From positions 862 through 64,861 of the forward strand of contig CAZWVJ010000008.1 in assembly GCA_964636865.1 (NCBI GenBank): a stretch of 64,000 nt of DNA, given 5' to 3'. Both the position numbers and the translations under genes were made by a program. The notes under the pieces are model-generated. The model was not told the DNA's origin and ran no database searches. It saw only the letters and a list, made by a program, of their open reading frames with translations. Position 1 is the stretch's first letter, and every line of letters begins with the position of its first letter. Source of the DNA: an uncultured Syntrophomonadaceae bacterium (GTDB lineage: Bacteria > Bacillota > Dethiobacteria > DTU022 > PWGO01). Positions 1 to 64,000 of the stretch are shown here, one piece after another.

Positions 1-906
1 AACTTACCCGGTGATGTGGCGGAAACAGCTGAAAACACAGGTGTTGATCAGGACAAGGTCAAAGAGAGCCTGGAAGACATGTTTCATAAAGGGGTGGTTT
101 TCCCCCGGGGAAACATGGAGGAAAGAAACTATTACCGCTTTGCCCGGGACATTATTCAACTCCATGATGCTACTCAGGCCAGTGGCAAGCTTGACCCGGT
201 GCAGGACAAAAAACTTTACGAGTTATGGCATGACTTTTGCCGGCGCGAAATGTATCCTTTTATATCTGTGTTTGCCCAAAACCTTCCTCAACCTATGGGA
301 AAAGTGGTTCCTGCTTATAAAGCAATTAAAGATTTGCCCGGGGTGCAGCCCTGGGAAAACTTCTCGGAAATACTCAAGGCTCAAGAAAGAATAGCGGTAG
401 TACCTTGCTCCTGCCGCTCACGCACAACAGCGGTGGGAGAAAATTGCAATTATGTTAATGAACCCAAAGATTGGAAATGCCTTCAGTTCGGGCGGGGCGC
501 AGAGTATGTCATTGCCCGGGGCTCGGGTCGCGAGATTAGTTTACAAGAAGCCCTGGAAATTGCCGACCGGGTGGAAGAGGAAGGCTTGGTTCATATTGGC
601 AATTATGATGACAGTATGAAACTTAACACTTCCTGCCAGTGCTGCCAGGACTGCTGTGAAATTTTTGTGGCTATGTCACAGAATGAGGGAAACATAGGCG
701 ATGTATATGCTCCGAGCAGGTTTACAGCTGTAATTACAGAAGATGAATGCGACGGCTGTGGAATTTGTGAAGATTACTGCCAGTTTAATGCCATTGAAAT
801 TAATGATCAAGCAGTAATTAACCGGGAAAATTGCTTTGGCTGCGGCATCTGTGTGGTTAAATGCGATAACGAAGCGGTGAAATTAAAGCCAAAAGATGAT
901 CAGTAA
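1..906 (+). CDS. 4Fe-4S dicluster domain protein, probably 5'-truncated by the window edge
   Basis: The frame is open from base 1 (NLPGD precedes the GTG at 16). The C-terminus has two ferredoxin motifs, CDGCGICEDYC and CFGCGICVVKC, plus Cys-rich CSCRS and CQCCQDCC stretches. Confidence 0.7.
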   Translation, partial: NLPGDVAETAENTGVDQDKVKESLEDMFHKGVVFPRGNMEERNYYRFARDIIQLHDATQASGKLDPVQDKKLYELWHDFCRREMYPFISVFAQNLPQPMGKVVPAYKAIKDLPGVQPWENFSEILKAQERIAVVPCSCRSRTTAVGENCNYVNEPKDWKCLQFGRGAEYVIARGSGREISLQEALEIADRVEEEGLVHIGNYDDSMKLNTSCQCCQDCCEIFVAMSQNEGNIGDVYAPSRFTAVITEDECDGCGICEDYCQFNAIEINDQAVINRENCFGCGICVVKCDNEAVKLKPKDDQ

Positions 907-1092
907 AAAATATTTTCTTGATAATGCAAAATTTTTAGGAGGAATATGAGCAAAAATAGGGAATACCTATGGTAAAGTATAGTAATTTTTTCCTGCCGGT
1001 AAGGTATGACCTGATAATTGAGATATGGAGGTGATAATGCATAAAGGCTGTTTAATAAATTTTTTTATCTTAATCTTAAAGGAGGTAAAATC

Positions 1093-1473
1093 ATGGAAGG
1101 AGAAAAAACGTCTACGGGGTTGGAGCCAAACATTGCGGGTTTGTTATGTTACGTTTTGGGTTGGTTAACGGGCATTATATTTTTAGTGATAGAAAAAGAC
1201 AACAAATTTGTAAAATTTCATGCTATGCAATCAATTGTGGTTTTTGGTGCTCTAACTGTAATATCAATTCTAGTATCAATAATTCAGGGGATTGTTTTTT
1301 CAGCGGCTATCAGAGGGGGAGCGTTCGGATTGCTAAGTGTTTTTGGCTTTATCTCCACAATTATATGGATCCTCTGGCTTGTTCTTGCCATTATTTTAAT
1401 TATAAAGGCATACCAGGGTGAAACTTATAAATTGCCTTTTGCCGGGGATATTGCAGAAAAGCAACTTCAGTAA
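1093..1473 (+). CDS. DUF4870-like small membrane protein
   Basis: 126 aa with multiple hydrophobic helices. KFVKFHAMQS and a C-terminal YKLPFAGD are typical of DUF4870. AAAGGAGG lies about 7 nt upstream of the ATG. Confidence 0.65.
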   Translation: MEGEKTSTGLEPNIAGLLCYVLGWLTGIIFLVIEKDNKFVKFHAMQSIVVFGALTVISILVSIIQGIVFSAAIRGGAFGLLSVFGFISTIIWILWLVLAIILIIKAYQGETYKLPFAGDIAEKQLQ

Positions 1474-1547
1474 AATACCTATTGTGTCAAGACCTTACTT
1501 TGCTATCTGTTTTTGAATAAGTAATCCTATAAAAAGGAGGGATTGCA

Positions 1548-1949
1548 TTGGACAATGAGGAGAATAATGTTAAGGAAGAACAGGAAAAAGAGATGACTCC
1601 TGAACAGCCTGTTGATATGGCAAAAAGCAGTGAACCTTCAGAAGGTTCTCTGGGAATGGTAGCCTTAATTTTGGGTATTATCGGGGTTATATTATCTTTT
1701 ATCCCATGTGTAAATTTTTTGGGGATACTTTTGGGTATTGCCGCTCTTATTTGCGGTATTATAGCCAAGACTCAAAATCAGAAATTTGCCATGGCCGGTA
1801 TAATTTTAGGTGTAGTGGCGATAGTTATATACATTTTAGTTTATATTGCATTGGTAGCAGGATTGGCAGGTTTGGAGCATATATTCCAGGATGTAATACA
1901 GGAGATGCCTGAGGAAGTGCCTGATTTCCTCGACGAGATGCCTAATTAA
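1548..1949 (+). CDS. small membrane protein (DUF4190-like)
   Basis: Acidic N-terminus followed by two long hydrophobic helices (LGIIGVILSFIP..., GIILGVVAIVIYILVY). TTG start 6 nt after AAGGAGGG. Confidence 0.5.
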   Translation: MDNEENNVKEEQEKEMTPEQPVDMAKSSEPSEGSLGMVALILGIIGVILSFIPCVNFLGILLGIAALICGIIAKTQNQKFAMAGIILGVVAIVIYILVYIALVAGLAGLEHIFQDVIQEMPEEVPDFLDEMPN

Positions 1950-2052
1950 GGACTTTTGGCTCAAAATTAGGGGATAATGAGAATAAATACCTGAGTGGTA
2001 TTATGTGAAAACTGTAAAATCATTGATAAATAAAACAGTAATAATTAAGAGC

Positions 2053-2090
2053 AAAGAAATCCCCGGTTAAGGTTCCGGGGCTTTCTTCAT
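2053..2090. terminator. bidirectional stem-loop between convergent genes
   Basis: CCCCGG (2061-2066) pairs with CCGGGG (2075-2080). It is flanked by an A-rich run upstream and a T-rich run downstream, and sits between the + gene ending at 1949 and the - gene ending at 2142. Confidence 0.55.
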
Positions 2091-2141
2091 TAAAAATGAT
2101 TTAGGTGAAAATAATAGACATATAAGTTTCGCGAACAGACG

Positions 2142-3107
2142 CTATTCGCATAAAAACTTTCGAGCATCTTTGGCTGTTTTTTCCGGAATTTCTTCCATGG
2201 GAATATGACCCACCCCCTCGTACATGATCAAACGGGCATCCGGAATATCTTCCTTAAATCTATAAGCATGTGCCGGTGGAATCCAGGTGTCAAGGTCACC
2301 CCACATTATGAGGGCGGGAATATTTAATTCTTTCAAAGATTGTAAGTCTTCATGGGGATCTCGCTCGTGCAGGTCTTCTGTAATTTTAAATAATACTTCC
2401 CGGTTTCCTTCCCTCAAAACCATGTGATGGTAACGCTGAACTACTTCTTCTTCCACCTTATCTTCATCCCCGTAAACCTGCTTTACCAGGATGCGGATAG
2501 CAAAACGGGGGGTGATGTACCTGAGAAACGGTTGCATTAAATCATGGGCTGCTAATTCCATTAAAAAAGGCCTACCTTCATTTTCTGTATCTATATTCTG
2601 ATATCCGGCAGCGTTCAACAATATTATTTTTCCCACCCTATCCGGATTACGAGAGGCAAATGCCCAGGTTATTCCTCCCCCCAGGGAATTACCCGCCAGG
2701 TGGATTTGCTTCAGATCCAGTTCATCTAAAAAGACTTCTAAAAAATCTACGTAAAAGTCGGTAGTATATTTTTGCCCTTCCCGGGGACCGGTCAACCCAA
2801 ATGCGGGCAGATCCAGCCTGATCACCCGGAAATCTTCCTTAAGTTCTTTAGTCCAACCGTCCCAGGTATGCAGTGAAGATGCCCATCCGTGTAGTAAAAC
2901 TAAAGGTTCTCCCTCGCCTTCATCTCTGTAATGTACATCCTGACCATCAATTTCCACAAAATAGGATTGCTCGCCGGCGTACTTTTCCATCAGCTTTTCT
3001 ACCGGAATATCAGACCTAAACTGCAGTAGAAGGCCCACAATCAGCAATAACAGCACTATGGCAACTACATAACCTGCTTTTAATTTTTTACTCTTTTTCG
3101 CTTGCAT
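2142..3107 (-). CDS. alpha/beta hydrolase with N-terminal membrane anchor
   Basis: HGWASS oxyanion motif, GNSLGGG nucleophile elbow and a late GVGH histidine. Hydrophobic N-terminal helix. GGGGGAG RBS before the ATG at 3107. Confidence 0.85.
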   Translation of the reverse strand: MQAKKSKKLKAGYVVAIVLLLLIVGLLLQFRSDIPVEKLMEKYAGEQSYFVEIDGQDVHYRDEGEGEPLVLLHGWASSLHTWDGWTKELKEDFRVIRLDLPAFGLTGPREGQKYTTDFYVDFLEVFLDELDLKQIHLAGNSLGGGITWAFASRNPDRVGKIILLNAAGYQNIDTENEGRPFLMELAAHDLMQPFLRYITPRFAIRILVKQVYGDEDKVEEEVVQRYHHMVLREGNREVLFKITEDLHERDPHEDLQSLKELNIPALIMWGDLDTWIPPAHAYRFKEDIPDARLIMYEGVGHIPMEEIPEKTAKDARKFLCE

Positions 3108-3508
3108 TTTGCTCCCCCCTCTTTTTTTGATTATCTACCATATTACTAAAATTTACAATAACCTTTTTTACCGGATTATGCCAACAGATGAGCTTCCTAT
3201 AAATTCGGGGAGAAAGGAAAATAGATTAAATCTATGGAAAAAGTATCTTGGTAGAGAAAATATAAGTCAAATAGTGTGTTTTGCTGAGAAGCATTTGCCA
3301 CAATATACAGGGATTTACTGAGCATATAGATATTTTTTTAAAAAAATTCATCTTCTTTTAGTTGGCTCCAAATTAGAGAAGAACTAAAAAAATAAAAAAT
3401 GTATGTAAAGAAGAATCCTATTAAGTACGACTAAAGGGTATGTTATTATTAGTGAGAGGATACTTAATCATACATACTCATAAATATATGGGAACGAGGT
3501 GAAAATTG

Positions 3509-3865
3509 ATGCATGGCTGGATTCTTAGGTGGATATTAAACATAATTGCCATAATTATCACTTCGGCTTTACTCGCCGGGTTTGAAGTTACCCTCTGGGG
3601 AGCTATTGTCGGTTCAGTTTTTCTGGGAGTGGTAAATGCCATTATTAGGCCGATACTGCTATTTTTGACCCTTCCTTTAAATGTATTATCACTGGGGCTT
3701 TTTACTTTTGTTATTAATGGTCTGATGTTATGGCTTACCTCGGTAACTATCCAGGGGTTTGATCTTATATCTTTCTGGTGGGCGATATTGAGTGCTATCG
3801 TATTAAGCATACTCAGCTTTATAATCAGCCTGCTTATAGATGAACGCTATTTTGGCCGCTTGTAG
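3509..3865 (+). CDS. four-helix membrane protein, PF04020-like (phage holin 4_2 / YvlD type)
   Basis: About 118 aa and almost entirely hydrophobic, with a GAIVGSVFLGVVNAIIRPILLFLTLPL pattern. The ATG at 3509 follows GAGGTGA. The TTG at 3506 is the alternative start. Confidence 0.5.
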   Translation: MHGWILRWILNIIAIIITSALLAGFEVTLWGAIVGSVFLGVVNAIIRPILLFLTLPLNVLSLGLFTFVINGLMLWLTSVTIQGFDLISFWWAILSAIVLSILSFIISLLIDERYFGRL

Positions 3866-4128
3866 TTGTTATCCTTAATATTTTCATTCTATGTACCTTA
3901 TGTGTGAGGAAAAATTATTTCAAACTTAGACAAATAATTTGGTATTTAGCAGAGGGGCAAACTTTATTATTTTCACCACCGGTTCATATTTTTCCCTCCT
4001 TATTTTTGATAGAATAGTTATAAAAGCAAGAAATAGAGCGGTGGTATGAAGTCAAGTGGTTAATAGGAAATTTACCCCTTTAATTGGATGCTGCTCATAG
4101 TATACAAATATACAAGGGAGGAACAGGG

Positions 4129-5004
4129 ATGATAGAAGCAGATAAAGAAAAACTATATGCGCATGTAGATTTTCTTACCGGTATTAAACCGCCGCGTAAT
4201 TATCGGAACATAGACTCATTAAATAATGTGGCTGATTATATCAGAGGAGAAATGGAAGATATAAGTTGTTTCTTACAGGAGCAGCCTTTTCAGGTAAGCG
4301 GCCAAACTTATAGAAATATTATTGGCAGTGTAGGTCCTCGACAAGCCCCGCGGATTATTTTGGGAGCGCATTACGATGTTGCCGGGGATCAACCCGGTGC
4401 CGATGATAATGCCAGTGCCGTGGCGGGTTTGTTAGAGACGGCGCGCCTGCTTGTGCCCTGGGATAAAAAAATTAAAAAGCGCATAGATTTTGTGGCATAT
4501 TGCCTGGAAGAGCCACCTTTTTTTGGCACAGCCTCCATGGGGAGCGCTGTTCACGCAGAAAGCCTTCAACAGGAAAACGTGGAAGTGGAGTTTATGATTG
4601 GTTATGAGATGATCGGTTTTTTTAGCGATGAAGTGGGCTCACAATCTTATCCGGGGGTTGATTTAGATGTAACTTATACTGATAAAGGAGATTTCATTAT
4701 TGTCGTAGGCATAGAAAGGTATGCCGGCCTTGCTGGAAGGCTGGCTTCTCTGATGCAGAAGCATGCTCAAATTCGGGTGGAATCTGTAGATTTCCCCGCG
4801 CCTGGCGGGCTTGTGAGTCTCTCGGATCACAAATGTTACTGGGATTGCGATTACCCCGCAGTTATGTTAACAGATACCAGTTTTCTGAGGAATCCTCATT
4901 ACCACCAGGTTACCGATACCATAGATACTTTGGACTTTGAGCGCATGAAAGAGGTAATTAACGGAGTGGCGGGAGCTTTAATCGATATTTCACAAAATGA
5001 GTAA
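4129..5004 (+). CDS. M28 family zinc peptidase
   Basis: GAHYDV...GADDNASAVAGLLE and later EE/H metal-ligand context typical of M28. The ATG at 4129 has AGGGAGG 6 nt upstream, so the ORF-track start at 4084 is probably too early. Confidence 0.8.
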   Translation: MIEADKEKLYAHVDFLTGIKPPRNYRNIDSLNNVADYIRGEMEDISCFLQEQPFQVSGQTYRNIIGSVGPRQAPRIILGAHYDVAGDQPGADDNASAVAGLLETARLLVPWDKKIKKRIDFVAYCLEEPPFFGTASMGSAVHAESLQQENVEVEFMIGYEMIGFFSDEVGSQSYPGVDLDVTYTDKGDFIIVVGIERYAGLAGRLASLMQKHAQIRVESVDFPAPGGLVSLSDHKCYWDCDYPAVMLTDTSFLRNPHYHQVTDTIDTLDFERMKEVINGVAGALIDISQNE

Positions 5005-5111
5005 TACTATGAGCGGAAGAGGTTTTTTAGAGTGATGAACCGGAAATGGCTTTTTCCCAATACAATTAAGATGATCATATATAATAAACTTGAGTTATCC
5101 GGGGTGTTCAG

Positions 5112-6242
5112 ATGTTAAGGATGATGCATTTGGCGGATCTTCATCTGGGCTGGGAGCCCGCTTATCTGCCGGATGAAAAAAGGAAAATTCGCCGGGAGGA
5201 ACGCGATCAACTTTTAAAAAAAGCGGTAGATTATGCGTTAGCCCCAAAAAACAATATTCAGGTAGTGCTAATTGTCGGTGATTTGTTTGAAAATTATTCT
5301 CCTCCGGATTACCTTGTAAGGCAAGTTAAGGAGCAACTTAGCCGTTTGGTCACTGCCGGTTTGCTGGTAGTAACAGTACCCGGCAACCATGATGAAATAA
5401 CATATCGGGAATCGGTTTATCGCCGACACGGTGAAGAATGGCCCGGTGAGCTTGTAAAAAATGCTTTGCCGGAATTAGTTGTTTTGCAAGAAATAAATGG
5501 GGTGAGTCTCCATATCTACTCTCTGGCTTATACCGGGGGGGTAACTTCTGTTAAGTTTTGGGATGAATATCCACGCAGTGAGGCTTCCGGCCTACATGTA
5601 GGGGCATTTCATGGATCTTTGGACTGGGAAGGGGTAGATGATCGAAGTTTACCCCTTAATTCTAACCATTTGGCTAAAGCCGGGTATGATTACATTGCTT
5701 TGGGGCATTACCACCGCTACAGTGAAAAGAGTGTAGGCCCCGGCAAGGCAGTATATCCCGGCTCTGTGGAATTTAAAAGTTTTAGTGATCCGGGTAACGG
5801 TTATATTACCGTAATAGAGCATACGGGAAGCGGTTTTAAAGTAGAAAACATTTCCATAGAAGTTCGCAGGCATTTTTTTCGGGAAGTGGATATTTCCGGA
5901 TTTTCCACTGAGGAAGAACTTTACACATATTGTCTTCAATTTGCAGATGAAGAAGCTATGCTTCACCTAAACCTTATCGGAACTCCTTTGTTTGCCGTCA
6001 GGGCGGAAAACTTAATAGATCAACTGGAACCGCATTTTTTTTACCTGGAAATTGAAAATTCTGCTCAATTTTTTGCAGAAAGCTTTTTAGACAGTATTTC
6101 TCAAGAACCCACTGTCAGGGGGGCATATGTCCGCCGTATGCGCCATAGGCAAAATGAAGCAGCTACGGAACAGGAGCAAAAGTTGCTTAAGCAAGCTCTT
6201 TTAAAAGGTTTGGCAGCCTTGGAAGGAAGTGACTTGAAATGA
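5112..6242 (+). CDS. SbcD/Mre11-like metallophosphoesterase nuclease (YhaO-type)
   Basis: Calcineurin-like motifs in order: MHLADLHLG, VGDLFE, PGNHDE, GHYH. The stop overlaps the next start (ATGA at 6239-6242). Confidence 0.8.
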   Translation: MLRMMHLADLHLGWEPAYLPDEKRKIRREERDQLLKKAVDYALAPKNNIQVVLIVGDLFENYSPPDYLVRQVKEQLSRLVTAGLLVVTVPGNHDEITYRESVYRRHGEEWPGELVKNALPELVVLQEINGVSLHIYSLAYTGGVTSVKFWDEYPRSEASGLHVGAFHGSLDWEGVDDRSLPLNSNHLAKAGYDYIALGHYHRYSEKSVGPGKAVYPGSVEFKSFSDPGNGYITVIEHTGSGFKVENISIEVRRHFFREVDISGFSTEEELYTYCLQFADEEAMLHLNLIGTPLFAVRAENLIDQLEPHFFYLEIENSAQFFAESFLDSISQEPTVRGAYVRRMRHRQNEAATEQEQKLLKQALLKGLAALEGSDLK

Positions 6243-9200
6243 CGGCTCCTAAAATTACTCTGCTTAAGCTTACCCTGGAGGGTTTTGGCCCTTACCGGGA
6301 AAAAACGGAATTTCATTTTAACCCGGGTGCTAACTGTTATATTTCCGGTAATGAAACCGGGAAAACTACCATGTTAGCCGGTCTGATTGCTACCATCTTT
6401 GGCCTTTCCCACAGCTCTAAAAGTAGATCCTTTTTTACTACTCAAAGATTTCGCAATTGGGAAAACCCGTCTTATTTTTACGGGGAAGTTTTTTTTGCGA
6501 TAAATAATCATTATTACCGGATTTGGCGTGATTTTGAAACGCATCGGGTAGAGCTGTGGGAGATAGATGAATCCTTTAACAGACAGCAACTTTTAGTTGA
6601 AGGCAATCATAATCCGGAAGCGCGCAAGCCTCTTCAAACATATACTGATGCATTACATTCCCTTTTGGGGGTCAGCAGCCAGGAATTGTTCAGCGATACT
6701 TTTTGCTTGGAACAACCGTTACCGGAACCGCAGCACATCAGTGCTGAACTCCAGGGTTTGCTTTCCGGAGGCAAGGGCGCTTCTTTTCATAATGCCCTGG
6801 ATAACTTGGTGGCAAGCTTGAAGAACTTGACTAAATATACGGGCCCTAATAATCGTGGTGTTACCAAGAAAAATATGAGCAAAGACGGTAAATTAGAAGA
6901 AATCAATAATAAAATTAATGAACTGGAGCAACAAATAGAGGAAGGTAAACAGACAGCGGATTCCCTGGTAGATATTCAACAAAGTTTACAGACAATAGAA
7001 AAAGATCTTCATCATAAAAAGGAAGAATTAAGTAAGAAAGAAAAAAGCCGACAGGCCTGGGAAAAGTGGCAGCTTTTCCAACAAGAATACCTTGGAACTA
7101 CCCGGGAAAGGGACAAATTAAAACAAGCAGAAAAAGATGTCTCCGGCCTAACTGAAAAAATAAGAAAAATGCAGGAGGAAATGGAGCATAATTATGCTGA
7201 ATTCAACGGCATGCCGCCGGAAACCGGTGATAACCTGGATTCATTAGTTCAAATTGATAGGCGACTTCGAGATCTGGATAGTAATATTCACAAACAAAAG
7301 GAATCTTTAAAAGTAGATGAAAAAAATTATGATCAAATAAATGAAGAGCTAAATAAATTTTCCGGTTGGGAGTGGCTGGGGGCGGATCCGGTAACCAGGC
7401 TTCAATCTATAAAACGTAATGCTGAAAAGTGCCTTCAGGATTGGAAGCAGTTTAAACAGCTTGAAAATGATTTGGAAATTATTAACCGAGATTTAACGGA
7501 GAAATATGCTCCTTTAACGGAGGCTTCCCCCCATACATTAGAGTTGGTTGCAAGTTATGACCGGCGCTATGCGGAATTAAACAGCGCCGAAGAAAAGGCT
7601 TTACAAGCTTACAAAACAGCGGAAAACAAGATGAAGGAATACCGGGAATATAAAGATGCTTTTAATAATAAATACAGTGATCTTGTTGAGCTACCTGAGG
7701 GTGCCGCAGAGGCGGTAGATGGAAAACTTTCTCTTTTACAAAAGAAGCGGGAGCTTGAAAAGCAATTGGCAGAAGCCACCAAAAAGGTAACTACTCCTCT
7801 GTGGATGCGGATAGGTGGAGCCGCACTTGTGGCAGGGCTGGTTGGATTTCTGATAGGAAACGAGAGTTTACCGGTTTTAATTACTGCAGTCTTGTTGTCT
7901 GCGGTGGTTGGGTATGGTGCAAGCAGTTATATTTATACTCTTGCTTTTTCTTCTTGGCGCCGGAAACGTCATGAAATTCGTGAAGAACTGAATAATTGCC
8001 GGCAGAAGATTGCTTCATTTGCAAACAAATTAGGCCGGTTTTCCCACGTAGGTGAAGCAGAATTAGGACGCCTTGCCCAGCGGTTTAGTCAATATAATGA
8101 GGAAAAAGAATATCTTGAAAAAATGGAGAATGAAATTTTTCCGGAAAAACTCCAGGAATTGCAGCAAGAACTAAATCGAGCCAGGGAAGAGCTGCAAGAA
8201 TTTAATAAAAAAATGGCTCCTTTCCGGGAAGCCTTTGACAATGTTTCCACTGCTTTTAATCATTGGCGTTCCTTGTGCGAGAAAAAGCAAAGGCTGCAAA
8301 CACAATTAGCCGATTTTGCCGGTGAAAAGTGGGGCTGCAGTGTTTCACAAGTACCTGCAGCCAACCCTTTATCGGAACAAACAGCGGAACAATGGCAGGA
8401 AGTTGCCTATTTCTTGGGTCAAGAAATTCATGTGTCTAATAAGAGTGTGTTTGATTTGGCAGAACAGATAGAAGAACTGACGGAAACATGGTGGCAGGAA
8501 CGGGTAGAAAGAGCTGCCCGACTGGCTGAACTCCAAAAACAAAGAGAGAACCTCAATTATAAAATAGATTCCCAAAAAGCTCAAATTAAAGAGTTAGAGG
8601 AGAAAAGGCGAAATATTCAGGGGGAAAAAGATGAAATTGTGGCCAATATCAGGACAGTAGTGGAAAAGAATGATCATGATGCCGAAGCAGCATTGAAACG
8701 TTGGAAAGAGTTGCAGGAGAAGGTGAAAGCCAAGGAATCCGCGGAAATGCAGCTAAATACAACTTTGCAAAATAATCAGGTAGAAGGTATATCTGCATTG
8801 CAAAGCTTGCTAGCTAAAACAGAAGATAAGGTCACTACTTGCTTGCTCAGGTGGCGGGAACATATCGAGCAAAATCCGGGTTTGCCCGGAACGGAACAGG
8901 CTGATGATTATGAGCAGGTGAGCAACTATTTGGAAACCCTGGAACAAGAAATAGAACGTCTTAATACAGAAACAAACGAATTGGAAAACAAACGCAATGA
9001 GCTTACTAAACGCCAGGCTGCTTTAGAAGGAGATTCTCCTCTAAATATTGCGGCTGCGGAAATTGAACTGGCAGAATTAAAAAAGCAAAAAGAATGGTTG
9101 GAAGTTGAAGCAGAGGCCCTGGTGATAGCTTATCAAGAACTGGAGCAAGCAATTAATGAATACCGGCATACCTATAAAGAACGTCTGGAACATTTGGCAT

Positions 9201-9553
9201 CTTCATATTGCCGGAATATTTCCGGAGTAAACCGGCGCTTTGTTGAGCTGGATGGAAATTTTAACATCAGCGTGTGGGAAAATGGACGCTCTTTGTCTGT
9301 GGAAAACTTGAGCAAGGGAGCCAGGGATCAGCTTTATCTATCCATACGTTTTGCTGTTGCTGACTTGCTGGCGGAAGAAATGAAATTACCTTTAATATTT
9401 GACGATCCTTTTACCAGCACTGACACCAACCGGTTGCATAATATATGGCAAATATTACAGGAACAATCCGACGACCGCCAGTTTATTATTATGTCTCATG
9501 CGGAAACATTTTTAGATTGGGGGTACCCGGTTGAAGTCAAGGTTTCAAGTTGA
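6239..9553 (+). CDS. SbcC/Rad50-like AAA ATPase with long coiled coils and an internal membrane hairpin (YhaN-type)
   Basis: N-terminal Walker A GNETGKTT. Very long E/K/Q/L-rich coiled-coil regions. C-terminal LSKGARDQLYLS signature and LIFDDPF Walker B. Central hydrophobic stretch WMRIGGAALVAGLVGFLIG...VLLSAVVGYGASSYIYTLAF. Confidence 0.8.
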   Translation: MTAPKITLLKLTLEGFGPYREKTEFHFNPGANCYISGNETGKTTMLAGLIATIFGLSHSSKSRSFFTTQRFRNWENPSYFYGEVFFAINNHYYRIWRDFETHRVELWEIDESFNRQQLLVEGNHNPEARKPLQTYTDALHSLLGVSSQELFSDTFCLEQPLPEPQHISAELQGLLSGGKGASFHNALDNLVASLKNLTKYTGPNNRGVTKKNMSKDGKLEEINNKINELEQQIEEGKQTADSLVDIQQSLQTIEKDLHHKKEELSKKEKSRQAWEKWQLFQQEYLGTTRERDKLKQAEKDVSGLTEKIRKMQEEMEHNYAEFNGMPPETGDNLDSLVQIDRRLRDLDSNIHKQKESLKVDEKNYDQINEELNKFSGWEWLGADPVTRLQSIKRNAEKCLQDWKQFKQLENDLEIINRDLTEKYAPLTEASPHTLELVASYDRRYAELNSAEEKALQAYKTAENKMKEYREYKDAFNNKYSDLVELPEGAAEAVDGKLSLLQKKRELEKQLAEATKKVTTPLWMRIGGAALVAGLVGFLIGNESLPVLITAVLLSAVVGYGASSYIYTLAFSSWRRKRHEIREELNNCRQKIASFANKLGRFSHVGEAELGRLAQRFSQYNEEKEYLEKMENEIFPEKLQELQQELNRAREELQEFNKKMAPFREAFDNVSTAFNHWRSLCEKKQRLQTQLADFAGEKWGCSVSQVPAANPLSEQTAEQWQEVAYFLGQEIHVSNKSVFDLAEQIEELTETWWQERVERAARLAELQKQRENLNYKIDSQKAQIKELEEKRRNIQGEKDEIVANIRTVVEKNDHDAEAALKRWKELQEKVKAKESAEMQLNTTLQNNQVEGISALQSLLAKTEDKVTTCLLRWREHIEQNPGLPGTEQADDYEQVSNYLETLEQEIERLNTETNELENKRNELTKRQAALEGDSPLNIAAAEIELAELKKQKEWLEVEAEALVIAYQELEQAINEYRHTYKERLEHLASSYCRNISGVNRRFVELDGNFNISVWENGRSLSVENLSKGARDQLYLSIRFAVADLLAEEMKLPLIFDDPFTSTDTNRLHNIWQILQEQSDDRQFIIMSHAETFLDWGYPVEVKVSS

Positions 9554-9790
9554 CTTAAGCATTGTATGAAAATTTTGCAGGATAATCGCCATAAATGATA
9601 GAATGTTTTTAACATAATGCAAACTCTTTTGCTCAATGGTAAAGCCCCTGAGTCATTTATTTGGGGAAATATCGATTTTTTACTTGAAAAAAAAGTTAAA
9701 TTAAGTTGAATACTAAATAATTAAAATAACCTGGCAAGATGCTAATGATTTTTATTTTACCTTTTCAAAAAATTTACATATAATTGCATA

Positions 9791-11740
9791 TTGCCGGGCA
9801 AGAGGAGAATTTTCTTGGAGTTATTTGATATAGTTTGGCCCTGGGGAACAATATTAATTATTTTTCTAATATGTTTAATTATTGGCCTGGTTTTTTATTT
9901 CGGAGTTCGATTTGGGTCCGCAAAATCTTTGTCTCATTTATCCAAAAGTAAAAAAAATAACGATTTGCCGGCAGCTCAAGACCTTGAATATATGTTCCGT
10001 TTTTTTGATAATATGGAGCAGTGTGTGCTCCAATTGAGCCCTGATTACCGCATTGAATATATTAATCCCTCAGCTCGAGAAAAATTAAGCTTTCAGGTAG
10101 GCGAATTATGCTATCAACAAATTGGAAAGGAAGAGCCCTGCTCCCAATGCCCTCTTCCGCAGCTTTTACGATCATCTTCTACTTCGGCCGCTTACTCTGT
10201 CGAAGCTTTTAATAGGAATTTGAAGGGAAATGCATTCCAACATATTAGATCTGATGGAAGTATTTCAGTAATTACAATATTAGAAGATGAAACCGAGCAT
10301 ATGCAAACTAAGGAAGCATTAAAAAAATCGGAAATAAAATATCGGGAAGTTCTTGCGGTTATAAAAGAAGGTTATTATGAAATTGACCGGTCAAGCAATA
10401 TTATTTATTGTAACCACTCGGCGGCCAGTATGTTGGGATATGATGTCAATAAATTAATGGGAATAAATTTTAAAGAAATATGCAATGATCCTGAAGCAGT
10501 ATTTTATTATTTTGATCGGGTTATAAAGTCCGGTAGATCGGAACATGCCTTAACTATGGAAATGCTCCGAAAAGATGGCTCTTTAGGTTATGGGGAATTT
10601 TCTATTACTCCGGTTAAAGATAATGAAAATAATATTACCTCTTATCGGGTCACAATCCATGATATCACTGACCGCCGGCATTATGAAGAGCAGTTGAGGC
10701 ACTTAAGTTTTCGCGATCAACTTACCGGCCTTTATAACCGGGCATATTTTAAGAACGAACTAGAGCGTTTGGAAGGTAGTAGGGAATATCCTATTACCAT
10801 TATTTCTATTGATTTAGATGACTTAAAATTGGTTAACGATACTTTAGGTCATTTCCAGGGGGATGAACTTCTTAAGTCTTGTGCTGCTGTTTTGCGAGAC
10901 ATATTTCGTAGTTCGGATATTATATCCCGGATAGGAAGTGATGAATTTGCGGTTATACTTCCCCGGACAAGCGAGGAAGCGAGAACGAAAATAGTTGATC
11001 GGATAAACTCAACCATAGAGAAATTCAATGAGGAACAGAAACATAAATTACCCCTTCATATTTCTGTTGGCTCGGCTACAGCGAACGACCAAAATAAGCC
11101 GCTGGAGGAAACTTATAAAGAAGCGGATAATATCATGTACCAAAATCAATCCCATAAAGGCATTAAAGCCAGATCGCAAATGATCCAGGCCCTTATAACT
11201 ATGCTGGGAGAAAAAGATTATTGTACCAAAGGGCATACTCAGAGATTGGAAGATATTTGTTCGGAAATAGGGAAGCGGTTAAATTTATCAGAGAAGCAGC
11301 TTTCCAACCTGATTTTTCTTGCCCAGGTTCATGATTTGGGTAAGGTGGGCATTCCGGATAGGATATTGTTCAAGGAAGGGTCCCTTACTGATGAAGAGTG
11401 GGAAATTATGCAGCAGCATGCAGAAAAAGGCTACCGTATTGCCCTTTCTTCCATTGGCCTCGCAGAAATAGCAGATTTGATTTTAAAACATCATGAGAGA
11501 TGGGATGGAACAGGTTATCCTTTGGGGTTAAAAGGAGAGGAGATTCCTATAGAATGCCGTATTTTGGCTGTTGTGGATGCTTATGACGCTATGACGAATG
11601 ATCGTCCTTACCGTAAAGCTATGACCCATGAAGAGGCTGTAACCGAACTGCAGGAATATGCAGGTAGTTATTTTGATCCCCAAGTAGTGCAATTGTTCCT
11701 CTCTATTTTGGAAGAAAAAAATGTGTTAGAAAATCAATAA
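9791..11740 (+). CDS. membrane-anchored PAS - GGDEF (GSDEF variant) - HD-GYP signalling protein
   Basis: N-terminal TM helix. PAS-like regions. GGDEF-domain core YNRAYF...DDLKLVNDTLGH...RSSDIISRIGSDEF. HD-GYP motifs HDLGKVGIPD and HHERWDGTGYP. The TTG at 9815 follows AGGAGA and is an alternative start. Confidence 0.85.
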   Translation: MPGKRRIFLELFDIVWPWGTILIIFLICLIIGLVFYFGVRFGSAKSLSHLSKSKKNNDLPAAQDLEYMFRFFDNMEQCVLQLSPDYRIEYINPSAREKLSFQVGELCYQQIGKEEPCSQCPLPQLLRSSSTSAAYSVEAFNRNLKGNAFQHIRSDGSISVITILEDETEHMQTKEALKKSEIKYREVLAVIKEGYYEIDRSSNIIYCNHSAASMLGYDVNKLMGINFKEICNDPEAVFYYFDRVIKSGRSEHALTMEMLRKDGSLGYGEFSITPVKDNENNITSYRVTIHDITDRRHYEEQLRHLSFRDQLTGLYNRAYFKNELERLEGSREYPITIISIDLDDLKLVNDTLGHFQGDELLKSCAAVLRDIFRSSDIISRIGSDEFAVILPRTSEEARTKIVDRINSTIEKFNEEQKHKLPLHISVGSATANDQNKPLEETYKEADNIMYQNQSHKGIKARSQMIQALITMLGEKDYCTKGHTQRLEDICSEIGKRLNLSEKQLSNLIFLAQVHDLGKVGIPDRILFKEGSLTDEEWEIMQQHAEKGYRIALSSIGLAEIADLILKHHERWDGTGYPLGLKGEEIPIECRILAVVDAYDAMTNDRPYRKAMTHEEAVTELQEYAGSYFDPQVVQLFLSILEEKNVLENQ

Positions 11741-11907
11741 ACGCAATCGAAGATAATTGCTGATAAGTTAGGTAAGTTGAAAGTAACTCAAGTGTTCTGT
11801 TCTTTCGTTCTTTAATTTAAAATTCCACATGCTTGGAGGAAATGATAATAAGTTGTCGAATTAGGCTAATATATCATGGTTAATAAAAGAAAGCTATAAT
11901 TTGTCTT

Positions 11908-12471
11908 TTGAGAAAGGATGGTGGAGCATTGAAAGCTATAGCTTTTATATTAATATTACTTTTATCATTGGTAGTTGCAGGGTGTGGAGCCATACAAGAG
12001 TACGATTATGAAGGTGAATACAAAGATGGCGTGCCGCACGGTGAGGGGATTATGGAATTTTGGGATGAATCCGAATATGTAGGTGAAGTTTATGAAGGAG
12101 AAATTCATGGTGAAGGTACATATATCTGGCGAGATGGAAGTAAATACGAAGGTGAATGGAAAAATGGGGAAAAACATGGTGAAGGGATAAAATATAACGC
12201 GGAGGGCCAGAAAGTTTACGAGGGCGAGTGGAAAGAAGGAGAGAGACATGGTTACGGTAAGGAATACTGGGAAGAAGAAGGCAAAGTAGGTTATGAAGGG
12301 GAATGGAAAGAAGGAGAAAAACATGGAGAGGGCACAATATATTTTGATGAAATAAAATATTATGAAGGTGGCTTTAAAGAAGGAAGAACACACGGGCACG
12401 GTGTTGTATATAATGAGGACGGCACCATCTATTATGAAGGTGAATGGGAACACGGAGAAAAAGTAGAATAG
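11908..12471 (+). CDS. MORN-repeat lipoprotein
   Basis: Lipobox LSLVVAGC after a hydrophobic signal. About seven tandem YEGEWK-G-KHGEG MORN repeats. The exact start is uncertain. Confidence 0.8.
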   Translation: MRKDGGALKAIAFILILLLSLVVAGCGAIQEYDYEGEYKDGVPHGEGIMEFWDESEYVGEVYEGEIHGEGTYIWRDGSKYEGEWKNGEKHGEGIKYNAEGQKVYEGEWKEGERHGYGKEYWEEEGKVGYEGEWKEGEKHGEGTIYFDEIKYYEGGFKEGRTHGHGVVYNEDGTIYYEGEWEHGEKVE

Positions 12472-12494
12472 AGGGCATTTTATTATTGAAAGAG

Positions 12495-12530
12495 CCTGGT
12501 TTTCTTTGGGAAAACCAGGACTCTTTGTGT
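12495..12530 (+). terminator. stem-loop after the MORN gene
   Basis: CCTGGTTTTC (12495-12504) pairs perfectly with GAAAACCAGG (12510-12519). The downstream T-run is only weak (CTCTTTGTGT). Confidence 0.5.
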
Positions 12531-12882
12531 CAGAGGATGGCAATGTGAAAATTATTTTCCTTTCTTTTTCCCTAAATTTTATTCTTATCTTAATATCTCT
12601 TTATATATCTGCTTTATAGCCGGAAAAATGTTTGGTTAGGGTTTTGAATTTTAGCGAGACTTGTTTATCTTTTCAGCATTCGGCTTTGCGAGGTTCCCGG
12701 CAGAAGATGCCCTCCCGGCTAACTTATAAATGACTTTCAGGTTTATTAAATGGCCTATATTTCTGACTTGCACTGTTCATTGCCATCATTTTTCGCAGCA
12801 GGAGCCAAATTACCTGTATGTATTGATTTACTTAGATCAGGAAAAATTTTTTTATTTCTATATAAATGAAGGAGGGGTTTAT

Positions 12883-13629
12883 GTGTTAACTTTGGAGAAT
12901 GTAGGTTTTGCTTTGGAAGAAGATGAACAAAAAGTTCATATTCTTAAAGGAGTGAACCTGCAATTGGAAGCAGGAAAGATGTATGCTGTCACCGGACCTA
13001 ATGGCAGTGGAAAGTCTTCTGTGCTCAAAACAATTATGGGGATATTTTTGCCTACGGAAGGAAAAGTGGAGTTCCAGGGGCAAGATATTACTAACCTTTC
13101 TGTTACCGAAAGATCCCGTATGGGAATAGGGTACGCTTTTCAACAACCGGCAAGGTTTAAAGGGTTGAAAGTGAAAGACTTATTAGAGGTAGCTATGCAG
13201 GATGACGATATTACTGATTGTAAATACCTTAGTAATATGGGACTTTGTCCTGATGATTACCTTGAGCGCCCGCTGGATAGTAGTTTGTCGGGAGGGGAAA
13301 TGAAAAGGATTGAAATAGCCACTCTTTTAGCTCAAGATCCTACCGTAAGGCTTTTTGATGAGCCGGAAGCAGGTATTGATCTTTGGAGCTTTACTCAATT
13401 GATAAATGTAGTTAAAGAAAGTCACTACGAAGATAAAATAACGGTTATCATTTCGCATCAGGAAAAAATCCTTACTATGGTAGATGAGATTATATTGGTT
13501 GTAGACGGGCATATAGAGATGAAAGGTTCCAGTGAAAAAGTTTGGCCTCAGGTGCGTGATTACAGTGGGTGTGCTTGCTTTAATAGCTGTGCAAAGGAGG
13601 GGGAAATCTATGCTAACTGCCCTCGATAA
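12883..13629 (+). CDS. sufC: SufC-like Fe-S cluster assembly ATPase
   Basis: Walker A GPNGSGKSS, signature LSGGEMKRIEI, Walker B LFDEPEAGIDL, H-loop ISH. The GTG at 12883 lies 7 nt after AAGGAGGGG. The ORF-track extension back to 12730 has no ATPase homology. Confidence 0.85.
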   Translation: MLTLENVGFALEEDEQKVHILKGVNLQLEAGKMYAVTGPNGSGKSSVLKTIMGIFLPTEGKVEFQGQDITNLSVTERSRMGIGYAFQQPARFKGLKVKDLLEVAMQDDDITDCKYLSNMGLCPDDYLERPLDSSLSGGEMKRIEIATLLAQDPTVRLFDEPEAGIDLWSFTQLINVVKESHYEDKITVIISHQEKILTMVDEIILVVDGHIEMKGSSEKVWPQVRDYSGCACFNSCAKEGEIYANCPR

Positions 13630-14527
13630 ACGTTTACTGAAAGAAGTAGCGGATCTTCATCGGGATCCTCCAGGGGCTTATAATATTCGGAAAGACGGGC
13701 AAGGTATAGATCGTCATTCCTTGCCGGGGGTAGAAATTAACCCCAAGGAAGGGGAGCCCGGAATAGATGTGCTTGTAGAACCCGGAAAAGAGGGAACCGT
13801 TCATATTCCGGTATTATTAACCGAATCTGACCAAAGTGATCTGGTGTACAATACCATCGATATTGGAGCGGAAGCAGATATTCTTTTGGTTGCAGGCTGT
13901 GGCATTCATAATCCGGGGGGAGGAACGGCACAGCATGATGGCCTACATACTATCACCGTGCGTAAAGGTGCTCGCTTACGTTATGTGGAAAAACATTTTG
14001 GAGAAGGTGAGGGAGAAGGAGAACGTATCCTAAACCCCAAAACTGAAATAATGGTAGAGGAAGGAGCTTATGTGGAGCTGGAATTAGTTCAGATCCGCGG
14101 GGTAGACCATACTGTGCGTTCTACGATGGCCCAGATTAAGCCCACGGGGCAGTTGGTTATGTTTGAACGCATGTTAACAGATGGAGAACAATCGGCGGAA
14201 TCTGACATAGAGGTGAAATTATATGGGGATGAGTGTGTGGCGCGTGCTGTATCCCGTTCAGTAGCGCAAGACAGGTCACGCCAAATATTCCGCCCTCGCC
14301 TGATTGCTTATGGACGAGGTAGAGGCCGCGTAGAATGTGACTCTATAATTATGGGTGAAGCGTCTATTCGCTCCATTCCGGAAATTGCGGCAGAACATGC
14401 CGAGGCTGAACTGGCCCATGAGGCTGCTATAGGGAAAATAGCGGGGGATCAAATGATGAAGCTTATGGCATTAGGTTTAACTTCCGAAGAAGCTGAAGAA
14501 AAAATAATTAGCGGCTTTTTATCTTAA
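13610..14527 (+). CDS. short SufB/SufD-family Fe-S scaffold protein
   Basis: The C-terminal AHEAAIGKIAGDQMMKLMALGLTSEEAEEKIISGF matches the conserved SufB/D tail. About 305 aa. The ATG at 13610 follows AAGGAGGGGG and overlaps the sufC end by 20 nt. Confidence 0.8.
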   Translation: MLTALDKRLLKEVADLHRDPPGAYNIRKDGQGIDRHSLPGVEINPKEGEPGIDVLVEPGKEGTVHIPVLLTESDQSDLVYNTIDIGAEADILLVAGCGIHNPGGGTAQHDGLHTITVRKGARLRYVEKHFGEGEGEGERILNPKTEIMVEEGAYVELELVQIRGVDHTVRSTMAQIKPTGQLVMFERMLTDGEQSAESDIEVKLYGDECVARAVSRSVAQDRSRQIFRPRLIAYGRGRGRVECDSIIMGEASIRSIPEIAAEHAEAELAHEAAIGKIAGDQMMKLMALGLTSEEAEEKIISGFLS

Positions 14528-14561
14528 AATTAATTGTGGTTATTACTCATGGTGGTATTTG

Positions 14562-15809
14562 ATGCCTAAAAACAATTTTTGGAGAGCTAATTATTCATGG
14601 GTTGTCCTGGTGATGGGTACACTGGTAGTTTTTGGGGCGCTGGGACTGGCTCGCTATGGCTATTCCATGGTTTTACCCGAAATGCAGCCGGCGTTGAAAA
14701 TGGATAATACTCAGGCCGGCCTGCTGGCGACGTTCAATTTGGGAGGTTATCTGGCTTTTGCCCTTATTGGTGGCGCTTTGGCTTCACGTTTTGGGATTAG
14801 GCTGGTGGCATCTTTAGGGCTTTTATTAGCCGGGGTGGGCATGTTCCTTACCGGAATGGCGGAAGGTTTTATACCTGTGTCAATTTGGAGAGGAATGACC
14901 GGTTTGGGAAGTGGCGCTGCTAATGTAGCCATCATGGGGTTATGGGCGGCCTGGTTTTCTCAAAGAATGCGGGGGCTGGCTGCCGGTATTGCCGTAGCCG
15001 GTTCATCGATGGGGCTGATTTTTACCGGTTTGCTGGTACCCTGGATCATAGCAGAATATGGCGACCCGGCCTGGCGTATATCCTGGTATATTTTTGGTCT
15101 TATAACCATAGCCCTGGCTATAACTTCATTTATGGTGCTGCGAAATAATCCCGCTGAAATTGGCTTAAAATTATCTGTGCAGGAAGAAAAAATCCGGCCT
15201 TCAAAAAACAATGCAGATCAAATATATTCATGGAAGCATGTTTACCTTTCTCCTCCGGTTTGGTACCTGGGCCTTGTTTACACTGCTTTTGGTTTTTCTT
15301 ATGTTATCTACATGACCTATTTTGTAAATTTCCTGGTTCAAGAATATGCTTATACGGCAGCGGAAGCAGGAAATTTGTTTATGATAATGGGCTGGCTTAG
15401 CTTGCTTTGCGGTGTTATCTGGGGAAGCGTGTCTGATTATATCGGTCGCAGGAACACGCTGACAATTTTATTTCTTCTTCATGGGGTGGCTTTTTTTCTA
15501 TTTGGTGCCGGCGGTGCCCCGGTGTATTTTACTATTTCGGCGGTTCTTTTCGGGCTTTCTGCATGGAGCATACCTGCAGTTATGGCTGCGGCATGCGGTG
15601 ACATGCTGGGATCGAAGTTTGCCCCTGCAGCGCTTGGTTTTATTACCCTCTTTTTCGGTATCGGGCAGGCTTTAGGTCCGGTAGCAGGTGGTGCCATTGC
15701 AGATAGCATGAGTTCATTTGAACCGGCATTTTTGCTTGCCGCCGCAGTTGCTCTGATGGGGGCCGGGGCCGCTAGATTTCTACTTAAGGGAAAAAGCCAC
15801 TCTGCATAG
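14562..15809 (+). CDS. MFS transporter
   Basis: About 12 hydrophobic helices with a central hydrophilic loop (QEEKIRPSKNNADQ). Small-residue-rich helices typical of MFS. Confidence 0.8.
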   Translation: MPKNNFWRANYSWVVLVMGTLVVFGALGLARYGYSMVLPEMQPALKMDNTQAGLLATFNLGGYLAFALIGGALASRFGIRLVASLGLLLAGVGMFLTGMAEGFIPVSIWRGMTGLGSGAANVAIMGLWAAWFSQRMRGLAAGIAVAGSSMGLIFTGLLVPWIIAEYGDPAWRISWYIFGLITIALAITSFMVLRNNPAEIGLKLSVQEEKIRPSKNNADQIYSWKHVYLSPPVWYLGLVYTAFGFSYVIYMTYFVNFLVQEYAYTAAEAGNLFMIMGWLSLLCGVIWGSVSDYIGRRNTLTILFLLHGVAFFLFGAGGAPVYFTISAVLFGLSAWSIPAVMAAACGDMLGSKFAPAALGFITLFFGIGQALGPVAGGAIADSMSSFEPAFLLAAAVALMGAGAARFLLKGKSHSA

Positions 15810-15944
15810 CTAACAGGTTGAAGTTTATGTATATTATTATGAGGGTGACGTTGTTGATGAGTTTAACCACAGCAACTATAATGATAGCAGGCTACAGAAT
15901 TAGATTATGGAGAGGAGCGAAGAAAAATTAACAGATATCTTCGC

Positions 15945-16772
15945 ATGATAGGGTTTATAGCTTTGATAGCAGGGTTGTTTATATTAGCCCAAATCATCAG
16001 TGGTTCATTGTATGCTTTTTATGTTAACTTTACCCATACCCTGGAAGGTATAGAGCTGACAATGGGGGAATATCGGGAACTAATTGAAGAAAATATGATC
16101 TATATTGCTATCCTGAGCGGAGTTTTGACCCTGGTATTTTTTTGGTTGTTTTTCCTAATTAGAAAGGTAGTAACCATTAACAAGGAAGGTTTGTTGGAAT
16201 ACTGCAAATTTAGAAAACTATCTTTAGCCCAGTTGGTAATGACTATTCTTATGGGTGTGTCTTTCTATTTCATTTTAGCGGGGGTTATGTTTTTCACAGA
16301 GCTGCCCCGGTACTTTCCTGAACACCAGCAATTGTTAGAGCCTATGTTTGCCCAGCATTTTTTGGTTTCCATAATTGGTTTGGGACTGATAGCTTCCCTT
16401 GCAGAGGAAATAGGATTCCGAGGCATTATTTTTAATCGTATGCGTGAAGATATTCCTGTGATGGCGGCTGTGTTTCTTCAAGCGGTATTTTTTGGTTTTA
16501 TCCATTTTAATGTCCTTCAGTCAAGTTATGCTTTTATCCTGGGGTTGCTTATTGGTTTTTTATACTTATGGACGGGTTCTATCTGGGGCCCGATTATTGC
16601 CCACTTTACTTTTAATTCCTCTTCCGTGCTTATGGAGCAGGTAATCGAGATAGAAAAAACTCCAACTGATGTGGGCCTTCTGATGGCAGTAGGTTCAGTG
16701 GTGTTGGTAGTATCCATAGTATATTTTGTCAATAATTCCCATAATGAGCAGAGCATAGATGGTGCAGCATAA
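15945..16772 (+). CDS. CPBP family intramembrane glutamic endopeptidase
   Basis: EEIGFRG motif, FGFIH motif and a late HFTFN motif within a polytopic membrane protein. Confidence 0.85.
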   Translation: MIGFIALIAGLFILAQIISGSLYAFYVNFTHTLEGIELTMGEYRELIEENMIYIAILSGVLTLVFFWLFFLIRKVVTINKEGLLEYCKFRKLSLAQLVMTILMGVSFYFILAGVMFFTELPRYFPEHQQLLEPMFAQHFLVSIIGLGLIASLAEEIGFRGIIFNRMREDIPVMAAVFLQAVFFGFIHFNVLQSSYAFILGLLIGFLYLWTGSIWGPIIAHFTFNSSSVLMEQVIEIEKTPTDVGLLMAVGSVVLVVSIVYFVNNSHNEQSIDGAA

Positions 16773-16874
16773 TTTTATGTGTTGCAAATTACAGATTATA
16801 TTTTTTATGTTTCAACATCAAAAGATTTCTTTCTTTTTCCTGAAGAAGGAATTTAACTGGGGGGAAGGGTAAAA

Positions 16875-18188
16875 TTGCTTAAGTCACTGCCTCTTTGGGG
16901 TAAAATTGCTTATGGCGGCGGTGCAGCCGGATGGACCCTTTTAGAAAGGGTTATTCTTACCTGGCTTTTTTATTTCTATATTACCAGCCCCATAGAAGGT
17001 GTAGAGGCCTTATTGGGTCCCATGGCGTTTGGTTTCATCATGTTTGGGGGAAGAGTGATTGATGCCATTGCTGATCCCCTGGTTGCCCGTTTTTCAGATA
17101 ATTACAGCAGTAGATTGGGGCGAAGAATGCCATTCATGCTTGTGGGGGGGATAATATATGCCGCAGCATTTTTGGCTTTATTTTATCCACCCGTGGCCGA
17201 GCAATCTGCCTGGAACAGTGTTCACCTGGTTTTTTTTCTGGGGCTCTTTTACTTCATGTTTACTGCTTATGTGTGTCCTTACCTGGCTTTGCTTCCTGAA
17301 TTAGCCCGAACCAAATCTGACCGGGTAGATTTATCTACTTCCAAGGCTGTTTTTACTATGTTGGGAGCAGGCGTAGCGATGTTGGGTTCCAGTATCTTGT
17401 TGGGATATACAGATTTCCATACCATGATCTGGATCATGGCGTTAATAGCCCTAATTTTTCTTTATATCCCCGCATTTATTAAGGAAAAACATTATGCTGA
17501 AGCCCGGCCGGCTAACATGGGCCTTTTGGATGCGGTAAAAACTACCTTTCAAAACAGGCCTTTTAGGATTTATTTGGTGGGTAGTATGGCCTTGTGGTTT
17601 GGGTTTAATATTATTAGCCTTAATTTGCCTCTTTATGTGACCGAATTGCTTGGCAGGCCGGAAGAAGATATGGCTGTAATGTTTGCTGCTTGGGGAACAG
17701 CTGTGGTTGCTTTTTTCCTCATCAATTTCCTGGCTAAAAAATGGGGTTTAAAATTTGTTATGCTTATTGCCATGATAGTTTTTGTGATAAGTTTGCCTTT
17801 ACTTTACTTCATGGTAGATCCCTTTTGGAATATACCGCCTACTGTTCTCTGGTTCTTTTCTATGGGGTTGGCGGGTTTTTCCATTGCCGGAGTTCTTATA
17901 GTACCCGATGCTATTGTGGCTACAATATCGGATATGGAAGAAAAGATTACAGGGCAGAGAAGAGAGGCCATGTACTATGGTGTCCAGGGTTTTTTTCTCA
18001 AATTAACCATAGGAATATCCACCGTTGTTACCGGAGGTTTGGTAGAATTTTTTGGTCGGCCTCTGGGCGTTCAACTGACCGGGCCGGTTGCGGCTTTAAT
18101 AATTTTGCTCGGAGCCATTTTCTTTTTACGCTATCCCGAACAAGAAGTAATGCAAGCCAGTGAAGAAATACAAAGCGGTTTAGAATAA
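16875..18188 (+). CDS. GPH-family (MelB-like) cation symporter
   Basis: DAIADPLVARFSDNYSSRLGRRMPFML matches the GPH signature (D-x-x-DP...G-R-R-P). 12-TM topology. TTG start after GGGGGAAGGG. Confidence 0.8.
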   Translation: MLKSLPLWGKIAYGGGAAGWTLLERVILTWLFYFYITSPIEGVEALLGPMAFGFIMFGGRVIDAIADPLVARFSDNYSSRLGRRMPFMLVGGIIYAAAFLALFYPPVAEQSAWNSVHLVFFLGLFYFMFTAYVCPYLALLPELARTKSDRVDLSTSKAVFTMLGAGVAMLGSSILLGYTDFHTMIWIMALIALIFLYIPAFIKEKHYAEARPANMGLLDAVKTTFQNRPFRIYLVGSMALWFGFNIISLNLPLYVTELLGRPEEDMAVMFAAWGTAVVAFFLINFLAKKWGLKFVMLIAMIVFVISLPLLYFMVDPFWNIPPTVLWFFSMGLAGFSIAGVLIVPDAIVATISDMEEKITGQRREAMYYGVQGFFLKLTIGISTVVTGGLVEFFGRPLGVQLTGPVAALIILLGAIFFLRYPEQEVMQASEEIQSGLE

Positions 18189-18513
18189 TAATGGGGCAAG
18201 GAGCAGTGATTTGGCAACATTTTGGTTTTCTCATCTATATTATTTGAGATAGAATTAAAAGTTATTAAAGTATTTAGCCGGACAGCCTTGACAACAAAGA
18301 TAATCATATTATGAAATTTTCCGGCAGGCAAAAATTTTATTTAATAAGGAACCTTATTTATATTATTTTAGTCATAAGAGTAAACAAACATTTTTCATAT
18401 TTCATAAGCGGAGCATTATTAGTTAAAAGATTAAAAATGGAATCTTATTAGCAATTATATAGTGGTGCATTATGTCATAATGAAAAAGGGATTTTACACA
18501 AGGGGGAATTCGT

Positions 18514-19407
18514 ATGAAACGCTTATTAGTATTTTGCCTGATCTTGCTAATGGTGACGGGTTTGGGGGGAATTATATTTACAGGTTGTGGTTTGGATGAG
18601 GAGGTTAGTGAAGATGTTGCTGTACCTCCGGATGCTGAGATGGAACAAGAACTAATGAGGACGGAAGAAGATGTAGCCGATTTTGCCAATGAAATAGAAA
18701 CTAATGAGGACAACGATGTAAGCGGGGCAGAAGTTGAGGAAAAAATTATAAAAGAAGGCTGGGTGGAATACGTTACCGATGATGTGGAAGCAAAAGTGGA
18801 AGAAGTTGAACAAATAGTGGAAGAATACGAAGGACATATTCAAGAATCTTCCTTCAGTAAAATGAATGATCGCGCGAAAGCCAGGTTAAATATAAGAATT
18901 GAAAGCAATCTTTTTGAATCTGTTTATGGAGCTCTGGGAGAAATAGAAGATCTGGTAGAAAAAGAAAGTACTACCGAAGATATCACTATGGAATACGTGG
19001 ATCTTAAACGTAGGTTAGAAGTATATGAAGCCCAGGAAGAACGTTACCTGGAAATGTTAGAAGAAGCTGAAAACATTGAAGAAATGCTGGAAGTAGAAAA
19101 AGAATTGGAAAAAATAAGATTAGAAATTGAAAGTTATAAGGGTAAAATTAATTACTTTGACAGTGTTACCGACTATTCTTACATTGATGTTACGGTGGAA
19201 GAGAAAAAAGCTGTAGCGGCTGCCCAGACTCCTGATAACGTGTGGGAAGAGTTTGTATTTTCATTATCTGAGGGGTGGCAATTTTTCTCTGCGGTAGTTG
19301 TTTCCATGGTATCTTCCATTATCTGGGGTCTTCCTTTCATTATTACCCTTGGTATTCTTATTTTTGTGGTGATAAAAATAAGAAAGAGAAGCATAGCGCG
19401 GGAATAA
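18514..19407 (+). CDS. DUF4349-like lipoprotein with C-terminal TM helices
   Basis: Lipobox IFTGC. Very acidic coiled-coil centre (RLEVYEAQEERYLEMLEEAENIEEMLEVEKELEKIR). Two C-terminal hydrophobic helices. Confidence 0.6.
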   Translation: MKRLLVFCLILLMVTGLGGIIFTGCGLDEEVSEDVAVPPDAEMEQELMRTEEDVADFANEIETNEDNDVSGAEVEEKIIKEGWVEYVTDDVEAKVEEVEQIVEEYEGHIQESSFSKMNDRAKARLNIRIESNLFESVYGALGEIEDLVEKESTTEDITMEYVDLKRRLEVYEAQEERYLEMLEEAENIEEMLEVEKELEKIRLEIESYKGKINYFDSVTDYSYIDVTVEEKKAVAAAQTPDNVWEEFVFSLSEGWQFFSAVVVSMVSSIIWGLPFIITLGILIFVVIKIRKRSIARE

Positions 19408-19532
19408 AAGTTAAAGAGAATAATTTTACTATTTTTTTAGGCGAAGTTTTGTCCATAAACTGAGAAATTATTATAATTCACTTTGTTAGAAATTGTAAAA
19501 TTTGCTTTGCGGGAAATTCCTATATGAACTCT

Positions 19533-19564
19533 AAATCCCACTGCTTTTGTAGTGGGATTTTTTC
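19533..19564 (+). terminator. 10-bp perfect hairpin plus T-run
   Basis: AAATCCCACT (19533-19542) pairs with AGTGGGATTT (19551-19560) and is followed by TTTT. A related second copy lies at 19678-19702. Confidence 0.45.
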
Positions 19565-19597
19565 AAAATGCTTATTTTAGAGGTGCGGTAGTGTTTG

Positions 19598-19626
19598 TTG
19601 ACATATACCAATAATAACCATAAAAT
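19598..19626 (+). promoter_or_regulatory. sigma-A-like promoter upstream of the DUF134 gene
   Basis: TTGACA (19598-19603), a 17-nt spacer, then TAAAAT (19621-19626). AGTGATAGTA is directly repeated downstream at about 19643 and 19713. Confidence 0.4.
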
Positions 19627-19814
19627 GTTTATAAGAATATAAGTGATAGTAGGCGAAAAATTACGAGAAAAACAAGCAGAAATCCCACTGCTTTAGCTGT
19701 GGGAGTATGTCAATCAAATAGTGATAGTAATTTTGTCAAATATACTATAAAATGTAACAATAAAGAAGTGATAAATTGACAAAATAACTTTTAAAAAGTA
19801 CAAGGAGGTATAAA

Positions 19815-20150
19815 ATGCCCAGACCCCCGAAAAGACGCAGAGTAGAATTTATGCCCGAGGTTACATATTTTAAACCGGCAGGTGTCCCCTTGCGTGAGTT
19901 AGAAGATAAATCACTTAACATCGAAGAGCTGGAAGCTATACGTTTAAAGGATGTTGAAGGATTGGATCAACAGGATGGAGCTGACAAAATGAATGTATCC
20001 AGAGCTACTTTTCAGAAAGTACTAGTTTCTGCCCGTGCCAAAATTGCCGAAGCATTGGTTTACGGCAAAGCCATTAGGGTTGAGGGAGGAATATATTCTT
20101 ATAGAAACGATGCAGGTAGGCATAGACACGGCCACGGCCACAACAAATAA
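19815..20150 (+). CDS. DUF134 (UPF0251) small DNA-binding protein with His-rich tail
   Basis: [10 protein letters not shown]...YFKPAGVP N-terminus and [10 protein letters not shown]...[15 protein letters not shown]-like core are typical of DUF134. C-terminal HRHGHGH. AAGGAGG RBS. Confidence 0.8.
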
Positions 20151-20151
20151 A

Positions 20152-20196
20152 AAAGGTGTCAGACCTTGATATTGACATAGAATCCATATTATGAAA
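20152..20196 (+). repeat. intergenic repeat family A, copy 1
   Basis: AAAGGTGTCAGACCTTGATATTGACATAGAATCCATATTATGAAA starts 2 nt after the stop codon. By eye about 39 of 45 nt match the copy at 28932. Confidence 0.8.
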
Positions 20197-20270
20197 AACT
20201 TTTTCCTTCGGAGTATTTTCCTTCGTAAATTAATTATTAATCAAATCTGCAGTGAAACATTTCCGCTTTC

Positions 20271-20315
20271 GCTTCGCTTAGAAGCTGGAGCTTCCTGTTC
20301 AATATGGCTAATGCC
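20271..20315 (+). repeat. intergenic repeat family B, copy 1
   Basis: GCTTCgcttaGAAGC hairpin followed by GGAGCTTCCTGTTCAATATGGCTAATG. The core recurs at 38483-38509 with 3 mismatches. Confidence 0.7.
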
Positions 20316-20884
20316 ACTTAAATTTCCATTTTAGATTTTTTAGAATAAATTTTTCCTGGTTATTGTCAAGATAAGCTAAAAAGTATAAAATAATTATAAA
20401 ATTATAATAATTTAAAGTATGCCACATAAGTTACTCTTTTTGCTGCAACTTATATTTTATTCATATCTTATTCATAGAACTTCTCCCTTAAAACCCTGGA
20501 TAAATCCTCCCAGAAAATCTTTTTTAGTTGAAGCTTCTTCTTCCTAATTAATTTTGTAATACTGCTACATAATTCTTAATTAAAGCATGGAGGTGATGTT
20601 TTGGTTTCGCTATCCTAATTGAGAAGACGGAGAGGTGCGTTTATGGGGCAAATGGATAATATATAAATATTAATGAAAGTTACCTCTAATATGGCCAGTG
20701 AATCAATAGTTAAAGGAATGGAATTGGAAGTGTTTATATGGTTAATCCCGGGCAAAAGATAAGACAACAGGATAATATTGATAGCGAGAGGGGAGGTAAA
20801 ACTTGAATTATTCTTCTACTTAAAAATAGAAAAGGTGCGGTTTTCGGGGAGCGCCCAAATTTTATCCGAAGGGAGTGTTTTGTT

Positions 20885-22771
20885 ATGGCTGAAGAAAAAA
20901 TAGTTAAGAGTCAGGAGTTGGAAATATTTAGAAGGTCTACCCTGGGGGAAATTCTTTATACAGCGGTGAGAGTGGAACCTGAAGTGGTAGCTATTTCTTA
21001 CCGTGAACCGGGAAAAGAAAATTTTATCAGCCTTACTTATCTTGATTTGGGGAGAGAGGTAAAGGCTCTGGCAATGGGACTGCTTTACCTGGGAATCCAA
21101 AAAGGTGACAAAATCAGTATTTTGGCCGAAACACGGTACGAATGGCCCCTGGCAGATTTTGCGATTCTTACCACCGGTGGAGTTACCGTCACCATTTACC
21201 CTACTTTATCCCCTTCCTCGGTGGAATATATTATTAATGACTCGGATACCCAGATGCTTTTTGTGGAAGATCAGGAACAGCTGGACAAAGTAATGGAAGT
21301 TTCAGACAAAATATCTCATTTAAAATATATAATTACCATGGAAAAGACAGATAAGCCGTGGAGTAATATTTACACTTTGCAAGAAATCCAGGAAATGGGT
21401 AGAAATTATAATTATGATCCCTTCAAATACGATGAAGTACAGCAGAGCATTCATCCGGATGATTTATGCAGCATTGTTTATTCCAGCGGGACAACAGGTC
21501 AGCCCAAGGGTGTTATGTTATCTCATTGGAACTTCGTCTCTAACCTTTTTGCGCTGAGAGAAGTAGTGCAGTACTCCTCAGGTGATGATATGCTGGTTTT
21601 TTTGCCGTTTGCGCATGTATACATGCGTGTGGTCTATTTTGCCGCCTTGGCGGGTAGGCAAACATGTTACTTCAGCCGACCGGACAGGTTGGCCGAGGAT
21701 CTTCCCGTGGTAAGACCGGTGGTAATGACGGCAGTTCCCCGCCTGTGGGAAAGAGTTTACGACCGTATGGTACAGCGAGTAGAATCTTCCCGCATCACCC
21801 GCCGTCTCATTTTTTACTGGGCAGCCCGCATTGCTCGTGAAATGGGGCAGTATCGGAGCAAAAAAATTGAGCCACCGCCGCGGTTGAAAAGAAAGCACCG
21901 CCTGGCCGAGCGCATTGTCTACAAAAGACTTCGAGCAATGGCAGGGCTGGACCGCCTCAAAACCTGTGTATCGGCCGGCAGTGCCATGCCCAAAGACCTG
22001 GCCTATTTTTATAACGGCATAGGTTTCCCCCTTCTGGAGGGTTACGGATTGACCGAAACTGCCGCCCCGGCGAATATCAATCCTTCGCATGATTTTAGGC
22101 CCGGATCTATCGGCCCACCGTTGCCGGGCGTGGAGCAAAAAATTGCGGAAGACGGTGAAATTTTAATCCGAGGACATAACGTGATGATGGGTTATTACAA
22201 ATTGCCGGACGAAACGAAAGAATCTTTCACTGAGGATGGATGGTTGAAAACCGGCGACATCGGGGAATTTGACGAAGAGGGTTATCTTTATTTTAAAGAA
22301 AGGAAGAAACACCTTCTGGTCTTATCCACGGGCAAAAATGTAGCCCCCCTTCCCATTGAGGACAAACTGAAAGAAAGCCCCTGGGTGGAAGAGGCCGTGG
22401 TGATAGGCGATGATAAGAAGTATGTTTCTGCGTTGATTCAGCCCCAGTTTAGTAAGTTGCTTGATTTCGCCCGGACAAACGCTATTAATTTCGATGAAAA
22501 CCTTACCGAATATGCCCCGGACCAGGCTGGAGAAGAAGTTCCTGTAAAGGTCGACCCGGCTTTGCTTGCTCATGAAAAAGTGCAAGAGATATTCCGGCAG
22601 GCGGTTGAGGAAGCCAACCGCTTTTTCAATGACTTTGAACAGGTTAAAAAATTTCAACTTCTGGATAATGCAATTTCTCAGGAAAGAGGAGAATTAACTC
22701 CTACTTTAAAGATTAAGAGGAACATTATGGCATCTAATTATGGGGAATTAATTGACACATTATATGAGTAA
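20885..22771 (+). CDS. long-chain-type acyl-CoA synthetase (AMP-forming)
   Basis: AMP-binding motifs YSSGTTGQPKGV, EGYGLTE, TGDIG and a C-terminal PTLKIKR. 628 aa. Confidence 0.85.
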   Translation: MAEEKIVKSQELEIFRRSTLGEILYTAVRVEPEVVAISYREPGKENFISLTYLDLGREVKALAMGLLYLGIQKGDKISILAETRYEWPLADFAILTTGGVTVTIYPTLSPSSVEYIINDSDTQMLFVEDQEQLDKVMEVSDKISHLKYIITMEKTDKPWSNIYTLQEIQEMGRNYNYDPFKYDEVQQSIHPDDLCSIVYSSGTTGQPKGVMLSHWNFVSNLFALREVVQYSSGDDMLVFLPFAHVYMRVVYFAALAGRQTCYFSRPDRLAEDLPVVRPVVMTAVPRLWERVYDRMVQRVESSRITRRLIFYWAARIAREMGQYRSKKIEPPPRLKRKHRLAERIVYKRLRAMAGLDRLKTCVSAGSAMPKDLAYFYNGIGFPLLEGYGLTETAAPANINPSHDFRPGSIGPPLPGVEQKIAEDGEILIRGHNVMMGYYKLPDETKESFTEDGWLKTGDIGEFDEEGYLYFKERKKHLLVLSTGKNVAPLPIEDKLKESPWVEEAVVIGDDKKYVSALIQPQFSKLLDFARTNAINFDENLTEYAPDQAGEEVPVKVDPALLAHEKVQEIFRQAVEEANRFFNDFEQVKKFQLLDNAISQERGELTPTLKIKRNIMASNYGELIDTLYE

Positions 22772-23417
22772 AGTCATCTTTCCATAATGTGTTCACATTT
22801 CTCAATTCATGAGGTTTTATTGCTTAAAGTTATTTGTAGGGATGATTTTTATAGAATTACGTCCGAGAAAACCTTAAACTTTAGTCCGAAAAGTCGTCAC
22901 TTTCTTTATGTTCCGGTAATAAAAACGCCAATTCAAGGTACATAAGTATAAAGCATCCCTGGTTTTTTTTAACTAAAAATTTAAAAAAAATAATAAAAAT
23001 GTATTGCTAAAAAATACTTAAAGATATAAAATATTTATAAATTGCATAATATTCAAAAATGGTTGCAATTTCGAAGCTAACGAACATATCTAATTTCTCT
23101 CATTGTTTTGTAATATTTTCAGCTCCTAAATTATCTGCTTAATTATCACTATTAATAATTTTATCAAAGCAAAATTATTTTTAATATTTGCAGCTTAGTT
23201 CTCATAGTTTTCCTTTAATTAAATACTTATAGCGACGTCAGTTATCAGTTGGCAATAAATAAACAGGGGGTGGTATGATTTTTATATCTCCAAATTAATT
23301 ATATCCCCTTATTAAAGTTGCTGTTTTGATGTTTCTCTGAGAAATATTGGAAGTACACGAGGATGTTTTTATGCAACCCGTAATTTGTATTTTTGGAAAG
23401 GAGATAATTGGTTCATT

Positions 23418-24308
23418 ATGAGAGAAAAGCATGTAAGTGAACTTTTGAGAGAAAAGGTAGTTATTAGCTGCGCTTTAACCGGAGGAGCTACCATGAAATA
23501 TCAAAATGAATCGGTGCCTTATACTCCGGAAGAGTTTGCCGAGGAAAGCTACAAGTGTTGGCAGTCGGGCGCTTCTGTGGTGCATATCCATGTTAGAGAT
23601 CCGGACACCGGCATGGCCACAGAGGACATTGATTTAATAAGGCCCACTATAGAAGGCATTAGGGAAAGGTGCCCGGAATTGATTATTAATATGAGTTCGG
23701 CTATCCGCCCCTTCATATCGGCTGAAGAACGCATTTTTCCCATCAAAGAAATGCAACCGGATATGGCTTCTCTAAACACCAATTCCATGAATTTTGCCCT
23801 GGCGGATCATGCTACAGGTGAGATCAAGCTTGAATTTATTTTTGAAAACACTTTTCAAATGCTTTTTGATTTTGCATCAACGATGAGGGAAAACAAAGTA
23901 AAACCGGAATTAGAAGTTTATGATATGAGTGGTCTCTATAACGTTATGTTGGCCAATAAACAAAATATTTTGGATGATCCGTTGCACTTTCAATTTGTCT
24001 TTGGAGTGGCGGGAGGAGTGCCTTTTTCTCCCGGCAATTTAGCCCGCATGTATGAAGTACTTCCCGAAGGATCTTCCTGGTCTGTTTGTGGCGTAGGGCC
24101 TAACCAGATAGCTGCGGCGTATGCGGCCGCCGCTTATGGCGGGCATATACGCGTGGGCTTAGAAGACAACACCCGTATGTATAACCGGGAACTGGCTAAA
24201 GGTAATTATGAACAGGTAGAATGGGCCGTTAAGGTAACCGAACTGTGCGGGCGTGAAGTGGCTACTCCGGTAGAAGCCCGGGATATTTTTAACCTTTACA
24301 GCCGATAA
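23418..24308 (+). CDS. BKACE family (3-keto-5-aminohexanoate cleavage enzyme-like, DUF849) protein
   Basis: VISCALTGG, SGASVVHIHVRD and HIRVGLEDN motifs typical of BKACE TIM-barrel Zn enzymes. The start is uncertain (ATG at 23418 or TTG at 23385). Confidence 0.75.
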   Translation: MREKHVSELLREKVVISCALTGGATMKYQNESVPYTPEEFAEESYKCWQSGASVVHIHVRDPDTGMATEDIDLIRPTIEGIRERCPELIINMSSAIRPFISAEERIFPIKEMQPDMASLNTNSMNFALADHATGEIKLEFIFENTFQMLFDFASTMRENKVKPELEVYDMSGLYNVMLANKQNILDDPLHFQFVFGVAGGVPFSPGNLARMYEVLPEGSSWSVCGVGPNQIAAAYAAAAYGGHIRVGLEDNTRMYNRELAKGNYEQVEWAVKVTELCGREVATPVEARDIFNLYSR

Positions 24309-24368
24309 TGGCCCGGAAAAAAGATACCGGGAAATATTTTTGCTGGCAAATCCAAAGGAGGTAAATAC

Positions 24369-25511
24369 ATGGAAGATCATCCCATTTTTAATGAAGAGCA
24401 CAAAGCCATTAGAAAATCAATTCGCGAGTTTGTGGAAAAAGAACTGGCGCCGTATGCCGAAGAGTGGGAGGAGAATGAAGATTTTCCTTCCTCTGTGTTC
24501 CAGCGCATGGGAGAGTTGGGTTTTTTGGGGCTTCATATGCCCGAAGAATATGGCGGCCAGGGAGGCGATTATCTATCGGGAATTATACTGGCGGAGGAGA
24601 TGATGCGTTGTAATTCCGGGGGACTGGCCATGGCGGTAGGTGTGGTTACCGATATGGTCAGTCCTCTTTTGAACAAAGTGGGTTCTGAGGACATCAAGCA
24701 ACGATTTTTGGCCCCTACCCTGGCGGGGGAAAAAATTGGTTGCCTGGGCATAACCGAACCCGATGCGGGATCTGATGTTGCCTCTATTCGGACCACTGCC
24801 CAGAAAGACGGGGATAACTGGATTATTAACGGGCAAAAGATATTTATAACCAACGGGAACCGGGCTGATTATGCCATTGTAGTGGCTCGGGAACCCGGAT
24901 CCGAAGGGCCTCAGGGAGTTAGCTTGTTTGTTCTGGAAACTGATGATCCGGGATTTTCTGTATCCCGTAAACTGGATAAGGTGGGTATGCGCAGTTCTGA
25001 TACAGCGGAGCTTGCTTTCCAGGACTGTGTAGTGCCTGATGCTAATCGATTGGGAGAAGTCGGCCAGGGTTTTTACAATATCATGTGGGAACTTCAGCCG
25101 GAAAGGCTTTTCGGAGCTATTTCATCGGTAGCCGGAGCCCAGAGGACCTTGGATGCTACCCTTCTGTATGTGAAGGAGAGGAAGCAATTCGGAAGGCCCA
25201 TATTCAAATTTCAGGCCATTCGTCATCGTCTGGCGGAATTGGCCACCGAAATCGAAGCAGCCAGACAGTTGTCATACAATGTGGCCTCCAAGATCAACAT
25301 GGGTGAATTTCCCGCAAAGGAAATATCTATGGCCAAACTATTTGCCTCCAGGGTTTCTTTCAAAGTTGCCGACGAAGCCCTGCAGTTTCACGGCGGTTAC
25401 GGTTATATGATGGAGTATCCCATTCAAAGGGCCTGGCGGGACAGCCGCCTGGCTCGCATTGGCGGCGGGACGGATGAGGTTATGTTGGAGATAATATCCC
25501 GGTCTCTTTAA
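24369..25511 (+). CDS. acyl-CoA dehydrogenase
   Basis: GITEPDAGSD, FITNG and C-terminal GGYGYMMEYPIQRAWRDSR motifs. 380 aa. AAGGAGG RBS. Confidence 0.9.
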   Translation: MEDHPIFNEEHKAIRKSIREFVEKELAPYAEEWEENEDFPSSVFQRMGELGFLGLHMPEEYGGQGGDYLSGIILAEEMMRCNSGGLAMAVGVVTDMVSPLLNKVGSEDIKQRFLAPTLAGEKIGCLGITEPDAGSDVASIRTTAQKDGDNWIINGQKIFITNGNRADYAIVVAREPGSEGPQGVSLFVLETDDPGFSVSRKLDKVGMRSSDTAELAFQDCVVPDANRLGEVGQGFYNIMWELQPERLFGAISSVAGAQRTLDATLLYVKERKQFGRPIFKFQAIRHRLAELATEIEAARQLSYNVASKINMGEFPAKEISMAKLFASRVSFKVADEALQFHGGYGYMMEYPIQRAWRDSRLARIGGGTDEVMLEIISRSL

Positions 25512-25610
25512 TTAAGAATTAGCATCAACGGGAGTAGGGAGGTGAAAAGTTTTTCTTACATGAATCCATTAACTACTTCGTATATTTGACGATCCTAGGA
25601 GGTGATAAGA

Positions 25611-26753
25611 ATGAGTAAAATTGGAATTATTGGTTGCAGTCTTAGTGAGTTTCAGCCGGACATGGAAGATGTCGCCACCGGTCAGATCATTTTTGAAGTA
25701 ACTGAGGGAGTCTTGAAAAATGCGGGTCTGGATATTAAAGATATCGACCAGGTTATTTCTGCTTCTTGTGATACCATAGACGGCGTGTCCATTTCCAACG
25801 CTTTTTCCGCAGAGAACTACGGAGCTTTTATGAAAGAAGAGTCTAAGGTAGAAGAAGACGGGGCCTATGCCATGATGTATGCCTACTACCGTATGCTAAC
25901 GGGGCAGTGGAATAATTGTATAGTAGTGGCACATGGGAAAAATTCAGGTGTGGGGCCGGCTTTTTATGCCAATATGAGTTTTGACCCCCTTTACCTAAGG
26001 CCTTTGGGGCTGGAAGCAACTTCTGCGGCGGCATTGCAAGCCCAGGCCTATTACCGGAAGTATGGTGTCAGGGAAGAAGATACGGCCATGGTGGCTTCCA
26101 AAAACCGGGAAGCGGGAAGTAAAAATCCGCGGACCATGCTTCGTGAAAAAGTTAGCCCTCAGGATGTAATGAATTCTTCTTATGTGGTGGATCCCCTCAA
26201 AAAACTGGAAATTCCTCCGCTAACTGACGGAGCGGCTGCCATTATTCTGGCCCGAGAGGATTTTGCCCGTGGTGTGAAAAATGAACCGGTGTGGATAAAA
26301 GGGATAGGTTTTGCCCAGGACAGCTATTATCCCGGGCACAGAAACCTGGCCTTTTCGGATTCATGTCATGCTGCCGCCCGGATGGCTTATAACAGAGCCG
26401 GGCTCAAGGATCCTGTCAGGGAAGTGGATTTTGCTGAAGTGTATGAAGCGTGTGCTTTTTACGAATTAATGTTAAGTGAAAGCCTGGGTTTTTGCCCGGA
26501 AGGCAAAGGAAAGGAAATGATAGAGGAAGGTAATAGCAAAATAGATGGCAGTTTTCCTATAAATCCTTCGGGTGGAGCTCTTTGTGCCAATCCTATTATG
26601 GTTTCAGGCCTTGTAAGGGTAATAGAAAGCTACTTGCAGCTAACTGGTCAAGCCGGGGATAATCAGGTGCGGCGGAATAATGGAGCAGCTGTGGTACATG
26701 CATCTAGCGGGATGTTTTTGCAATCTAATCTGGTTTCGATATTGTCTATTTAA
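25611..26753 (+). CDS. thiolase-superfamily (SCP2-thiolase-like) protein, non-canonical active site
   Basis: Thiolase-fold length and an NPSGGAL motif. The expected nucleophile Cys, HDCF and GHP motifs read VEEDGAYAMMYAYY, EVYEACAF and CANP instead. The ATG at 25611 follows AGGAGG. Confidence 0.7.
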   Translation: MSKIGIIGCSLSEFQPDMEDVATGQIIFEVTEGVLKNAGLDIKDIDQVISASCDTIDGVSISNAFSAENYGAFMKEESKVEEDGAYAMMYAYYRMLTGQWNNCIVVAHGKNSGVGPAFYANMSFDPLYLRPLGLEATSAAALQAQAYYRKYGVREEDTAMVASKNREAGSKNPRTMLREKVSPQDVMNSSYVVDPLKKLEIPPLTDGAAAIILAREDFARGVKNEPVWIKGIGFAQDSYYPGHRNLAFSDSCHAAARMAYNRAGLKDPVREVDFAEVYEACAFYELMLSESLGFCPEGKGKEMIEEGNSKIDGSFPINPSGGALCANPIMVSGLVRVIESYLQLTGQAGDNQVRRNNGAAVVHASSGMFLQSNLVSILSI

Positions 26754-26779
26754 ACATGCACAGAAAAGGAGGTGGAAAA

Positions 26780-27943
26780 ATGGTTAATAATGTAGGCGTG
26801 GTAGGTATCGGAATGACGGAAAATAAGTCGTTTTGGAACCTAAGCATCCCCGCCCTTTATCGAAAAGGGGCTTTGTCAGCATATGAAGATTCCGGGTTAG
26901 GGCCTGCAGAAATAGATGCAGTAGTTTTCGGTCATTCCCCGGAATATTTTGAAGGAGTTAATCACCCCGAAAAATGGTGCGGCGAAGCCGTGGGGGTAGT
27001 TAACAAACCCCTGTTCCGAATTCATACGGGTGGCACTGTAGGAGGTTCTGCTGCTATTGGGGCTTACTACCTGGTGGCAAGCGGGGAATTTGACGTGGTT
27101 ATGGCCATATCCGGTAACAAGCTAAACGAAACATCTTCCGCTCAAATAGGCCTTTCCACAGTTTATGAACCCCTCATAGCGAGGAGAATGGGTGCGGGAG
27201 CCCCTTCAGCGGTGGCGTTACAGGCTTCTGCCTATTATGCCAAGTACGGATATGACGGAGAATATAGTTTAAAAGTTGCTGTAAAAAACCGGAATAATGC
27301 TGTGAATAACCCCTATGCCCAGCTGAGGATCCCGGACTATAACCTCGAGGGAGCAAGAGAAACTCCTATGTTGAGCTATCCCTTAAGGATGGCGGATATG
27401 TGTCCTACTTCTGATGCGGTTTGTGCTATGATATTTGCGCGGGAAGATAAGGTTAAAGAAATCACCGATAAACCGGCCTGGGTACTTGCAGCGGTATCCA
27501 CGAATGAAGGAGTTACCTATGCGGATAGGGACTGGGCCAAGCCCATCGGGCTGCGGCTTGCCGCGGATATAGCCTACGAGCGGGCCGGTATAAGCAATCC
27601 CCGGAAGGAAATAGATGTGGCTGAGGTTTATGACGCCTTTTCCGTGCAGGAGATGATTTGGTACGAGGGATTAAACTTCTGTGAGTGGGGAGAAGGCGGT
27701 AATCTCCTGGAGAGTGGAGCAACTCATATGGATGGAGATTTACCGGTTAACCCTTCCGGCGGAGTTTTATGTGCTAATTCCATTGGGGCGGCTGCTATGT
27801 TTCGCAAGGCAGAAGCGGCCCTCCAGGTTATGGGCAGAGCGGGTGACAGGCAGGTTCCGGGGGCGCAAATTTCTCTTGGTCATGGATGGGGCGGGGGGAT
27901 TCAGTTTCATACCGTGATGATCTTTTCCAGTAATATGCCTTGA
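26780..27943 (+). CDS. thiolase-superfamily (SCP2-thiolase-like) protein, non-canonical active site
   Basis: NPSGGVL motif and thiolase-like length. The expected catalytic positions read HTGGTVGGSAAIGAYY, EVYDAFSV and CANS. The ATG at 26780 follows AAGGAGGTGG. Confidence 0.7.
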   Translation: MVNNVGVVGIGMTENKSFWNLSIPALYRKGALSAYEDSGLGPAEIDAVVFGHSPEYFEGVNHPEKWCGEAVGVVNKPLFRIHTGGTVGGSAAIGAYYLVASGEFDVVMAISGNKLNETSSAQIGLSTVYEPLIARRMGAGAPSAVALQASAYYAKYGYDGEYSLKVAVKNRNNAVNNPYAQLRIPDYNLEGARETPMLSYPLRMADMCPTSDAVCAMIFAREDKVKEITDKPAWVLAAVSTNEGVTYADRDWAKPIGLRLAADIAYERAGISNPRKEIDVAEVYDAFSVQEMIWYEGLNFCEWGEGGNLLESGATHMDGDLPVNPSGGVLCANSIGAAAMFRKAEAALQVMGRAGDRQVPGAQISLGHGWGGGIQFHTVMIFSSNMP

Positions 27944-27957
27944 GGAGGTGAAAAACT

Positions 27958-28467
27958 ATGACAAAAATATCAAATTGGGATATAACCGTGCCTTACCAGT
28001 GGACACCCGGACCGGTTTTAGGAACTTTTTTGGGAGGCCTGCGGGAAAAAACCATCACCGGTGTAAAATGTAATTCTTGCGGCAAAATATATGTTCCTCC
28101 CCAGGATTTGTGCCGGGACTGCCTGGAAGACATGCAGGTGGAAAATTTTGTGGAAGTCAAGCCGGAAGGCACGGTAGAAGGGTTTGTTAAAATCAGGCAA
28201 AATTTTTTCGGAGAAAGGCCTTCGAAAGAATACCTTAGTGAAAGGATCAGCCCTGCCGATATTGATAAGCATCCTCTGTTATGGTTTCCGGAGACACCTT
28301 ATGTGGTGGCCATGATTAAATTAGACGGGGCGGACACCTGCATGCTGCACTTGGTGAAGGGAGCGGACATGGATAACCTGAAAATAGGTTCTCGAGTGGG
28401 GGCAGTTTGGAAAGAAGAAACCATTGGACATATAATGGACATTGATTGTTTTAAGATAACTGAATGA
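27958..28467 (+). CDS. DUF35 Zn-ribbon/OB-fold protein
   Basis: CNSCGKIYVPPQDLCRDC rubredoxin-like zinc ribbon followed by an OB-fold-like region. GAGGAGGTG RBS. Confidence 0.8.
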   Translation: MTKISNWDITVPYQWTPGPVLGTFLGGLREKTITGVKCNSCGKIYVPPQDLCRDCLEDMQVENFVEVKPEGTVEGFVKIRQNFFGERPSKEYLSERISPADIDKHPLLWFPETPYVVAMIKLDGADTCMLHLVKGADMDNLKIGSRVGAVWKEETIGHIMDIDCFKITE

Positions 28468-28481
28468 AGGGAGGGGGAAAA

Positions 28482-28928
28482 ATGTTCGAGCCTACAAGCA
28501 GGGTTATGCATACCTGGTATGTACCTTACAAGTGGTCTTATGGCCAGCGGGCTACTGAATTTTTAGAGTTGATGAGAAAAGAACAAAAAATCTTTTTTGG
28601 CCGTTGCACCAGTTGCAAAAAGGTTATTATTCCTACAGCTATCTGCGGAAGATGTTTTGCCCCATTGGAAGACGAGTTAGTGCCTTTAAACGATGAAGGG
28701 GTGTTGGAATGTTTTACCGTAGTATATCTTCCTTTTCCCACTCAGCCGGCCGAACCTCCTTATGCCTATGGCTACATCAGGCTGGATGGTTCTTCCAGCA
28801 CCATGCCGCATATTATTGATGAAGTGGATTATGATGATCTGAGAGTGGGCATGAGGGTAAAGGCAGTTTGGAGAGAGGAGCTAAAGGGTGACATTTACGA
28901 TATTAAATATTTCAAGCCGATAGATTAA
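28482..28928 (+). CDS. DUF35 Zn-ribbon/OB-fold protein (second copy)
   Basis: CTSCKKVIIPTAICGRC zinc ribbon followed by an OB-like C-terminus. The ATG at 28482 follows AGGGAGGGGG. Confidence 0.8.
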   Translation: MFEPTSRVMHTWYVPYKWSYGQRATEFLELMRKEQKIFFGRCTSCKKVIIPTAICGRCFAPLEDELVPLNDEGVLECFTVVYLPFPTQPAEPPYAYGYIRLDGSSSTMPHIIDEVDYDDLRVGMRVKAVWREELKGDIYDIKYFKPID

Positions 28929-28931
28929 CGG

Positions 28932-28976
28932 AAAGGTGTCAGGCCTTGACATTGACACATAATCCATATATTGAAA
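28932..28976 (+). repeat. intergenic repeat family A, copy 2
   Basis: AAAGGTGTCAGGCCTTGACATTGACACATAATCCATATATTGAAA starts 3 nt after the stop codon at 28928. Confidence 0.8.
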
Positions 28977-29007
28977 TATCTGAAGGCCGGCTTGCTTTAT
29001 TTCTTGT

Positions 29008-29218
29008 GTAACTACTCGGGCATATACTGCTGTGCCAAAGAGGATTGTTCTATAGTCTTATTTCGAGCCTTTGCGCCGCAGGGGGGCGGTTCTATTGTTT
29101 CCCTTCGGGCCTGAAATAAAGATCTTAGGCCTTTCGCCGCTTTGGTGATGCTATAACCGTCCCCTTGGCATGGCCTATCTTAGCTAAGTTTTATTTTGCC
29201 CTGAGTAGTTACTTTTTT
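29008..29218 (+). other. long-range stem enclosing about 174 nt and followed by T6; candidate structured RNA or repeat element
   Basis: GTAACTACTCGGGCA (29008-29022) pairs with TGCCCTGAGTAGTTAC (29197-29212), with one bulged T, then TTTTTT. The interior contains a CCCTTCGGG (UUCG-type) hairpin and GC-rich segments related to 30478-30530. Confidence 0.35.
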
Positions 29219-29276
29219 GTTTATGAATTATGGAAATAACGATCTAAAAAATTTTATGTTAATACCTCTATACAAT

Positions 29277-30095
29277 TTATAACTCTAATATTCTTTGCGC
29301 ATTTGTGGAAAGCAACTTTTCTCTGGTGCTTTCCTTTAAGTTGAGCTTATTCAGTTCATCCAATACTCTTTTTCTGGGTAGGAGGGGATGGTCAGAGCCA
29401 AATAAAGCTTTATTAGCCAAAAGGGAATCCATTAGATTTATTACCGGTGCGGGAATATATTGAGGCGCCCACCCCGCGATATTAAAATAAACGTTGAAGT
29501 TTTTTTGCGCTACAGCTAAAGCTTCGTAAAACCAGGGATAACCGAAGTGAGCCATAATAAAGTTAACTTCGGGAAAATCGATTGCTATTTCATCTATAAA
29601 TTCAGGTTTGTTGTATTTTATCTTGCACCCTAAATGAAAATGAGTTCCGGTATGTAGTAACACCGGTATTTTTAAGGCACTTGCTTTTTCATAGATGGGA
29701 TACATTAGCTTATCGTTAGGACAAATTTCAATAAGGTGGGGGATAAACTTTAATCCTTTAAGCCCCAATTCATTGACTGCATATTCCAAATCTCGGAGGG
29801 CAATTTTCCCCTTGTGGGGGTCTACGGAGGCAAAACCGATTAACCTTTCTGGATGCTCCTGAACTGATTCTGCTACCAATTCATTGGATATTTTATAACC
29901 TTTTTTAGTTTCGGCATCAATAGCTACTACTACTGATTTGTCCACTCCCGCATTATCCATGTCTGCCAGGGTATCTTCTACATTTCCCTTAAAAAAAGAG
30001 GCGTACCCCATCATGTCCAATCCTTCAAGTTCTCCCTTTTGGACCATTTCAACGAACTTAGGGGTAAATAATTGTGCATGGGTATCAATTATCAT
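29277..30095 (-). CDS. amidohydrolase-2 family (PF04909-like) metal-dependent hydrolase
   Basis: N-terminal IIDTHAQ metal-binding motif. Internal HTGTH and MAHFG. Late FGSDHP motif. 272 aa. GGGAGGG RBS. Confidence 0.8.
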   Translation of the reverse strand: MIIDTHAQLFTPKFVEMVQKGELEGLDMMGYASFFKGNVEDTLADMDNAGVDKSVVVAIDAETKKGYKISNELVAESVQEHPERLIGFASVDPHKGKIALRDLEYAVNELGLKGLKFIPHLIEICPNDKLMYPIYEKASALKIPVLLHTGTHFHLGCKIKYNKPEFIDEIAIDFPEVNFIMAHFGYPWFYEALAVAQKNFNVYFNIAGWAPQYIPAPVINLMDSLLANKALFGSDHPLLPRKRVLDELNKLNLKESTREKLLSTNAQRILEL

Positions 30096-30260
30096 TTTAT
30101 AACCCTCCCGTTAATTTGTTTCAAAAAAGTAGGAAGTAGTATAAGCCATATGAAATGAGATTATGGCAGGATCACATTTACCGTTTACTTTTCCAACTTT
30201 CACTTATTCTTATATTATCAAATTTATAAATTATTTTATATATAAAATTCCTTTTCCTTT

Positions 30261-30610
30261 CCACAGGCACGGGGACGGTTGTGTTGCCTCATGTCTCACA
30301 CAGGTGCTGGGGCGGGAGTCTGTGTGATAAATCATGTTTTCGGATTTGTAAGTGCTAAAAGTGGGAAAGCAATGCAAAAATGCAACCATATTAACATCAC
30401 AATCCCTAAATTGCCTTATAAAATGAGGGAGGAATGGGGATAAATATTTTTGGTGCAAATTTATCACACAGCCTGATGGTTCTGTTGCCTTAGGGACAGG
30501 TGCCTTCCCTTCGGCCTTAGCTTCGCTACGGGACGCTTGAACCGTTCACGTGGTTTAAAAGGCAAAGGAACCGTCCCCGTGCCTTGAAGGAACCGTCCCC
30601 GTGCCTTGTG
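30261..30610. repeat. GC-rich nested inverted-repeat element with a tandem 22-nt unit
   Basis: AGGCACGGGGACGGTT (30265-30280) is the reverse complement of AACCGTCCCCGTGCCT, which is present twice (30569-30584 and 30591-30606). An inner 13-bp perfect inverted repeat pairs CTGTGTGATAAAT (30320-30332) with ATTTATCACACAG (30459-30471). Confidence 0.75.
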
Positions 30611-30853
30611 GCTTGCCATAAAAGTTTCGCTGTAGTGTTAGATGGTATTTTTTTAAAAACATTATTAAAAGATAGGCAAAATTGAAAGGTTTTAAAAGAG
30701 TTTAGTAGAATATATCTTATATGTCCGATAATGTTAAATAATAATTGAGGCTTTTGCCGGGATTATTATTTAAAAGCATATACATAAGTATTAATTAATA
30801 TAGTAAATGGTTATATAAAAATTATTTATTGAATAAGCTAAGGAGGTGAAAAT

Positions 30854-31384
30854 ATGAGTAATAAAAGCTATAAAGATGTTGAGCCCGGTGATAAGGCGGC
30901 CCAAAAAGCTATTGTGACGGCACTTTTATTTTTTATGGGAAGGGCTATGCCGGCAATTGCCCAGAAAGATGAAGAGGTAAAGAAAGAAATAGATCAATGG
31001 GAAGAAGGTTTTTCTTTTTTGTTTGAAATATTACCTGATGGACCTTACCTGGCCATGGAAAAGAAAGAGGGTATGCTACAATTTGTTGGTATGGAAAGAA
31101 TAAATGCTGATTTAATTGTTTCTATCAAAAACATAGATTCGGCATTTAAAATGTTTACTACCCAACTCAGCAGTCATAATGCTTATGCTCAACACCGCAT
31201 GAGTCTTCAAGGGGAAAATGACAAAGCTCTGCAATTAATTCGCTGCCTAAATATAGTACAGTTTCTTTTGTTCCCCGGATTTCTTTCCAAGAGAATTTTA
31301 AAGCGCCAACCGGAAATGTCAAAGCAAAGATGGCTAACTCGTTTGTATGCTTACTTGATTGCTGTGCCGTTAGGGCGGCCGTAA
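30854..31384 (+). CDS. hypothetical protein, possibly SCP2-like lipid-binding fold
   Basis: Good RBS (AAGGAGGTG). ADLIVSIKNIDSAFKMF...MSLQGENDKALQLIRCLN loosely resembles the SCP2 C-terminal pattern. The assignment is tentative. Confidence 0.35.
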   Translation: MSNKSYKDVEPGDKAAQKAIVTALLFFMGRAMPAIAQKDEEVKKEIDQWEEGFSFLFEILPDGPYLAMEKKEGMLQFVGMERINADLIVSIKNIDSAFKMFTTQLSSHNAYAQHRMSLQGENDKALQLIRCLNIVQFLLFPGFLSKRILKRQPEMSKQRWLTRLYAYLIAVPLGRP

Positions 31385-31433
31385 GTATTAAATTAACCAG
31401 TAAAAAATAAATCCTGAGGAAAGGAGTTTTAAA

Positions 31434-32621
31434 ATGATACCTTCTTATTATGAATATTATAACCCGGTGAAAATTATTTCCGGTCATGATGCTTTGGAAA
31501 GTGTAGGCCATGAGCTCAAACTTTTAGGAGCCAAAAGGCCTATATTGATTACTTTCAAGACTGCTGTAAAATTAGGGCTAGATAAACAATTAATTGATTC
31601 CTTCGGTGGTTATGATGTCACTATAGGAGCAATTTACAGTGAAACTCCTCCTGATTCTTCGAATCTGGTGGTAAATGAAATAGCCAGAATGTACAATGAA
31701 AATAATTGTGACTCTATAATTGCCCTGGGTGGAGGCTCGGTGCTGGATACTGCCAAAGGGGTTAACATTGTTGTTACCGAAGGTGCCCATGATTTGATGA
31801 ATTATGTGGGGGCTGAACATTTGACCAATAGGATGAAACCCCTTATTGCTATTCCTGCAACGTCAGGCACCGGTTCGGAAGTAACGCTGGCTGCAGTAAT
31901 CAACAACGTAGAAAAGGGGCGTAAAATGGCTTTTACTTCTTATAGACTAATTCCCGATGTAGCCATTTTGGATAGCCGTGTTACTTTATCTGTGCCGCCC
32001 CGACTCACTGCCGGTAGTGGCATGGATGCCTTAACTCACGCAGTGGAGGCTTATTCATGTATTCAAAAAAATCCTGTTAGTGATGCTTATGCCATGTCGG
32101 CAATTAGCATGCTTCGTGATTATTTGGTAAAGACACTGGAGAAACCTAAAGACAAAGATGCACGTCTGGCTACAGCAAATGCTTCTTTGTTGGCGGGTTG
32201 CGCATTTTCAAATTCTATGTGCGGCATTGTTCATGCTATGGGTCATGCCGCCGGGGCTATCGGGCATATACCTCACGGGGAAGCCATGGCTATTTTGCTG
32301 CCTTTTGGGATGGAGTATAACATGGATCTTTGTAAAGATTATTATGCCGAACTGCTTTTGCCTTTAGCGGGCCCTGAAGTCTATGCTTCTACTCCTGCTA
32401 ATAAGAGGGCTGCCAAAGCAGTAGATACAGTAAGGCAATTAAACAAAAAACTTAATGAATTAAGTGGAATGCCCATTTCCTTAGAAGAAGCCGGTGTTTC
32501 TAAAGGTCAGCTTAAATCAATTTCTGAGGCGGCTATTGATGATGGAGCTATTAATTTTAATCCTAAGGATGCTGATTCCAATGACATTCTAAAAATAGTG
32601 GAGAAAGCTTATAGAAGATAA
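31434..32621 (+). CDS. iron-containing (group III) alcohol dehydrogenase
   Basis: GGGSVLDTAKG NAD-binding motif. Metal-ligand histidines in DALTHAVEAY and VHAMGHAAGAIGHIPHG. 395 aa. Confidence 0.9.
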   Translation: MIPSYYEYYNPVKIISGHDALESVGHELKLLGAKRPILITFKTAVKLGLDKQLIDSFGGYDVTIGAIYSETPPDSSNLVVNEIARMYNENNCDSIIALGGGSVLDTAKGVNIVVTEGAHDLMNYVGAEHLTNRMKPLIAIPATSGTGSEVTLAAVINNVEKGRKMAFTSYRLIPDVAILDSRVTLSVPPRLTAGSGMDALTHAVEAYSCIQKNPVSDAYAMSAISMLRDYLVKTLEKPKDKDARLATANASLLAGCAFSNSMCGIVHAMGHAAGAIGHIPHGEAMAILLPFGMEYNMDLCKDYYAELLLPLAGPEVYASTPANKRAAKAVDTVRQLNKKLNELSGMPISLEEAGVSKGQLKSISEAAIDDGAINFNPKDADSNDILKIVEKAYRR

Positions 32622-32837
32622 TACTTCAAATGAGTAATTGAGATTTATCATTTCGATATATTCTAACGCTTTGACTCATGGCTCATAATACTAATATTTT
32701 ATGTTTAATGGAAAACCCGTAAAGCGATGATATTATATTTATGTGGAACTTACTTGTGCGCGCACGACACAAGCAAGCATTTAGTAATTCTATAAAGCTT
32801 AATTTAGTGAATCTATAAGGCTTAGAAGAAAGATTGA

Positions 32838-33758
32838 TTATAAATCTTCGGGGTTATGTTCTTGTAATAACTCTTGCCTTATCTCAAGCATTTTATCGTA
32901 TTTGAAGTCGAACTTTTGGCTTTTGTAAACTTGATTAAAGTTTTCCTGGTATTTTTTAGAATTAAAGTAGTCTTTCATAAATTTTGATAGCGGAAATATT
33001 TGCTCAGAGGGTTCGTATATATAGGGCTTATTAGTAGTACTATCAATTATAGTTTCCGTAATCATTCCCCATGCTAAGTCAGCAAGGGAATATTCTTGTA
33101 GATCACGTAAAACAGCCCTTAATATGGCTTCACTTGCAGGGTTGAAGAACTTAAATTTCTTAGAGTACATTAATGCCCCGTGAAAATGTTCCGGGATATC
33201 CATAAATCCATCCTTAAAAATTTTTTTGCCTGCAAGATACATTAGATCCATCATGTAGTTTAAGCTTCCCAGTCCGGGATTTTTTTGCCCCGGTAATTGA
33301 GGCCTTTTATGGTCAAAAGATTTGTAGGGATGTTGAGCAGAAAGCCATTCAATTACTGCCATGTCTAAAACTTCTACTTCATTATCATTTTCAAAAAAGC
33401 TCCTATCAGGTATAAATCTTGTTTCGGAGAGGCGGAGGTCAATAAGAAGGTTTTGCGGTTTCTTTTCGTTATAATAAACTCTAAGATAATTTATTTGGTT
33501 TTCATCTTTTTCAATATCTACTTGAAAATTGTCAAGTCCCAAAGAATTGAGATGCTTAGTTAAGCCCACTTTATTCATTAACTCCAAAATATTATTTTCA
33601 TTGAATCTGCTTAAGAACAAAGCGTCGCTTTTTTTTTGGAATGCTAAATGTCCCAAATCATCTTCCAGGTCAACTTCAAAGGTTTCCTCGGATAAAATAT
33701 TTTTGGTTTTGGTTGGTTTGAAATATTTTAAAAATGCGCTTTTATTGGAGGCTTTCAA
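32838..33758 (-). CDS. hypothetical protein (no domain recognised)
   Basis: 306-aa ORF with a TTG start 7 nt after AAGGAG. It stands alone, flanked by about 200-nt and 360-nt non-coding regions. Confidence 0.5.
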   Translation of the reverse strand: MKASNKSAFLKYFKPTKTKNILSEETFEVDLEDDLGHLAFQKKSDALFLSRFNENNILELMNKVGLTKHLNSLGLDNFQVDIEKDENQINYLRVYYNEKKPQNLLIDLRLSETRFIPDRSFFENDNEVEVLDMAVIEWLSAQHPYKSFDHKRPQLPGQKNPGLGSLNYMMDLMYLAGKKIFKDGFMDIPEHFHGALMYSKKFKFFNPASEAILRAVLRDLQEYSLADLAWGMITETIIDSTTNKPYIYEPSEQIFPLSKFMKDYFNSKKYQENFNQVYKSQKFDFKYDKMLEIRQELLQEHNPEDL

Positions 33759-34143
33759 GGGCTAACTCCTTTACCGATTAGCGTTATGCTTTTGCTTATA
33801 ATATATCATTTAATAATGTTCCGGTCTACATTTTTCGCAATTTAACCGGTAATCCGAAAATAATATAAGACTGCTTTTATTGCCGGCATATCAATGTATG
33901 TTTCTAATTTGAACGATGGGTTTGAGAAAAGATGAAAAAAATAATATAGTAAATTCAAAATTGGGTAAAAGGCAATTGACACTAATTAATTACTGCGTTA
34001 TACTTACTATTAAACTTTTCAGGGCTTATTTGTAGCTAATATATAAATTAATGCATTATCCCGAAACCGAAACTTTAAGTAGAAGAGGTTATAAGTAAAT
34101 AATAAATTTTTTCATTTTATTATAAATGAAAGGAGGATTTAAT

Positions 34144-34800
34144 ATGGTCAAAAATTTATTTCAAAGCAAGACTTCTAAAACAGAAGAGGAAATAGAGGTT
34201 TATTTGGATATTATTTCTAAAGCTACTATGATTTTTTATGAAGGCGTTAAAGATTATTTATTTAATAAATTGGATAATCTTGAAGAGCGTTGCCAGGAAA
34301 TTTCCGATGAGGAAAAAGAAGCGGATCTAAAATTAGAAGCGATTAAGTACAATCTTTATGCTTATATGCTGATTCCCGATTCCAGGGGTGACGTTTTAGA
34401 GCTTTTAAATGATCTGGACGATATTGTAGATACCACCAAACAGATATTATTGCAGATGTCTATTGAAAAGCCCCAAATTCCCGCAGAAATGGTAGATGAT
34501 TTCAAAATAATGACGAAAACTTCTCTTAAAGCAGTAGATGAATTAATCAAAGCTACCCGAGCTTATTTTAAAGAAATTAAGCTTGTGGGTAACTACGTAA
34601 ACAAAGTCTATTTTTATGAAAAAGAGGCTGATAAATTAGAAGCAGATGCTAAAAGACAAATTTTTAATTCCGATATGGTTACGGACCTGTCCCAAAAGAT
34701 TCATTTGAGATATTTTGTAGATAAAAGTGCGCTTTTATCGGATAAGTCCGAGGAAATAGCAAAAAACTTAATGGTATACACTAGCAAAAGAGAAATTTAA
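34144..34800 (+). CDS. DUF47 (PhoU-like) phosphate transport regulator
   Basis: All-helical protein of about 218 aa, immediately upstream of a PiT transporter, which is the classic DUF47-PiT pairing. The ATG at 34144 follows AAAGGAGG. Confidence 0.7.
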   Translation: MVKNLFQSKTSKTEEEIEVYLDIISKATMIFYEGVKDYLFNKLDNLEERCQEISDEEKEADLKLEAIKYNLYAYMLIPDSRGDVLELLNDLDDIVDTTKQILLQMSIEKPQIPAEMVDDFKIMTKTSLKAVDELIKATRAYFKEIKLVGNYVNKVYFYEKEADKLEADAKRQIFNSDMVTDLSQKIHLRYFVDKSALLSDKSEEIAKNLMVYTSKREI

Positions 34801-34961
34801 AAAGAATGTTTTATAATCACTTAAAGAATAAACTTTATTAAAATGAAGATTAATTTCTCCAAAAGAAAAAACGGAAATTTAGGAGAAGTTGTGGCTTGAT
34901 TACTTAAAGCTAAAATACATATAAAAAATGAAAATTTATTATAGGAATTGAGGAATATATA

Positions 34962-36014
34962 ATGGTAGCCAGTTTATTATTTTTGACAAGTGGACTTTTT
35001 ATGGGGTGGTCCCTGGGAGCTAACGATGCAGCTAATATTTTCGGGACTGCTGTGGCTACCAAGATGATAAAATTCCGAACGGCAGCAATAATTTGCAGTA
35101 TATTTATTATTTTAGGAGCCGTAATAAGCGGAGCCGGAGCAGCCGATACATATGGTGAATTAGGGGACATTAATGCTATGGCGGGAGCTTTTGTGGTAGC
35201 TTTGGCTGCAGCATTTACGGTATTGTGGATGACCAGAGCCGGCCTTCCTGTTTCTACTTCGCAGGCCATTGTGGGTGCTATAGTGGGTTGGAACTTATAT
35301 GCCGGCTATTCTACCGACATAGGTGCTTTAAGTAGAATTGTCGGTTCGTGGATTTTTACTCCCATACTGGCAGCTATTTTTGCCATTGGAATCTATTTTC
35401 TTGTCAAGCGAATTATTGAAAATTCGCATATCCATCTTTTAAAGATAGATAATTATACCCGTATAGGCCTTATTTTAGTAGGGGCCTTTGGCGCTTACAG
35501 CCTGGGGATGAATAATATAGCTAATGTTATGGGAGTATTTATAGAGACTTCTCCCTTCCAAGAGATCCAAATAGCCGGATTATTAAATTTGAGTAGTGTT
35601 GAACAGCTTTTTTTGGTGGGAGGTATTGCCATTGCAGTGGGCGTAATAACCTATTCTCACCGGGTGATGAGCACCGTTGGTTCTCGCATATTTCAACTTT
35701 CCCCTGTTACAGCATTGATAGTTGTTTTGGCTAGTGGATTGGTGTTGTTCGTTTTTGCTTCGGAAAGTTTACGGGAGTTTCTTATAGGAATGGGGTTACC
35801 TGCTTTTCCCCTGGTTCCGGTTTCACAGTCTCAAGCGGTGGTAGGGGCCATTATGGGTGTCGGATTGGTTAAAGGCGGTATCCATAATGTAAACTTTGTA
35901 ACCCTTGGACGTATAGGTTTAGGCTGGATAGCTACCCCTGTTGCTGCTGGAATTTTAGGTTTTATTGCCCTCTTTTTTATGGAAAATGTTTTCATGATGC
36001 CCGTTTACTTCTGA
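34962..36014 (+). CDS. PiT family inorganic phosphate transporter
   Basis: N-terminal GANDAAN signature with a second half-repeat (GMNNIANVMG). Polytopic membrane protein. Confidence 0.85.
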   Translation: MVASLLFLTSGLFMGWSLGANDAANIFGTAVATKMIKFRTAAIICSIFIILGAVISGAGAADTYGELGDINAMAGAFVVALAAAFTVLWMTRAGLPVSTSQAIVGAIVGWNLYAGYSTDIGALSRIVGSWIFTPILAAIFAIGIYFLVKRIIENSHIHLLKIDNYTRIGLILVGAFGAYSLGMNNIANVMGVFIETSPFQEIQIAGLLNLSSVEQLFLVGGIAIAVGVITYSHRVMSTVGSRIFQLSPVTALIVVLASGLVLFVFASESLREFLIGMGLPAFPLVPVSQSQAVVGAIMGVGLVKGGIHNVNFVTLGRIGLGWIATPVAAGILGFIALFFMENVFMMPVYF

Positions 36015-36097
36015 GATAGACAAAATGTTTGGCCCCCTCAAATAATTTAATCATCTCACTTAATTAATCTCCGTTCTTCTTTGTAAAAATAATAAAT

Positions 36098-36125
36098 AAA
36101 GGTGTCGGTCCTTGACATTGACACA
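36098..36125 (+). repeat. intergenic repeat family A, copy 3 (core only)
   Basis: AAAGGTGTCGGTCCTTGACATTGACACA. 26 of 28 nt are identical to the core at 28932. Confidence 0.75.
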
Positions 36126-36302
36126 AAAATACAAATAATACATTTAACTGATTAAGCAAAATTATTTGCCATGGTGCCGTTTTTATAGTTTAGAAAAAAT
36201 TTATTAAGGTATTTCCCTTATACCTGGAATTATGATAAAATAATTTTGCAAAAATATTAGTACTAATCAGAAAAAATTGACTATATATTTTGAAGAACCT
36301 AA

Positions 36303-37601
36303 ATGAAGATGGGGTGGCTATTTATGAAGGGGGAAAAGGGGAATGATAACCTTCAAACTCCTAATTTAGAAAACGGGACTAAGCATAATACAATTACTAA
36401 AGGTGATAAAGAGCTTTTATGGGCTATTAGTCGGGTTTCAGCTGCAATTAGCGGCCTGGGAAATCTTGATGCAATCTTAAAAGTTGGGTTGGATACCACT
36501 CTTAGGTTTATTAACGGAAGCAGGGGAGGTATTATGTTATTAAACGAAGAAAACGAGGTTCTTGAATACCGTGTTTCCCGGGGACTATCCAATCGTTTTT
36601 CCGAAGAAATGTATATGAAGTTAGGGGAAGGAATAGCCGGGAAAGTGGCTCAAAGCGGAAAAGCGACACTTGTAGATGACATTTCTGCGGAGCCTGATGC
36701 AACCCGCCCCGATTTAATCAGTTTAGAGGGGTTGAGAGCATTCGTGAGTGTTCCTCTAAAGGTTAAAGAAAAGGTTTTAGGGGTTATGAATTGTACCAGT
36801 CAAGAACCACACAAGTTTACACAAAAAGATTTTCACCTCTTACAATCTATCGGAGATCAATTGGGCATTGCTGTGGAGCAGGCCAAACTTCAAGAGCGGT
36901 TGAAAGAGAGTCGGGAAAGGTATCGGCAATTAGCGCGTCAGATTATCATCACCCAAGAAGAAGAGCGCAAGAAAGTAGCCCGTGATCTTCATGATGAAAC
37001 CAGCCAAATCATGGCGGGCCTGGCTCTTAATTTACAGGCCCTTATTGAGATGGCGGAAAGCATTGGCATTCAAGATCAAAATTTTAGAGAAATACTTCAA
37101 AAAACTCATGATTCAACAGTCCAAATCCATACGGAAATTAGCAGGATAATTGCGGATCTCCGTCCGACACAGCTTGATACTTTAGGCCTTGTGGCTGCTA
37201 TCCGTCAACACATCCACTCAAATATGGCTTCCCGGGGGATAAATGTCCATTTTGATCTGGATTCCATAGAGAAGCAACTTTTACCCGAAGAAGAATTAAG
37301 TATATTCCGATGGGCACAAGGTGCTGTAGGGAATATTATTCAACATGCGCAGGCAGAAAATGTGGAAGTATCTTTAAAACAGAAAGAAGAAAAGTTGATA
37401 TTAACTATCAGCGATGACGGAAAAGGGTTTGAAATTGACAAGCTCACTGAGATGAGAGAAAAAGGCCGGGGCTATGGCCTCTTGAACATGAAGGAACGAA
37501 TGATCCTCATCGGGGGGAATTGTTCTGTGCAAACACAACCGGGTGAAGGGACTACAGTCACTGCAGAACTACCGTTGTCCGGCAGAGAGATAGTAAAATA
37601 G
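36303..37601 (+). CDS. GAF-domain sensor histidine kinase (HisKA_3 / NarX-type)
   Basis: GAF-like N-terminal half. H-box ARDLHDETSQ. HATPase_c motifs (DDGKGF, GYGLLNMKER, GEGT). Confidence 0.85.
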   Translation: MKMGWLFMKGEKGNDNLQTPNLENGTKHNTITKGDKELLWAISRVSAAISGLGNLDAILKVGLDTTLRFINGSRGGIMLLNEENEVLEYRVSRGLSNRFSEEMYMKLGEGIAGKVAQSGKATLVDDISAEPDATRPDLISLEGLRAFVSVPLKVKEKVLGVMNCTSQEPHKFTQKDFHLLQSIGDQLGIAVEQAKLQERLKESRERYRQLARQIIITQEEERKKVARDLHDETSQIMAGLALNLQALIEMAESIGIQDQNFREILQKTHDSTVQIHTEISRIIADLRPTQLDTLGLVAAIRQHIHSNMASRGINVHFDLDSIEKQLLPEEELSIFRWAQGAVGNIIQHAQAENVEVSLKQKEEKLILTISDDGKGFEIDKLTEMREKGRGYGLLNMKERMILIGGNCSVQTQPGEGTTVTAELPLSGREIVK

Positions 37602-37674
37602 TAAAACATCAAAATTTGATTCCCTACATAAAGACTAATATATTTCATAACCTTTTGGGAAAGGTGAATTAAAA

Positions 37675-38328
37675 ATGGAAAGGATAGAGTTATTGGTAGT
37701 AGATGATCATGCTATTGTCCGCGAAGGCATCTGCGCCTTATTGGAAACTTCTCCCGAGACCGTGGTTTTGGGGGAAGCAGCTAATGGTTATGAAGCTCTG
37801 GAAATGCTCACAAAGTTACAGCCGGATGTAGTGTTAATGGATATAGTTATGCCGATTATGGATGGCTTTGAAGCTACCCGCCGTATTTGTAAAGATTACC
37901 CTTCGGTAAAAGTATTGATATTAACTCAATATGATGACCGGGAACATGTGTTTGAAATTATTGAAGCAGGGGCTGCCGGATTTATTAACAAATCTGTGGT
38001 GTCTACTGAACTAGTCAATGGTATCCGAGCGGTTTATCATGGCAATTCATTTTTATCTCCCCAGGTGGCAAAATACCTGGTGAATGACTTACAGACAGAC
38101 AATTCGGTGAAAAAAAACCGGGATCCTTTCTCAACTTTAACCGGCCGAGAACGAGAAATCTTTAAATTGCTGGCGGAAGGATATACCACCCGTGAGATAT
38201 CGGAATATTTGGTGTTAAGCCCTAAAACGGTTGAAGGACATAAAACAAGGCTTATGAGCAAACTGGATCTACATAACAGGGTAGATTTGGTAAAGTATGC
38301 TATGCGTAAAGGAATAATTGTTTTTTAG
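37675..38328 (+). CDS. NarL/LuxR-family response regulator
   Basis: REC domain (VVDDH, PDVVLMDIVMP, ILTQYDD, GFINKS) plus a LuxR HTH (LTGREREIFKLLAEGYTTREISEYLVLSPKTVEGHK). Confidence 0.9.
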   Translation: MERIELLVVDDHAIVREGICALLETSPETVVLGEAANGYEALEMLTKLQPDVVLMDIVMPIMDGFEATRRICKDYPSVKVLILTQYDDREHVFEIIEAGAAGFINKSVVSTELVNGIRAVYHGNSFLSPQVAKYLVNDLQTDNSVKKNRDPFSTLTGREREIFKLLAEGYTTREISEYLVLSPKTVEGHKTRLMSKLDLHNRVDLVKYAMRKGIIVF

Positions 38329-38426
38329 TTATAAATGCAAAATCCTCGCGTATGCATTGCCTTAACGAAAATTTAAATATCTCTTCGGCTTTATGCTGGA
38401 AATGAATAAAATTATGTAAGTAACCG

Positions 38427-38447
38427 AACCATTAACATGGTTTTTTT
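38427..38447 (+). terminator. short hairpin plus T7
   Basis: AACCAT-TAAC-ATGGTT followed by TTTTT. It lies about 100 nt after the regulator stop. Confidence 0.45.
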
Positions 38448-38463
38448 ATGTACTTGTGAAGTA

Positions 38464-38512
38464 CTCCTGCTTCTAAAAGCGGGAGCTTCCTGCTCAATAC
38501 GGCTCATGTCGC
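38464..38512 (+). repeat. intergenic repeat family B, copy 2
   Basis: CTCCTGCTTctaaAAGCGGGAG hairpin overlapping GGAGCTTCCTGCTCAATACGGCTCATG, the same core as at 20286. Confidence 0.7.
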
Positions 38513-38798
38513 AAGTTTACCCGGGCTCAAAGGGTAGAACCTACCCTGATTCTGTCATTTACCCAACCAGCTCTAAATTGGTTTTCGCTAAAGCTTCACC
38601 AATTTACCTCTAATTTGTATAGCAGGGGAATTCTTGGCTTTACGGTTAAAAAAGTAAGGGAATGCGGTCAAGAAAAAAGGGGGTATTTTTTCCATGTTTA
38701 TCTAGGGGAAACACCTCAAGACAAAAATTTTGATTTGCCATATAATTTAGAAAATTAAAGGTTGGCATTAAACCTTAACTAAAAAAGGAGGGTTAAAA

Positions 38799-39596
38799 AT
38801 GAAAAGGAAAGACTTAATTTTGGTGATAGACGATGATATGGAATTTGCCGGGTCACTGCAAGAAAATTTGCAGCTGTTGGAATGTGAAGCCATGATTGCT
38901 TCTGACAAAGAAAAGGCACGTCAAATTGCTCTTGCTCATAAGCCGAGCTTGATAATGTTGGGAACAATTTTGCCCCGGGGAGAAGCATATCGGCTTCACA
39001 GTTGGCTTAAACAAGCGCCGGGTTTGAAAGAAGTTCCGCATGTAGTATTAGACGCATCCCCCGAAAACCATTTGACCCGGGGGTGGCGCCGGGATGAGGG
39101 AATGCGTGTGGAAGCCGTAGAGTATTTTTGCAAGCCAATAAAACCTGAGTTTCTGGCCAATGAAATTTGGAAATTGATAGCTGTGGAAGCGACGGAAATA
39201 AAGGTGCTTATTGCCGACGATCATGCCATGGTCAGGGAAGGTATTCGCACATTATTAAACCTGCATCAGGATATTTATATCGTAGGCGAAGCTGTAAACG
39301 GCGCTGAAGCCGTAGATAAAGCGTTTCAGCTTTCTCCCGATGTGGTGCTGATGGATGTGGTGATGCCAGACAAGGATGGTATTGAGGCCACCAAACAGAT
39401 TGCAAATCAGTGTAAAGAGAATGTAAAAGTGCTCATGCTCAGCCAATATGATGATGAGCAAAATTTATTGGCAAGTACCCAGGCGGGCGCTCTTGGCTTT
39501 GTCTCCAAGAAAAGTGTAAGTTCCAAGCTTTTGGAAGCGGTTAGAACTGCCAGTCGGGGTGAAAAACCTGGCAATGGGCAAAGATGCGTGAGTTAA
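38799..39596 (+). CDS. tandem receiver protein: pseudo-receiver plus NarL-type receiver, no output domain
   Basis: REC1 has VIDDD, but the phospho-acceptor position reads PSLIMLGTILP (Gly in place of Asp). REC2 is canonical (IADDH, PDVVLMDVVMP, MLSQYDD, GFVSKKS). The protein stops right after RGEK, where NarL-type regulators continue into the linker and HTH. Confidence 0.75.
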   Translation: MKRKDLILVIDDDMEFAGSLQENLQLLECEAMIASDKEKARQIALAHKPSLIMLGTILPRGEAYRLHSWLKQAPGLKEVPHVVLDASPENHLTRGWRRDEGMRVEAVEYFCKPIKPEFLANEIWKLIAVEATEIKVLIADDHAMVREGIRTLLNLHQDIYIVGEAVNGAEAVDKAFQLSPDVVLMDVVMPDKDGIEATKQIANQCKENVKVLMLSQYDDEQNLLASTQAGALGFVSKKSVSSKLLEAVRTASRGEKPGNGQRCVS

Positions 39597-39640
39597 CCAT
39601 TCTGTTCATCTGCGGAATATAAATGGAAGGAGGTTGCTCA

Positions 39641-42322
39641 TTGCATTCAATAACAGTTACTATTAATCAACGAGTGGTAAGCGGCCATGCCGACATGACA
39701 ATTCTGGAATTAGCCCGGGAATCGGGCATATATATTCCCACACTTTGTGATGACCCAAATTTAAAGCCCGTGGGGGCATGCAGGCTTTGTTTGGTGGAAA
39801 ACGATAACACCGGTGCTTTAATGGCATCTTGTGTTACCACTGTAGCTTCGGATATGGTTATCAATACCGACTCTCCCAAGGTGCGACAATATCGCAAAAA
39901 TATCCTTAAGCTAATGCTGGCCAGCCACCCTGAAGCTTGTTTGATTTGCGATAAAGGTAACCATTGTAAATTGCGCCAAGTTGCTTCGGATTTAGGAGTG
40001 GGTTTAAATGAAATGGAAAAAATACCGCGTTTTGCAAGCGTAGAAGAATTAAACCCTTTTTTAACGAGAGACAATAGTAAATGTATATTATGCGGCAAAT
40101 GCATTAGGGCATGCCAGGAAATTGTAGTAGAAGGCGCTATTGATTATTACCAAAGAGGTTTCATTACCAAGCCTGCTACTTTCAATGATTATCCCCTTGA
40201 GCATTCAGAATGTACTTTTTGTGGAACCTGTGTGGCTATGTGCCCAACCGGCGCGTTAACGGAGAAAGATAAGCCGTATCAAGGAACCGGCAGGAAAACC
40301 GTGCGAACTACCTGTTCTTTTTGCGGGTGTGGGTGCCCTATATTGCTGGAAATAAAAGATAGCCATATAGTAAGAGCTTTACCGGCTGAGGGTAAGATCC
40401 CTCACAAGGGTGCCCTTTGTGTGCGGGGAAGTTACGGATTCGAATATATCTATAGCGAAGATAGATTAACCAAACCCCTGGTAAAGGGCAAAGATGGCTT
40501 TGAAGAAGTTTCCTGGGAAGAGGCTTTAACTGCTGCAGTTGCCGGCTTAAAGAAAGTTAAAGAAAATTACGGTCCATCTGATCTGGCAGTTTTGGGTTCT
40601 TCCAAGTGTACTAATGAAGAAAATTATCTTTTACAGAGATTTGCCCGGACTGTATTGGAAACAAATAATATTGATAACGGCAGCAGTCTTTATAATGCTG
40701 CAACCCGTGCAGGGTTGGCAGAAACTATTGGATTTTTAAGTGCTACAAACTTATTGGAAGCACTTGAACAAGCGGAAATAATTTTAGTGGTTGGCGCAGA
40801 TCCTACCGTAACTGCTCCTCAGGTGGCCTATGCATTAAAACGGGCTATCAGGCAGCACCATGCAAAATTAATCCTTATTGATTCTTCTCCTACAAAACTT
40901 GCCTCTTTTGCTCATCAGAGTATTTATCCCTACCCGGAAAGCGAGCTGGCATTGTTAAACAGCCTGTCGAAGATTATTATTGACGAAGGTTTATTAAATA
41001 GTGAATACCTGAGTCGCCAAACAGAAGGTTTTGCAGACTTTGAGGCAGCACTTGAAAACTTTTCTCCCGAAGATACAGCGGAAATTACGGGAGTTAATGC
41101 CATGGAAATCCGTAATGCCGCCCATCTTTATGCAGGGGCAGAAAAATCTGTAATAGTTTTTGGAGCAAGAGCTACCGGCACTGTAAATGGTGCGGAAAAT
41201 ATTATGGCAATTGCCAACCTGGCCCTTCTTACCAATAATGTGTGGGGCCGTGGTTGTGGGATCTATCCTCTTCAAAAAGAAAATAATGCCCAGGGTGCCG
41301 GTGAAATGGGTTCCTTGCCTAATTACTTACCCGGCTTTCGTCCACTTGGGGAAGTAACGGCTCGCCGAAATTATGAAGGCCTTTGGCAAAAAGACCTACC
41401 TTCCGTACCGGGATTAAGTGCATTGGAAATACTTTCTCAGGGCCATGAGGGGTCGTTAAAAGGCCTTTACATTGTGGGTGAAAATCCTGCTGCCGGGTTT
41501 CCCCAGTCTAAACTGGTTGAAGATACCCTGAAAGGATTAGAGTTCTTGGTAGTTCAAGATATGTTTTTAACGGAAACTGCCAAACATGCCGATGTAGTTT
41601 TACCCGCAGCGAGTTTTGCCGAAAAGGATGGCTCTTTTACTAATTTTGAAGGAAGAATAGGCTGGCTGCAACAAGCTTTTCCACCGAAAGGAGAAAGCCT
41701 GGCCGACTGGGATATTATTCTGCGTTTGGCTCGGCAATGGGGAGATCCTTTACCCTATTTTTCATTACAAGAAGTGATGAACGAAATTGAGGAATATGTG
41801 CCTTTTTATGAAGGGTATATTTACCCGGAAAAAAGATTGGGGGAGAAATGTTCTTACCTGGAAGAACGCCGCAATAGAATTTTTCAATCTTTAACGGGGT
41901 TTCCATGCTTTTCTATTCCCAATTATACTCCTCCATTACCTGAAAGAAATAGGAAATATCCGTTTTATTTAACAGTGGAGAAGGTGCTTCCTCATTTTGG
42001 CAGTGGAGTAAGAAGTGATAAAGCTCGGCGTTTGAAAAGTTTCTACCCCGAGCCTTATTTAAGTGTTTCCCCGGGAGATGCCCATGAATTGTCTTTGGTG
42101 TCCGGTGAACATGTTTATGTGAAATCTCCCTTTGCGCAAATAGAACTGGCTGTAAAAGTTTCTAATGGGATGCCCTCTGGAACATTATCTGTGCCTGTTT
42201 CTATTTCGGGAGTGATGGACCTTTTTGGTGCCGCTACCGTTTCGGAAAAGGATAATAACCGATGGGATTTTAGTTTGGCAGGTTGTTACGTTAATTTAGA
42301 AAGGGTGAGTCCAAATGAGTGA
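39641..42322 (+). CDS. formate dehydrogenase alpha / NuoG-like molybdopterin-fold Fe-S protein lacking the catalytic Sec/Cys-His pair
   Basis: N-terminal 2Fe-2S (CRLCLVE). HPEACLICDKGNHCKLR. Two 4Fe-4S motifs (CILCGKCIRAC, CTFCGTCVAMCP). MopB cluster motif TCSFCGCGC...LCVRG. Active-site stretch NNIDNGSSLYNAATRAGL. The TTG at 39641 lies 7 nt after GGAGG. The ATG at 39623 is the alternative start. Confidence 0.8.
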   Translation: MHSITVTINQRVVSGHADMTILELARESGIYIPTLCDDPNLKPVGACRLCLVENDNTGALMASCVTTVASDMVINTDSPKVRQYRKNILKLMLASHPEACLICDKGNHCKLRQVASDLGVGLNEMEKIPRFASVEELNPFLTRDNSKCILCGKCIRACQEIVVEGAIDYYQRGFITKPATFNDYPLEHSECTFCGTCVAMCPTGALTEKDKPYQGTGRKTVRTTCSFCGCGCPILLEIKDSHIVRALPAEGKIPHKGALCVRGSYGFEYIYSEDRLTKPLVKGKDGFEEVSWEEALTAAVAGLKKVKENYGPSDLAVLGSSKCTNEENYLLQRFARTVLETNNIDNGSSLYNAATRAGLAETIGFLSATNLLEALEQAEIILVVGADPTVTAPQVAYALKRAIRQHHAKLILIDSSPTKLASFAHQSIYPYPESELALLNSLSKIIIDEGLLNSEYLSRQTEGFADFEAALENFSPEDTAEITGVNAMEIRNAAHLYAGAEKSVIVFGARATGTVNGAENIMAIANLALLTNNVWGRGCGIYPLQKENNAQGAGEMGSLPNYLPGFRPLGEVTARRNYEGLWQKDLPSVPGLSALEILSQGHEGSLKGLYIVGENPAAGFPQSKLVEDTLKGLEFLVVQDMFLTETAKHADVVLPAASFAEKDGSFTNFEGRIGWLQQAFPPKGESLADWDIILRLARQWGDPLPYFSLQEVMNEIEEYVPFYEGYIYPEKRLGEKCSYLEERRNRIFQSLTGFPCFSIPNYTPPLPERNRKYPFYLTVEKVLPHFGSGVRSDKARRLKSFYPEPYLSVSPGDAHELSLVSGEHVYVKSPFAQIELAVKVSNGMPSGTLSVPVSISGVMDLFGAATVSEKDNNRWDFSLAGCYVNLERVSPNE

Positions 42323-42800
42323 AAAACTAAAAAAACCCGAAATAGATATGGAACAACTTACGCACATAGTAAACAGTTATAAGCATCAAAAATGGTCATT
42401 AATCCCTTTGGTGCAGGATATTCAAGATGAATTCGGATTTATTCCCCCTGAATCCATACCCGTTATTGCCGATGCTTTAAACCTTTTTCCCAGTGAAGTG
42501 CAGGGAGTAGTTTCTTTTTATGCACAGCTGTATACAGAGCCAAGGGGTAGAAACATAGTTCGCGTTTGCCGGGGAACGGCTTGTCATGTTCGTGGGGGCA
42601 AAACAGTGCTAAAACTGGTGAAAAAACAGCTGGGATTACAAGAAAACCAAACTTCTGAAGACCTGGAATATACTTTAGAAACAGTAGCATGCCTGGGTGT
42701 TTGTGCTCTTTCTCCCAGCATGGTTATAAATAACCAGGTATATGGAAATATGAACCCCAAAAAAATTAAGCTGTTGTTTAAGGGGGAGGAGGGTAGTTGA
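42315..42800 (+). CDS. NuoE/HydC-like 2Fe-2S thioredoxin-fold subunit
   Basis: VCRGTACHVRG...ETVACLGVCALSPSMVIN matches the NuoE [2Fe-2S] pattern. The start overlaps the upstream stop. Confidence 0.85.
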   Translation: MSEKLKKPEIDMEQLTHIVNSYKHQKWSLIPLVQDIQDEFGFIPPESIPVIADALNLFPSEVQGVVSFYAQLYTEPRGRNIVRVCRGTACHVRGGKTVLKLVKKQLGLQENQTSEDLEYTLETVACLGVCALSPSMVINNQVYGNMNPKKIKLLFKGEEGS

Positions 42801-42802
42801 TT

Positions 42803-45800
42803 ATGCAAAAACGCACTGTATTTGTTTGTCAGGGAACCGGGTGTTTTTCCAGTGGATCTCAGGCTTTATATGATCATTTGCTTGCGGAAGTAAAGCAGCT
42901 GCAAATTCAGGATACTGAAGTAGATTTTACCGGATGCCATGGATTTTGCGAGCAAGGTCCCATTGTCGTAGTAGAACCGGAAGGAATATTTTATACCCGC
43001 GTTCAACCTGAGGACGCTTCTGAAATAGCATTATCTCACCTGCAGAAAAACATACCGGTAGAGCGGCTCTACTATCGGGATCCTTTGAGTGGAGAGGCGA
43101 TACCTTATTATAAAGATGTTAATTTTTATCAAAAACAACAACGAGTAATTCTGGAAAACTGCGGGCACATAAACCCTGAAAATATTGAGCATTCAGTAAC
43201 AAAAGGAAAATACCGGGGATTGGAAAGGGCCCTGTTAAACTTATCTCCCCAACAGGTTATCGAAGACATAAAGGCATCAGGATTACGCGGACGCGGGGGA
43301 GCCGGTTTTCCCACAGCGCGCAAATGGGAATTTTGTTTTAACGCTCCCGGACCCAAAAAGTATGTGATCTGTAACGCCGATGAAGGCGATCCCGGAGCTT
43401 TTATGGATCGTTCCATCTTGGAAGCCGATCCTCATGCGGTAGTAGAAGGTTTAACTATCGCCGGCTATGCCGTTGGTGCTGATGAAGGATATATTTATGT
43501 GCGTGCCGAGTATCCTCTGGCAGTGAAAAGATTGCGTATGGCCATTAAAGAAGCCTTAGATAAAGGTTTTTTGGGTAAAAATATTATGGATTCCGGTTTT
43601 AATTTTACCCTGAATATTAAGGAAGGTGCCGGTTCTTTTGTGTGCGGTGAAGAAACAGCCCTTATAGCTTCTATCGAAAGCCGTCGGGGAATGCCCAAGC
43701 CTCGTCCTCCTTTTCCCGCTCAATCCGGGCTGGATGGAAAGCCAACGGTTATAAATAACGTTAAAAGCCTGGCAGCTGTTTCTGCCATTATGCGGCGTGG
43801 AGCAGATTGGTTTGCTTCTATGGGCACCGATAAAAGCCGGGGAACAGTAGTTTTTGCCTTAACGGGAAAAGTAGCCAATAGTGGACTGGTGGAAGTAGAA
43901 GCAGGTACACCACTATCTTCCATCATTTTCGATATAGGCGGGGGCATTCCTCGCGGCAAAAATTTTAAAGCTGTCCAAACCGGCGGTCCTTCGGGAGGAT
44001 GTATTCCGGCACCTTACATGGATACCCCCGTGGAATTTGAAAACCTGGCTCGCCTGGGATCCATTATGGGATCAGGTGGTATGGTGGTTTTGGATGAAAG
44101 TACTTGCATGGTAGAAATTGCCAGGTATTTTCTCAGCTTCACTCAATCGGAATCTTGCGGGAAGTGCACCCCCTGCCGCTTGGGTACAAGGCAAATGTTG
44201 GAGATATTAACCCGCATTACCCAGGGCTTGGGCCGAGACGGGGATATCGAAGCTCTCTACAATATTGCGAAAACAGTGAAGGAAGGTTCTTTATGTGGAT
44301 TGGGGCAAACTTGCCCTAACCCGGTTTTAACTACACTTGACTATTTTCGTAAGGAATATGAAATGCACATAAGAGAAAAAAAATGCCAGGCTGCAGTCTG
44401 CGATGCGCTTATGATTTCTCCCTGTCAACACACCTGCCCGGTGGGGGTAGATGTGCCTCGCTATGTGGAAGCTATTTCCCGGGGAGCATACCTGGAATCG
44501 GTAGATATAATCAGGGAACGTAATCCTTTTCCCGCTATTTGCGGGCGGATTTGCCATCATCCATGTGAAATGAGGTGCCGTCGTGGTGAACTGGATGACT
44601 CCCTGGCTATCAGGGCATTAAAACGTTTTTCCGGCGATTGGTATTTTGATAATATTCAAGAACTTCCTCCACCCGCACATTTTGAGCGCCTCTATCCGCA
44701 AAATATTGCCGTAGTTGGGGCAGGCCCCTGCGGTCTTTCTTGCGCATATTTTTTAGCTCAGATGGGCTACGGAGTTATCATTTTCGAAGCTTTACCTGTA
44801 GGCGGAGGAATGCTTTCTGTAGGTATTCCCGAGTTTCGGTTGCCTGAAAAAGTTCTCGAGGAAGAAATAAATTATATCCAAAAGTGTGGGGTGGAAATTA
44901 AGTATAACACCCCGATTAACGTAAATTTTACCATTGAAGATCTTAAGCAAAGCGGTTATGATGCTGTATTTATTGCCGCCGGAGCTCAAAAAAGCCAGCA
45001 AATAGGAATACCCGGTGAAATTGAAGATTTGGAAGGATTTTATTACGGATTACGTTTCCTTCGGGATGTAAAGATAGGCAAGAGGGTATCCATTGGCAAA
45101 AAAGTGATAGTTATCGGCGGAGGTAATGTTGCTCTGGATACTGCCCGAACGGCTGTTCGCATGGGAGCAGAGCAGGTTGAAATATTTTATCGCCGCACCG
45201 AGGAACAAATGCCGGTTTCGGAATTTGAATACAAAGAAGCTTTAGATGAAGGAGTGAACGTAAATTTTCTGGTGAGTCCTACGCGTATTGTAAGCAGTAA
45301 TTGGAAAGTAACGGGAATAGAGTGTATTAAAATGCAACTGGGTGAACCCGGCAGTGATGGAAGGCGCCGCCCGGTACCGGTATCGGGAACTGAATTTTTT
45401 GCCCCAGCAGATACTGTATTTGCTTCCGTGGGCCAGGCTCCCGATCTTTCATTTTTACCGAGTGATAGCGCCCTGGAACGTTCGAGGATGGAAACCCTGG
45501 TAGTAGATGAAAATAGTCTCTCTACAAATGTGCCGGGTGTATTTGCCGGAGGCGACTTTGTTACCGGCCCTGATATGGTAGTTGAGGCCATTGCGGCCGG
45601 AAGAAGAGGGGCGTTGGCTATAGATAAGTATTTTAAAAAAGATCCTTCGCGGGTTTTAATGTATGATATTCCAAAAAGTGTGACTGCGGGAAAAGAGGAA
45701 GATGAGGAAGAAGGCTCTGAAGACCTTGAAGAGGAATTGGAGGAAGAAACATGGCAACCACAATTTCGACCTGAAATACCACAGCTTTCCGTCCCCATTA

Positions 45801-45895
45801 GAAAAAAAAGCTTTCAAGAAACAGAATTGTGCTTTTCAGAAGAAGAAGCAGTTCAGGAATCGAAACGGTGCCTCAGATGTGATCTGGAAAGATGA
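42803..45895 (+). CDS. NuoF/HydB-like FMN/NADH subunit fused to a GltD/NfnB-like FAD/NAD(P)H oxidoreductase
   Basis: N-terminal 2Fe-2S module (VCQGTGC...GCHGFCEQGP). NuoF core (GLRGRGGAGFPTARKW, CNADEGDPGAF, ESCGKCTPCRLG). GltD-type NPFPAICGRICHHPCEMRCRR. Dinucleotide folds VVGAGPCGLSCAYFL and VIVIGGGNVALD. Acidic tail EEDEEEGSEDLEEELEEE. Confidence 0.85.
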   Translation: MQKRTVFVCQGTGCFSSGSQALYDHLLAEVKQLQIQDTEVDFTGCHGFCEQGPIVVVEPEGIFYTRVQPEDASEIALSHLQKNIPVERLYYRDPLSGEAIPYYKDVNFYQKQQRVILENCGHINPENIEHSVTKGKYRGLERALLNLSPQQVIEDIKASGLRGRGGAGFPTARKWEFCFNAPGPKKYVICNADEGDPGAFMDRSILEADPHAVVEGLTIAGYAVGADEGYIYVRAEYPLAVKRLRMAIKEALDKGFLGKNIMDSGFNFTLNIKEGAGSFVCGEETALIASIESRRGMPKPRPPFPAQSGLDGKPTVINNVKSLAAVSAIMRRGADWFASMGTDKSRGTVVFALTGKVANSGLVEVEAGTPLSSIIFDIGGGIPRGKNFKAVQTGGPSGGCIPAPYMDTPVEFENLARLGSIMGSGGMVVLDESTCMVEIARYFLSFTQSESCGKCTPCRLGTRQMLEILTRITQGLGRDGDIEALYNIAKTVKEGSLCGLGQTCPNPVLTTLDYFRKEYEMHIREKKCQAAVCDALMISPCQHTCPVGVDVPRYVEAISRGAYLESVDIIRERNPFPAICGRICHHPCEMRCRRGELDDSLAIRALKRFSGDWYFDNIQELPPPAHFERLYPQNIAVVGAGPCGLSCAYFLAQMGYGVIIFEALPVGGGMLSVGIPEFRLPEKVLEEEINYIQKCGVEIKYNTPINVNFTIEDLKQSGYDAVFIAAGAQKSQQIGIPGEIEDLEGFYYGLRFLRDVKIGKRVSIGKKVIVIGGGNVALDTARTAVRMGAEQVEIFYRRTEEQMPVSEFEYKEALDEGVNVNFLVSPTRIVSSNWKVTGIECIKMQLGEPGSDGRRRPVPVSGTEFFAPADTVFASVGQAPDLSFLPSDSALERSRMETLVVDENSLSTNVPGVFAGGDFVTGPDMVVEAIAAGRRGALAIDKYFKKDPSRVLMYDIPKSVTAGKEEDEEEGSEDLEEELEEETWQPQFRPEIPQLSVPIRKKSFQETELCFSEEEAVQESKRCLRCDLER

Positions 45896-45910
45896 AAAGG
45901 AGGGATAAAT

Positions 45911-46579
45911 TTGAAATCTATTACCAGGCTAAAACCTTATGCAGAAATTATGCAGCAGCTGGAAGATTGTAACCGAGTTTTTATAGTGGGATGTGGCACT
46001 TGTGCTACGGTGGTTCAAACGGGGGGGATAGAGCAGGTAGAAGCTATGAAAGAGCAACTGCAGGAATCTGGAATGCTGGTAACCGGTTGGACCGTTATAC
46101 CCACTGCCTGTGACGAGATGACTTCTGCTTCAACCGCTGAATATGAATCTGCCATCCAAAGCGCAAATGGGATATTGGTCATGGCTTGTGCCCTGGGGGT
46201 GCAGAGGTTAAATCTTTATACAGGCAAACGAGTCTTACCTGCTCTTGATACTTTGTTTATGGGTTTAGAAGAAAGTCCCGGCTATTTTGTGGAAGCTTGC
46301 GACCAATGTGGAGAGTGCATTCTTGGCTATACGGCAGGGATTTGCCCGGTAACTGCCTGTCATAAGGGTTTACTTAACGGTCCGTGTGGTGGTACCAACA
46401 AGGGTAAATGTGAAGTGGATCAAGAAAAAGATTGCGCTTTTACTCTCATTTATCAGAAGTTGAAAGACCTGGGCCGGCCGGATTTAATGAAACATTATCA
46501 CCCACCTAAAAATGCGCAGGTATGGCCTAGGCCAAAAGTAAAGATTCTGGAAGCAAAGGAGACAGAACAATGGATTTAA
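45911..46579 (+). CDS. metV: MetV, methylene-THF reductase-associated Zn-ribbon/Fe-S subunit
   Basis: GCGTCATV near the N-terminus and CPVTACHKGLLNGPCGGT, typical of MetV. TTG start after AAGGAGGG. It lies 15 nt after the previous gene and overlaps metF. Confidence 0.8.
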   Translation: MKSITRLKPYAEIMQQLEDCNRVFIVGCGTCATVVQTGGIEQVEAMKEQLQESGMLVTGWTVIPTACDEMTSASTAEYESAIQSANGILVMACALGVQRLNLYTGKRVLPALDTLFMGLEESPGYFVEACDQCGECILGYTAGICPVTACHKGLLNGPCGGTNKGKCEVDQEKDCAFTLIYQKLKDLGRPDLMKHYHPPKNAQVWPRPKVKILEAKETEQWI

Positions 46580-47460
46580 AATTTAAAAGTTTACTTGATT
46601 CCGGAAAGTTTGTAGTGACTGCAGAGGTGGCACCGCCTAAAGGAATTGAGCTTGAACAGATGAATCATCATATTGAGCTTCTTAAGGAGAAAGTAGATGC
46701 TTTAAATGTAACCGATCACCAAAGTTCAGTTATGCGTTTTCCCTCCATGGGAGGCTGCCTTGCCATTAAGGAAGGAGGCGGTGAACCCATTCTGCAGATG
46801 ACCTGCCGTGATCGCAACCAGATTGCCCTGCAGTCTGATCTCCTGTTAGCATACTCCCGGGGCATAAGAAATGTGCTTTGCCTCACCGGGGATGCTATGC
46901 CGGTGGGAGATCACCCTCAAGGCCGCGGTGTTTTTGAAATGGACTCTGTTCAATTATTGCATTGTATAAACAGGTTGGAAGAAGGTTATGACATGGGGGG
47001 CAATGAATTAAAGGGAGGAGTCTCTTTCTGTAAGGGAGCAATAGTTACTCCGGAAGCAGATCCTATAGAGCCTCAATTAAGCAAATTTGAAAAGAAAGTT
47101 GAAGCGGGTGTGGAATTTATTCAGACCCAGGCCATCTATGATCTGGATAATTTTGCCGCCTTTATGGAGCATGCCCGACAATTTTCTGTAAAGGTAATAG
47201 CCGGAATTGTTTTACTTACTTCTGCGAAAATGGCCAGATATATGAACAACAACGTTCCCGGCATTTTCGTGCCGCAACACCTTATTGATGAACTGGCTGA
47301 TGCTCCCAAAGGAACTGCTCTGCAGAAAGGAATTGAAATTGCGGGCCGCATGATTGCCACTTTACATAATGATGCCCTCTGTGATGGAGTCCATATCATG
47401 GCCATTAACAAAGAAGAAGTTGTCCCGGAGATTTTGGAGGCTGCGGGTATTCAATCATAA
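46570..47460 (+). CDS. metF: methylenetetrahydrofolate reductase (acetogen/anaerobe-type MetF)
   Basis: FVVTAEVAPPKG N-terminus, LNVTDHQ, CLTGD and FIQTQAIYD motifs. 296 aa. Confidence 0.85.
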   Translation: MDLKFKSLLDSGKFVVTAEVAPPKGIELEQMNHHIELLKEKVDALNVTDHQSSVMRFPSMGGCLAIKEGGGEPILQMTCRDRNQIALQSDLLLAYSRGIRNVLCLTGDAMPVGDHPQGRGVFEMDSVQLLHCINRLEEGYDMGGNELKGGVSFCKGAIVTPEADPIEPQLSKFEKKVEAGVEFIQTQAIYDLDNFAAFMEHARQFSVKVIAGIVLLTSAKMARYMNNNVPGIFVPQHLIDELADAPKGTALQKGIEIAGRMIATLHNDALCDGVHIMAINKEEVVPEILEAAGIQS

Positions 47461-47878
47461 TAAATATTAGCTTTTTAAATGCTAATAAACTTCTTGAGCC
47501 GCAGTCAAAGGGAAATATTTATTTACAAACGCTAAACTCTCCGATAAAACTGTGAGTGTGAATCTCTGTTTGGAAAGCTATGAATTTTATTCCCCGGAGA
47601 TTTCATCTATAATTAAGTAAAAAAATAAAGTAATGGTTAAAAATTTATCGATATTAGCAGGGAAATAATGGCATTTATAGAATGTTATAGTAGCAAATAT
47701 TCAAATAAGCGATCTTCTGAACAATAATTCATGCTGCAAAATTCTTAGATAAAACATTTAAATCTAAATTCCACTTCAAGCAAAAGGGGGTGTTAGCCTT
47801 AATTAAAAATTCTTTTTTTGTGGCCTTATTTCCCTAAAATTAACTACTTATACTTAATTGTAGAAAGGGGGCATTATC

Positions 47879-49258
47879 TTGACGCGCGAAAGCTGGGTAT
47901 CAAGAATGGGGTTTATCTTGGCTGCTGCCGGCTCGGCGGTAGGCTTGGGAAATATATGGCGCTTCCCATATGTTGCCGGTGAAGGAGGGGGAGCTGCCTG
48001 GATCATTATTTATCTAATCTTGGTGCTTATTATCGGATATCCTATGATGGTTACGGAAATATCATTGGGCAGAGCTTCGCAGAGAAATGTGTTGGGAACG
48101 TTTAAATCTTTAGCACCTAATACTCCCTGGTGGTTATTGGGTGCCCTAGGTGTTTTAACTTCCGTAGTAATACTTTCTTATTACTCGGTTATAGGCGGAT
48201 GGTCCCTGGCATATATATTTGAGTCAGCATTAGGCGGCCTGGGAGAAGGGACCGATTTTGCAGATGTTTTCATGAGTCATATAGGTTCAGTTTGGGGACC
48301 TATTATTTGGCATGCTGTGTTCATGTTAATCTGTGTCGGCATAATAGCCGGAGGAGTAGTGAAAGGAATCCAAAGATGGGTGTCAATTCTATGGCCGGTT
48401 ATGGGAGTTTTACTCATTGTTCTGGTAGTGAGAGCTGTAACATTACCCGGTGCCGGTGAAGGGTTGGCCTGGTACTTGATCCCGGAATTCGGTGATATAA
48501 CCGCCGGATCAATAATTGCTGCTGTGGGGCAGGTCTTTTTCACTTTAAGTTTGGCCATGGGCATTATTATCACTTATGGCAGTTACTTCACTAAAAAAGA
48601 TGAGATACCCGGCAGTGCTGCTTATGTGGTAGGAATGGACACTGCAGTGGCCATTATAGCAGGTTTTGCTATTTTCCCCGCCGTTTTCGCCATGGGTTTT
48701 GACCCCGGTGAAGGCGCCGGGCTGGCATTTATCACTCTTCCAGCCATTTTTGCGGAAATACCCGTGGGAGGAATGATCTTTGGCACCTTATTTTTCATAT
48801 TGCTCTCGGCAGCAGCTGTAACTTCAGCCATTTCTTTGCTGGAGGTAAGCGCTTCCTGGCTTATTGATGAATATAACTGGAAACGCGGCAAGGCTGCCGT
48901 ACTTATGGGAGTAATTATCTTTATAATTGGTCTTCCCTCTACCCTGGGGTATAGTGTGCTGGAAGGAGTAACTATTGAAGCCATAGCTCCGGAGTTATTG
49001 GATGTTTTTGACTGGATAGCTTATCATGTCTTTCTACCCTTAGGTGGTATTCTAACGGCAATTTTTGCCGGCTATGTGTGGGGGGCCAAGAAAACTAAAG
49101 ATGAAGCTAATACGGCTGAAGTAAAGGGAAGATTAAGTATAGGTAATTGGTTTATTCCTGTACTTAAGTATGTTTTGCCCATTATTATCCTTATCATCAT
49201 GATCTTTGGCTTTATAGAAACTTTCTGGCCGGAGATATTACCGTGGGAAGTACTCTAA
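47879..49258 (+). CDS. sodium-dependent transporter, SNF/NSS family
   Basis: GLGNIWRFPY signature in TM1. About 11-12 TM helices. TTG start after AAAGGGGG. Confidence 0.9.
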   Translation: MTRESWVSRMGFILAAAGSAVGLGNIWRFPYVAGEGGGAAWIIIYLILVLIIGYPMMVTEISLGRASQRNVLGTFKSLAPNTPWWLLGALGVLTSVVILSYYSVIGGWSLAYIFESALGGLGEGTDFADVFMSHIGSVWGPIIWHAVFMLICVGIIAGGVVKGIQRWVSILWPVMGVLLIVLVVRAVTLPGAGEGLAWYLIPEFGDITAGSIIAAVGQVFFTLSLAMGIIITYGSYFTKKDEIPGSAAYVVGMDTAVAIIAGFAIFPAVFAMGFDPGEGAGLAFITLPAIFAEIPVGGMIFGTLFFILLSAAAVTSAISLLEVSASWLIDEYNWKRGKAAVLMGVIIFIIGLPSTLGYSVLEGVTIEAIAPELLDVFDWIAYHVFLPLGGILTAIFAGYVWGAKKTKDEANTAEVKGRLSIGNWFIPVLKYVLPIIILIIMIFGFIETFWPEILPWEVL

Positions 49259-49291
49259 ATATGGTTTAAAATTTATGTTAAAGTATAATGT

Positions 49292-49335
49292 AAAAAAGGC
49301 CGGCACGTATAAAGACCGCAGCCGGCCTTTTTTAT
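49292..49335. terminator. bidirectional rho-independent terminator
   Basis: AAAAAA-GGCCGGC (49298-49304)...GCCGGCC (49321-49327)-TTTTTTATTT, between convergent genes. Confidence 0.8.
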
Positions 49336-49378
49336 TTATATAATTGATTTTGGACTTCATTAATGTATGAATATATAT

Positions 49379-50632
49379 TTACGGCATATTTTTATCAACA
49401 TAAACAGCTAATTTTCCTAAAAAATTAACATAACTACCAAGTTCATTGTCATACCAACCGAAAATTTTAGCATGGGTGACGGGAATGTTAATGTCCTCTT
49501 GTATATCGATGCCGTGTTCGCGCAGGGTATCAGCATAAAAAGGGATGAAGCCGGTTCTGGTATGTGTTTCCGCTCCTTCAATGATAATTGCGGCAGGATA
49601 ACCAATCATGTCTGAGGAGACATTCTTTTTTTCACTGTAAACAAGCATTTCTTTTTGGGGGCCTTCAGCGGCTTTTTTATAAATATTGTTAATAAAATTT
49701 TTGCTTAAAAGAGGTTCGCCATCTTCGCTCAGGGTAGTGTTAAACGTAACGTTGAGGACAATAAGAGAAGCTGTACTAATGGGGACTCTAACTGAATCTG
49801 CCATGATGCCGATCTGCTTTATTTCCGGTAAAATATTTTCCAGGGCAAACCCTGCGCCGGTAGTGGTCATGATTATGTTGTTAAATACGGAGCGGGTTTT
49901 TCTCAAATCAGAAGCATCTGCTTTAGGTGCCGAATCTAATATATTTTGATTATTTGTAGCTGCATGGACAGTAGACATTGAAATAGTAATAATTTCTGAT
50001 GTTTCGCGGGTATCCAGTAGTGGACTAACCATGTGTGCCAAGCCGGTGGTTGTACAACTGGCGGCAGAAACAATATGGTGATCATCGGGTTCGTATTCAT
50101 GGTGATTGATTCCATATACAAAGGTGCCGCAATCGGAAGGAATCTCCTGGATGTTATCGGCGACTTTAAAAGGAGCACTGACAATAACCTTTTCGGCCCC
50201 GGCCTCAAGATGGCCGCGCATGCTGCCTTTGGGGTGATCAGCAGGAACAGTGGGATCAACAAAATTCCCCGTGCATTCCACAACCAGCCGTACATCTTCT
50301 TTAGCCCAGTTAATATTTCTTGGATTTCTGGAATCTGCGATAAGTTTAATCGGCAATCCGTTAATGGTAAAAATAGCTGAATCCCGGTCAGTAATTTCAA
50401 TATCGCAGGTTTTGCCTGAATATCCATAAAAGAAATTATCCAAAGATCCAAAAGTAGAATCTTTTACCAGGTAGTCAATAAAGTCTTCCAATTTTTTGCC
50501 CACTTTTCTGCCGGCATTAATAACAAAACCATCAAAGTGCCCATAGTTTAAATGATTCCACAGGGTGAGTTTTCCAATCCGCCCGATACCATTGATGCCT
50601 ATTTTTTTAGTACTTTTTAGGAGATTATTCAT
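49379..50632 (-). CDS. GAPDH-family dehydrogenase, unusually long (417 aa)
   Basis: INGIGRIGK Rossmann motif, catalytic SAASCTTTG, STVHAAT and C-terminal WYDNELG. It has several insertions relative to the roughly 335-aa classical enzymes. Confidence 0.75.
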   Translation of the reverse strand: MNNLLKSTKKIGINGIGRIGKLTLWNHLNYGHFDGFVINAGRKVGKKLEDFIDYLVKDSTFGSLDNFFYGYSGKTCDIEITDRDSAIFTINGLPIKLIADSRNPRNINWAKEDVRLVVECTGNFVDPTVPADHPKGSMRGHLEAGAEKVIVSAPFKVADNIQEIPSDCGTFVYGINHHEYEPDDHHIVSAASCTTTGLAHMVSPLLDTRETSEIITISMSTVHAATNNQNILDSAPKADASDLRKTRSVFNNIIMTTTGAGFALENILPEIKQIGIMADSVRVPISTASLIVLNVTFNTTLSEDGEPLLSKNFINNIYKKAAEGPQKEMLVYSEKKNVSSDMIGYPAAIIIEGAETHTRTGFIPFYADTLREHGIDIQEDINIPVTHAKIFGWYDNELGSYVNFLGKLAVYVDKNMP

Positions 50633-50692
50633 TTACCTTTTTCACCCCTATCTTTCTTAAATATATTGAATTATTGAGCAAATTTGTCTTTA

Positions 50693-53600
50693 TCAGCTTT
50701 TTGCGCTTTGGTATGAAAATGAAAGTTGATTATCTTCTGCATGTATGCTTCCCACTTGCCCATCGATATAAATAGTGGCACCTGATTTAATGGTGACATT
50801 GTTAATTGTACATTCTTTATTGGTTTCGTCAACTTTAAGTTCTTTGCAATTAACAATGCATACTTTACCTAATTTCTGGGCCGATACCGCTGCATGGGAA
50901 GTAATGCCTCCCCGGCTGGTAACCAACCCGTCGCTTATAAAAATCATGTGAATGTCATCGGGTACCGTATCGGGCCGGATTAAAATGTGATTTTCCTCGG
51001 GATATTTATTTTTATTTTCTTGCAGATCTTCCATATAGAAGCTGACAATGCCCTTCATGAGGCCTCCACCAACTCCGATACCTTTACCGATCATGCTTCC
51101 TTGAGCATTGGTAGTGTTGAAGGAAACTTCTTTATCTTTGGGAGTAATTTCTTGTTCTCTGGTTTGAAGAAGGTACAGATCTTCCGGTTCCGGTGACTCA
51201 AAAGTAAATTCAATCTGCTGGTGGTTAAAACCGTGTGTTTCTATTAGTTCGGCAGCAATTTCATACAGGCGTTGAAAGATTTCAGGAAATGCAGATTCAA
51301 GGGAAAATTCAGAGTCCTGGTATTCATTTATACGTTGTCTTTCTGAAACAGGCATAGTATAAACAAGGCCGGAGACAATATCTTCTCCCTGACTGCAAGT
51401 TGTAAAATCTCCATAGAGATGGATGCCCGGTTTATTTAATTTGGGATCATGGGTAAAAACCACCCCTGTACCGGAATTTCTTGAGCGGTTGCCCATTACC
51501 ATTTTTTGGACGGTAACTGCCGTGCCCCATTCATCGGCGATTTGCATATGTTTGCGATAAGCATTGGCTCTTTTAGAAGACCATGAATCAAAAACAATGG
51601 AAATGGCCTGCTTAAGTTGTTCAAAAGAATCTTCTGCAACGAAAACATTATTTTTGTTGAGTATTTTTTTATATTCTTTAGCTATTTCTTTCATCTGCAT
51701 CGCATTGAAGAAGGATTTAAGCTTAACATTATATCTTTTTTTATAATAAGCCATGATTTCATCAAACAAATCCCGATCGATGCCATATGCCATGCCCCAA
51801 CTTTGGATAAATCGCCGGTAAGAATCCCAGCTCATCCAAGCTGTTTTAGCGTTTTTACCCAACTCTTCGGCGATAGCGTCATTCATTCCCACATTTAGAA
51901 GGGTAATCATGGCGCCGGGCATCGAAAATGCTGTTCCGGAACGAACAGATAAAAGCAAGGGATTTTTAACACTGCCAAACTGTAGCCCCTCGGAAATCTC
52001 TAACGCATGCACCTGGCTTAAAATTTTGTTTTCCAGGTCACGCAGCATATTTTGGTTTTTAAAAATAGTTTGCTTGTGCCTGTAAACTTCTGTAGTGAGA
52101 ACAAAACCGGGGGGGATGGGTAAATTATAAGAAGACATTTTTTTGAGGTAATATGCTTTGGCGCCCAGAAAAATTCGATTGTCCATGGGCAGGGTTTCTT
52201 GGGTTAAAGGACTGATAGCCAGTTCCGGCTTATAGCTGGTATTGGTGTGTATATGCACTTCCTTCTTGTTTTCAATCAGGTTTTCGGTCACATTGATTAA
52301 GTTAGCCAGGAAATTATCAAGTTCCTGCATTAAAAAGGAGGAGGATAATATATCCCGGTAAAAAATTTCAGATACGTTCATGAGCGTTTCGGCTGAATCA
52401 TCGTATATTTGAGGGACTACAATATTAAGAGCTTCATCGTAAAACCTCATAAAATACTTATTTATTGCTTCTTTGATATGTCCGGACATGAATCTGAAAA
52501 TGTTTATATACTGCCCCAATGTAACGCTGGGTGAAAAAAGGCTGTGCCGAATCATCTCCAGGGTAGAATTAAAATTTTGGTTTACTATGCCATCTAACTC
52601 AAGTCCTTTTTTGAATTGAACAAGCAATGCATATACTTCATCAAGAGTGTGCGGTGAAAAATTTTCCAGGGGTAAATCTTTTAGTAATCGTTCAAACAAA
52701 TGAGAGGCTAACTGTTCCAGTCTGTAAATGAGGCCCAGGGCTTCAAATTTCGGTTCTCTGTATTCTCCGTACATTGAAGGAATCCCTATGGCTATATGCC
52801 TTTTATAATAAATGTTTTCAACAGGTTCAGTTATAGTGTCGTCCAGTATTATTTCGTTTAAATCTTCCATAAAAGCATATACTTGTTCCAGGGCTTGTTG
52901 ATGCAAATTTTGTTCCAAAAATTCTTGTAGTTGTTTGATATCATCTTGTTGGAAAAAATTACTGCGTGACAAAACATCAATGATGTTGTTGGCCTCTAAA
53001 GAATATTTAGCTAATAAAAGTTTGTTCATATGAAGAAGATATATTAATCGTTTTTTATCTCTTTCATTCACCGAACTCTGGTTTTGAATAAATTCTGCGA
53101 CCTCATCTTCAGGTAATTTCAAAAGTCCTTCAAAGTCAACGTTAAAGTGTTCGCATACTTCATTCATGAGGAAGTTTATTTCTACAAAATACTCACTTTC
53201 TACATCAATGAATTCGATAACGTCGCTGGGAAGTATAGCTTGTAGTGGTTTTAAATCACCATTGTACCAAAAACCGGCTACTTTTTTTATAAGCTCTACA
53301 TGCATGTTGTTACTTTCGGCGTGAATTTGCTTTCTGACAAAATGCATGAGCCGGTCTTTTCTACCGGAGAGTTCATCTATAGCTGTGCTGTAATCGCGTA
53401 GATCTCCTTCGGCGCCGATTTCGTTATAATATACCGGAAAAACTCTGGCTAATTGCTTGACCTGTTTAAATACTGACCCGATATTTGCGTTTAGCAATTT
53501 AGTAATATCACGCTGAAAAAGATCAGTGTCAGAGATAAAAATGCCGCCAAGTTTTAGATTAACCAGAAGAGCCGACAAAAGTTTTTTAAAATTATAAGGC

Positions 53601-54775
53601 GAGGTCCCGATTAATTCCAGCCAAACTCTAATATTTTTTACATGGTTTGGGTTGGCTTTGGTTACCCAGTCATCAGTTATTTCAATTTTTCCCGGGAATA
53701 CAAAACCAAACTCAATTAGTTTCTCTATGTAATGATTGATGATTTCCTGGTCTTCAATGGCGGCAATTTCTTTTCCCAGTGTAAGTTGACAATCTAAAAT
53801 TGTGCCGGTGTGCTGTTCTCTAAGATCAATGAAAAGGTTAAACATAATATCAATGAAAGGATAGATATCTTTGTTGGCAAGTTCTGCTAAAACTGTCTTG
53901 AGTAATCTATTCAGATCATAGAGGAGGTGATTTTTAAGGGGAATCATTCCCGGTAAATGCAACAAGTATAAAAGATAATATATCTTTTCTATGGAAAGCT
54001 CGAGTTCTTCGATAAAATGCCGATAATAGTTGGCAATTTCTTCAAAAAAGAGGTTTGACTCAATTTCGTTCCATTCTTGAGATGCTTCGATTTGCTCTGA
54101 TAGATCCTTAAAGAATATTTTCCCAAGTTGCTTTATTTTTTCCCGACTTTCGGGAAGAAAAAGTTCTGATTTGCTTTCTATCCATTCCTCGATATTAGTG
54201 GTATTTTCCCAGTATGCACAGCTTTTCCGCAGGATTTCTTTGGTAATTTCGCAAATTTTTTGATTAAACTCTGGAACTTTGGCCAATTTTCTTAGATACA
54301 TTTTAAAGTGCCTCGCATTCCGCAGGTAGATCTCTTCATTTTTAGCCATTCCCTGTTCAATCAAATCCAAGCATTTCCAAATTACCCGGGGTGGATAGTT
54401 CTCTTCTTTGGCAAGTTTGTCTACAAACACGAAAAGTGTTCTAACTAATTGTTCCTGCAATTTTTCTTCCAGTTCTTTATTTTGTAGTTCTTCAAAAATA
54501 TCTACCAAAAAAAGCAAGGCTTCTTCCGATTCTTCCACTGAATTATAAAGCCACAAATCATTTACGCTGATCTTGTGCAAACTTTTGATAATAAAAGCGT
54601 AATCGGGGTATGCATGGTTGTACTCTTTAATAAAATTTTCCGTTTTTTTGTTTATACCCCAGTATGAAGCAGATAAAGAAAGAAACCAATGATGCTTTTC
54701 CGGAAAATCTATCTGGTCTTGTTTTGTCTGAGTTAAATTAGCTTCTAACGCTTTTGATTTAAAAGTGCTTTTCAT
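50693..54775 (-). CDS. PPDK/PEP-synthase-like dikinase (ATP-grasp plus phospho-His swivel domain) with an approximately 860-aa N-terminal helical region of unknown function and no PEP/pyruvate TIM-barrel domain
   Basis: Residues about 865-1360 read like PPDK: LGAKAYYL..LPIPPGFVLT, LLLSVRSGTAFSMPGAM, WDSYRRFIQ, GTAVTVQKMVMGN, SGTGVVFT, SQGEDIVSG, QQIEFTFE, GGITSHAAV (His codon at 50894-50896). Nothing PPDK-like follows the swivel domain. The N-terminal part matches nothing I recognise. Confidence 0.75.
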   Translation of the reverse strand: MKSTFKSKALEANLTQTKQDQIDFPEKHHWFLSLSASYWGINKKTENFIKEYNHAYPDYAFIIKSLHKISVNDLWLYNSVEESEEALLFLVDIFEELQNKELEEKLQEQLVRTLFVFVDKLAKEENYPPRVIWKCLDLIEQGMAKNEEIYLRNARHFKMYLRKLAKVPEFNQKICEITKEILRKSCAYWENTTNIEEWIESKSELFLPESREKIKQLGKIFFKDLSEQIEASQEWNEIESNLFFEEIANYYRHFIEELELSIEKIYYLLYLLHLPGMIPLKNHLLYDLNRLLKTVLAELANKDIYPFIDIMFNLFIDLREQHTGTILDCQLTLGKEIAAIEDQEIINHYIEKLIEFGFVFPGKIEITDDWVTKANPNHVKNIRVWLELIGTSPYNFKKLLSALLVNLKLGGIFISDTDLFQRDITKLLNANIGSVFKQVKQLARVFPVYYNEIGAEGDLRDYSTAIDELSGRKDRLMHFVRKQIHAESNNMHVELIKKVAGFWYNGDLKPLQAILPSDVIEFIDVESEYFVEINFLMNEVCEHFNVDFEGLLKLPEDEVAEFIQNQSSVNERDKKRLIYLLHMNKLLLAKYSLEANNIIDVLSRSNFFQQDDIKQLQEFLEQNLHQQALEQVYAFMEDLNEIILDDTITEPVENIYYKRHIAIGIPSMYGEYREPKFEALGLIYRLEQLASHLFERLLKDLPLENFSPHTLDEVYALLVQFKKGLELDGIVNQNFNSTLEMIRHSLFSPSVTLGQYINIFRFMSGHIKEAINKYFMRFYDEALNIVVPQIYDDSAETLMNVSEIFYRDILSSSFLMQELDNFLANLINVTENLIENKKEVHIHTNTSYKPELAISPLTQETLPMDNRIFLGAKAYYLKKMSSYNLPIPPGFVLTTEVYRHKQTIFKNQNMLRDLENKILSQVHALEISEGLQFGSVKNPLLLSVRSGTAFSMPGAMITLLNVGMNDAIAEELGKNAKTAWMSWDSYRRFIQSWGMAYGIDRDLFDEIMAYYKKRYNVKLKSFFNAMQMKEIAKEYKKILNKNNVFVAEDSFEQLKQAISIVFDSWSSKRANAYRKHMQIADEWGTAVTVQKMVMGNRSRNSGTGVVFTHDPKLNKPGIHLYGDFTTCSQGEDIVSGLVYTMPVSERQRINEYQDSEFSLESAFPEIFQRLYEIAAELIETHGFNHQQIEFTFESPEPEDLYLLQTREQEITPKDKEVSFNTTNAQGSMIGKGIGVGGGLMKGIVSFYMEDLQENKNKYPEENHILIRPDTVPDDIHMIFISDGLVTSRGGITSHAAVSAQKLGKVCIVNCKELKVDETNKECTINNVTIKSGATIYIDGQVGSIHAEDNQLSFSYQSAKS

Positions 54776-55043
54776 AAAATCACCCCAATAGCTGCACGCT
54801 TTGTTGTTTGTTTGACAAATGTGTAAATTTAGGAGTTATCTTTTTCAAATACATTATATCAGAAATAATATGAAAAAAATAGTTAGAAAAATAAGACAAT
54901 ACACTTCCTAAGCATAATCTGGCAGATAATATAATGGGCAGGAGAACTGTATATTTTCAAGAAATATTATTACTAAAGAACCACTAAGAACGCCCGGAAG
55001 TTTATGTTTTGATAAAGTTGCCATTTGATAGGAGTGACGGGGA

Positions 55044-56450
55044 ATGAGTGCTAACGAGAAAATACTACAGGAAGGTCTTTTTAATCGGGTGTATGGACTT
55101 TTTGAGGTTATGACCAAATTTCCGGAGGTAATGAGCGAAGCCGAACTGGAAGGTTTAATTAAAGTGCTTCCTCCCGATTCAGCAAACAGCATAAGATGCA
55201 TCTTAAGGCCATCTATCCAGGAAGCAAGTATGTCTTACATAAAAATGCTCAATGTGTGGCTTAAAGAAGCCAGGCAGGCGCGAGAAGAAGGTAAAAAAGT
55301 TATCCTTCTTCCTTTTAACTTTAACCCGGAAATAATTCATTTTTTTGATAATCTATTTCCTCTTACCAGTGAAGTTCTTACTACCATGGGAGTAGTAGCC
55401 CTGGAGGGGCAGGGTCAAAGATACTGGGATTATGCTATGGGAATGGGAATGCCTGACCATATTTGTTCGGCAAATTCGGTGGAAATTGGCTCTGTGCTTA
55501 CAGGAGTGGATTTTAAGCCTGATGCCGTGATTTCAGCAGCTCCGGGGGCTTGTGATATGAATGCTAAAATTCACGAGTTTTTGGCCAGATACCTCGAAAT
55601 TCCTCAGTTTGTGATACAAAAGCCACCGGATAATACGCAGCGGGGATACGAATTTTTTAAAAACAGCTATAGAAAGTTATTTGCTATACTGGAAGATTAT
55701 GCCGGGGAAGAAGTAAAAGAGGAAAGAATGCGGGAAGTGGCAGCAAAAGCGAATCGCTGCACGGAATTGTATTATGATCTTTGGGAATTAAAAAAGCAAA
55801 TGCCCTGCCCCGTGCCGGGAATATTTTCTCTCTATATTATTGGAGTTCGCTTTGCCATGTGGGGAAGGGATGAAGGTATAGCGACACTGCAAAAAATGGT
55901 AGAAGTGGCTCGCCGTAATCTTGAAGATCCACATTACCAAACTCGAGAAGAAGTTGCCCGGGTGCTCTGGACTTATGTAAGTTATTATTACGACTTGCTT
56001 GGTTTTTACGAATGGATGGATGAAAAGGGAATTATTAATATGGGGGACATGCTCCAGATTAATTTTACCCAACCCATTGATTTAAGCACCCGCGAGAGTA
56101 TTCTTGACGGTATTGTTGAAAACGCATGGAATGCTTTTATGACCAGGCAAATGGGGGGTGATTCCATGTCATTACGGTGGGTAAATGATCTGATTCACAT
56201 TATTAAAGAGTTTGGTGTCAACGGTGCTATCTTTTGCGGTCATCATGCTTGTAAACAAAGCCAGAGTGTTTTTTCCATTGCCCGTAAGGAAGTTCAAGAA
56301 AAAGCCGGTGTTCCTACTTTAAAATTACAAGGGGATTCCTGGGTAGGTTCTATGACTCCCATGAGCGTTATTCAGGAAGAAGTGGATCAGTTTATAAATA
56401 ATGTGGTTAATAAGAAAAGAAGACGTCGGAAAAGATCCGGAGGAATATAA
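55044..56450 (+). CDS. 2-hydroxyacyl-CoA dehydratase / benzoyl-CoA reductase BcrC-BadD family protein (solo subunit)
   Basis: Length and overall pattern fit the family (VISAAPGACDMNAKIHEF, FCGHHACKQSQ). The C-terminal poly-basic tail KKRRRRKRSGG is unusual. This is a family-level call only. Confidence 0.55.
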   Translation: MSANEKILQEGLFNRVYGLFEVMTKFPEVMSEAELEGLIKVLPPDSANSIRCILRPSIQEASMSYIKMLNVWLKEARQAREEGKKVILLPFNFNPEIIHFFDNLFPLTSEVLTTMGVVALEGQGQRYWDYAMGMGMPDHICSANSVEIGSVLTGVDFKPDAVISAAPGACDMNAKIHEFLARYLEIPQFVIQKPPDNTQRGYEFFKNSYRKLFAILEDYAGEEVKEERMREVAAKANRCTELYYDLWELKKQMPCPVPGIFSLYIIGVRFAMWGRDEGIATLQKMVEVARRNLEDPHYQTREEVARVLWTYVSYYYDLLGFYEWMDEKGIINMGDMLQINFTQPIDLSTRESILDGIVENAWNAFMTRQMGGDSMSLRWVNDLIHIIKEFGVNGAIFCGHHACKQSQSVFSIARKEVQEKAGVPTLKLQGDSWVGSMTPMSVIQEEVDQFINNVVNKKRRRRKRSGGI

Positions 56451-56478
56451 TATGCAAATATTTCTATCCGTTATTAAT

Positions 56479-56961
56479 TTAGAATTTTCCTTCCAGCTTG
56501 CTTAAGTCCTCATGTAATTTTTTCTTCACTTTTTCTTTATTTTTTAAGACATTTTTATAATCAAACGCCCCTTTAATATTATTGCCTGCCAATTCTTTTT
56601 CAAGATTGCGCAGTGTTTTGCCGGGCATCCCCATATGGGTGCAAAAAAGGACAATATTTTTTCCCGAAATGGAGTTTTCTTTTAGGAAACTTCTTATTGG
56701 AGGGGAAAAGTTAAAACTCCACACGGGTGTCCCCAAAAAAATCAAATCATACTTATGGAGGTCAAAATTATATTCTTTGAGTTTAGGGGATTCACGCATC
56801 ATGACTTGCTTGCCGCCCCATATATGTTTGATGGGTTCAACTTTTGAAAGCTCTTTTACGGGTTTGAGTTCCTGAAAGTCTACATCAAAATGTTCTCCTA
56901 TGCACTCTGCGATAAACCTGGTGTTGCCTTCAAGTGAATAATAGACCACTATTTTATCCAT
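56479..56961 (-). CDS. flavodoxin-family protein
   Basis: MDKIVVYYSLEGNTRFIAE FMN-phosphate loop and FLGTPVW. 160 aa. Confidence 0.8.
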   Translation of the reverse strand: MDKIVVYYSLEGNTRFIAECIGEHFDVDFQELKPVKELSKVEPIKHIWGGKQVMMRESPKLKEYNFDLHKYDLIFLGTPVWSFNFSPPIRSFLKENSISGKNIVLFCTHMGMPGKTLRNLEKELAGNNIKGAFDYKNVLKNKEKVKKKLHEDLSKLEGKF

Positions 56962-57324
56962 TGTACCGATTCACCTCTTTCTAACAAAATATTTTCACAG
57001 ATTACTTCCTTTATATTTAAGTGCATCCAATTATACCAATAATTATTTCTATTTGGCAAAGAAAGCCAAACAACTCAAAAATGCTGCTATATATCTTAAA
57101 AGAGGAAGAGTGAAAGATTATGTTGTAATATAAGAATGGAGTATATGAATTTAACAGTTGCAATTTATTTAAGTAATAAACACCGAAAGCCGAAAAACTT
57201 TTCAAGAAAAGATGTTTTATTATATTCTTTCCGTAGTTAAAAAATAATTTATTTAAACAGAAGTAGATACCGGTATTTACTGATTTGTGATTTTGATTAA
57301 AACCCGGCTTGTGAGGTCAGAAGA

Positions 57325-58587
57325 ATGCGAAAAAAAATTTCTGAAAGATTAAGTGTTTTAACAGGAGGAAAAGCTCACAGAATAAAAAAACGATTAAGCA
57401 GGTATATTCTTTTTGTTTTAATAGTATTTTTAATTATAATCGGAACCGATTTTTATTCTTTGCTTATTATAGGAGCCCTGGTAGTAGGGGGTATAATGTT
57501 AAATATTTACCTGAGTCGAATTAATGCCGGATTGCTTTCCCCTAAATCAAATGTAGCTTACAATACGAATTTAAAAGAAAACAACAAACCTCGTAAAAAA
57601 ATCTACCGGGATGGCTCAGGTCACTGGCGCATTATAAAGAACGAGGCAAAAAAATTTAATATTTTGCATTTGAGTGATCTACATATAGGCAATAGTTTTA
57701 TTAGTTTTAAAAGGGACAGAATGGCCTTCCGGGCTATAAGGCAGTTAATAAATCACGCTCAGCCGGATTTGATAGTGGTAAGTGGTGATGTGGCATATCC
57801 CGTTCCATTCTTATCGGGAAGCGGAAATAATTTGCAGGCAACCAGGCTCTTTGCCGGTTTTATGGAATCTTTCGAGATACCCTGGACAGTTACTTTTGGG
57901 AACCATGATGAGGAGGTATGTTCATGGTATCCTCTGGAAAAGTTGTGTGAGGTTTATGAAGATAGCAGGAACTGTTTGTTTCAGAGAGGTCCGGAAAATG
58001 TAACAGGTTTGAGCAATCATTTTATCAATATTGCAAACCCTGATGGAACTTTGAATACTTCCCTGGTGATGTTCGATTCCCACTCTTATATTCACCCCTT
58101 TTGGGTGCTTCATTACGATTATATCCGTGAAGACCAGGTTAATTGGTACGAGGAACAATTGAAGACAATTTCAACCCATTACAAATTAAACAGCCTGCCT
58201 TCTTCCCTCGCTTTTTTCCATATTCCCCTTAATGAATTTGATGATGCTTGGGAATTATATCAAAGGGATAATCAGAGCTCTGAAGTGAATTATTTTTACG
58301 GCCATAAAGTAGAAAAAGTTTCTGCCCCTCTCTACCGCAGTTCCCTTTTTAGCAAAATGATAGAATTAGGAAGTACAAAAGGCGTGTTTGTGGGGCATGA
58401 TCACTACAACGATTTTTCTATTACCTACCGTGGTATCAGGCTTACATATGGAAAATCAATAGATTATTTGGCCTATATTGGAATTGTCCATTCCTCCCGG
58501 CAAAGAGGAGGAACTTTAATTGAAATTGATGAAAATGCAAATTTTGAGGTTACCCCTTTGTCTCTCTCGAGTATAGAAATAGATTAA
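57325..58587 (+). CDS. membrane-anchored calcineurin-like metallophosphoesterase
   Basis: Two N-terminal TM helices, then HLSDLHIG, SGDVAYP, GNHDEE, FFHIPL and GHDHYND. Confidence 0.8.
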   Translation: MRKKISERLSVLTGGKAHRIKKRLSRYILFVLIVFLIIIGTDFYSLLIIGALVVGGIMLNIYLSRINAGLLSPKSNVAYNTNLKENNKPRKKIYRDGSGHWRIIKNEAKKFNILHLSDLHIGNSFISFKRDRMAFRAIRQLINHAQPDLIVVSGDVAYPVPFLSGSGNNLQATRLFAGFMESFEIPWTVTFGNHDEEVCSWYPLEKLCEVYEDSRNCLFQRGPENVTGLSNHFINIANPDGTLNTSLVMFDSHSYIHPFWVLHYDYIREDQVNWYEEQLKTISTHYKLNSLPSSLAFFHIPLNEFDDAWELYQRDNQSSEVNYFYGHKVEKVSAPLYRSSLFSKMIELGSTKGVFVGHDHYNDFSITYRGIRLTYGKSIDYLAYIGIVHSSRQRGGTLIEIDENANFEVTPLSLSSIEID

Positions 58588-58853
58588 AAAAAGGTGCAAA
58601 TAATTCTGCATTCATATCATTCCTTTTTTAGCATTTTTTTGTGAGTATGAAAATCTTATTTGGGATAATAAATTGAAGGAGGATTTATTTTTTATTTATA
58701 GAAATTTAAAATGAAAACGTTTGCATAGTTGCGAATGAAATTAGATAGGATATGTTATTTGTCTCCGGGTCTTTGTCTTTAGTTTGGCAACTCCGGAAGT
58801 GAAGAAAATTGTTCGAGGCAGTTTTCTTTGATTAAAGAAATAGGGGGAAGAAA

Positions 58854-59894
58854 ATGCGGAAACTGCGTTTGGGCATTATCGGTTGTGGAGAAATAACCAG
58901 GTTTATGAGCGTTTTTGCCAAATTGAATAAGAATATTCAAGTTGTAGGTTTTTATGCTCGCAATATTGAAAAAGCCCGCCGCTATGCTTCCTATTTTAGA
59001 AATGCTTCTGCTTATGATGATTATGTTGAAATGGCTCGTAATTTACAAATGGATGCTGTATACATAGCCCTTCCCCATCATCTTCATTTCCCGGTAATGC
59101 AGGAATATATTACCAGAGGAATCCATGTTCTGTGCGAAAAACCGGCAGCACGCCACTTCACAGAAGCGAATGAGGCCTTGAATTTAGCTCGGGAGTGCAA
59201 AGTTAAAATCGGTGTTAACTATCAATACCGCTATGATAAAGCTTGTTACCGAATGGCCAAAGCATCTCGAAATGGTGACCTTGGGAAATTGCATTATGGG
59301 ATTTGCAATATACCATGGTCCCGGAGCAACGAATATTTTCAAAAAAGCCAATGGCATGCCCAATGGGAAAAATCAGGAGGTGGCACCCTAATTACCCATG
59401 GTTCTCACGGCCTTGATTTGTTGTTGTGGTCTTTTGGGTTAACTCCTGTTCAAGCGGCAGGTTTTAGTTCCCAACAGAAATTTTTCCATACTGAAGTAGA
59501 AGATCTGTGCATGGGAATTTTGGAACTTGAAAATGGTTCCCTTCTTCAGGTTACCAGTTCCATGGTAGCGATGCCGGAACAGCCTGCCATGGTGAAAATT
59601 TACGGATCGAAAGGGACTGCCATATGCACTTTCCGGGAGCTCTTTTCCAGTGTGAATTTTATTAAAACTTCCGTGCCGAATTATACTCCCGAAGTCCGGG
59701 GTGTTCATGCCATGGGAAGAAGTTTGGAGGCTTTTAGGCAATGGGTGGTTAAAGGTAAACCATATTATTGTTCCCTGGAGAATGTTGCCGGTGTGCTGGC
59801 GTCAATAGAAGCTATTTATGAAAGTAGCCATAGCCAGGTTAAAACTGAAGTTAGAAAAGGAGATTTTGATAACTACGGGGGAGAAATATTGTGA
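58854..59894 (+). CDS. Gfo/Idh/MocA family oxidoreductase
   Basis: LRLGIIGCGEI Rossmann start and the EKP motif (VLCEKPAA). Confidence 0.85.
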   Translation: MRKLRLGIIGCGEITRFMSVFAKLNKNIQVVGFYARNIEKARRYASYFRNASAYDDYVEMARNLQMDAVYIALPHHLHFPVMQEYITRGIHVLCEKPAARHFTEANEALNLARECKVKIGVNYQYRYDKACYRMAKASRNGDLGKLHYGICNIPWSRSNEYFQKSQWHAQWEKSGGGTLITHGSHGLDLLLWSFGLTPVQAAGFSSQQKFFHTEVEDLCMGILELENGSLLQVTSSMVAMPEQPAMVKIYGSKGTAICTFRELFSSVNFIKTSVPNYTPEVRGVHAMGRSLEAFRQWVVKGKPYYCSLENVAGVLASIEAIYESSHSQVKTEVRKGDFDNYGGEIL

Positions 59895-60883
59895 CTACCA
59901 TTAAAGACGTGGCTGAAAAAGCAGGAGTTTCTATCAGCACTGTGTCACGGACTTTAACAAGCAGTGCGCCGGTAATGGAAAAAACTCGTCAGAAGGTTTT
60001 GGAGGCGATAGCAGAACTTAACTACCAACCCAATACCGTTGCTCGAGGACTAAAAGTGGGTCGCTCCAAAACTTTGGGATTAATCATTCCAAATTATCAA
60101 AGCCTGGTGTTTCCTAATGCCATTAAGGGAATTACCGATGCTCTGGATGATTTTGGATACAACCTGGTTTTGGGAGATACCTATGATAACCTTGAACGTG
60201 AAGAACAATTAATTGAAGGACTGCGCATGCGCATGGTAGACGGGTTGATATGTTCCACTGCTACAGGAGCTAGCACGCACCTTTTACAATTAAAAGAAGA
60301 AGGTTTTCCTGTAGTTTTACTTTTAAGACATTTAAATGAAGATATTGATGCCGTAATTGCGGATAATTACCAGGGTGGTTTTGTAGGAGGCAAGTATTTA
60401 TTAAGTAAAGGTTTTACACGAATTGGGTTTATCAATGGTTCCCTGGATTTAGACCTATACAGACAGCGGTATAGTGGTTTTCAAAACGCGTTTTTTGCTA
60501 AAGGTATAGAGCAAGATCAAAAGCTGGTGACGCATGGTCACAAAGGTTGGCAAGGAGGTTATTATGCCATGATGAAATTATTAAATCAAAAACCGCTTCC
60601 GGAAGCGGTTTTTGCCACCAGTGATCCCAAGGCATTTGGAGCGATAAAGGCTATTCATGAATCCGGCTTGCAAATCCCGCAGGACATTTCTGTAGTGGGT
60701 TATGACAACCTGGAATTTTCGCAATTAATCAATCCTCCCTTAACCACTATCGGCCAGCCTTTTTATGATATGGGTAGAATGGCTGCCCATAAGATATTGG
60801 AATTAATCAACCGGGATAGCCGGAAGGAAGCCATGGTGCATAAATTTCCGGTGAAACTGATTGAACGTGATTCTGTAAAATAA
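59891..60883 (+). CDS. LacI family transcriptional regulator
   Basis: N-terminal HTH TIKDVAEKAGVSISTVSRTL and YQPNTVARGLK, followed by a periplasmic-binding-like sugar domain. The GTG start overlaps the upstream stop (GTGA). Confidence 0.9.
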   Translation: MTTIKDVAEKAGVSISTVSRTLTSSAPVMEKTRQKVLEAIAELNYQPNTVARGLKVGRSKTLGLIIPNYQSLVFPNAIKGITDALDDFGYNLVLGDTYDNLEREEQLIEGLRMRMVDGLICSTATGASTHLLQLKEEGFPVVLLLRHLNEDIDAVIADNYQGGFVGGKYLLSKGFTRIGFINGSLDLDLYRQRYSGFQNAFFAKGIEQDQKLVTHGHKGWQGGYYAMMKLLNQKPLPEAVFATSDPKAFGAIKAIHESGLQIPQDISVVGYDNLEFSQLINPPLTTIGQPFYDMGRMAAHKILELINRDSRKEAMVHKFPVKLIERDSVK

Positions 60884-60957
60884 AAATAAGTTAAGTATAA
60901 TATTATTTCGTAAGAACGAAAAATTGCAAGGATACTTTTAAGGAGGGGTGATAGAGT

Positions 60958-62052
60958 TTGAGTTCAACAAAATCCATGGTTTTAACGGAATTTAATGCTC
61001 CTTTAGAAAAGTGGGAATATCCGCTTCCTGAACCGGCAAAAGGTCAATTGCTGGTGAAAATAGCTGCCGCCGGTGTGTGCGGTTCGGATGCCCATATGTG
61101 GAGAGGGAAAGATCCTCGCACTCCTTTGCCTATAATTTTGGGCCACGAAGGAGTGGGATGGGTTGCCGGTATTAAGGGTGATAAAGAGTCAGTGGAAGGA
61201 CAAAAAATCAGGGAGGGGGATCTTATTCTCTGGCACAGGGGGATCAGCTGTGATCGCTGTTATTATTGTAAAATAATTAAAGAACCTGCGCTATGTTCGA
61301 ATAGACTGGTGTATGGTATCAACCGAGGGTGCAAGGAGCCTCCTCATCTGAGAGGGGGGTATTCCGGCCACATTCTTCTTGATGAATCTACCAGCGTGTT
61401 TAGCCTCCCTCCCCACATAGATCCGGCAGTAGTTGTAGGCGCTACTTGCTCTGGTTCTACTGCTGCTCATGCTTTTGATCTGGTTTCGCCCGGGATTGGC
61501 GATACTGTGCTGGTTCAAGGTCCCGGCCCCCTTGGTTTATTTGCAATGGCTTTTGCTGCAGCTTGCGGTGCTGCTCAAATTGTGGCAATAGGTGGAACTG
61601 CCGATAGGTTAAAACTATGCCGGGATTTTGGCGCTGACATTACCCTTAACAGAAATGAGCTATCGGCAGCAGAACGACGAGAAAAAATAATGGAACTTAC
61701 TGACGGTCTTGGAGTTGACTATGCTGTGGAAGCTGCAGGTTCCAAAGAGGCGGTTAAGGAAGGGATATCACTGACGCGTCGAGGAGGGGCGTATTTGTCT
61801 GTGGGGTTTGGGGAACCAGCCGGCGGTTTAGAACTGGAAATATTCGAAGAGTTGGTCCACAAGAACTTGCATCTACAGGGAGTGTGGGTTAGTGATGTTC
61901 GCCACACTTATATGGCGCTCCAACTCATCAGGGGAAAGATGGATACATTTGCCAAAATGATCACTCATCGCCTTCCCCTGGAAAGTGCAACAGAAGGGAT
62001 GGAATTAATGGAGAAAAAGGAAGCGGTCAAGGTGGCTTTAATTCCGGAGTAA
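60958..62052 (+). CDS. zinc-dependent medium-chain alcohol/polyol dehydrogenase
   Basis: GVCGSDAH catalytic Zn motif, GHEGVG, structural Zn CDRCYYCK...C, and the Rossmann motif VQGPGPLG. Confidence 0.85.
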   Translation: MSSTKSMVLTEFNAPLEKWEYPLPEPAKGQLLVKIAAAGVCGSDAHMWRGKDPRTPLPIILGHEGVGWVAGIKGDKESVEGQKIREGDLILWHRGISCDRCYYCKIIKEPALCSNRLVYGINRGCKEPPHLRGGYSGHILLDESTSVFSLPPHIDPAVVVGATCSGSTAAHAFDLVSPGIGDTVLVQGPGPLGLFAMAFAAACGAAQIVAIGGTADRLKLCRDFGADITLNRNELSAAERREKIMELTDGLGVDYAVEAAGSKEAVKEGISLTRRGGAYLSVGFGEPAGGLELEIFEELVHKNLHLQGVWVSDVRHTYMALQLIRGKMDTFAKMITHRLPLESATEGMELMEKKEAVKVALIPE

Positions 62053-62138
62053 AACAGGAAGTTTTGCGGATATAGATTGGTTCGAAGGAGTATTAGGAAT
62101 TCTAATCCTTAAATATCACGGAGAAAGGGAGGATTAAC

Positions 62139-63992
62139 ATGACCCAACAATTGCGTAGAGAGAAATGTGATGTTTTAGTAGTAGGTTCCGGTGGAGCCGG
62201 TTTACGTGCAGCCATAGCCGCTGATGAAAAAATTGGTAATAATGGGCGAGTGATTTTGGCTACTAAAGGAAAAATAGGATACAGTGGCGTTACTGCCGTA
62301 GCATGCTCTGACCGGATGGCTTTTCATGCTACTTTGCCTTTCACCGAACCGGCTACCGAAGATGCCTGGTTTTACCATGCGGAGGATATTTATGAAATCG
62401 GAGGCAAGGTATCCGATGCTCATCTGGCGCGTATCCTGGCTACCAAATCTGCTGAGGCCTATAACTTCCTGGATAATATCGGGGTTCCCTTTGTTAAAAA
62501 TGAGGAAGGATATCCTTATCAATTTGTTACTGACGGTTCCGATTATGCCCGAGCATGTTATACAGGACCTCGTACAGCGGTTAATATTGAAGAAAAATTG
62601 GTGGAATATTTTCAGAAAACCGGGGTAGATACTTTAGAGAACTGCGAAGTATTTCGCCTGCTGGTATCCCATGGTGAAATTTGTGGGGCTCTTGCTCTGG
62701 TAGAAGAGGAACCGGGCAATGAAGAGTTTATTGCTATTGAAACTGGTGCGGTAATTATGGCCACAGGCGGTGGCGGAGAAATTTACGCGGAGAATGTATT
62801 TCCCAGGGGTAATAGCGGTGATGCTTTTACGGCCAGTTATCTGGTGGGAGCGGAATTGGTGAATATGGAATTTATTCAAATCGGAATTGCTTCTCTGGCA
62901 ACCAAACTAAATTGTTCCGGAAGTATGATGCGTGCCATTCCTCGTTTTGTTAACGATGCAGGAGAAGAATTCGTATTTAAATATTTCCCGGAAGGAACGT
63001 CACCCATGGAAATATACGACACCATGTTCCAAAAAGGCGCCACCTGGCCCTTAACATATGAGAAAGAAACCCACAAATTTGACATAGCGGTGTATAAAGA
63101 ACGGCGTGCCGGTAGGAAGGTTTATCTAGATTATACTACCAACCCCACCGGTTTTGATTTTAATAAATTGGATCCTGACTTGCAGCGGCGTTATCAAAAT
63201 GAAATGAAGTTTGACCTTGGAAAAGAAAGAAGGGAGAATTCACCGGCAGATAGATTACAAGAGATCAACACCGAGTCGATAAAGTGGCTACAGGAAAGAG
63301 GTATTGATCCCGTAGCAGGTGATTGGGTGGAGATAGGTTCATGCAGTCAGCATTTTCAAGGAGGAATCAAGATTAATTCCAGGGGAGAGGCCTCTGTTAA
63401 GGGGTTGTATGCTGCCGGCGAATGTGCCGGGGGGCAACACGGAGCTAACCGCCCCGGAGGGAATGCACTCCTGGATGGGCAGGTTTTTGGCCGCATATGT
63501 GGTGAGCAGGCTGCATTTAAGGCCCTTAAAAAAGACTATCCTGATTCTGGTACGACCCCTGAAAATGCGTTGCAGGAAGAAATTGCCGCAGTTGATCACC
63601 ACCGGGGTTTACCGGCAAAAGAATCAAGGGAAAAAGTGCAGCAGCTAATGAGCCGGTATGCCAGCGTAGTGCGCACCGGCGAGGGATTGGATGAAGGATT
63701 GGAGCAATTGAATGAATTGTGGCTTCAGGGAGTAAGTAAAGACGAGAATGGAATAACTTATGCCCTGGAAACCAGAGCCATGTTCCCTCTGGCAGAGATG
63801 GTACTAAAAGCTGCGCGAGAAAGAGATGAGAGTCGGGGGCCTCACCTGCGCTTCCAGCGTTATGAAGATAATGTCTCCCTGCCGCATAAAGATCCGGATT
63901 GGCAAAAGTACCTGGTATTTAGGCGTGGCTCGGATGGAAACATGAAAATGGAACAGCGGGAACCTGTGAGAGACTACTATTATGAAGATTAA
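62139..63992 (+). CDS. FAD-binding flavoprotein of the fumarate reductase / succinate dehydrogenase / L-aspartate oxidase superfamily
   Basis: DVLVVGSGGAGLRAAIAA dinucleotide fold, HFQGGIKIN, GLYAAGECAGGQHGANRPGGNALLD. 617 aa. Confidence 0.8.
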   Translation: MTQQLRREKCDVLVVGSGGAGLRAAIAADEKIGNNGRVILATKGKIGYSGVTAVACSDRMAFHATLPFTEPATEDAWFYHAEDIYEIGGKVSDAHLARILATKSAEAYNFLDNIGVPFVKNEEGYPYQFVTDGSDYARACYTGPRTAVNIEEKLVEYFQKTGVDTLENCEVFRLLVSHGEICGALALVEEEPGNEEFIAIETGAVIMATGGGGEIYAENVFPRGNSGDAFTASYLVGAELVNMEFIQIGIASLATKLNCSGSMMRAIPRFVNDAGEEFVFKYFPEGTSPMEIYDTMFQKGATWPLTYEKETHKFDIAVYKERRAGRKVYLDYTTNPTGFDFNKLDPDLQRRYQNEMKFDLGKERRENSPADRLQEINTESIKWLQERGIDPVAGDWVEIGSCSQHFQGGIKINSRGEASVKGLYAAGECAGGQHGANRPGGNALLDGQVFGRICGEQAAFKALKKDYPDSGTTPENALQEEIAAVDHHRGLPAKESREKVQQLMSRYASVVRTGEGLDEGLEQLNELWLQGVSKDENGITYALETRAMFPLAEMVLKAARERDESRGPHLRFQRYEDNVSLPHKDPDWQKYLVFRRGSDGNMKMEQREPVRDYYYED

Positions 63993-64000
63993 GCTGAAAT

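Follow-up and report, generated by a model that had tools for sequence, protein, structure and literature searches.

The window, the whole 64-kb stretch of DNA analysed, carries four co-directional genes between positions 25611 and 28928, here called T1, T2, DUFa and DUFb in their order:

25611..26753, + strand: T1, Cys-less SCP2-type thiolase-fold protein, 380 aa (Pfam Thiolase_C_1)
26780..27943, + strand: T2, Cys-less SCP2-type thiolase-fold protein, 387 aa (Pfam Thiolase_C_1; NCBIfam; AF2 model)
27958..28467, + strand: DUFa, DUF35 protein (C4 zinc ribbon and OB fold), 169 aa (Pfam zf-ChsH2 and OB_ChsH2_C)
28482..28928, + strand: DUFb, second DUF35 protein, 148 aa (Pfam OB_ChsH2_C and zf-ChsH2)

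The successive intergenic gaps are 26, 14 and 14 nt, and every gene has a GGAGG ribosome-binding site 6-8 nt 5' of its ATG (AGGAGGTG upstream of the ATG at 25611 for T1). T1 and T2 share 31% identity, and DUFa and DUFb 33%. An earlier sequence-only reading had called the small proteins DUF35 partners, and Pfam bears this out, with zf-ChsH2 and OB_ChsH2_C in each. DUFa has the zinc-ribbon cysteines Cys38/41/52/55 (read off the sequence), an insertion of ~22 residues in its OB domain relative to DUFb, and PDB matches to 3irb (4e-11) and 6esq_E. The corresponding Cys42/45/55/58 are present in DUFb, which is recognized by OB_ChsH2_C at 1.3e-16 and matches 3irb, 6esq_E, BbsA (7pxp_A) and ChsH2-DUF35 (6ok1_B).

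HMMER alignment of T2 with zebrafish SCP2 thiolase (6hsj) placed Gly85 at the nucleophilic cysteine, Tyr284-Asp-Ala286-Phe on the His-Asp-Cys-Phe (HDCF) motif and Asn333 on the histidine of the GHP motif, and these assignments were unchanged with trypanosomatid SCP2 thiolases as reference. The key codons of T2, all on the + strand, are as follows:

27032-27034: Gly85
27629-27631: Tyr284
27635-27637: Ala286
27776-27778: Asn333

T1 matches Thiolase_C_1 at 1.2e-31, and its best solved relative is ST0096 (4yzo; profile E=1.7e-65). Its entire nucleophile loop (ESKVEEDGAYAMMYAY) contains no cysteine, and the T1-family profile has a gap opposite the 'ACA' of archaeal thiolase. In a joint T1/T2 alignment, Gly84 of T1 takes the nucleophile position, Tyr278-Glu-Ala-Cys281 the HDCF motif and Asn327 the GHP histidine; the cysteine of this YEAC sequence falls on the Phe position rather than the acid/base position and is found in 1 of 120 relatives. 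No cysteine occurs at the nucleophile position in 120 relatives of T1, nor in 120 relatives and 85 locus-derived relatives of T2. The alignments thus agree with what had been read by eye from the letters: the nucleophilic cysteine, the HDCF His and Cys and the GHP His are gone from both proteins, and the NPSGG core is present in both. Rigorous alignment, which could have restored the Cys/His/Cys triad and so refuted that reading, shows the triad to be absent. Judged from sequence, the residue losses are family-wide rather than a chance trait of a single sequence, and canonical thiolase activity is ruled out for T1 and T2.

The two proteins differ markedly in conservation. Gly85, Tyr266, Tyr284, Asn333, Arg342, Glu345 and Gln349 of T2 are invariant in all 85 locus-derived relatives (Tyr284 also in 120/120 T2 relatives), Cys208 is kept in 84/85, and position 80 is basic throughout (R67/K18 of 85). 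At the Tyr278 position of T1, by contrast with Tyr284, the 120 relatives have Y54/S34/T13/H8/C5 and the wider set Y46/H29/S8 of 85. Two residues of the former nucleophile loop, Asp83 (118/120) and Tyr90 (116/120), are highly conserved in the closer T1 family but not in the wider set that includes actinobacteria. T1 has 32 near-invariant positions versus 65 in T2 and a mean identity of 45% versus 57%; it evolves faster, and therefore, with its tyrosine unconserved, has the look of a degenerate partner. The proposal that a tyrosine at the HDCF histidine fits the Ltp2 precedent in both proteins consequently holds for T2 and fails for T1. With its matching tyrosine unconserved and half the number of near-invariant positions that T2 has, T1 seems to be a non-catalytic partner: it is probably a degenerate subunit occupying an Ltp4-like position in the module, and T2 probably the catalytic subunit in an Ltp3-like position. 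T2 is the sole subunit of the pair that looks catalytic.

The equivalent tyrosine is essential in both characterised thiolase-fold aldolases, Ltp2 and Sal; Ltp2 uses Tyr294 as catalytic base, His296 (YDHF) as oxyanion hole and Tyr344 as acid, and CtSal, whose nucleophile position is occupied by Gly, depends on Cys304 (YDCY) as its acid (PMC12329534). Residues 276-331 of T2 align with TcLtp2 286-341 without a net gap, so that Tyr284 matches Tyr294. In bit score, however, T2 lies nearest to a real SCP2 thiolase (142 bits), followed by Sal (86) and Ltp2 (61), and it keeps the CPTSD motif. Membership of the Ltp2 family was rejected on these scores (142 vs 61 bits) and on the presence of Ala at the position of Ltp2 His296 and Sal Cys304 and of Asn at that of the Ltp2 acid Tyr344; no alternative invariant acid that could serve as proton donor was identified in T2. 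The suggestion of an Ltp2-like aldolase rather than a thiolase is thus supported in part: neither protein has thiolase residues and T2 has an invariant tyrosine at the catalytic-base position, but T2 lies outside the Ltp2 family. Its best NCBIfam match is PRK08313 (375 bits, cutoff 514), with the next family at 237 bits; the best matches of T1, all under cutoff, are PRK06066, PRK06065, PRK08313 and PRK07937 (208 bits for the last, cutoff 419). The AlphaFold (AF2) model of T2 (pLDDT 90.4, pTM 0.93) superposes on the archaeal DUF35-bound thiolase (6esq/6et9) with a TM of 0.93, and also on SCP2 thiolase, BbsB, PhlC, Ltp2 and Sal. T2 is up to 83% identical to its closest homologues, from other metagenomes, and ~45% identical to Asgard archaeal proteins.

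The four-gene set is a widespread module. T1, T2 and two DUF35 proteins are complete in 76 of 84 related loci, although this and the other co-occurrence counts given here are not independent because T2 similarity was the basis on which loci were picked and Streptomyces that are close relatives account for many of them. The range covers at least six phyla, including Bacillota, Thermodesulfobacteriota, Spirochaetota, Actinomycetota and Myxococcota, as well as Asgard archaea. The 2+2 set had not been recognised as characterised in a strict-anaerobe Firmicute. It is not confined to this bacterium but is the normal state of the module, and it has a genetic precedent in actinobacterial ltp4-ltp3; the searched literature yielded no published enzymology for any module member. 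Tandem fusions of both DUF35 proteins occur in Acidobacteria, Streptomyces and locus L091, an acyl-CoA synthetase of a spirochaete (L009) carries a DUFb orthologue fused at its C-terminus, and a DUF35 is fused to SCP2 in L007. The latter two fusions tie the DUF35 proteins to activation of the substrate and to the binding of lipids.

Neighbours of the module are acyl-CoA synthetase (ACS), acyl-CoA dehydrogenase (ACAD), enoyl-CoA hydratase, BKACE, iron-containing alcohol dehydrogenase (Fe-ADH), SCP2 and aldehyde:ferredoxin oxidoreductase. In the window, the surrounding genes are:

20885..22771, + strand: AMP-forming (long-chain type) acyl-CoA synthetase (Pfam AMP-binding 1.5e-76; FadD11-like, under cutoff)
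23418..24308, + strand: BKACE-family beta-keto acid cleavage enzyme (Pfam BKACE 9e-94)
24369..25511, + strand: acyl-CoA dehydrogenase (all three ACAD Pfam domains)
29277..30095, - strand: Amidohydrolase_2-family metal hydrolase, decarboxylase or hydratase (Pfam Amidohydro_2 2.2e-40)
30854..31384, + strand: SCP2-like small protein, 176 aa (Pfam SCP2 at E=0.056 alone)
31434..32621, + strand: iron-containing alcohol dehydrogenase (Pfam Fe-ADH and ADH_Fe_C)

The ACS presumably activates the substrate; 46/84 loci have an ACS close to the module, and in a 76%-identical relative (L004) it adjoins the module. The ACAD gene, 60 nt 3' of BKACE and 99 nt 5' of T1, has counterparts near the module in 24/84 loci. 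BKACE enzymes convert a beta-keto acid and acetyl-CoA into an acyl-CoA and acetoacetate. The protein encoded here is under all named NCBIfam equivalog cutoffs (Kce 256/382, triacetate lyase 217/430, 3-oxoadipate type 202/350), and BKACE adjoins the module in 11/84 loci from three lineages, Bacillota (77% identity), Asgard archaea (up to 51-53%) and a proteobacterial MAG (33%). A crotonase-type hydratase adjoins the module in 56/87 loci, directly upstream in actinobacteria; neither an ECH nor a MaoC hydratase is encoded within the 64-kb window. The SCP2-like gene lies 50 nt 5' of the Fe-ADH gene. Its family comprises 390 representatives, and 9 of 40 members match SCP2 (best 4.3e-6); in one 807-aa member the SCP2-like domain is joined to an aldehyde:ferredoxin oxidoreductase. 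Fe-ADH and SCP2 stand beside the module in six Asgard loci, an Fe-ADH-SCP2 fusion does so in L091, and the Asgard locus L026 has Fe-ADH, SCP2 and aldehyde:ferredoxin oxidoreductase nearby. The SCP2-like protein could be a carrier of a lipophilic aldehyde or alcohol, and the Fe-ADH could handle the aldehyde product. The Amidohydrolase_2 gene is convergent with the operon and a possible accessory gene; in other phyla, 8/84 loci have a homologue of it close to the module.

With a little better than even confidence, we propose that the four genes encode one heteromeric complex in which T2 is a retro-aldolase (beta-hydroxyacyl-CoA lyase) and not a thiolase. By analogy with solved (thiolase-like)2(DUF35)2 complexes, the core would be a T1-T2 thiolase-fold heterodimer with one DUF35 bound per subunit. 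T2 Tyr284, at the catalytic-base position of Ltp2 and Sal, would take the proton from the 3-hydroxyl of a 3-hydroxyacyl-CoA, and cleavage of the C2-C3 bond would give acetyl-CoA (or propionyl-CoA) and an aldehyde or ketone, the thioester enolate being held by the invariant Asn333 and by backbone amides. T1, having lost active-site conservation, would be a structural partner shaping one active site per dimer, and the two differing DUF35 proteins would act as scaffolds, probably tethering pathway partners. A pathway is envisaged in which the acyl-CoA synthetase, the acyl-CoA dehydrogenase and an enoyl-CoA hydratase encoded elsewhere in the genome feed T1T2, and in which a beta-keto acid or lipophilic aldehyde product is passed on to BKACE and the SCP2-like/Fe-ADH pair for processing. 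The data show directly how the genes are arranged, the fold, the missing thiolase triad, the conservation of residues and of the module, and the neighbouring genes; from these we infer that the proteins form a heteromer, that the chemistry is retro-aldol, what the substrate is and that BKACE and Fe-ADH are linked to the module. The hydratase, ACS and ACAD neighbours fit a hydratase/aldolase arrangement.

A point against the aldolase reading is that T2 is without both known proton donors: where Sal has Cys304 and Ltp2 His296 it has Ala286, and where Ltp2 has Tyr344 it has Asn333. Because true thiolases are nearer to T2 in sequence than either Ltp2 or Sal is, the reading rests on one tyrosine and on gene context. 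The site could instead perform another Cys-independent acyl-CoA reaction that feeds or uses BKACE, such as decarboxylation of a malonyl- or beta-carboxyacyl-CoA, hydrolysis or isomerisation: the Cys-less TbSLP, with Tyr at the same position, slowly decarboxylates malonyl-CoA (PMC12329534), the basic position 80 could bind a substrate carboxylate, and BKACE co-occurs with the module in three lineages. We consider this rather unlikely, as the recurrent partner is a hydratase, which suits a hydratase plus lyase, aldehyde-handling enzymes recur near the module, and the sole genetic data for the family, in so far as PMC6593523 relays them, indicate aldol cleavage.

A quite unlikely reading makes both T1 and T2 pseudoenzymes that, together with the DUF35 proteins, would hold ACS, ACAD, BKACE and other pathway enzymes in place as a scaffold or substrate carrier without catalysis of its own. 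Every canonical catalytic residue is lost, DUF35 proteins are documented scaffolds recruiting HMG-CoA synthase, PhlA and a Sulfolobus ketoacyl-CoA reductase and dehydratase, and ACS-DUF35 and DUF35-SCP2 fusions exist; yet the near-invariant positions of T2 include a cluster on four active-site loops (R80, H82, T83, G84, G85, Y284, N333 and H368), and T2 is more conserved between domains of life than one would expect of a pure scaffold. Two active aldolases, as the earlier reading implied, giving two sites per heterodimer and perhaps acting on two different intermediates, seem improbable: T1 here also has Tyr at the HDCF histidine and Asn at the GHP histidine, and its Asp83 and Tyr90 are kept among close relatives, but over half of these have Ser, Thr, His or Cys instead of Tyr278, Asp83 and Tyr90 disappear in the wider set, and T1 is the less conserved subunit overall. 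A thiolase or Claisen enzyme that needs no thiol of its own, because CoA might for instance attack a 3-oxoacyl-CoA directly, would account for the fold, the NPSGG core, the CPTSD motif and the database name 'acetyl-CoA C-acetyltransferase', but such names are automatic, the nucleophile, the acid/base Cys and both His are missing across relatives (apart from H at the T1 HDCF position in 8/120 and 29/85), and CtSal, which shares the Gly in place of the nucleophile, is described as incapable of thiolysis (PMC12329534); we regard it as very improbable.

ST0096 and the Sphaerobacter protein 4u4e have no Cys in the nucleophile loop in alignments, as in T1/T2, although ST0096 retains HD and GHP; TbSLP (5ab4) has YDCF and is a proposed aldolase (PMC12329534). 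For none of these function-unassigned Cys-less proteins is a heteromeric pairing with a second thiolase-fold subunit and two DUF35 proteins described. The archaeal DUF35-bound thiolase complexes (6esq/6et9), the top structural match, share the alpha2beta2-type thiolase plus DUF35 architecture, and their DUF35 scaffolds further enzymes, but they are homodimeric and keep the Cys/His/Cys machinery that T1/T2 lack. TcLtp2-ChsH2(DUF35), a steroid C3 side-chain aldolase (6ok1), resembles T2 in having a thiolase fold without catalytic cysteines, a DUF35 partner and the matching tyrosine (Foldseek TM 0.85); it differs in His296/Tyr344 (Ala/Asn in T2) and in low sequence similarity, is homodimeric, and has its DUF35 built into the hydratase ChsH2 as a domain. 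CtSal-Shy(DUF35), a bile-acid C5 side-chain aldolase (9myr), likewise has Gly at the nucleophile position, a Tyr base in Y-D-x-aromatic, an amide side chain at the GHP histidine (Gln352, Asn333 in T2), a DUF35 partner and an aldehyde product passed to a downstream enzyme. It needs the Cys304 acid where T2 has Ala, is closer in score than Ltp2 at 86 bits, and is homodimeric, with a C3H zinc site in its DUF35 versus C4 in DUFa and DUFb.

Genetic work has assigned Ltp3/Ltp4 as aldol-lyases that act on C24-branched sterol side chains (Wilbrink et al. 2012, as cited in PMC6593523). PRK07937 (568 bits, cutoff 419) and PRK08313 (715 bits, cutoff 514) include the actinobacterial module genes as full members, and the order of these genes matches that of Mtb Rv3521 (tandem-DUF35), ltp4 (Rv3522) and ltp3 (Rv3523). 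From this gene order and from gene lengths, we infer that PRK08313, which we take to be Ltp3, and PRK07937, presumably Ltp4, correspond to that pair. T2 and T1 fall under the respective family cutoffs; T2 has Y-D-A-F where the actinobacterial proteins mostly have Y-V-P-F, T1 is full length at 380 aa versus ~350 aa, and the order is T1-T2-DUF-DUF with separate DUF35 genes here and DUF-DUF-T1-T2 there. The module here sits in a strict anaerobe in which no steroid genes were seen, and it has BKACE and Fe-ADH/SCP2 as partners. Both sets nevertheless combine two DUF35 domains with a less conserved thiolase-fold gene followed by a conserved one, PRK08313 is the best family of T2 by a large margin, the invariant residues of T2 listed above and Cys208 (84/85) are held in common with the actinobacterial proteins, and hydratase, ACS and ACAD neighbours are common to Ltp3/Ltp4-type loci and the module.

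T1 and T2, the two thiolase-fold genes, and DUFa and DUFb, which encode the two DUF35 proteins, are co-directional and tightly packed, with intergenic gaps of 26, 14 and 14 nt and a GGAGG ribosome-binding site 6-8 nt 5' of each ATG. They are listed here with their neighbours.

Genes of the module and its surroundings
20885-22771, + strand, AMP-forming acyl-CoA synthetase (ACS), upstream of T1 on the same strand
23418-24308, + strand, BKACE-family beta-keto acid cleavage enzyme (BKACE), upstream of T1
24369-25511, + strand, acyl-CoA dehydrogenase (ACAD), upstream of T1
25611-26753, + strand, T1, 380 aa
26780-27943, + strand, T2, 387 aa
27958-28467, + strand, DUFa, 169 aa
28482-28928, + strand, DUFb, 148 aa
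29277-30095, - strand (convergent), Amidohydrolase_2 gene, downstream of the module
30854-31384, + strand, 176-aa ORF, downstream of the module and 50 nt 5' of the Fe-ADH gene
31434-32621, + strand, iron alcohol dehydrogenase (Fe-ADH), downstream of the module

Both T1 and T2 match Pfam Thiolase_C_1, and Foldseek aligned an AlphaFold model of T2 (pLDDT 90.4, pTM 0.93) with an archaeal DUF35-bound thiolase at a TM-score of 0.93; further matches were SCP2 thiolase, BbsB, PhlC, the steroid aldolase TcLtp2 (Ltp2; 6ok1) and the bile-acid aldolase CtSal (Sal; 9myr). The sequence-only reading held that the thiolase catalytic residues are missing from both proteins, and three kinds of alignment bear this out. 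HMMER alignments to SCP2 thiolases place Gly85 of T2 at the position of the nucleophilic Cys, Tyr284-Asp-Ala286-Phe on the His-Asp-Cys-Phe (HDCF) motif and Asn333 on the His of GHP. The N-terminal half of T1, searched alone against the PDB as a single sequence, is too divergent to match anything at E<=1. The T1 family profile matches true thiolases over its full length, with a nucleophile loop devoid of Cys and a gap opposite the archaeal thiolase 'ACA', and in a joint T1/T2 alignment the nucleophile, HDCF and GHP His positions are occupied in T1 by Gly84, Tyr278-Glu-Ala-Cys281 and Asn327. T1 and T2 thus both lack the nucleophilic Cys, the HDCF His with the acid/base Cys, and the GHP His of a canonical SCP2-type thiolase, and no Cys occurs in the N-beta3/N-alpha3 nucleophile loop of T1, T2 or any relative of either. 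The triad has truly been lost, and across the whole family; an alignment recovering Cys/His/Cys, named beforehand as the refuting outcome, was obtained for neither protein. A Friedel-Crafts acyltransferase of the PhlABC/MucABC type was ruled out, since such enzymes depend on the canonical Cys88 and on a partner resembling KAS III, both of which are missing here.

T1 and T2, which share 31% identity and have more than 2000 relatives each, are conserved to very different degrees. The former active-site loops hardly vary among 120 T2 relatives (nucleophile loop R80-x-H82-T83-G84-G85-T-V-G88), and Tyr284, Phe287 and Asn333 are each present in 120/120. Gly85, Tyr266, Tyr284, Asn333, Arg342, Glu345 and Gln349 are likewise invariant in 85/85 T2 relatives drawn from genomic loci, actinobacteria and archaea included, and Cys208 is found in 84 of them; Tyr266, Cys208 (CPTSD), Glu345 and Gln349 are probably structural, because they are common to true SCP2 thiolases. 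In T1, by contrast, the HDCF-His position is Y54/S34/T13/H8/C5 among 120 relatives and Y46/H29/S8 in a wide set, and the GHP position varies between N, H and D. Near-invariant positions number 65 in T2 vs 32 in T1, and mean identity is 57% vs 45%. We infer that T2 would be the catalytic subunit and T1 a degenerate structural partner. The earlier suggestion that a Tyr at the HDCF His position in both proteins fits the Ltp2 precedent therefore holds for T2, where Tyr284 is invariant, but not for T1, where the Tyr seen here is variable among relatives. Some T1 homologues (P0019, P0022 and P0023, 496-519 aa) end in a histone-H1-like tail of ~115-135 residues that is rich in Lys, Ala and Arg and matches nothing in Pfam; this basic extension ruled out the idea that they are DUF35 fusions.

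To our knowledge, only two thiolase-fold aldolases have been characterized, Ltp2 and Sal, both of them homodimeric steroid enzymes. Their counterparts of HDCF are YDHF in TcLtp2, where Tyr294 is the base and His296 forms the oxyanion hole, with Tyr344 as the acid, and YDCY in CtSal, which uses Tyr302 and Cys304, has Gly at the nucleophile position and replaces Tyr344 with Gln352 (PMC12329534). Residues 276-331 of T2 span 286-341 of 6ok1 at equal length and Tyr284 therefore matches Tyr294, a match read from ungapped coordinate spans. T2 thus has the base Tyr common to Ltp2 and Sal, and it also resembles Sal in having Gly at the nucleophile position and, where the GHP His would be, an amide side chain. 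However, the position of the essential Cys304 of Sal and of His296 of Ltp2 is Ala in T2 (114/120 T2 relatives) and Pro in actinobacteria, and the acid Tyr344 of Ltp2 corresponds to Asn333, judged by the spacing shared with the GHP His. The architecture differs as well: Ltp2 has a homodimeric core and takes its DUF35 from the MaoC hydratase ChsH2, whereas here the DUF35 genes stand alone and there are two different thiolase-fold genes. The bit scores of T2 are 142 with zebrafish SCP2 thiolase, 127 with archaeal thiolase, 86 with Sal and 61 with Ltp2, and by these sequence comparisons it belongs to neither aldolase family, although it may work like their members. The proposal of an Ltp2-like aldolase accordingly survives in part: it keeps the base Tyr of T2, but T2 lies outside the Ltp2 family, has Ala and Asn in place of His296 and Tyr344, and is one subunit only. 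No Ltp2/Sal-like gene with a YD[HC][FY] motif was found in 89 loci, and literature searches on BKACE with DUF35, on Ltp3/Ltp4 biochemistry and on anaerobic thiolase-like aldolases yielded only the Sal paper and a preprint on Sulfolobus KT/DUF35 as relevant.

That the module has two DUF35 partners was confirmed. DUFa and DUFb (33% identical to one another) each match two Pfam domains, a CxxC...CxxC zinc ribbon followed by an OB fold, adjoin thiolase-fold genes, and have PDB relatives in SSO2064 (3irb), an archaeal DUF35 (6esq_E), BbsA (7pxp_A) and ChsH2-DUF35 (6ok1_B). In Acidobacteria, Streptomyces and locus L091, the two DUF35s are joined in one tandem protein. On a Spirochaetaceae contig (L009, 10773-13052), a 759-aa protein whose gene comes immediately behind those of T1, T2 and one DUF35 joins a complete AMP-forming ACS to a C-terminal DUF35 OB domain (DUFb), and is a gene-fusion link from substrate activation to the thiolase-fold complex. 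Another module DUF35 (L007, 4527-5378) bears a C-terminal SCP2 sterol-transfer (lipid-binding) domain, which mirrors the thiolase-SCP2 fusion of eukaryotic SCPx, but with SCP2 on the DUF35 partner.

The 2+2 arrangement, which had not been recognized as characterized in a strict-anaerobe Firmicute, proved to be widespread across phyla. A T2-profile scan of one genome per species gave 80 loci, to which metagenomic loci were added, and tblastn with the window's proteins located the complete set of T1, T2 and two DUF35 genes in 76/84 non-redundant loci, a count that, like those of the neighbouring genes given below, overstates independence because the loci were picked by T2 similarity and include many close relatives; the incomplete ones are mostly cut by a contig end. 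Hosts include Syntrophomonadaceae, Clostridia, Thermodesulfobacteriota, Leptospiraceae and other Spirochaetia, Hydrogenedentota, Dehalococcoidia, Acidobacteria and Myxococcota, many Actinomycetota (Streptomyces, Actinomadura, Mycobacteriales and Acidimicrobiia), and the Asgard lineages Promethearchaeota, Hermodarchaeota and Jordarchaeum. Two T1-T2-DUF35 copies lie side by side in a Hermodarchaeota MAG (L022, 795-4226) and a deltaproteobacterial MAG (L048, 3302-9629), which suggests substrate-specialized paralogues.

As for the host studied here, the Syntrophomonadaceae MAG B1Sed10_75 is 97% identical to the window in the gene compared, and formate dehydrogenase-like, NuoE/F-like and methylene-THF reductase genes are also encoded in the window, so that 'strict-anaerobe Firmicute' is a reasonable description. 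A cluster at 39623-47460 encodes a formate-dehydrogenase-like molybdopterin protein whose N-terminus is of the NuoG type, a 2Fe-2S protein similar to NuoE, a NuoF-like protein of 1032 aa with a fused pyridine-nucleotide-disulfide-oxidoreductase domain, and methylene-THF reductases of the MetV/MetF type; it is reminiscent of an electron-bifurcating Wood-Ljungdahl module. Around the operon, scans for promoters, terminators and inverted repeats stayed at chance level, and an Rfam scan of the window gave no match. The 646-nt gap between ACS and BKACE (22772-23417), without a convincing ORF, Rfam match or inverted repeat, could be a promoter or regulatory region, and a gene for a predicted DNA-binding DUF134 protein (19815-20150), 735 nt 5' of ACS and with its location conserved in the MAG of 97% identity, is a possible regulator of the operon. 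GC content is 0.48-0.49 over ACAD, T1 and T2 (24001-28000) vs 0.36-0.42 in flanking 2-kb bins; together with a BKACE up to 51-53% identical to Asgard copies, this may reflect horizontal acquisition of the operon.

The commonest neighbour of the module is a crotonase-type enoyl-CoA hydratase (ECH; 56/87 loci), directly upstream in actinobacteria, and ACS occurs in 46/84 loci and ACAD in 24/84; this is the scheme of dehydrogenase, hydratase and lyase known from Ltp2 and Sal. No hydratase, whether MaoC or ECH, is encoded within the 64-kb window. BKACE adjoins the module in three lineages: in the window and a 76%-identical Bacillota relative (BKACE-T1-T2-DUFa-DUFb-ACS, behind a TetR-MaoC regulator), in eight Asgard loci, and in one proteobacterial MAG. 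The Asgard locus L026 combines ACAD, BKACE, ACS and the module with a dienoyl-CoA-reductase-like flavoprotein, ECH, aldehyde:ferredoxin oxidoreductase (AOR), Fe-ADH and SCP2. Such neighbours fit a lyase whose products are acetyl-CoA and either a lipophilic aldehyde, as with Sal, or a beta-keto acid open to re-activation by BKACE. The 176-aa ORF has no significant Pfam match by itself (single-sequence AlphaFold pLDDT 39.7), but its family of ~390 representatives includes Pfam SCP2 matches in 9/40 sampled members and an 807-aa AOR fused to an SCP2-like domain (P0368), which suggests a lipid/aldehyde carrier dedicated to aldehyde/alcohol oxidoreductases. On a 3.17-Mb contig, L091 (3102-21164) brings together the T1/T2/tandem-DUF35 module, a second thiolase-thiolase set with DUF35 genes on its flanks, an Fe-ADH-SCP2 fusion, two ACADs, ACS, ECH, BKACE and a B12-dependent methylmalonyl-CoA-mutase-like pair; the mutase may point to carbon skeletons that are branched or quaternary. 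In L092 (3504-21158), two HGD-D and two BcrAD/BadFG genes (benzoyl-CoA reductase/2-hydroxyacyl-CoA dehydratase type) and a ferredoxin gene precede the module, three ECH genes, one SDR gene and five ACAD genes come after it, and the whole looks like a cluster for anaerobic degradation of ring or alicyclic acids.

An aldolase is the best available reading, though it extends to just one of the two subunits and implies an active site of a third, incomplete kind; we lean modestly towards the module being a Tyr-based retro-aldolase in which T2 acts on a 3-hydroxyacyl-CoA. DUF35 domains take a flanking arrangement in Sal and Ltp2 (PMC12329534) and the Sulfolobus KT/DUF35 complex is alpha2beta2 (preprint), and on these grounds a T1-T2 heterodimer with one DUF35 on each subunit is proposed. 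Tyr284 of T2 would abstract the 3-OH proton, C2-C3 cleavage would give a carbonyl compound and an acetyl-CoA enolate stabilized by Asn333 and backbone amides, and protonation of the enolate would follow; T1 would shape the T2 pocket, and the DUF35s could tether partners such as ACS. A rival in which T1 and T2 are both active subunits can point to Tyr278 of T1, and has to accommodate the variability of that position among T1 relatives. Other readings, likewise less probable than the retro-aldolase, are a different Cys-independent chemistry such as decarboxylation, thiol-independent thiolysis, and a pure scaffold, against which the strongly conserved active-site loops of T2 weigh.

More speculatively, and in our estimation improbably, the module could be the lyase of an undescribed beta-oxidation bypass conserved in anaerobic Bacteria and Asgard archaea, an older system of which the Ltp3/Ltp4 sterol enzymes of actinobacteria would be one specialized branch. 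Once the substrate had been dehydrogenated and hydrated, a Tyr-dependent aldolase composed of a live and a dead thiolase-fold subunit, with a separate DUF35 for each, would cleave 3-hydroxyacyl-CoAs that cannot be, or need not be, oxidized to the 3-oxo form (3-alkyl-branched or carboxylated candidates) into acetyl-CoA and a lipophilic aldehyde, ketone or beta-keto acid. BKACE would convert the beta-keto acid to an acyl-CoA without ATP, and SCP2-linked Fe-ADH or AOR would handle the aldehyde. If the retro-aldolase reading is true, T2 would offer a third active-site solution among thiolase-fold aldolases, a Tyr base without either known acid, in the first heteromeric form, with a live and a dead subunit and a dedicated DUF35 for each. 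Since the module occurs in syntrophic Firmicutes, sulfate reducers, spirochaetes and Asgard archaea, its putative chemistry would not be steroid-specific, and the company of BKACE, ACS, SCP2, Fe-ADH and AOR points to an unrecognized anoxic route of lipid or branched-acid breakdown. The assignment would also correct thousands of automatic 'acetyl-CoA C-acetyltransferase' annotations and give a biochemical handle on the long-uncharacterized Ltp3/Ltp4 genes of the mycobacterial cholesterol region.

The closest architectural match is to those genes. Like an Ltp3/Ltp4-type four-part module, the window has adjoining divergent and conserved thiolase-fold genes, two DUF35 domains and invariant residues in the conserved subunit. 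In Streptomyces atratus the order is crotonase, tandem DUF35 (315 aa), a 350-aa protein in the T1 position (NCBIfam PRK07937, 567.8 bits, cutoff 419) and a 388-aa protein (PRK08313, 715 bits, cutoff 514); in M. tuberculosis it is Rv3520c (F420 oxidoreductase), Rv3521 (conserved hypothetical), ltp4 (Rv3522) and ltp3 (Rv3523). A luciferase-like oxidoreductase follows the module in Acidobacteria. By synteny, NCBIfam membership and gene sizes, PRK08313 is presumably Ltp3 and PRK07937 Ltp4, and T2 would correspond to Ltp3, T1 to Ltp4 and DUFa with DUFb to Rv3521; a homologue search returned generic names only, not 'Ltp3'. As cited in PMC6593523, Wilbrink 2012 describes ltp3 and ltp4 as aldol-lyases needed for C24-branched sterol side chains. 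The module architecture has precedent in actinobacteria from genetics; the literature searched held no enzymology or structure for any module member, and the anaerobic/archaeal branch with BKACE, SCP2, Fe-ADH and AOR partners is undescribed there. Actinobacterial module proteins score 683-715 bits on PRK08313, whereas T2, for which it is the best family by 138 bits, reaches 375.4, below the cutoff; T1 scores 207.9 on PRK07937, also below its cutoff, with PRK06066, PRK06065 and PRK08313 slightly better. The motif differs too, actinobacterial proteins mostly carrying Y-V-P-F where T2 has Y-D-A-F. The window proteins represent a separate, anaerobe-centred branch.

Follow-up and report, generated by a model that had tools for sequence, protein, structure and literature searches.

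A probable non-catalytic descendant of the formate dehydrogenase alpha subunit as putative iron-sulphur scaffold of a methylene-tetrahydrofolate reductase operon

The window, which is the whole stretch of 64,000 nucleotides analysed here, contains a gene whose product resembles the alpha subunit of formate dehydrogenase (FDH, FdhA) and has a tyrosine and an asparagine in place of the catalytic dyad. This raises the question whether the protein, in the following the FdhA relic, is still an enzyme and, if not, for which function it is retained. The features of the gene are the following.

39623..42322, + strand: FdhA relic (P0002), 899 amino acids, described by Pfam, HMMER, curated models, conservation and AlphaFold2/Foldseek; residues 1-224 carry the N-terminal 2Fe-2S and three 4Fe-4S sites, a full-length MopB fold spans residues 225-899
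40424..40426, + strand: Arg268 codon, beside the fourth cysteine of the MopB 4Fe-4S cluster; lysine in catalytic FdhA, NasC and FdnG-like enzymes
40691..40696, + strand: TAT AAT, Tyr357-Asn358 replacing the Cys/Sec-His metal-ligand dyad (HMMER alignment, codon reading)
41273..41290, + strand: Q-K-E-N-N-A replacing R-G-Q-N-N-V, with Gln551 against Arg587 and Ala556 against Val592 of R. capsulatus FdsA

In the R. capsulatus FDH, Cys386 is the molybdenum ligand, His387 the active-site histidine, and Arg587 and Val592 are further active-site residues (PMC7171172). HMMER aligns FdsA of this organism (6tg9_A) to the relic with an E value of 2.5e-143, an offset of 29 and no gap in the active-site block, placing Tyr357 on Cys386, Asn358 on His387, Gln551 (codon caa, 41273-41275) on Arg587 and Ala556 on Val592; all four named residues are replaced. 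The first-pass annotation had read Tyr-Asn at the Sec/Cys-His position by eye, with the TAT codon at 40691-40693, and the gap-free alignment, which places neither Cys nor Sec at the metal-ligand position, bears this reading out; glutamine at the site of the active-site arginine, a residue it had singled out for checking, also speaks against catalysis. The DNA of 40664-40723 starts aat aat att gat aac ggc agc agt ctt TAT AAT gct, the codon of Tyr357 being 40691-40693 and that of Asn358 40694-40696. Neither an in-frame TGA nor a frame shift is present in the open reading frame 39623-42322, and Sec recoding or a frame shift at the ligand codon is ruled out by a plain TAT within an open frame.

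The relic scores 548 bits with the FDH alpha model TIGR01591 (cut-off 666.25) and 362.8 bits with the NuoG model TIGR01973 (cut-off 470.05), in both cases under the cut-off. Pfam detects Molybdop_Fe4S4, Molybdopterin and Molydop_binding, and the last of these, the cap, reaches 41.5 bits as compared to 111.7 bits in the catalytic relative L019. Among PDB entries the relic is matched best by the alpha subunits of NAD+-dependent FDHs, FdsA of R. capsulatus (6tg9) and FDH1 of M. extorquens (MeFDH1, 7vw6), with E values of 1e-143 to 1e-147; FDH alpha subunits are also the best Foldseek matches (1e-54 to 1e-61 for FdsA and FDH1) of an AlphaFold2 model with a mean pLDDT of 66, in which the Fe-S regions are poorly modelled. 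Domain order, the five Fe-S sites and the NuoE-like and NuoF-like partners are the same in FdsA, FDH1 and the relic. NuoG/Nqo3 of complex I, a cofactor-less electron wire derived from MopB and situated beside NuoE and NuoF, is the nearest functional analogy, but in sequence and fold it stands much further away (173-248 bits) and scores much lower than the FDHs in both searches. It is thus likely that the relic descends from the alpha subunit of a cytoplasmic NAD(P)H-linked FDH and is catalytically dead. The original proposal of a NuoG-style scaffold in place of a working FDH holds for the function, given the replaced catalytic residues, the missed TIGR01591 cut-off and the constraint on the Fe-S domain described below, but as a family label it fails, as sequence and fold are those of an NAD-type FDH alpha relic and the NuoG cut-off is missed. 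The accompanying guess that automated annotation would mislabel the protein is right for the names given to homologues by JGI ("formate dehydrogenase alpha subunit") and wrong for those given by NCBI ("molybdopterin-dependent oxidoreductase").

All twenty cluster ligands, nineteen cysteines and His102, are present in the relic, in agreement with the earlier remark that the N-terminal 2Fe-2S and 4Fe-4S motifs and the MopB 4Fe-4S motif are intact. Across 50 homologues the ligands of the 2Fe-2S cluster (C42, C53, C56, C70), of the His-ligated 4Fe-4S cluster (H102, C106, C109, C115), of the second ferredoxin-type 4Fe-4S cluster (C197, C200, C203, C207) and of the MopB cluster (C231, C234, C238, C266) are invariant; in the remaining 4Fe-4S cluster C154, C157 and C160 are invariant and C164 is nearly so (at least 90%). 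When invariant positions were defined on 41 catalytic FdhAs and then scored in the relic, 32/32 were kept in the N-terminal Fe-S domain, 9/10 in the MopB Fe-S domain, 80/123 in the cofactor-binding MopB domains II/III and 12/38 in the cap. The mean pairwise identity of the catalytic enzymes is 0.45 in the N-terminal domain, 0.62 in MopB II/III and 0.55 in the cap. In the same order of domains, the values are 0.72, 0.61 and 0.45 for the sub-clade of relics to which the window protein belongs, and 0.71, 0.56 and 0.42 for the Desulfobacterota-type one. The order of domain conservation is reversed in the relics, and constraint has moved from MopB and cap to the N-terminal Fe-S domain. All tests agree in suggesting that selection retains the electron-transfer part of a protein which is no working FDH.

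The replacement of the dyad is neither decay nor chance, and is conserved throughout the clade. Among 121 homologues with 54-92% identity, 105 have Tyr-Asn and 119 the glutamine; for the relatives in the sub-clade of the relic the figures are 134/139 for tyrosine, 116/139 for asparagine and 135/139 for glutamine. When the trait columns are taken out before tree building, all catalytically dead forms fall into one clade with FastTree, IQ-TREE LG+G4 and C20-PMSF (SH-aLRT 100, from quick searches). This clade spans three phyla, Chloroflexota, Desulfobacterota and Bacillota, at 40-92% identity and with conserved operon structure, and its nearest outgroup are catalytic FdhA-MetV(F) relatives. The host of the window is a member of the Bacillota, and its copy, which stands on a long branch (0.69-0.77), shows extra erosion with respect to the clade, having lost more of the shared positions. 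The long branch and these losses are what a decaying gene without function would show; with a frame intact over 899 codons, 32/32 Fe-S invariants, 20/20 cluster ligands and a conserved operon in three phyla at 40-92% identity, the pseudogene reading is ruled out by conservation and is the least credible of all those considered.

A conserved operon starts with the relic and ends with metV-metF.

42315..42800, + strand: NuoE-like 2Fe-2S subunit with thioredoxin fold (PF01257, 155 bits; NF005722 above cut-off), its start overlapping the stop of the relic
42797..45895, + strand: NuoF::GltD fusion of 1032 amino acids (Pfam), a HydB-type FMN/NADH module followed by an NfnB/GltD-type FAD/NADPH module
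45911..46579, + strand: MetV, the cysteine-rich DUF5981 subunit of MetVF (PF12225, 118 bits), downstream in 21/21 relic loci with room
46570..47460, + strand: MetF, methylene-tetrahydrofolate (methylene-THF) reductase (PF02219, 149 bits), its start overlapping the stop of metV

Residues 4-540 of the fusion protein match best HydB (7t2r_B, 743 bits), then StnB and NfnB, and residues 539-1029 the N-terminal parts of NfnA (9n5u_A), of 9bov_A and of StnC (8oh5_C). The NuoE-like subunit and NuoF::GltD are followed directly by metV and metF, and membrane-arm nuo genes are absent from the operon. Synteny is strict: in 37 of the 39 relic loci NuoE and NuoF::GltD are located 3' of the relic, and all four genes follow in each of the 21 loci with enough flanking sequence, at junctions that are often overlapping or very short. 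Only two of the 34 catalytic FdhA loci have a MetV downstream. The operon occurs widely among Dehalococcoidia and Desulfobacterota, and MetV of this operon type was detected in 11 of the 30 relatives searched within the same Bacillota order. In the FdsA and FDH1 operons the gene order is reversed with respect to the window, where the relic comes first and NuoE/F lie downstream; the catalytic end of the window operon is MetVF rather than the MopB site. The same genome has two metF genes; the MetVF outside this operon is a stand-alone one, and the window MetVF is an accessory second MetVF.

Genes for NuoEFG homologues upstream of metFV were noted in Dethiosulfatarculus sandiegensis, Desulfobacterales and Chloroflexi as an "X type" of methylene-THF reductase and proposed, without study, to be a new bifurcating enzyme (Yi et al. 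2021, PMC8515935, as far as its text was available). The window operon has this arrangement, its NuoEFG-homologue genes directly adjoining metV-metF (39623-47460); it differs from the hosts given in the available part of that paper by its location in Bacillota and by MetVF being an accessory second one. In the same part the "NuoG" is not described as an FdhA relic whose catalytic residues are replaced, nor is the NuoF::GltD fusion described. For biochemical work on the NuoEFG-MetFV type our literature search returned this one-paragraph mention only (PMC8515935), and the operon is not described in the Chloroflexi literature examined.

From these data the relic is likely to be a non-catalytic Fe-S scaffold or electron wire, probably without cofactor, of an "X-type" methylene-THF reductase. 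The Fe-S chain, consisting of the 2Fe-2S, the His-ligated 4Fe-4S, two ferredoxin-type 4Fe-4S and the MopB-proximal 4Fe-4S clusters, is kept in full, and so is the overall MopB fold. The metal ligand has been lost, as have the three catalytic residues His, Arg and Val and many of the positions shared by all bis-MGD enzymes; with these losses the protein should be incapable of formate oxidation and probably lacks Mo/W-bis-MGD. Produced together with NuoE, NuoF::GltD, MetV and MetF, it may take the position of NuoG and conduct electrons between MetVF and the flavin sites for NADH and NADPH, in whichever direction they would flow. The five gene products would form a physical complex acting as a methylene-THF reductase that is linked to NAD(P)H and possibly coupled to ferredoxin (bifurcating or confurcating). 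A complex prediction for the MopB part (residues 225-899) with MetV gave no answer (score 0.00) and is uninformative on binding; no solved relative of MetV was found by sequence.

The loss of the cofactor deserves separate discussion. Arsenite oxidase binds Mo-bis-MGD without a protein ligand, and the missing ligand alone is not proof of a missing cofactor. Because the main texts of the papers on RcFDH and MeFDH1 do not list the residues contacting bis-MGD, cofactor positions were set by conservation across FdhA, NasC and FdnG-like enzymes, with a single true NasC as comparator, the only one yielded by a phylum-wide search. Of 105 positions common to catalytic FdhA and true NasC, defined by conservation and not from coordinates, the window protein keeps 69, and of the 36 lost ones 27 are kept in a distant, periplasmic FdnG-like Sec enzyme which the genome also encodes. 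At selected positions where four unrelated bis-MGD enzymes agree or nearly agree, the window protein differs in 24 out of 25; changed positions include the lysine by the proximal cluster, N393, E396, P421-R422, R787, H860 and K886. The change from lysine to arginine at the Arg268 column is present in 123/139 Dehalococcoidia-type and 19/20 Desulfobacterota-type relics. This erosion of conserved positions points to loss of bis-MGD, and the relic probably no longer holds Mo/W-bis-MGD.

The principal alternative is that the relic binds the pterin or bis-MGD without a Cys/Sec ligand and serves as a redox relay, or catalyses a new reaction in its Tyr-Asn-Gln pocket. Both the MopB and the cap domain have retained their full length and a moderate degree of conservation, and Tyr357, Asn358 and Gln551 are nearly invariant in the sub-clade, which suggests that the old pocket keeps some function. 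Most relics outside the Bacillota sub-clade retain the D-P-R motif along with several further shared positions, and the Dehalococcoidia-type clade retains 82 of the 105 core positions, so some of its members could still bind pterin; the genome makes Moco, as its MoaA scores above cut-off. For the window protein we regard this alternative as improbable, since it is changed at 24/25 of the pan-bis-MGD positions, several of which vary even among its closest relatives, and keeps only 12/38 of the cap invariants. Furthermore the Desulfobacterota-type sister clade, with the same operon, has Ser, His, Asn, Phe or Pro in the Tyr357 column and Tyr in only 1/20, so that the shared function does not depend on this tyrosine.

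The first three genes could also encode a self-contained NADH/ferredoxin:NADP+ transhydrogenase that is co-transcribed with, and not joined to, MetVF. Their module set, NuoE, a bifurcating-type NuoF, GltD and a NuoG-like protein, equals that of StnABC/NfnABC (electron-bifurcating transhydrogenases of the Bfu family; 8oh5, 9bov, 9n5u), all four modules being present, and a non-catalytic Fe-S subunit resembling NuoG and FDH is likewise part of StnABC. Located downstream of metVF, the stn genes of S. ovata do not form one enzyme with it (PMC7483475). The systems differ in that GltD is on the N-terminus of the NuoG-like subunit in Stn and on the C-terminus of NuoF in the window, in that the window operon additionally carries MetVF, and in that the PDB alignments to StnC and 9bov_A end near residue 564 of the relic, whose MopB fold is complete including the cap. 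A separate transhydrogenase is a still poorer explanation than retained pterin, as MetV-MetF follows in 21/21 relic loci with room in Chloroflexota, Desulfobacterota and Bacillota, and the nearest catalytic relatives (L019 and L037) have FdhA directly in an operon with MetV in the absence of NuoEF, which points to a direct partnership of FdhA and MetV.

That the relic is still an FDH or CO2 reductase, with an unconventional metal ligand such as tyrosinate, is very hard to sustain. The fold and the best matches are those of FDH alpha subunits, and one pipeline labels the homologues as FDH; however, not only the ligand but also the active-site His, Arg and Val are replaced, the curated model TIGR01591 is not reached, and an intact Sec FdhA (910 bits with TIGR01591, above cut-off) is encoded separately in the genome, together with a NuoE and a NuoF of its own. 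The related NuoG-like StnC, although annotated as FDH, showed no formate activity (PMC7483475).

Proteins comparable to the relic in part are present elsewhere. SfrAB of Geobacter sulfurreducens, likened here by description, combines an FdhA-like with a GltD-like NADPH subunit and is an NADPH oxidoreductase and not an FDH; it is not known to have NuoE/NuoF or MetVF. A Dehalococcoides FDH-like protein, like the relic a MopB homologue of FDH without Cys/Sec ligand, has serine at the ligand position and is thought to be a non-FDH module of the organohalide respiration complex (PMC5736913). In distinction to the cytoplasmic FdsA-type relic this FdnG-type protein is periplasmic and membrane-associated, has Hup hydrogenase and reductive dehalogenase as partners, and belongs to an unrelated lineage.

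For the scaffold reading a stepwise origin can be tentatively proposed. The starting point would be an FdhA-MetV(F) pair of the type of L019, a three-gene FdhA-MetV-MetF operon, and L037, which would be a formate-driven methylene-THF reductase of a kind not described; NuoE and NuoF::GltD may then have been gained and the formate site silenced. It is conceivable, at the same modest level of confidence, that the Tyr-Asn-Gln pocket and the proximal 4Fe-4S cluster were re-used as docking and electron-exit site for MetV, and, no more firmly, that the outcome was a ferredoxin-coupled (bifurcating or confurcating) methylene-THF reductase. Within the Wood-Ljungdahl pathway no energetic node is less well understood than the step of methylene-THF reductase, and the electron carriers of this enzyme decide on energy conservation in acetogens, syntrophic acetate oxidisers and complete-oxidising sulfate reducers; a ferredoxin-coupled enzyme, if the stepwise reading is true, would address this open problem. 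Recognition of the protein as a dead scaffold would keep a false FDH out of metabolic reconstructions and define a target for purification and assay. It would also provide a clean natural case of a molybdoenzyme converted to an Fe-S wire, the route thought to underlie NuoG of complex I, with catalytic FdhA-MetV(F) operons as the likely intermediates, which exist to this day.

Upstream of the relic three regulatory genes are found.

36303..37601, + strand: GAF-HisKA_3-HATPase sensor kinase of an upstream regulatory module (Pfam), in the same place in the closest loci, L200 and L202
37675..38328, + strand: NarL/LuxR-type response regulator (Pfam Response_reg and GerE), upstream also in L200, L202 and Dehalococcoidia loci
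38799..39596, + strand: double-receiver protein REC-REC without output domain, directly 5' of the relic (two Pfam Response_reg stretches)

Homologues of the double-receiver protein, scoring 240-310 bits, lie directly 5' of the relic in L001-L004, L006, L007, L009, L011, L012, L014, L017 and L046, and the homologue in L200 and L202 has 265 amino acids.

The relic protein P0002, an FdhA-like chain with replaced catalytic residues, has as its top HMMER matches among all PDB chains the alpha subunits of NAD-dependent formate dehydrogenases (9wxb_B, E 3e-147; Rhodobacter capsulatus FdsA, 6tg9_A, E 2.5e-143). The gene and its critical codons, read from the DNA, are:

39623-42322, + strand: FdhA relic P0002, single ORF, 899 aa
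40691-40693, + strand: Tyr357 codon, TAT
40694-40696, + strand: Asn358 codon, AAT
41273-41275, + strand: Gln551 codon, caa, aligning to Arg587 of R. capsulatus FdsA

Within positions 40664-40723 the gene reads ...agc agt ctt TAT AAT gct..., and the motif-bearing block aligns to 6tg9_A gap-free, with Tyr357 on Cys386 and Asn358 on His387; Gln551 and Ala556 are aligned to Arg587 and Val592, respectively. In the R. capsulatus enzyme Cys386 is the Mo ligand, Arg587 and His387 are catalytic and Val592 faces the sulfido ligand (PMC7171172), and all four residues differ in the relic. The first-pass annotation had placed Tyr-Asn by eye at the Cys/Sec-His position; the gap-free alignment bears this out, the two codons lying at 40691-40696, and the conserved active-site Arg, which that annotation proposed to check, is also replaced, by Gln, which again speaks against catalysis. 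The Fe-S ligands are all present and are invariant or nearly so across 50 homologues.

AlphaFold2 gave a model of only fair quality (mean pLDDT 66, high in the MopB core and low in the Fe-S regions). Its top Foldseek matches are NAD-dependent formate dehydrogenase alpha subunits (7vw6_A, 8j83_A, 9ktl_A, 6tg9_A), followed by FdhH and NapA and clearly lower by NuoG, so that by its predicted fold the protein is a formate dehydrogenase relic and not a NuoG. It is missed by both TIGR01591 (548, cut-off 666) and TIGR01973 (363, cut-off 470). Alignment, conservation and curated-model scores support the earlier interpretation as an electron-transfer scaffold and not a working formate dehydrogenase; the label "NuoG-style" would hold for the scaffold role and fails for fold and sequence, given the Foldseek ranking and the missed TIGR01973. 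The most fitting description of the relic is an FdhA that is dead in catalysis and probably without cofactor, and we are confident that it is not a formate dehydrogenase.

A search of a 5.8-billion protein set gave thousands of relatives, the best 120 of which are 54-92% identical to the relic; with the set restricted to these best 120, Tyr-Asn is found in 105 of 121 proteins and Gln at the Arg position in 119 of 121. The replacement is neither a one-off nor decay. Eighty loci from species-representative genomes are of two kinds. Catalytic loci carry NuoE and NuoF upstream of an FdhA with the motifs H-C-A-R-L-[C/U]-H and P-L-R-G-Q-N-N-V-Q-G, many of these genes having an in-frame TGA (Sec). 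Relic loci carry NuoE and a NuoF::GltD fusion downstream, and encode either Dehalococcoidia-type proteins (N-G-S-R-L-Y-[N/S/G] and L-Q-R-E-N-N) or Desulfobacterota-type proteins (N-G-G-Y-x-S-G and A-[R/K]-E-N-N). In trees built after removal of the trait columns the relics form one clade with one state change (FastTree, 82 rows, support 100), again with support 100 in IQ-TREE under LG+G4 and LG+C20 PMSF.

Retention of invariant positions (identity of 95% or more in 41 catalytic FdhAs) in the window protein, the Dehalococcoidia type and the Desulfobacterota type, respectively
N-terminal Fe-S domain, 32 invariants: 32, 32, 32
MopB Fe-S domain, 10 invariants: 9, 9, 7
MopB domains II/III, 123 invariants: 80, 89, 65
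Cap domain, 38 invariants: 12, 15, 10

In its MopB Fe-S domain the window protein departs from these invariants only at Arg268, which replaces a Lys next to the fourth Cys, at the position of Lys44 in E. coli FdhH. The order of conservation between domains is reversed in the relics as compared to the catalytic enzymes: mean pairwise identities for the N-terminal, MopB II/III and cap domains are 0.45, 0.62 and 0.55 in catalytic enzymes, 0.72, 0.61 and 0.45 in the relic sub-clade with the window protein, and 0.71, 0.56 and 0.42 in the Desulfobacterota-type sub-clade.

As a proxy for cofactor contacts, based on conservation and not on coordinates, we used the 105 catalytic-FdhA invariants shared with a single genuine NasC (assimilatory nitrate reductase; 1121 bits, above the cut-off). 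The window protein keeps 69 of these, the Dehalococcoidia-type clade 82, the Desulfobacterota type 61, a truncated NuoG-like paralogue of the same genome 58 and its periplasmic Sec FdnG-like enzyme 76. The latter, a very distant and independent control, retains 27 of the 36 positions lost by the window protein. At 25 positions the Sec-FdhA, the FdhA of locus L019 (see below), NasC and the FdnG-like enzyme agree or nearly so; the window protein deviates at 24, and at several of these its closest relatives carry a wide variety of residues, a pattern that would be expected once selection for cofactor binding ends. Absence of bis-MGD is to us the better guess for the window protein; since most Dehalococcoidia-type members retain D-P-R and other shared residues, some members of the clade may hold a bound pterin.

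The relic gene opens a tight cluster of five genes, with three regulatory genes in front of it:

36303-39596: GAF histidine kinase, NarL-type regulator and double-receiver protein without output
42315-42800: NuoE-like gene, overlapping the relic stop
42797-45895: NuoF::GltD fusion, third gene of the operon
45911-46579: MetV, fourth gene
46570-47460: MetF, fifth gene

This eight-gene layout is repeated in the closest homologous loci, L200 and L202. Many Dehalococcoidia loci share the regulatory set with them, in the same order; the complex seems to have a regulatory module of its own that moves with it. NuoE/F lie downstream in 37 of 39 relic loci and MetV in all 21 that extend far enough, versus only 2 of 34 catalytic loci. 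Twelve Desulfobacterota-type loci (L021, L024, L027, L029, L030, L032, L039, L040, L044, L056, L059, L062) carry, immediately before the relic, one more MetF-like gene (about 300 aa), which matches the window MetF with only 117-143 bits; they also have the downstream MetV-MetF pair wherever the locus extends far enough.

The NuoF part of the fusion best matches HydB of electron-bifurcating hydrogenases (7t2r_B, 743 bits), with StnB and NfnB next and all three far above FdsB or Nqo1, and the closest matches of the GltD part are the N-terminal NADPH domains of NfnA and StnC. Because of these matches the module inventory equals that of the bifurcating Stn/NfnABC transhydrogenases, whose NuoG-like subunit had likewise been annotated as formate dehydrogenase and showed no formate activity (PMC7483475). 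The window operon differs in that GltD is fused to NuoF instead of the NuoG-like subunit, the MopB fold is complete and MetVF is attached. Genes for NuoEFG homologues upstream of metFV are widespread in Desulfobacterales and Chloroflexi, and were described as an unstudied "X type" methylene-THF reductase (MTHFR) which may bifurcate (Yi et al. 2021, PMC8515935); our literature search found no biochemical follow-up on this type. Most likely the relic would be the Fe-S scaffold in an uncharacterised MetVF complex linked to NAD(P)H and possibly coupled to ferredoxin. That it forms one complex with MetVF is likely; bifurcation by this complex is conceivable, with the balance leaning slightly against it.

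Both IQ-TREE runs join the relic clade to L019 as its sister (SH-aLRT 97 and 93). L019 comes from Dehalococcoidia bacterium CG2_30_46_9; here an FdhA with intact Cys-His-Arg site heads a three-gene operon FdhA-MetV-MetF with overlapping junctions (L019:8016-12286). No NuoE/NuoF was found within 8 kb, and the corrinoid activator RACo is encoded nearby, upstream. The operon looks like a formate-driven methylene-THF reductase, of which we know no described example. The next group out contains L037 (Dehalococcoidales W73_232; L037:7548-10906), with an aldehyde:ferredoxin oxidoreductase upstream and an intact Cys FdhA directly followed by a MetV-like gene (DUF5981) and then, instead of MetF, a histidine kinase. 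Partnership with FdhA may be a general trait of MetV-like proteins. As these intact FdhAs adjoin MetV near the relic clade, they suggest that the association of FdhA with MetV predates the loss of the formate site; we take this as a lead, the tree supports stemming from quick searches and the root depending on a single paralogue.

The genome (2.2 Mb, 97.7% complete) has an RpoB 73-75% identical to those of Syntrophomonadaceae and Peptococcaceae MAGs, and the host is therefore a member of the Bacillota, despite which the nearest sequenced relatives of the relic are mostly Dehalococcoidia. MoaA is encoded, as are a full acs cluster with a second, stand-alone MetV-MetF after acsE and a genuine Sec FdhA (contig C4; 910 bits) that has a NuoE and a NuoF of its own. 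In 29 of 30 relatives of the same order MetV is matched, always including an acs-type copy, and only 11 of the 30, across all three families, additionally have the operon type (66-97% identity); because of this distribution the complex would be an accessory second MTHFR in this lineage.

Outside the window, on C4 (55877-66342, locus L169), two NuoE/NuoF sets stand in tandem on one strand, one with the Sec FdhA and the other with an 800-aa NuoG-like protein that has no cap domain and whose ligand site is degenerate too (H-I-S-R-Y-H-Y). On contig C7 (55392-67830; L168:3393-15831), likewise outside the window, CooS, AcsB, AcsC, AcsD, AcsE and the stand-alone MetV-MetF are followed by thiolase, crotonase and 3-hydroxyacyl-CoA dehydrogenase, so that Wood-Ljungdahl and beta-oxidation genes stand in one row. 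Some 18 radical-SAM ORFs, paralogues of roughly 330-500 aa that match the MoaA model weakly, are packed into about 30 kb of contig C13 (5910-37271), also outside the window.

What the first reader, a model, noticed from the sequence alone, without database searches (positions are those of the whole stretch)
50693..54775. 1360-aa dikinase-like protein: PPDK ATP-grasp and phospho-His domains, no PEP/pyruvate domain, and a huge unknown N-terminal region
The C-terminal 500 or so residues carry essentially every PPDK N-terminal and central-domain motif, including the TSH phospho-histidine. The protein ends about 65 residues after that His, so the PEP/pyruvate-binding TIM barrel is absent.

In its place, about 860 mostly helical, Leu/Glu/Lys/Asn-rich residues precede the ATP-grasp domain (52184-54775), and I cannot assign them to any family.

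Known relatives that swap the substrate domain are rifampicin phosphotransferase and glucan-water dikinases, which phosphorylate non-pyruvate targets. This protein may do the same for an unknown substrate.

Spot counts of single 60-nt lines inside this gene gave about 30-33% GC, against roughly 40-50% in neighbouring genes. That hints at foreign origin.
Basis: partly seen in the sequence, partly recalled or inferred. Interest (0 to 1): 0.75.

Follow-up and report, generated by a model that had tools for sequence, protein, structure and literature searches.

The report
Dikinase-like enzyme paired with GAPDH paralogue
This 1360-residue protein has the ATP-driven phosphate-carrying machinery of pyruvate phosphate dikinase joined to a large helical domain of unknown type, and across many phyla of anaerobes it sits beside a special copy of the glycolytic enzyme GAPDH, so it is probably an undescribed enzyme of central sugar metabolism.

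Summary
The ORF at 50693-54775 (-) is real. Residues 856-1360 are a PPDK-type ATP-grasp domain plus a phospho-histidine swivel domain (T-S-H, His1294). The PEP/pyruvate TIM barrel is absent. Residues 1-855 form a confidently modelled all-helical solenoid with no match in Pfam, NCBIfam, PDB sequences or PDB folds.

It is not an assembly fusion. The same architecture occurs in at least 599 species-level genomes and 633 clusters at 50% identity, in Bacillota, Bacteroidota, Desulfobacterota, Thermodesulfobacteriota, Cloacimonadota and others. It is also not compositionally foreign (GC3 z = -0.6).

The new result is context. In 56 of 60 testable loci a 410-424-residue GAPDH paralogue lies directly downstream, as it does here at 49379-50632. 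This paralogue keeps the catalytic Cys and His and both phosphate sites, but has lost Asp32. In Thermodesulfatator-type genomes the pair sits inside gap-[dikinase]-[gap-like]-pgk-tpi.

My best reading (about 0.35) is an ATP-to-AMP-driven 3-phosphoglycerate dikinase that makes 1,3-bisphosphoglycerate for a dedicated, probably NADPH-using, GAPDH. That would be a gluconeogenic bypass of PGK. Nothing has been tested biochemically, and no paper describing the family was found.

The parts
50693..54775 (-). Whole gene, 1360 aa: N-terminal helical solenoid, then PPDK-type ATP-grasp, then phospho-His swivel domain.
   Evidence: ORF list and translation. More than 120 full-length homologues at 50-69% identity.
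52211..54775 (-). Residues 1-855: all-alpha solenoid domain of unknown family. It is the presumed acceptor or second-substrate station for the swivelling phospho-His.
   Evidence: AlphaFold model with pLDDT 84.7 and pTM 0.76, all helices. No Pfam, NCBIfam or PDB sequence match. Foldseek returns only generic HEAT/ARM hits with TM 0.1-0.2. 633 clusters carry the region, and every full-length cluster checked or listed by length has the same architecture.
53507..53548 (-). Motif GGIFISDTDLFQRD (residues 410-423), with invariant D416 and conserved D418.
   Evidence: Invariant columns in A1 and A3. Kept in all clades.
53393..53422 (-). Motif EIGAEGDLRD (residues 452-461), with invariant R460 and E456 conserved in most members.
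   Evidence: Lies in a low-confidence loop of the model.
53300..53323 (-). Motif HAESNNMH (residues 485-492), preceded by invariant R481-K482; H485 is invariant.
   Evidence: This motif was one of the two patterns that retrieved 599 genomes.
52733..52813 (-). Motif IYYKRHIAIGIPSMYGEYREPKFEALG (residues 655-681). It forms a beta-hairpin carrying invariant K658 and H660, near-invariant R659 (His in P0180), P666 (Ala in P0180), and invariant S667 and G670.
   Evidence: Modelled as a hairpin in the second model.
51143..52210 (-). Residues 856-1211: PPDK-type ATP-grasp nucleotide-binding domain, with K873, R945, G954, R987/R988, E1189, Q1204 and R1206.
   Evidence: Pfam PPDK_N. Alignment to 1KBL residues 15-341. 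Foldseek to 1KBL gives rmsd 3.1 A over 542 columns.
50696..51142 (-). Residues 1212-1360: linker and phospho-histidine swivel domain (PEP-utilizers). The catalytic T1292-S1293-H1294 has its His codon at 50894-50896. The protein ends here, with no TIM barrel.
50633..50692 (-). 60-nt spacer with a ribosome-binding site (GGGGTGAAAAAGG) and no terminator-like hairpin. The two genes form an operon.
49379..50632 (-). Partner gene: a 417-aa type-I GAPDH paralogue.
- It keeps GxGxxG, Cys (SCTT), His (TVHAAT), both anion sites and WYDNE.
- Asp32 is replaced (V-I-N-A-G-R).
- The S-loop and five other sites carry insertions.
   Evidence: Pfam Gp_dh_N and Gp_dh_C. TIGR01534 scores 294.5 bits against a cut-off of 367. 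Alignments. Directly downstream in 56 of 60 testable loci.
54776..55043 (-). Upstream intergenic region, shared with the divergent HGD-D gene. It is the presumed promoter region. No Rfam element was found.

Best explanation
The gene and its downstream neighbour form a self-contained two-enzyme module that works at the 3-phosphoglycerate / 1,3-bisphosphoglycerate / glyceraldehyde-3-phosphate node.

Proposed mechanism:
1. The PPDK-type ATP-grasp domain uses ATP to load His1294. By analogy with PPDK this goes through His-PP and release of AMP, with Pi converted to PPi. (Shown: all the residues are present. Inferred: the chemistry.)
2. The swivel domain carries His~P to a conserved, charge-rich site in the N-terminal helical domain.
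3. That site phosphorylates the carboxylate of 3-phosphoglycerate to give 1,3-bisphosphoglycerate. (Inferred. His~P to carboxylate transfer is the chemistry of succinyl-CoA synthetase and ATP-citrate lyase.)
4. The dedicated GAPDH paralogue then reduces the labile acyl phosphate to glyceraldehyde-3-phosphate, probably with NADPH. (Inferred from the loss of Asp32 and the altered S-loop, as in gluconeogenic GapB.)

Net reaction: 3-PG + ATP (+Pi) + NAD(P)H -> G3P + AMP + PPi (or 2 Pi).

This would be a strongly driven gluconeogenic bypass of PGK + GapA, useful to autotrophs, acetate and fatty-acid oxidisers and syntrophs with a low energy charge. The same enzyme run backwards would be a PPi-dependent, ATP-forming substitute for PGK.
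For: 1. The catalytic machinery for ATP-dependent His phosphorylation is intact and invariant family-wide. The domain is much closer to PPDK (375 bits) than to PEP synthase (83-94 bits).
2. The N-terminal domain carries residues that are invariant in all 15 sequences sampled across every clade: D416, R460, D467, R481, K482, H485, K590, Y591, K658, H660, S667, G670, R807 and D820. H378, D474, R659 and P666 each change in one of the 15. This is a pattern typical of a site binding an anionic or metal-bound ligand, not of a passive scaffold.
3. Gene context:
- Only two families are shared among 82 loci (81 retrieved loci plus the window region), the dikinase-like protein and the GAPDH paralogue.
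- 56 of 60 testable loci have the paralogue less than 700 bp downstream, and 3 of the 4 exceptions have a canonical gap within about 3 kb.
- The pairing persists at 31-36% identity.
- 124 flanking ORFs fall into 141 Pfam families with no common third partner.
4. In Thermodesulfatator-type and related genomes the order is gap-[dikinase-like]-[gap-like]-pgk-tpi-secG. In Bacteroidales a canonical gap is immediately upstream.
5. The paralogue keeps the catalytic Cys and His and the residues of both phosphate sites, so it should make or use an acyl phosphate of a phosphorylated C3 aldehyde. It lacks Asp32 in every lineage, while the canonical gap in the same operons keeps it.
6. Cultured carriers include obligate chemolithoautotrophs. 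In Dissulfurimicrobium hydrothermale the consecutive tags LGS26_08510 pgk, 08515 gap, 08520 'PEP synthase' and 08525 gap match the module, and that organism cannot ferment glucose, so the pathway runs gluconeogenically (PMC8780430).
7. Occasional neighbours use 3-PG or make PG: SerA-like in 9 loci and glycerate kinase in 2.
Against: - There is no biochemical or genetic datum for any member.
- The substrate is inferred only from gene context and from residues of the partner enzyme.
AlphaFold placed the His domain on the ATP-grasp side.
- Genomes carrying the module also carry PGK and a canonical GAPDH, so the module is not essential for the step.
- Two divergent members (P0180, P0255) have no adjacent GAPDH. 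P0180 has lost the catalytic His yet keeps the N-terminal invariants, which suggests the N-terminal domain has a role that does not need phosphotransfer.
- HEAT-like solenoids are more often protein-binding than catalytic.
- NADPH use is inferred from one sequence signature only.
Confidence: 0.35

Rival explanations
1. Protein-directed phosphotransfer or regulation. The solenoid docks the GAPDH paralogue (or another glycolytic enzyme), and His~P is passed to a residue of that protein, or ATP turnover remodels it. This would switch flux at the triose-phosphate node, in the way PTS enzyme I passes phosphate to HPr through a helical docking subdomain.
For: - The fold is HEAT/ARM-like, which is typically a protein-binding surface.
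- The partner has six lineage-conserved insertions that could be docking sites.
- Some divergent members carry an N-terminal hemerythrin sensor domain and have signalling neighbours such as a response regulator and GGDEF.
- PEP-utilizer swivel domains are used as regulatory or protein-directed modules elsewhere: PTS EI, and the extra C-terminal domain of Bacillus pyruvate kinase (own knowledge).
Against: - The many invariant charged residues in the N-terminal domain look like a small-ligand or catalytic site.
- No conserved candidate acceptor His, Ser or Thr in the GAPDH paralogue was identified.
- An enzyme-sized ATP-to-AMP machine is an expensive regulator.
- The hemerythrin-fused member has a dead phospho-His, so that clade says little about phosphotransfer targets.
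Confidence: 0.2
2. The same enzyme pair, but physiologically glycolytic. GAPDH-like makes 1,3-BPG, and the dikinase-like protein converts 1,3-BPG + AMP + PPi into 3-PG + ATP + Pi. This would be a PPi-dependent substitute for PGK that raises the ATP yield in PPi-based glycolysis.
For: - The ATP-grasp is PPDK-type, and PPDK is reversible and ATP-forming in many anaerobes.
- Carriers are strict anaerobes, many of them from groups known for PPi-dependent glycolysis (own knowledge).
Against: - Loss of Asp32 in the partner points to NADP(H), and so to the reductive direction.
- Many carriers are non-saccharolytic autotrophs, acetate oxidisers or syntrophs.
- 1,3-BPG has a lower group-transfer potential than PEP, so ATP formation from AMP + PPi would be less favourable than in PPDK (own estimate).
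Confidence: 0.15
3. The dikinase-like protein phosphorylates some other small molecule, and the GAPDH paralogue is a functionally linked but chemically separate enzyme. One example would be a resistance or detoxification pair: a drug phosphotransferase, like rifampicin phosphotransferase, together with a toxin-insensitive GAPDH. Another would be a pair acting on a different phosphorylated aldehyde or acid such as erythrose-4-P / 4-phosphoerythronate.
For: - Members of this superfamily phosphorylate very diverse acceptors, including rifampicin, phenol, aniline, glucans and prodigiosin precursors.
- Resistant GAPDH copies are known companions of GAPDH-targeting natural products (own knowledge).
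- GAPDH homologues include E4P dehydrogenase.
Against: - The pair is embedded in the housekeeping gap-pgk-tpi operon, and the two-gene unit is conserved across phyla.
- There is no biosynthetic, transporter or resistance context.
- There is no PADLOC hit.
- The partner keeps all G3P/1,3-BPG-binding residues.
Confidence: 0.1
4. Assembly chimera or recently acquired foreign gene without a conserved function.
For: Gene GC is somewhat below the window mean.
Against: - The identical architecture is found in more than 120 close and hundreds of distant homologues, on contigs up to several Mb.
- GC3 is normal.
- The residues are strongly conserved.
Confidence: 0.01

Closest known systems
Pyruvate, phosphate dikinase (PPDK, EC 2.7.9.1; e.g. 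Clostridium symbiosum 1KBL/1DIK)
   Same: The ATP-grasp nucleotide domain and the phospho-His swivel domain are shared, at about 31% identity over about 540 residues. The T-S-H motif is present, and the ATP-site residues K22, R92, G101, R135, E323, Q335 and R337 are conserved. The model superposes on 1KBL with rmsd 3.1 A.
   Different: There is no C-terminal PEP/pyruvate TIM barrel. Instead an 855-residue helical domain sits at the N-terminus. TIGR01828 scores 375 bits against a cut-off of 843. The gene context is GAPDH and PGK, not pyruvate metabolism.
Rifampicin phosphotransferase (RPH) and PigC/RedH-type PEP-synthase-like enzymes
   Same: They follow the same principle: an ATP-grasp plus a swivelling His domain deliver phosphate to a non-pyruvate acceptor bound by a lineage-specific domain. 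Foldseek to 5HV1 gives E 5e-6.
   Different: - The domain order differs. RPH runs ATP-grasp, acceptor domain, His domain. Here the acceptor domain comes first.
- The match covers only the shared modules, at 15% identity.
- The family models score 23-40 bits against cut-offs of 999-1350.
Succinyl-CoA synthetase / ATP-citrate lyase (mechanistic analogue only)
   Same: An ATP-grasp domain loads a mobile phospho-His, which phosphorylates a carboxylate to an acyl phosphate. This is the chemistry proposed here for 3-PG (own knowledge).
   Different: There is no sequence or fold relationship to the N-terminal domain. These enzymes use ATP to ADP, not ATP to AMP.
PGK + gluconeogenic NADP-dependent GAPDH (GapB of Bacillus subtilis)
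   Same: They carry out the same proposed pathway step, 3-PG to 1,3-BPG to G3P. The partner enzyme shares GapB's loss of the NAD-specifying Asp32 (own knowledge of GapB).
   Different: PGK is unrelated in fold and uses ATP to ADP. The partner here is 410-424 aa with six insertions, and falls below the type-I GAPDH cut-off.
PTS enzyme I
   Same: It has a PEP-utilizer swivel His domain working with a helical subdomain that docks the phosphoryl acceptor.
   Different: EI is charged by PEP through a TIM barrel, not by ATP. Its helical subdomain is about 100 residues. No HPr-like partner is found here.

Membership tests
Pyruvate, phosphate dikinase (PPDK) | N-terminal ATP-grasp nucleotide-binding domain with its catalytic residues | tested here: met
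   PF01326 at E 1e-28. Aligned to 1KBL residues 15-341 with the K22, R92, G101, R135, E323, Q335 and R337 equivalents conserved.
Pyruvate, phosphate dikinase (PPDK) | Central phospho-histidine swivel domain with the T-S-H motif | tested here: met
   PF00391 at E 6e-16. GGITSHAAV with His1294.
Pyruvate, phosphate dikinase (PPDK) | C-terminal PEP/pyruvate-binding TIM barrel (PEP-utilizers_C) | tested here: not met
   There is no Pfam hit. The protein ends 66 residues after the His, and the alignment to 1KBL stops at about residue 510 of 873.
Pyruvate, phosphate dikinase (PPDK) | Score above the curated equivalog cut-off (TIGR01828) | tested here: not met
   375.4 bits against a cut-off of 843.45, covering profile positions 14-339 of 865 only.
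PEP synthase (pyruvate, water dikinase) | Full-length match to TIGR01418 / PRK06464, including the PEP/pyruvate domain | tested here: not met
   83-94 bits against cut-offs of 598-740, covering the swivel region only.
Rifampicin phosphotransferase | Architecture of ATP-grasp, then RIF-binding domain, then C-terminal His domain, and a match to NF041857 | tested here: not met
   23.5 bits against a cut-off of 999. Foldseek aligns only the shared modules, and the domain order differs.
Glucan, water dikinase | N-terminal carbohydrate-binding modules (CBM45/CBM20) | tested here: not met
   Residues 1-855 have no Pfam hit, and the model is all-alpha with no beta-sandwich.
PEP-utilizing / dikinase superfamily (broad sense) | ATP-dependent autophosphorylation of the swivel His and transfer to an acceptor | not testable with these tools
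   This needs a [32P]ATP labelling assay. Only the sequence prerequisites are shown.
Type I phosphorylating GAPDH (the partner, 49379-50632) | Rossmann GxGxxG, catalytic Cys149 and His176, Ps and Pi anion-site residues, WYDNE | tested here: met
   Alignments to PDB GAPDHs and to canonical gap genes from the loci.
Type I phosphorylating GAPDH (the partner, 49379-50632) | Score above the TIGR01534 equivalog cut-off, and the NAD-specifying Asp32 | tested here: not met
   294.5 bits against a cut-off of 367.2. Asp32 is replaced in all lineages by the V-N-x-G-R signature.

The most novel reading that the evidence does not exclude
The protein is a 3-phosphoglycerate dikinase, a previously unrecognised central-metabolism enzyme. 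It makes 1,3-bisphosphoglycerate at the cost of ATP to AMP and hands it to a dedicated NADPH-GAPDH. This would be a second, thermodynamically driven route for the PGK/GAPDH steps of gluconeogenesis, or in reverse a PPi-dependent ATP-forming PGK substitute. It would be present in hundreds of anaerobic species, and its acceptor domain would be a new catalytic fold.
Probability: 0.3. Interest if true: 0.9.

Novelty: new variant of a known kind. Interest (0 to 1): 0.74.

Why it matters
The lower part of glycolysis and gluconeogenesis is regarded as fully known. PGK is treated as the universal link between 3-PG and 1,3-BPG. A widespread, conserved alternative encoded inside gap-pgk-tpi operons would change several things:

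- Metabolic reconstructions would need revising for acetogens, syntrophs, sulfate and sulfur metabolisers, Geobacter and many uncultured anaerobes.
- Energy budgets of organisms living near the thermodynamic limit would change.
- Genome annotation would need correcting. The protein is currently labelled PPDK, 'ppdk2' or PEP synthase, and has been counted as PEP synthase in at least one published genome analysis.

Even if the substrate guess is wrong, two things stand. The family defines a new acceptor domain for the swivelling-histidine dikinase mechanism. There is also a distinct, ancient GAPDH paralogue clade whose role is unknown.

Tried and rejected
1. Assembly fusion. Rejected: the same 1350-1430-aa architecture is found in more than 120 close homologues, at least 599 genomes and 633 clusters at 50% identity.
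2. Horizontal or foreign origin from low GC. Rejected: GC3 z = -0.6, and the deficit is in codon position 2.
3. Assigning the N-terminal domain:
- Pfam on the protein and on 13 members at E <= 5 found nothing consistent.
- NCBIfam found nothing.
- A PDB profile search gave nothing below E 0.5.
- Foldseek against the PDB, using a good model, gave only generic HEAT/ARM solenoids with TM 0.1-0.2.
- The longer model hit PPDK, PEPS and RPH only through the C-terminal modules.
4. A third conserved partner gene. Rejected: ORF clustering and a Pfam census of 124 flanking ORFs found none.
5. Anti-phage defence system. Rejected: no PADLOC hit.
6. Riboswitch or RNA element upstream. Rejected: no Rfam hit in the window.
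7. Using the AlphaFold model of residues 171-1360 to see whether the His domain docks on the N-terminal site. Uninformative: the model adopts the ATP-grasp-docked conformer (best fit 1KBL/1DIK), and the coordinates could not be inspected.
8. Literature. Seven full-text searches found no description of the family. The only trace is its listing as 'phosphoenolpyruvate synthase' in a genome paper.

Full report
**1. The observation**

The minus-strand ORF at 50693-54775 begins with ATG and encodes 1360 residues.

- Pfam places PPDK_N at residues 870-1138 and the PEP-utilizers mobile domain at 1260-1341. It finds nothing in the first 860 residues and no PEP-utilizers_C barrel.
- The NCBIfam PPDK equivalog matches only its first 339 of 865 positions, at 375 bits against a cut-off of 843. 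The PEP synthase, RPH, PigC and RedH models score far lower.
- Against solved structures, the C-terminal 505 residues align with Clostridium symbiosum PPDK (1KBL) over residues 15-341 and 386-510, at E 1.6e-72.
- That alignment shows the equivalents of K22, R92, the G101 loop, R135, E323, Q335 and R337, and the GGxTSHAAV phospho-histidine motif. The D321 equivalent is Gln.
- The catalytic His is residue 1294, and the protein stops 66 residues later.
- The N-terminal 855 residues are rich in Leu, Glu, Ile, Lys and Asn.

The compositional remark is overstated. The gene is 37.3% GC against 42.6% (sd 4.0) for 43 window ORFs (z = -1.3). GC3 is normal (z = -0.6), and the deficit sits in codon position 2. 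It therefore reflects amino-acid composition and not foreign codon usage.

**2. A real, widespread family and not an artefact**

- A search of 5.8 billion proteins returned more than 120 full-length homologues of 1343-1379 residues at 50-69% identity. All have the same two Pfam domains. They are mostly from Bacillota MAGs and are annotated at best as 'PEP/pyruvate-binding domain-containing protein', 'ppdk2' or PPDK.
- A profile of the N-terminal region alone found 633 clusters at 50% identity. The listed hits of 1,227 residues or more (up to 1,540) have the length of the same long architecture, and shorter hits, many of them contig fragments, make up most of the list. The six proteins over 1,100 residues that were checked with Pfam all carry the C-terminal dikinase domains, one of them with an extra N-terminal hemerythrin domain.
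- A scan of one genome per species found at least 599 genomes that encode the region. They span Bacillota, Bacteroidota, Desulfobacterota (Geobacter, Desulfobacteraceae, strain NaphS2), Cloacimonadota, Sumerlaeota, Calditrichota and Dehalococcoidia.
- A more distant clade includes cultured Thermodesulfobacteriota: Thermodesulfatator, Dissulfurirhabdus, Thermosulfuriphilus and Dissulfurimicrobium.

**3. The N-terminal domain**

- With a 13-sequence alignment, AlphaFold2 gave a confident all-helical model (pLDDT 84.7, pTM 0.76).
- A second model of residues 171-1360, built with 49 sequences, reached pLDDT 88 and pTM 0.80.
- Foldseek against the PDB returned only generic HEAT/ARM solenoids such as karyopherins, CAND1 and FANCI, with TM-scores of 0.1-0.2 and E > 1e-3.
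- The longer model matched PPDK, PEP synthase and rifampicin phosphotransferase only through the shared C-terminal modules. Its best fit (rmsd 3.1 A) is to the PPDK conformer in which the His domain is docked on the ATP-grasp.
- Sequence searches also found nothing: a PDB profile and Pfam on each of 13 members at E <= 5.

The domain is nevertheless not a bland scaffold. It carries four strongly conserved motifs:

- GGIFISDTDLFQRD (residues 410-423)
- EIGAEGxLR (452-460)
- RKQxHxESNNxH (481-492)
- IYYKRHIAxGIPSMYGxYxEPKFEALG (655-681)

A set of mostly charged residues is kept in every clade examined, down to 31% identity. D416, R460, D467, R481, K482, H485, K590, Y591, K658, H660, S667, G670, R807 and D820 are invariant in all 15 sequences compared. 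H378, D474, R659 and P666 each change in one of them. That pattern is what one expects of a site binding an anionic or metal-bound ligand.

I could not inspect the coordinates, so I could not show that these residues form one pocket.

**4. The decisive context**

The gene 60 nt downstream (49379-50632) has a ribosome-binding site, and there is no terminator in the spacer. It encodes a 417-residue GAPDH homologue.

Conservation of the pair:

- Among the 81 retrieved loci and the window region, ORF clustering found only two families shared across lineages: the dikinase-like protein and this GAPDH paralogue.
- Of 60 loci with enough downstream sequence, 56 have the paralogue starting less than 700 bp downstream on the same strand, at 56-74% identity to the window's copy. 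Ten shorter loci end within it.
- Three of the four exceptions have a canonical gap within about 3 kb.
- The pairing holds in members only 31-36% identical (L086, L087, L088, L089).
- A Pfam census of 124 flanking ORFs found 141 different families and no common third partner.

Placement in operons:

- In Thermodesulfatator-type genomes and a related MAG the order is ...rapZ-GNAT-gap(334 aa)-[dikinase-like]-[gap-like, 420 aa]-pgk-tpi-secG.
- In several Bacteroidales a canonical gap lies immediately upstream.
- In the published genome of the obligate autotroph Dissulfurimicrobium hydrothermale, the consecutive tags LGS26_08510 (pgk), 08515 (gap), 08520 ('phosphoenolpyruvate synthase') and 08525 (gap) reproduce this arrangement. 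The authors note that the organism cannot ferment glucose, so the pathway must run gluconeogenically (PMC8780430). The identity of 08520 with this family is inferred from gene order and from close Dissulfurimicrobium MAG homologues. It was not checked by sequence.

**5. The partner enzyme**

The partner aligns end to end with type-I GAPDH but scores below the equivalog cut-off, at 294.5 against 367.2 bits.

What it keeps:

- the GxGxxG nucleotide loop
- the SCTT cysteine and the TVHAxT histidine
- the Thr, Arg and Thr-Gly residues of both anion (Ps and Pi) sites
- the RVP arginine and WYDNE

What differs:

- In every lineage the NAD-specifying Asp32 is replaced by a V-N-x-G-R signature, while the canonical gap in the same operons keeps V-N-D.
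- The S-loop around positions 187/188 carries a four-residue insertion, one of six family-specific insertions.

From published work on Bacillus GAPDHs, which I know but did not test here, loss of Asp32 and changes at 187/188 open the site to NADP. That is the signature of the gluconeogenic GapB.

**6. Mechanism proposed**

Shown:
- an intact ATP-grasp and swivel His
- a conserved, charge-rich N-terminal site
- an obligatory GAPDH paralogue competent for acyl-phosphate chemistry
- embedding next to pgk and gap

Inferred:
- ATP loads His1294, PPDK-style, with AMP released and Pi converted to PPi.
- The swivel domain then phosphorylates the carboxylate of 3-phosphoglycerate at the N-terminal site. 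This is the same chemistry as His~P to succinate or citrate in succinyl-CoA synthetase and ATP-citrate lyase.
- The paralogue reduces the resulting 1,3-bisphosphoglycerate with NAD(P)H.

Rough textbook values (my estimate) put 3-PG + ATP + Pi -> 1,3-BPG + AMP + PPi about 13 kJ/mol more favourable than the PGK reaction. Hydrolysis of the PPi would add about 19 kJ/mol more. That would help autotrophs, acetate and fatty-acid oxidisers and syntrophs, which are exactly the organisms that carry the module.

The window itself comes from such an organism. A MetF/MetV methylene-THF reductase cluster and fatty-acid and ketone metabolism genes flank the module.

I give this reading about 0.35.

**7. Rivals**

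- (a) Regulatory or protein-directed phosphotransfer onto the GAPDH paralogue, about 0.2. In its favour are the HEAT-like fold, the paralogue's insertions, and hemerythrin-fused relatives with signalling neighbours. Against it is the enzyme-like invariant residue set.
- (b) The same enzyme operating glycolytically as a PPi-dependent, ATP-forming PGK substitute, about 0.15.
- (c) Another small-molecule acceptor, with the GAPDH only loosely linked, about 0.1. This includes a detoxification or resistant-GAPDH pair.
- The remaining probability is for something not yet conceived.

One observation is unexplained. The hemerythrin-fused member P0180 has lost the catalytic His (Tyr in its place) and an ATP-site Arg, yet keeps almost all of the N-terminal conserved residues (R659 is His and P666 is Ala). 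It also has no adjacent GAPDH. This suggests the N-terminal domain can function without phosphotransfer.

**8. Comparison with known systems, and novelty**

In the broad sense the protein belongs to the swivelling-histidine dikinase superfamily. It fails the defining tests for PPDK, PEP synthase, RPH and glucan-water dikinase: it has no TIM barrel and no CBM, the domain order is wrong, and its scores are far below the cut-offs.

It is best described as a new variant of a known kind. It has a new acceptor domain and a new, conserved partnership with a distinct GAPDH clade.

No paper describing the family was found in seven full-text searches. Public annotations call it PPDK, PEP synthase or hypothetical.

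**9. Verdict**

The finding is upgraded by the GAPDH/PGK context, which turns an open 'unknown substrate' into a specific, testable hypothesis about central carbon metabolism.

Noticed in passing
P0180 / L082:1166-5788 (also P0171, P0165, P0197): A subclade of the family carries an extra N-terminal hemerythrin domain. In P0180 the catalytic His is replaced by Tyr and an ATP-site Arg by Gly, yet nearly all of the N-terminal conserved residues are kept (R659 is His and P666 is Ala). The gene has no adjacent GAPDH; its neighbours are an SH3-domain protein and a GGDEF protein.
   Followed up: partly
L062:6981-7985, L075:524-1528, L050:6978-7994; L087:3991-4998; L090:6957-7961: In Bacteroidales and Thermodesulfobacteriota a canonical 333-338-aa GAPDH that keeps Asp32 lies immediately upstream of the dikinase-like gene. 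These operons therefore encode two GAPDH types flanking it, followed in some by pgk-tpi-secG.
   Followed up: yes
L005:10044-11681 and 8 other loci; flanks: A SerA-like 3-phosphoglycerate dehydrogenase lies 1.5-2.6 kb downstream of the module in 9 loci. A glycerate kinase flanks it in 2 loci. A NagB-like deaminase/isomerase lies just upstream in Syntrophomonadaceae. These may be lineage synteny or a weak 3-PG theme.
   Followed up: partly
window 42315-47460 (+): This is an acetogen-type methylene-THF reductase cluster. It encodes a 161-aa NuoE-like protein, then a 1032-aa fusion (2Fe-2S thioredoxin-like, Nuo51 FMN, NADH 4Fe-4S and pyridine-nucleotide disulphide oxidoreductase domains), then MetV (DUF5981) and MetF (MTHFR). 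The fused NuoF-GltD/HdrA-like subunit is unusual.
   Followed up: no
window 6239-9553 (+): A 1104-aa ORF has no Pfam hit at E <= 1e-5. It lies directly after, and overlaps by 4 nt, a calcineurin-like phosphoesterase gene (5112-6242). It may be an SbcCD-like pair or something else.
   Followed up: no
window 23385-28928 (+): A compact cluster encodes a BKACE (beta-keto acid cleavage enzyme), an acyl-CoA dehydrogenase, two thiolase-like proteins and two ChsH2/DUF35 OB-fold proteins. It is preceded by an AMP-binding ligase at 20885-22771. It looks like a ketone or beta-keto acid pathway.
   Followed up: no
window 54908-55201 (-): A 97-aa ORF with no Pfam hit lies in the intergenic region upstream of the dikinase-like gene and overlaps the start of the divergent HGD-D gene (55044-56450). 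It is probably not a gene.
   Followed up: partly
PMC8780430 (Dissulfurimicrobium hydrothermale genome paper), LGS26_08520: A published metabolic reconstruction counts what appears to be this family's member as one of five 'phosphoenolpyruvate synthases'. This is an example of how the family is currently mis-annotated.
   Followed up: partly
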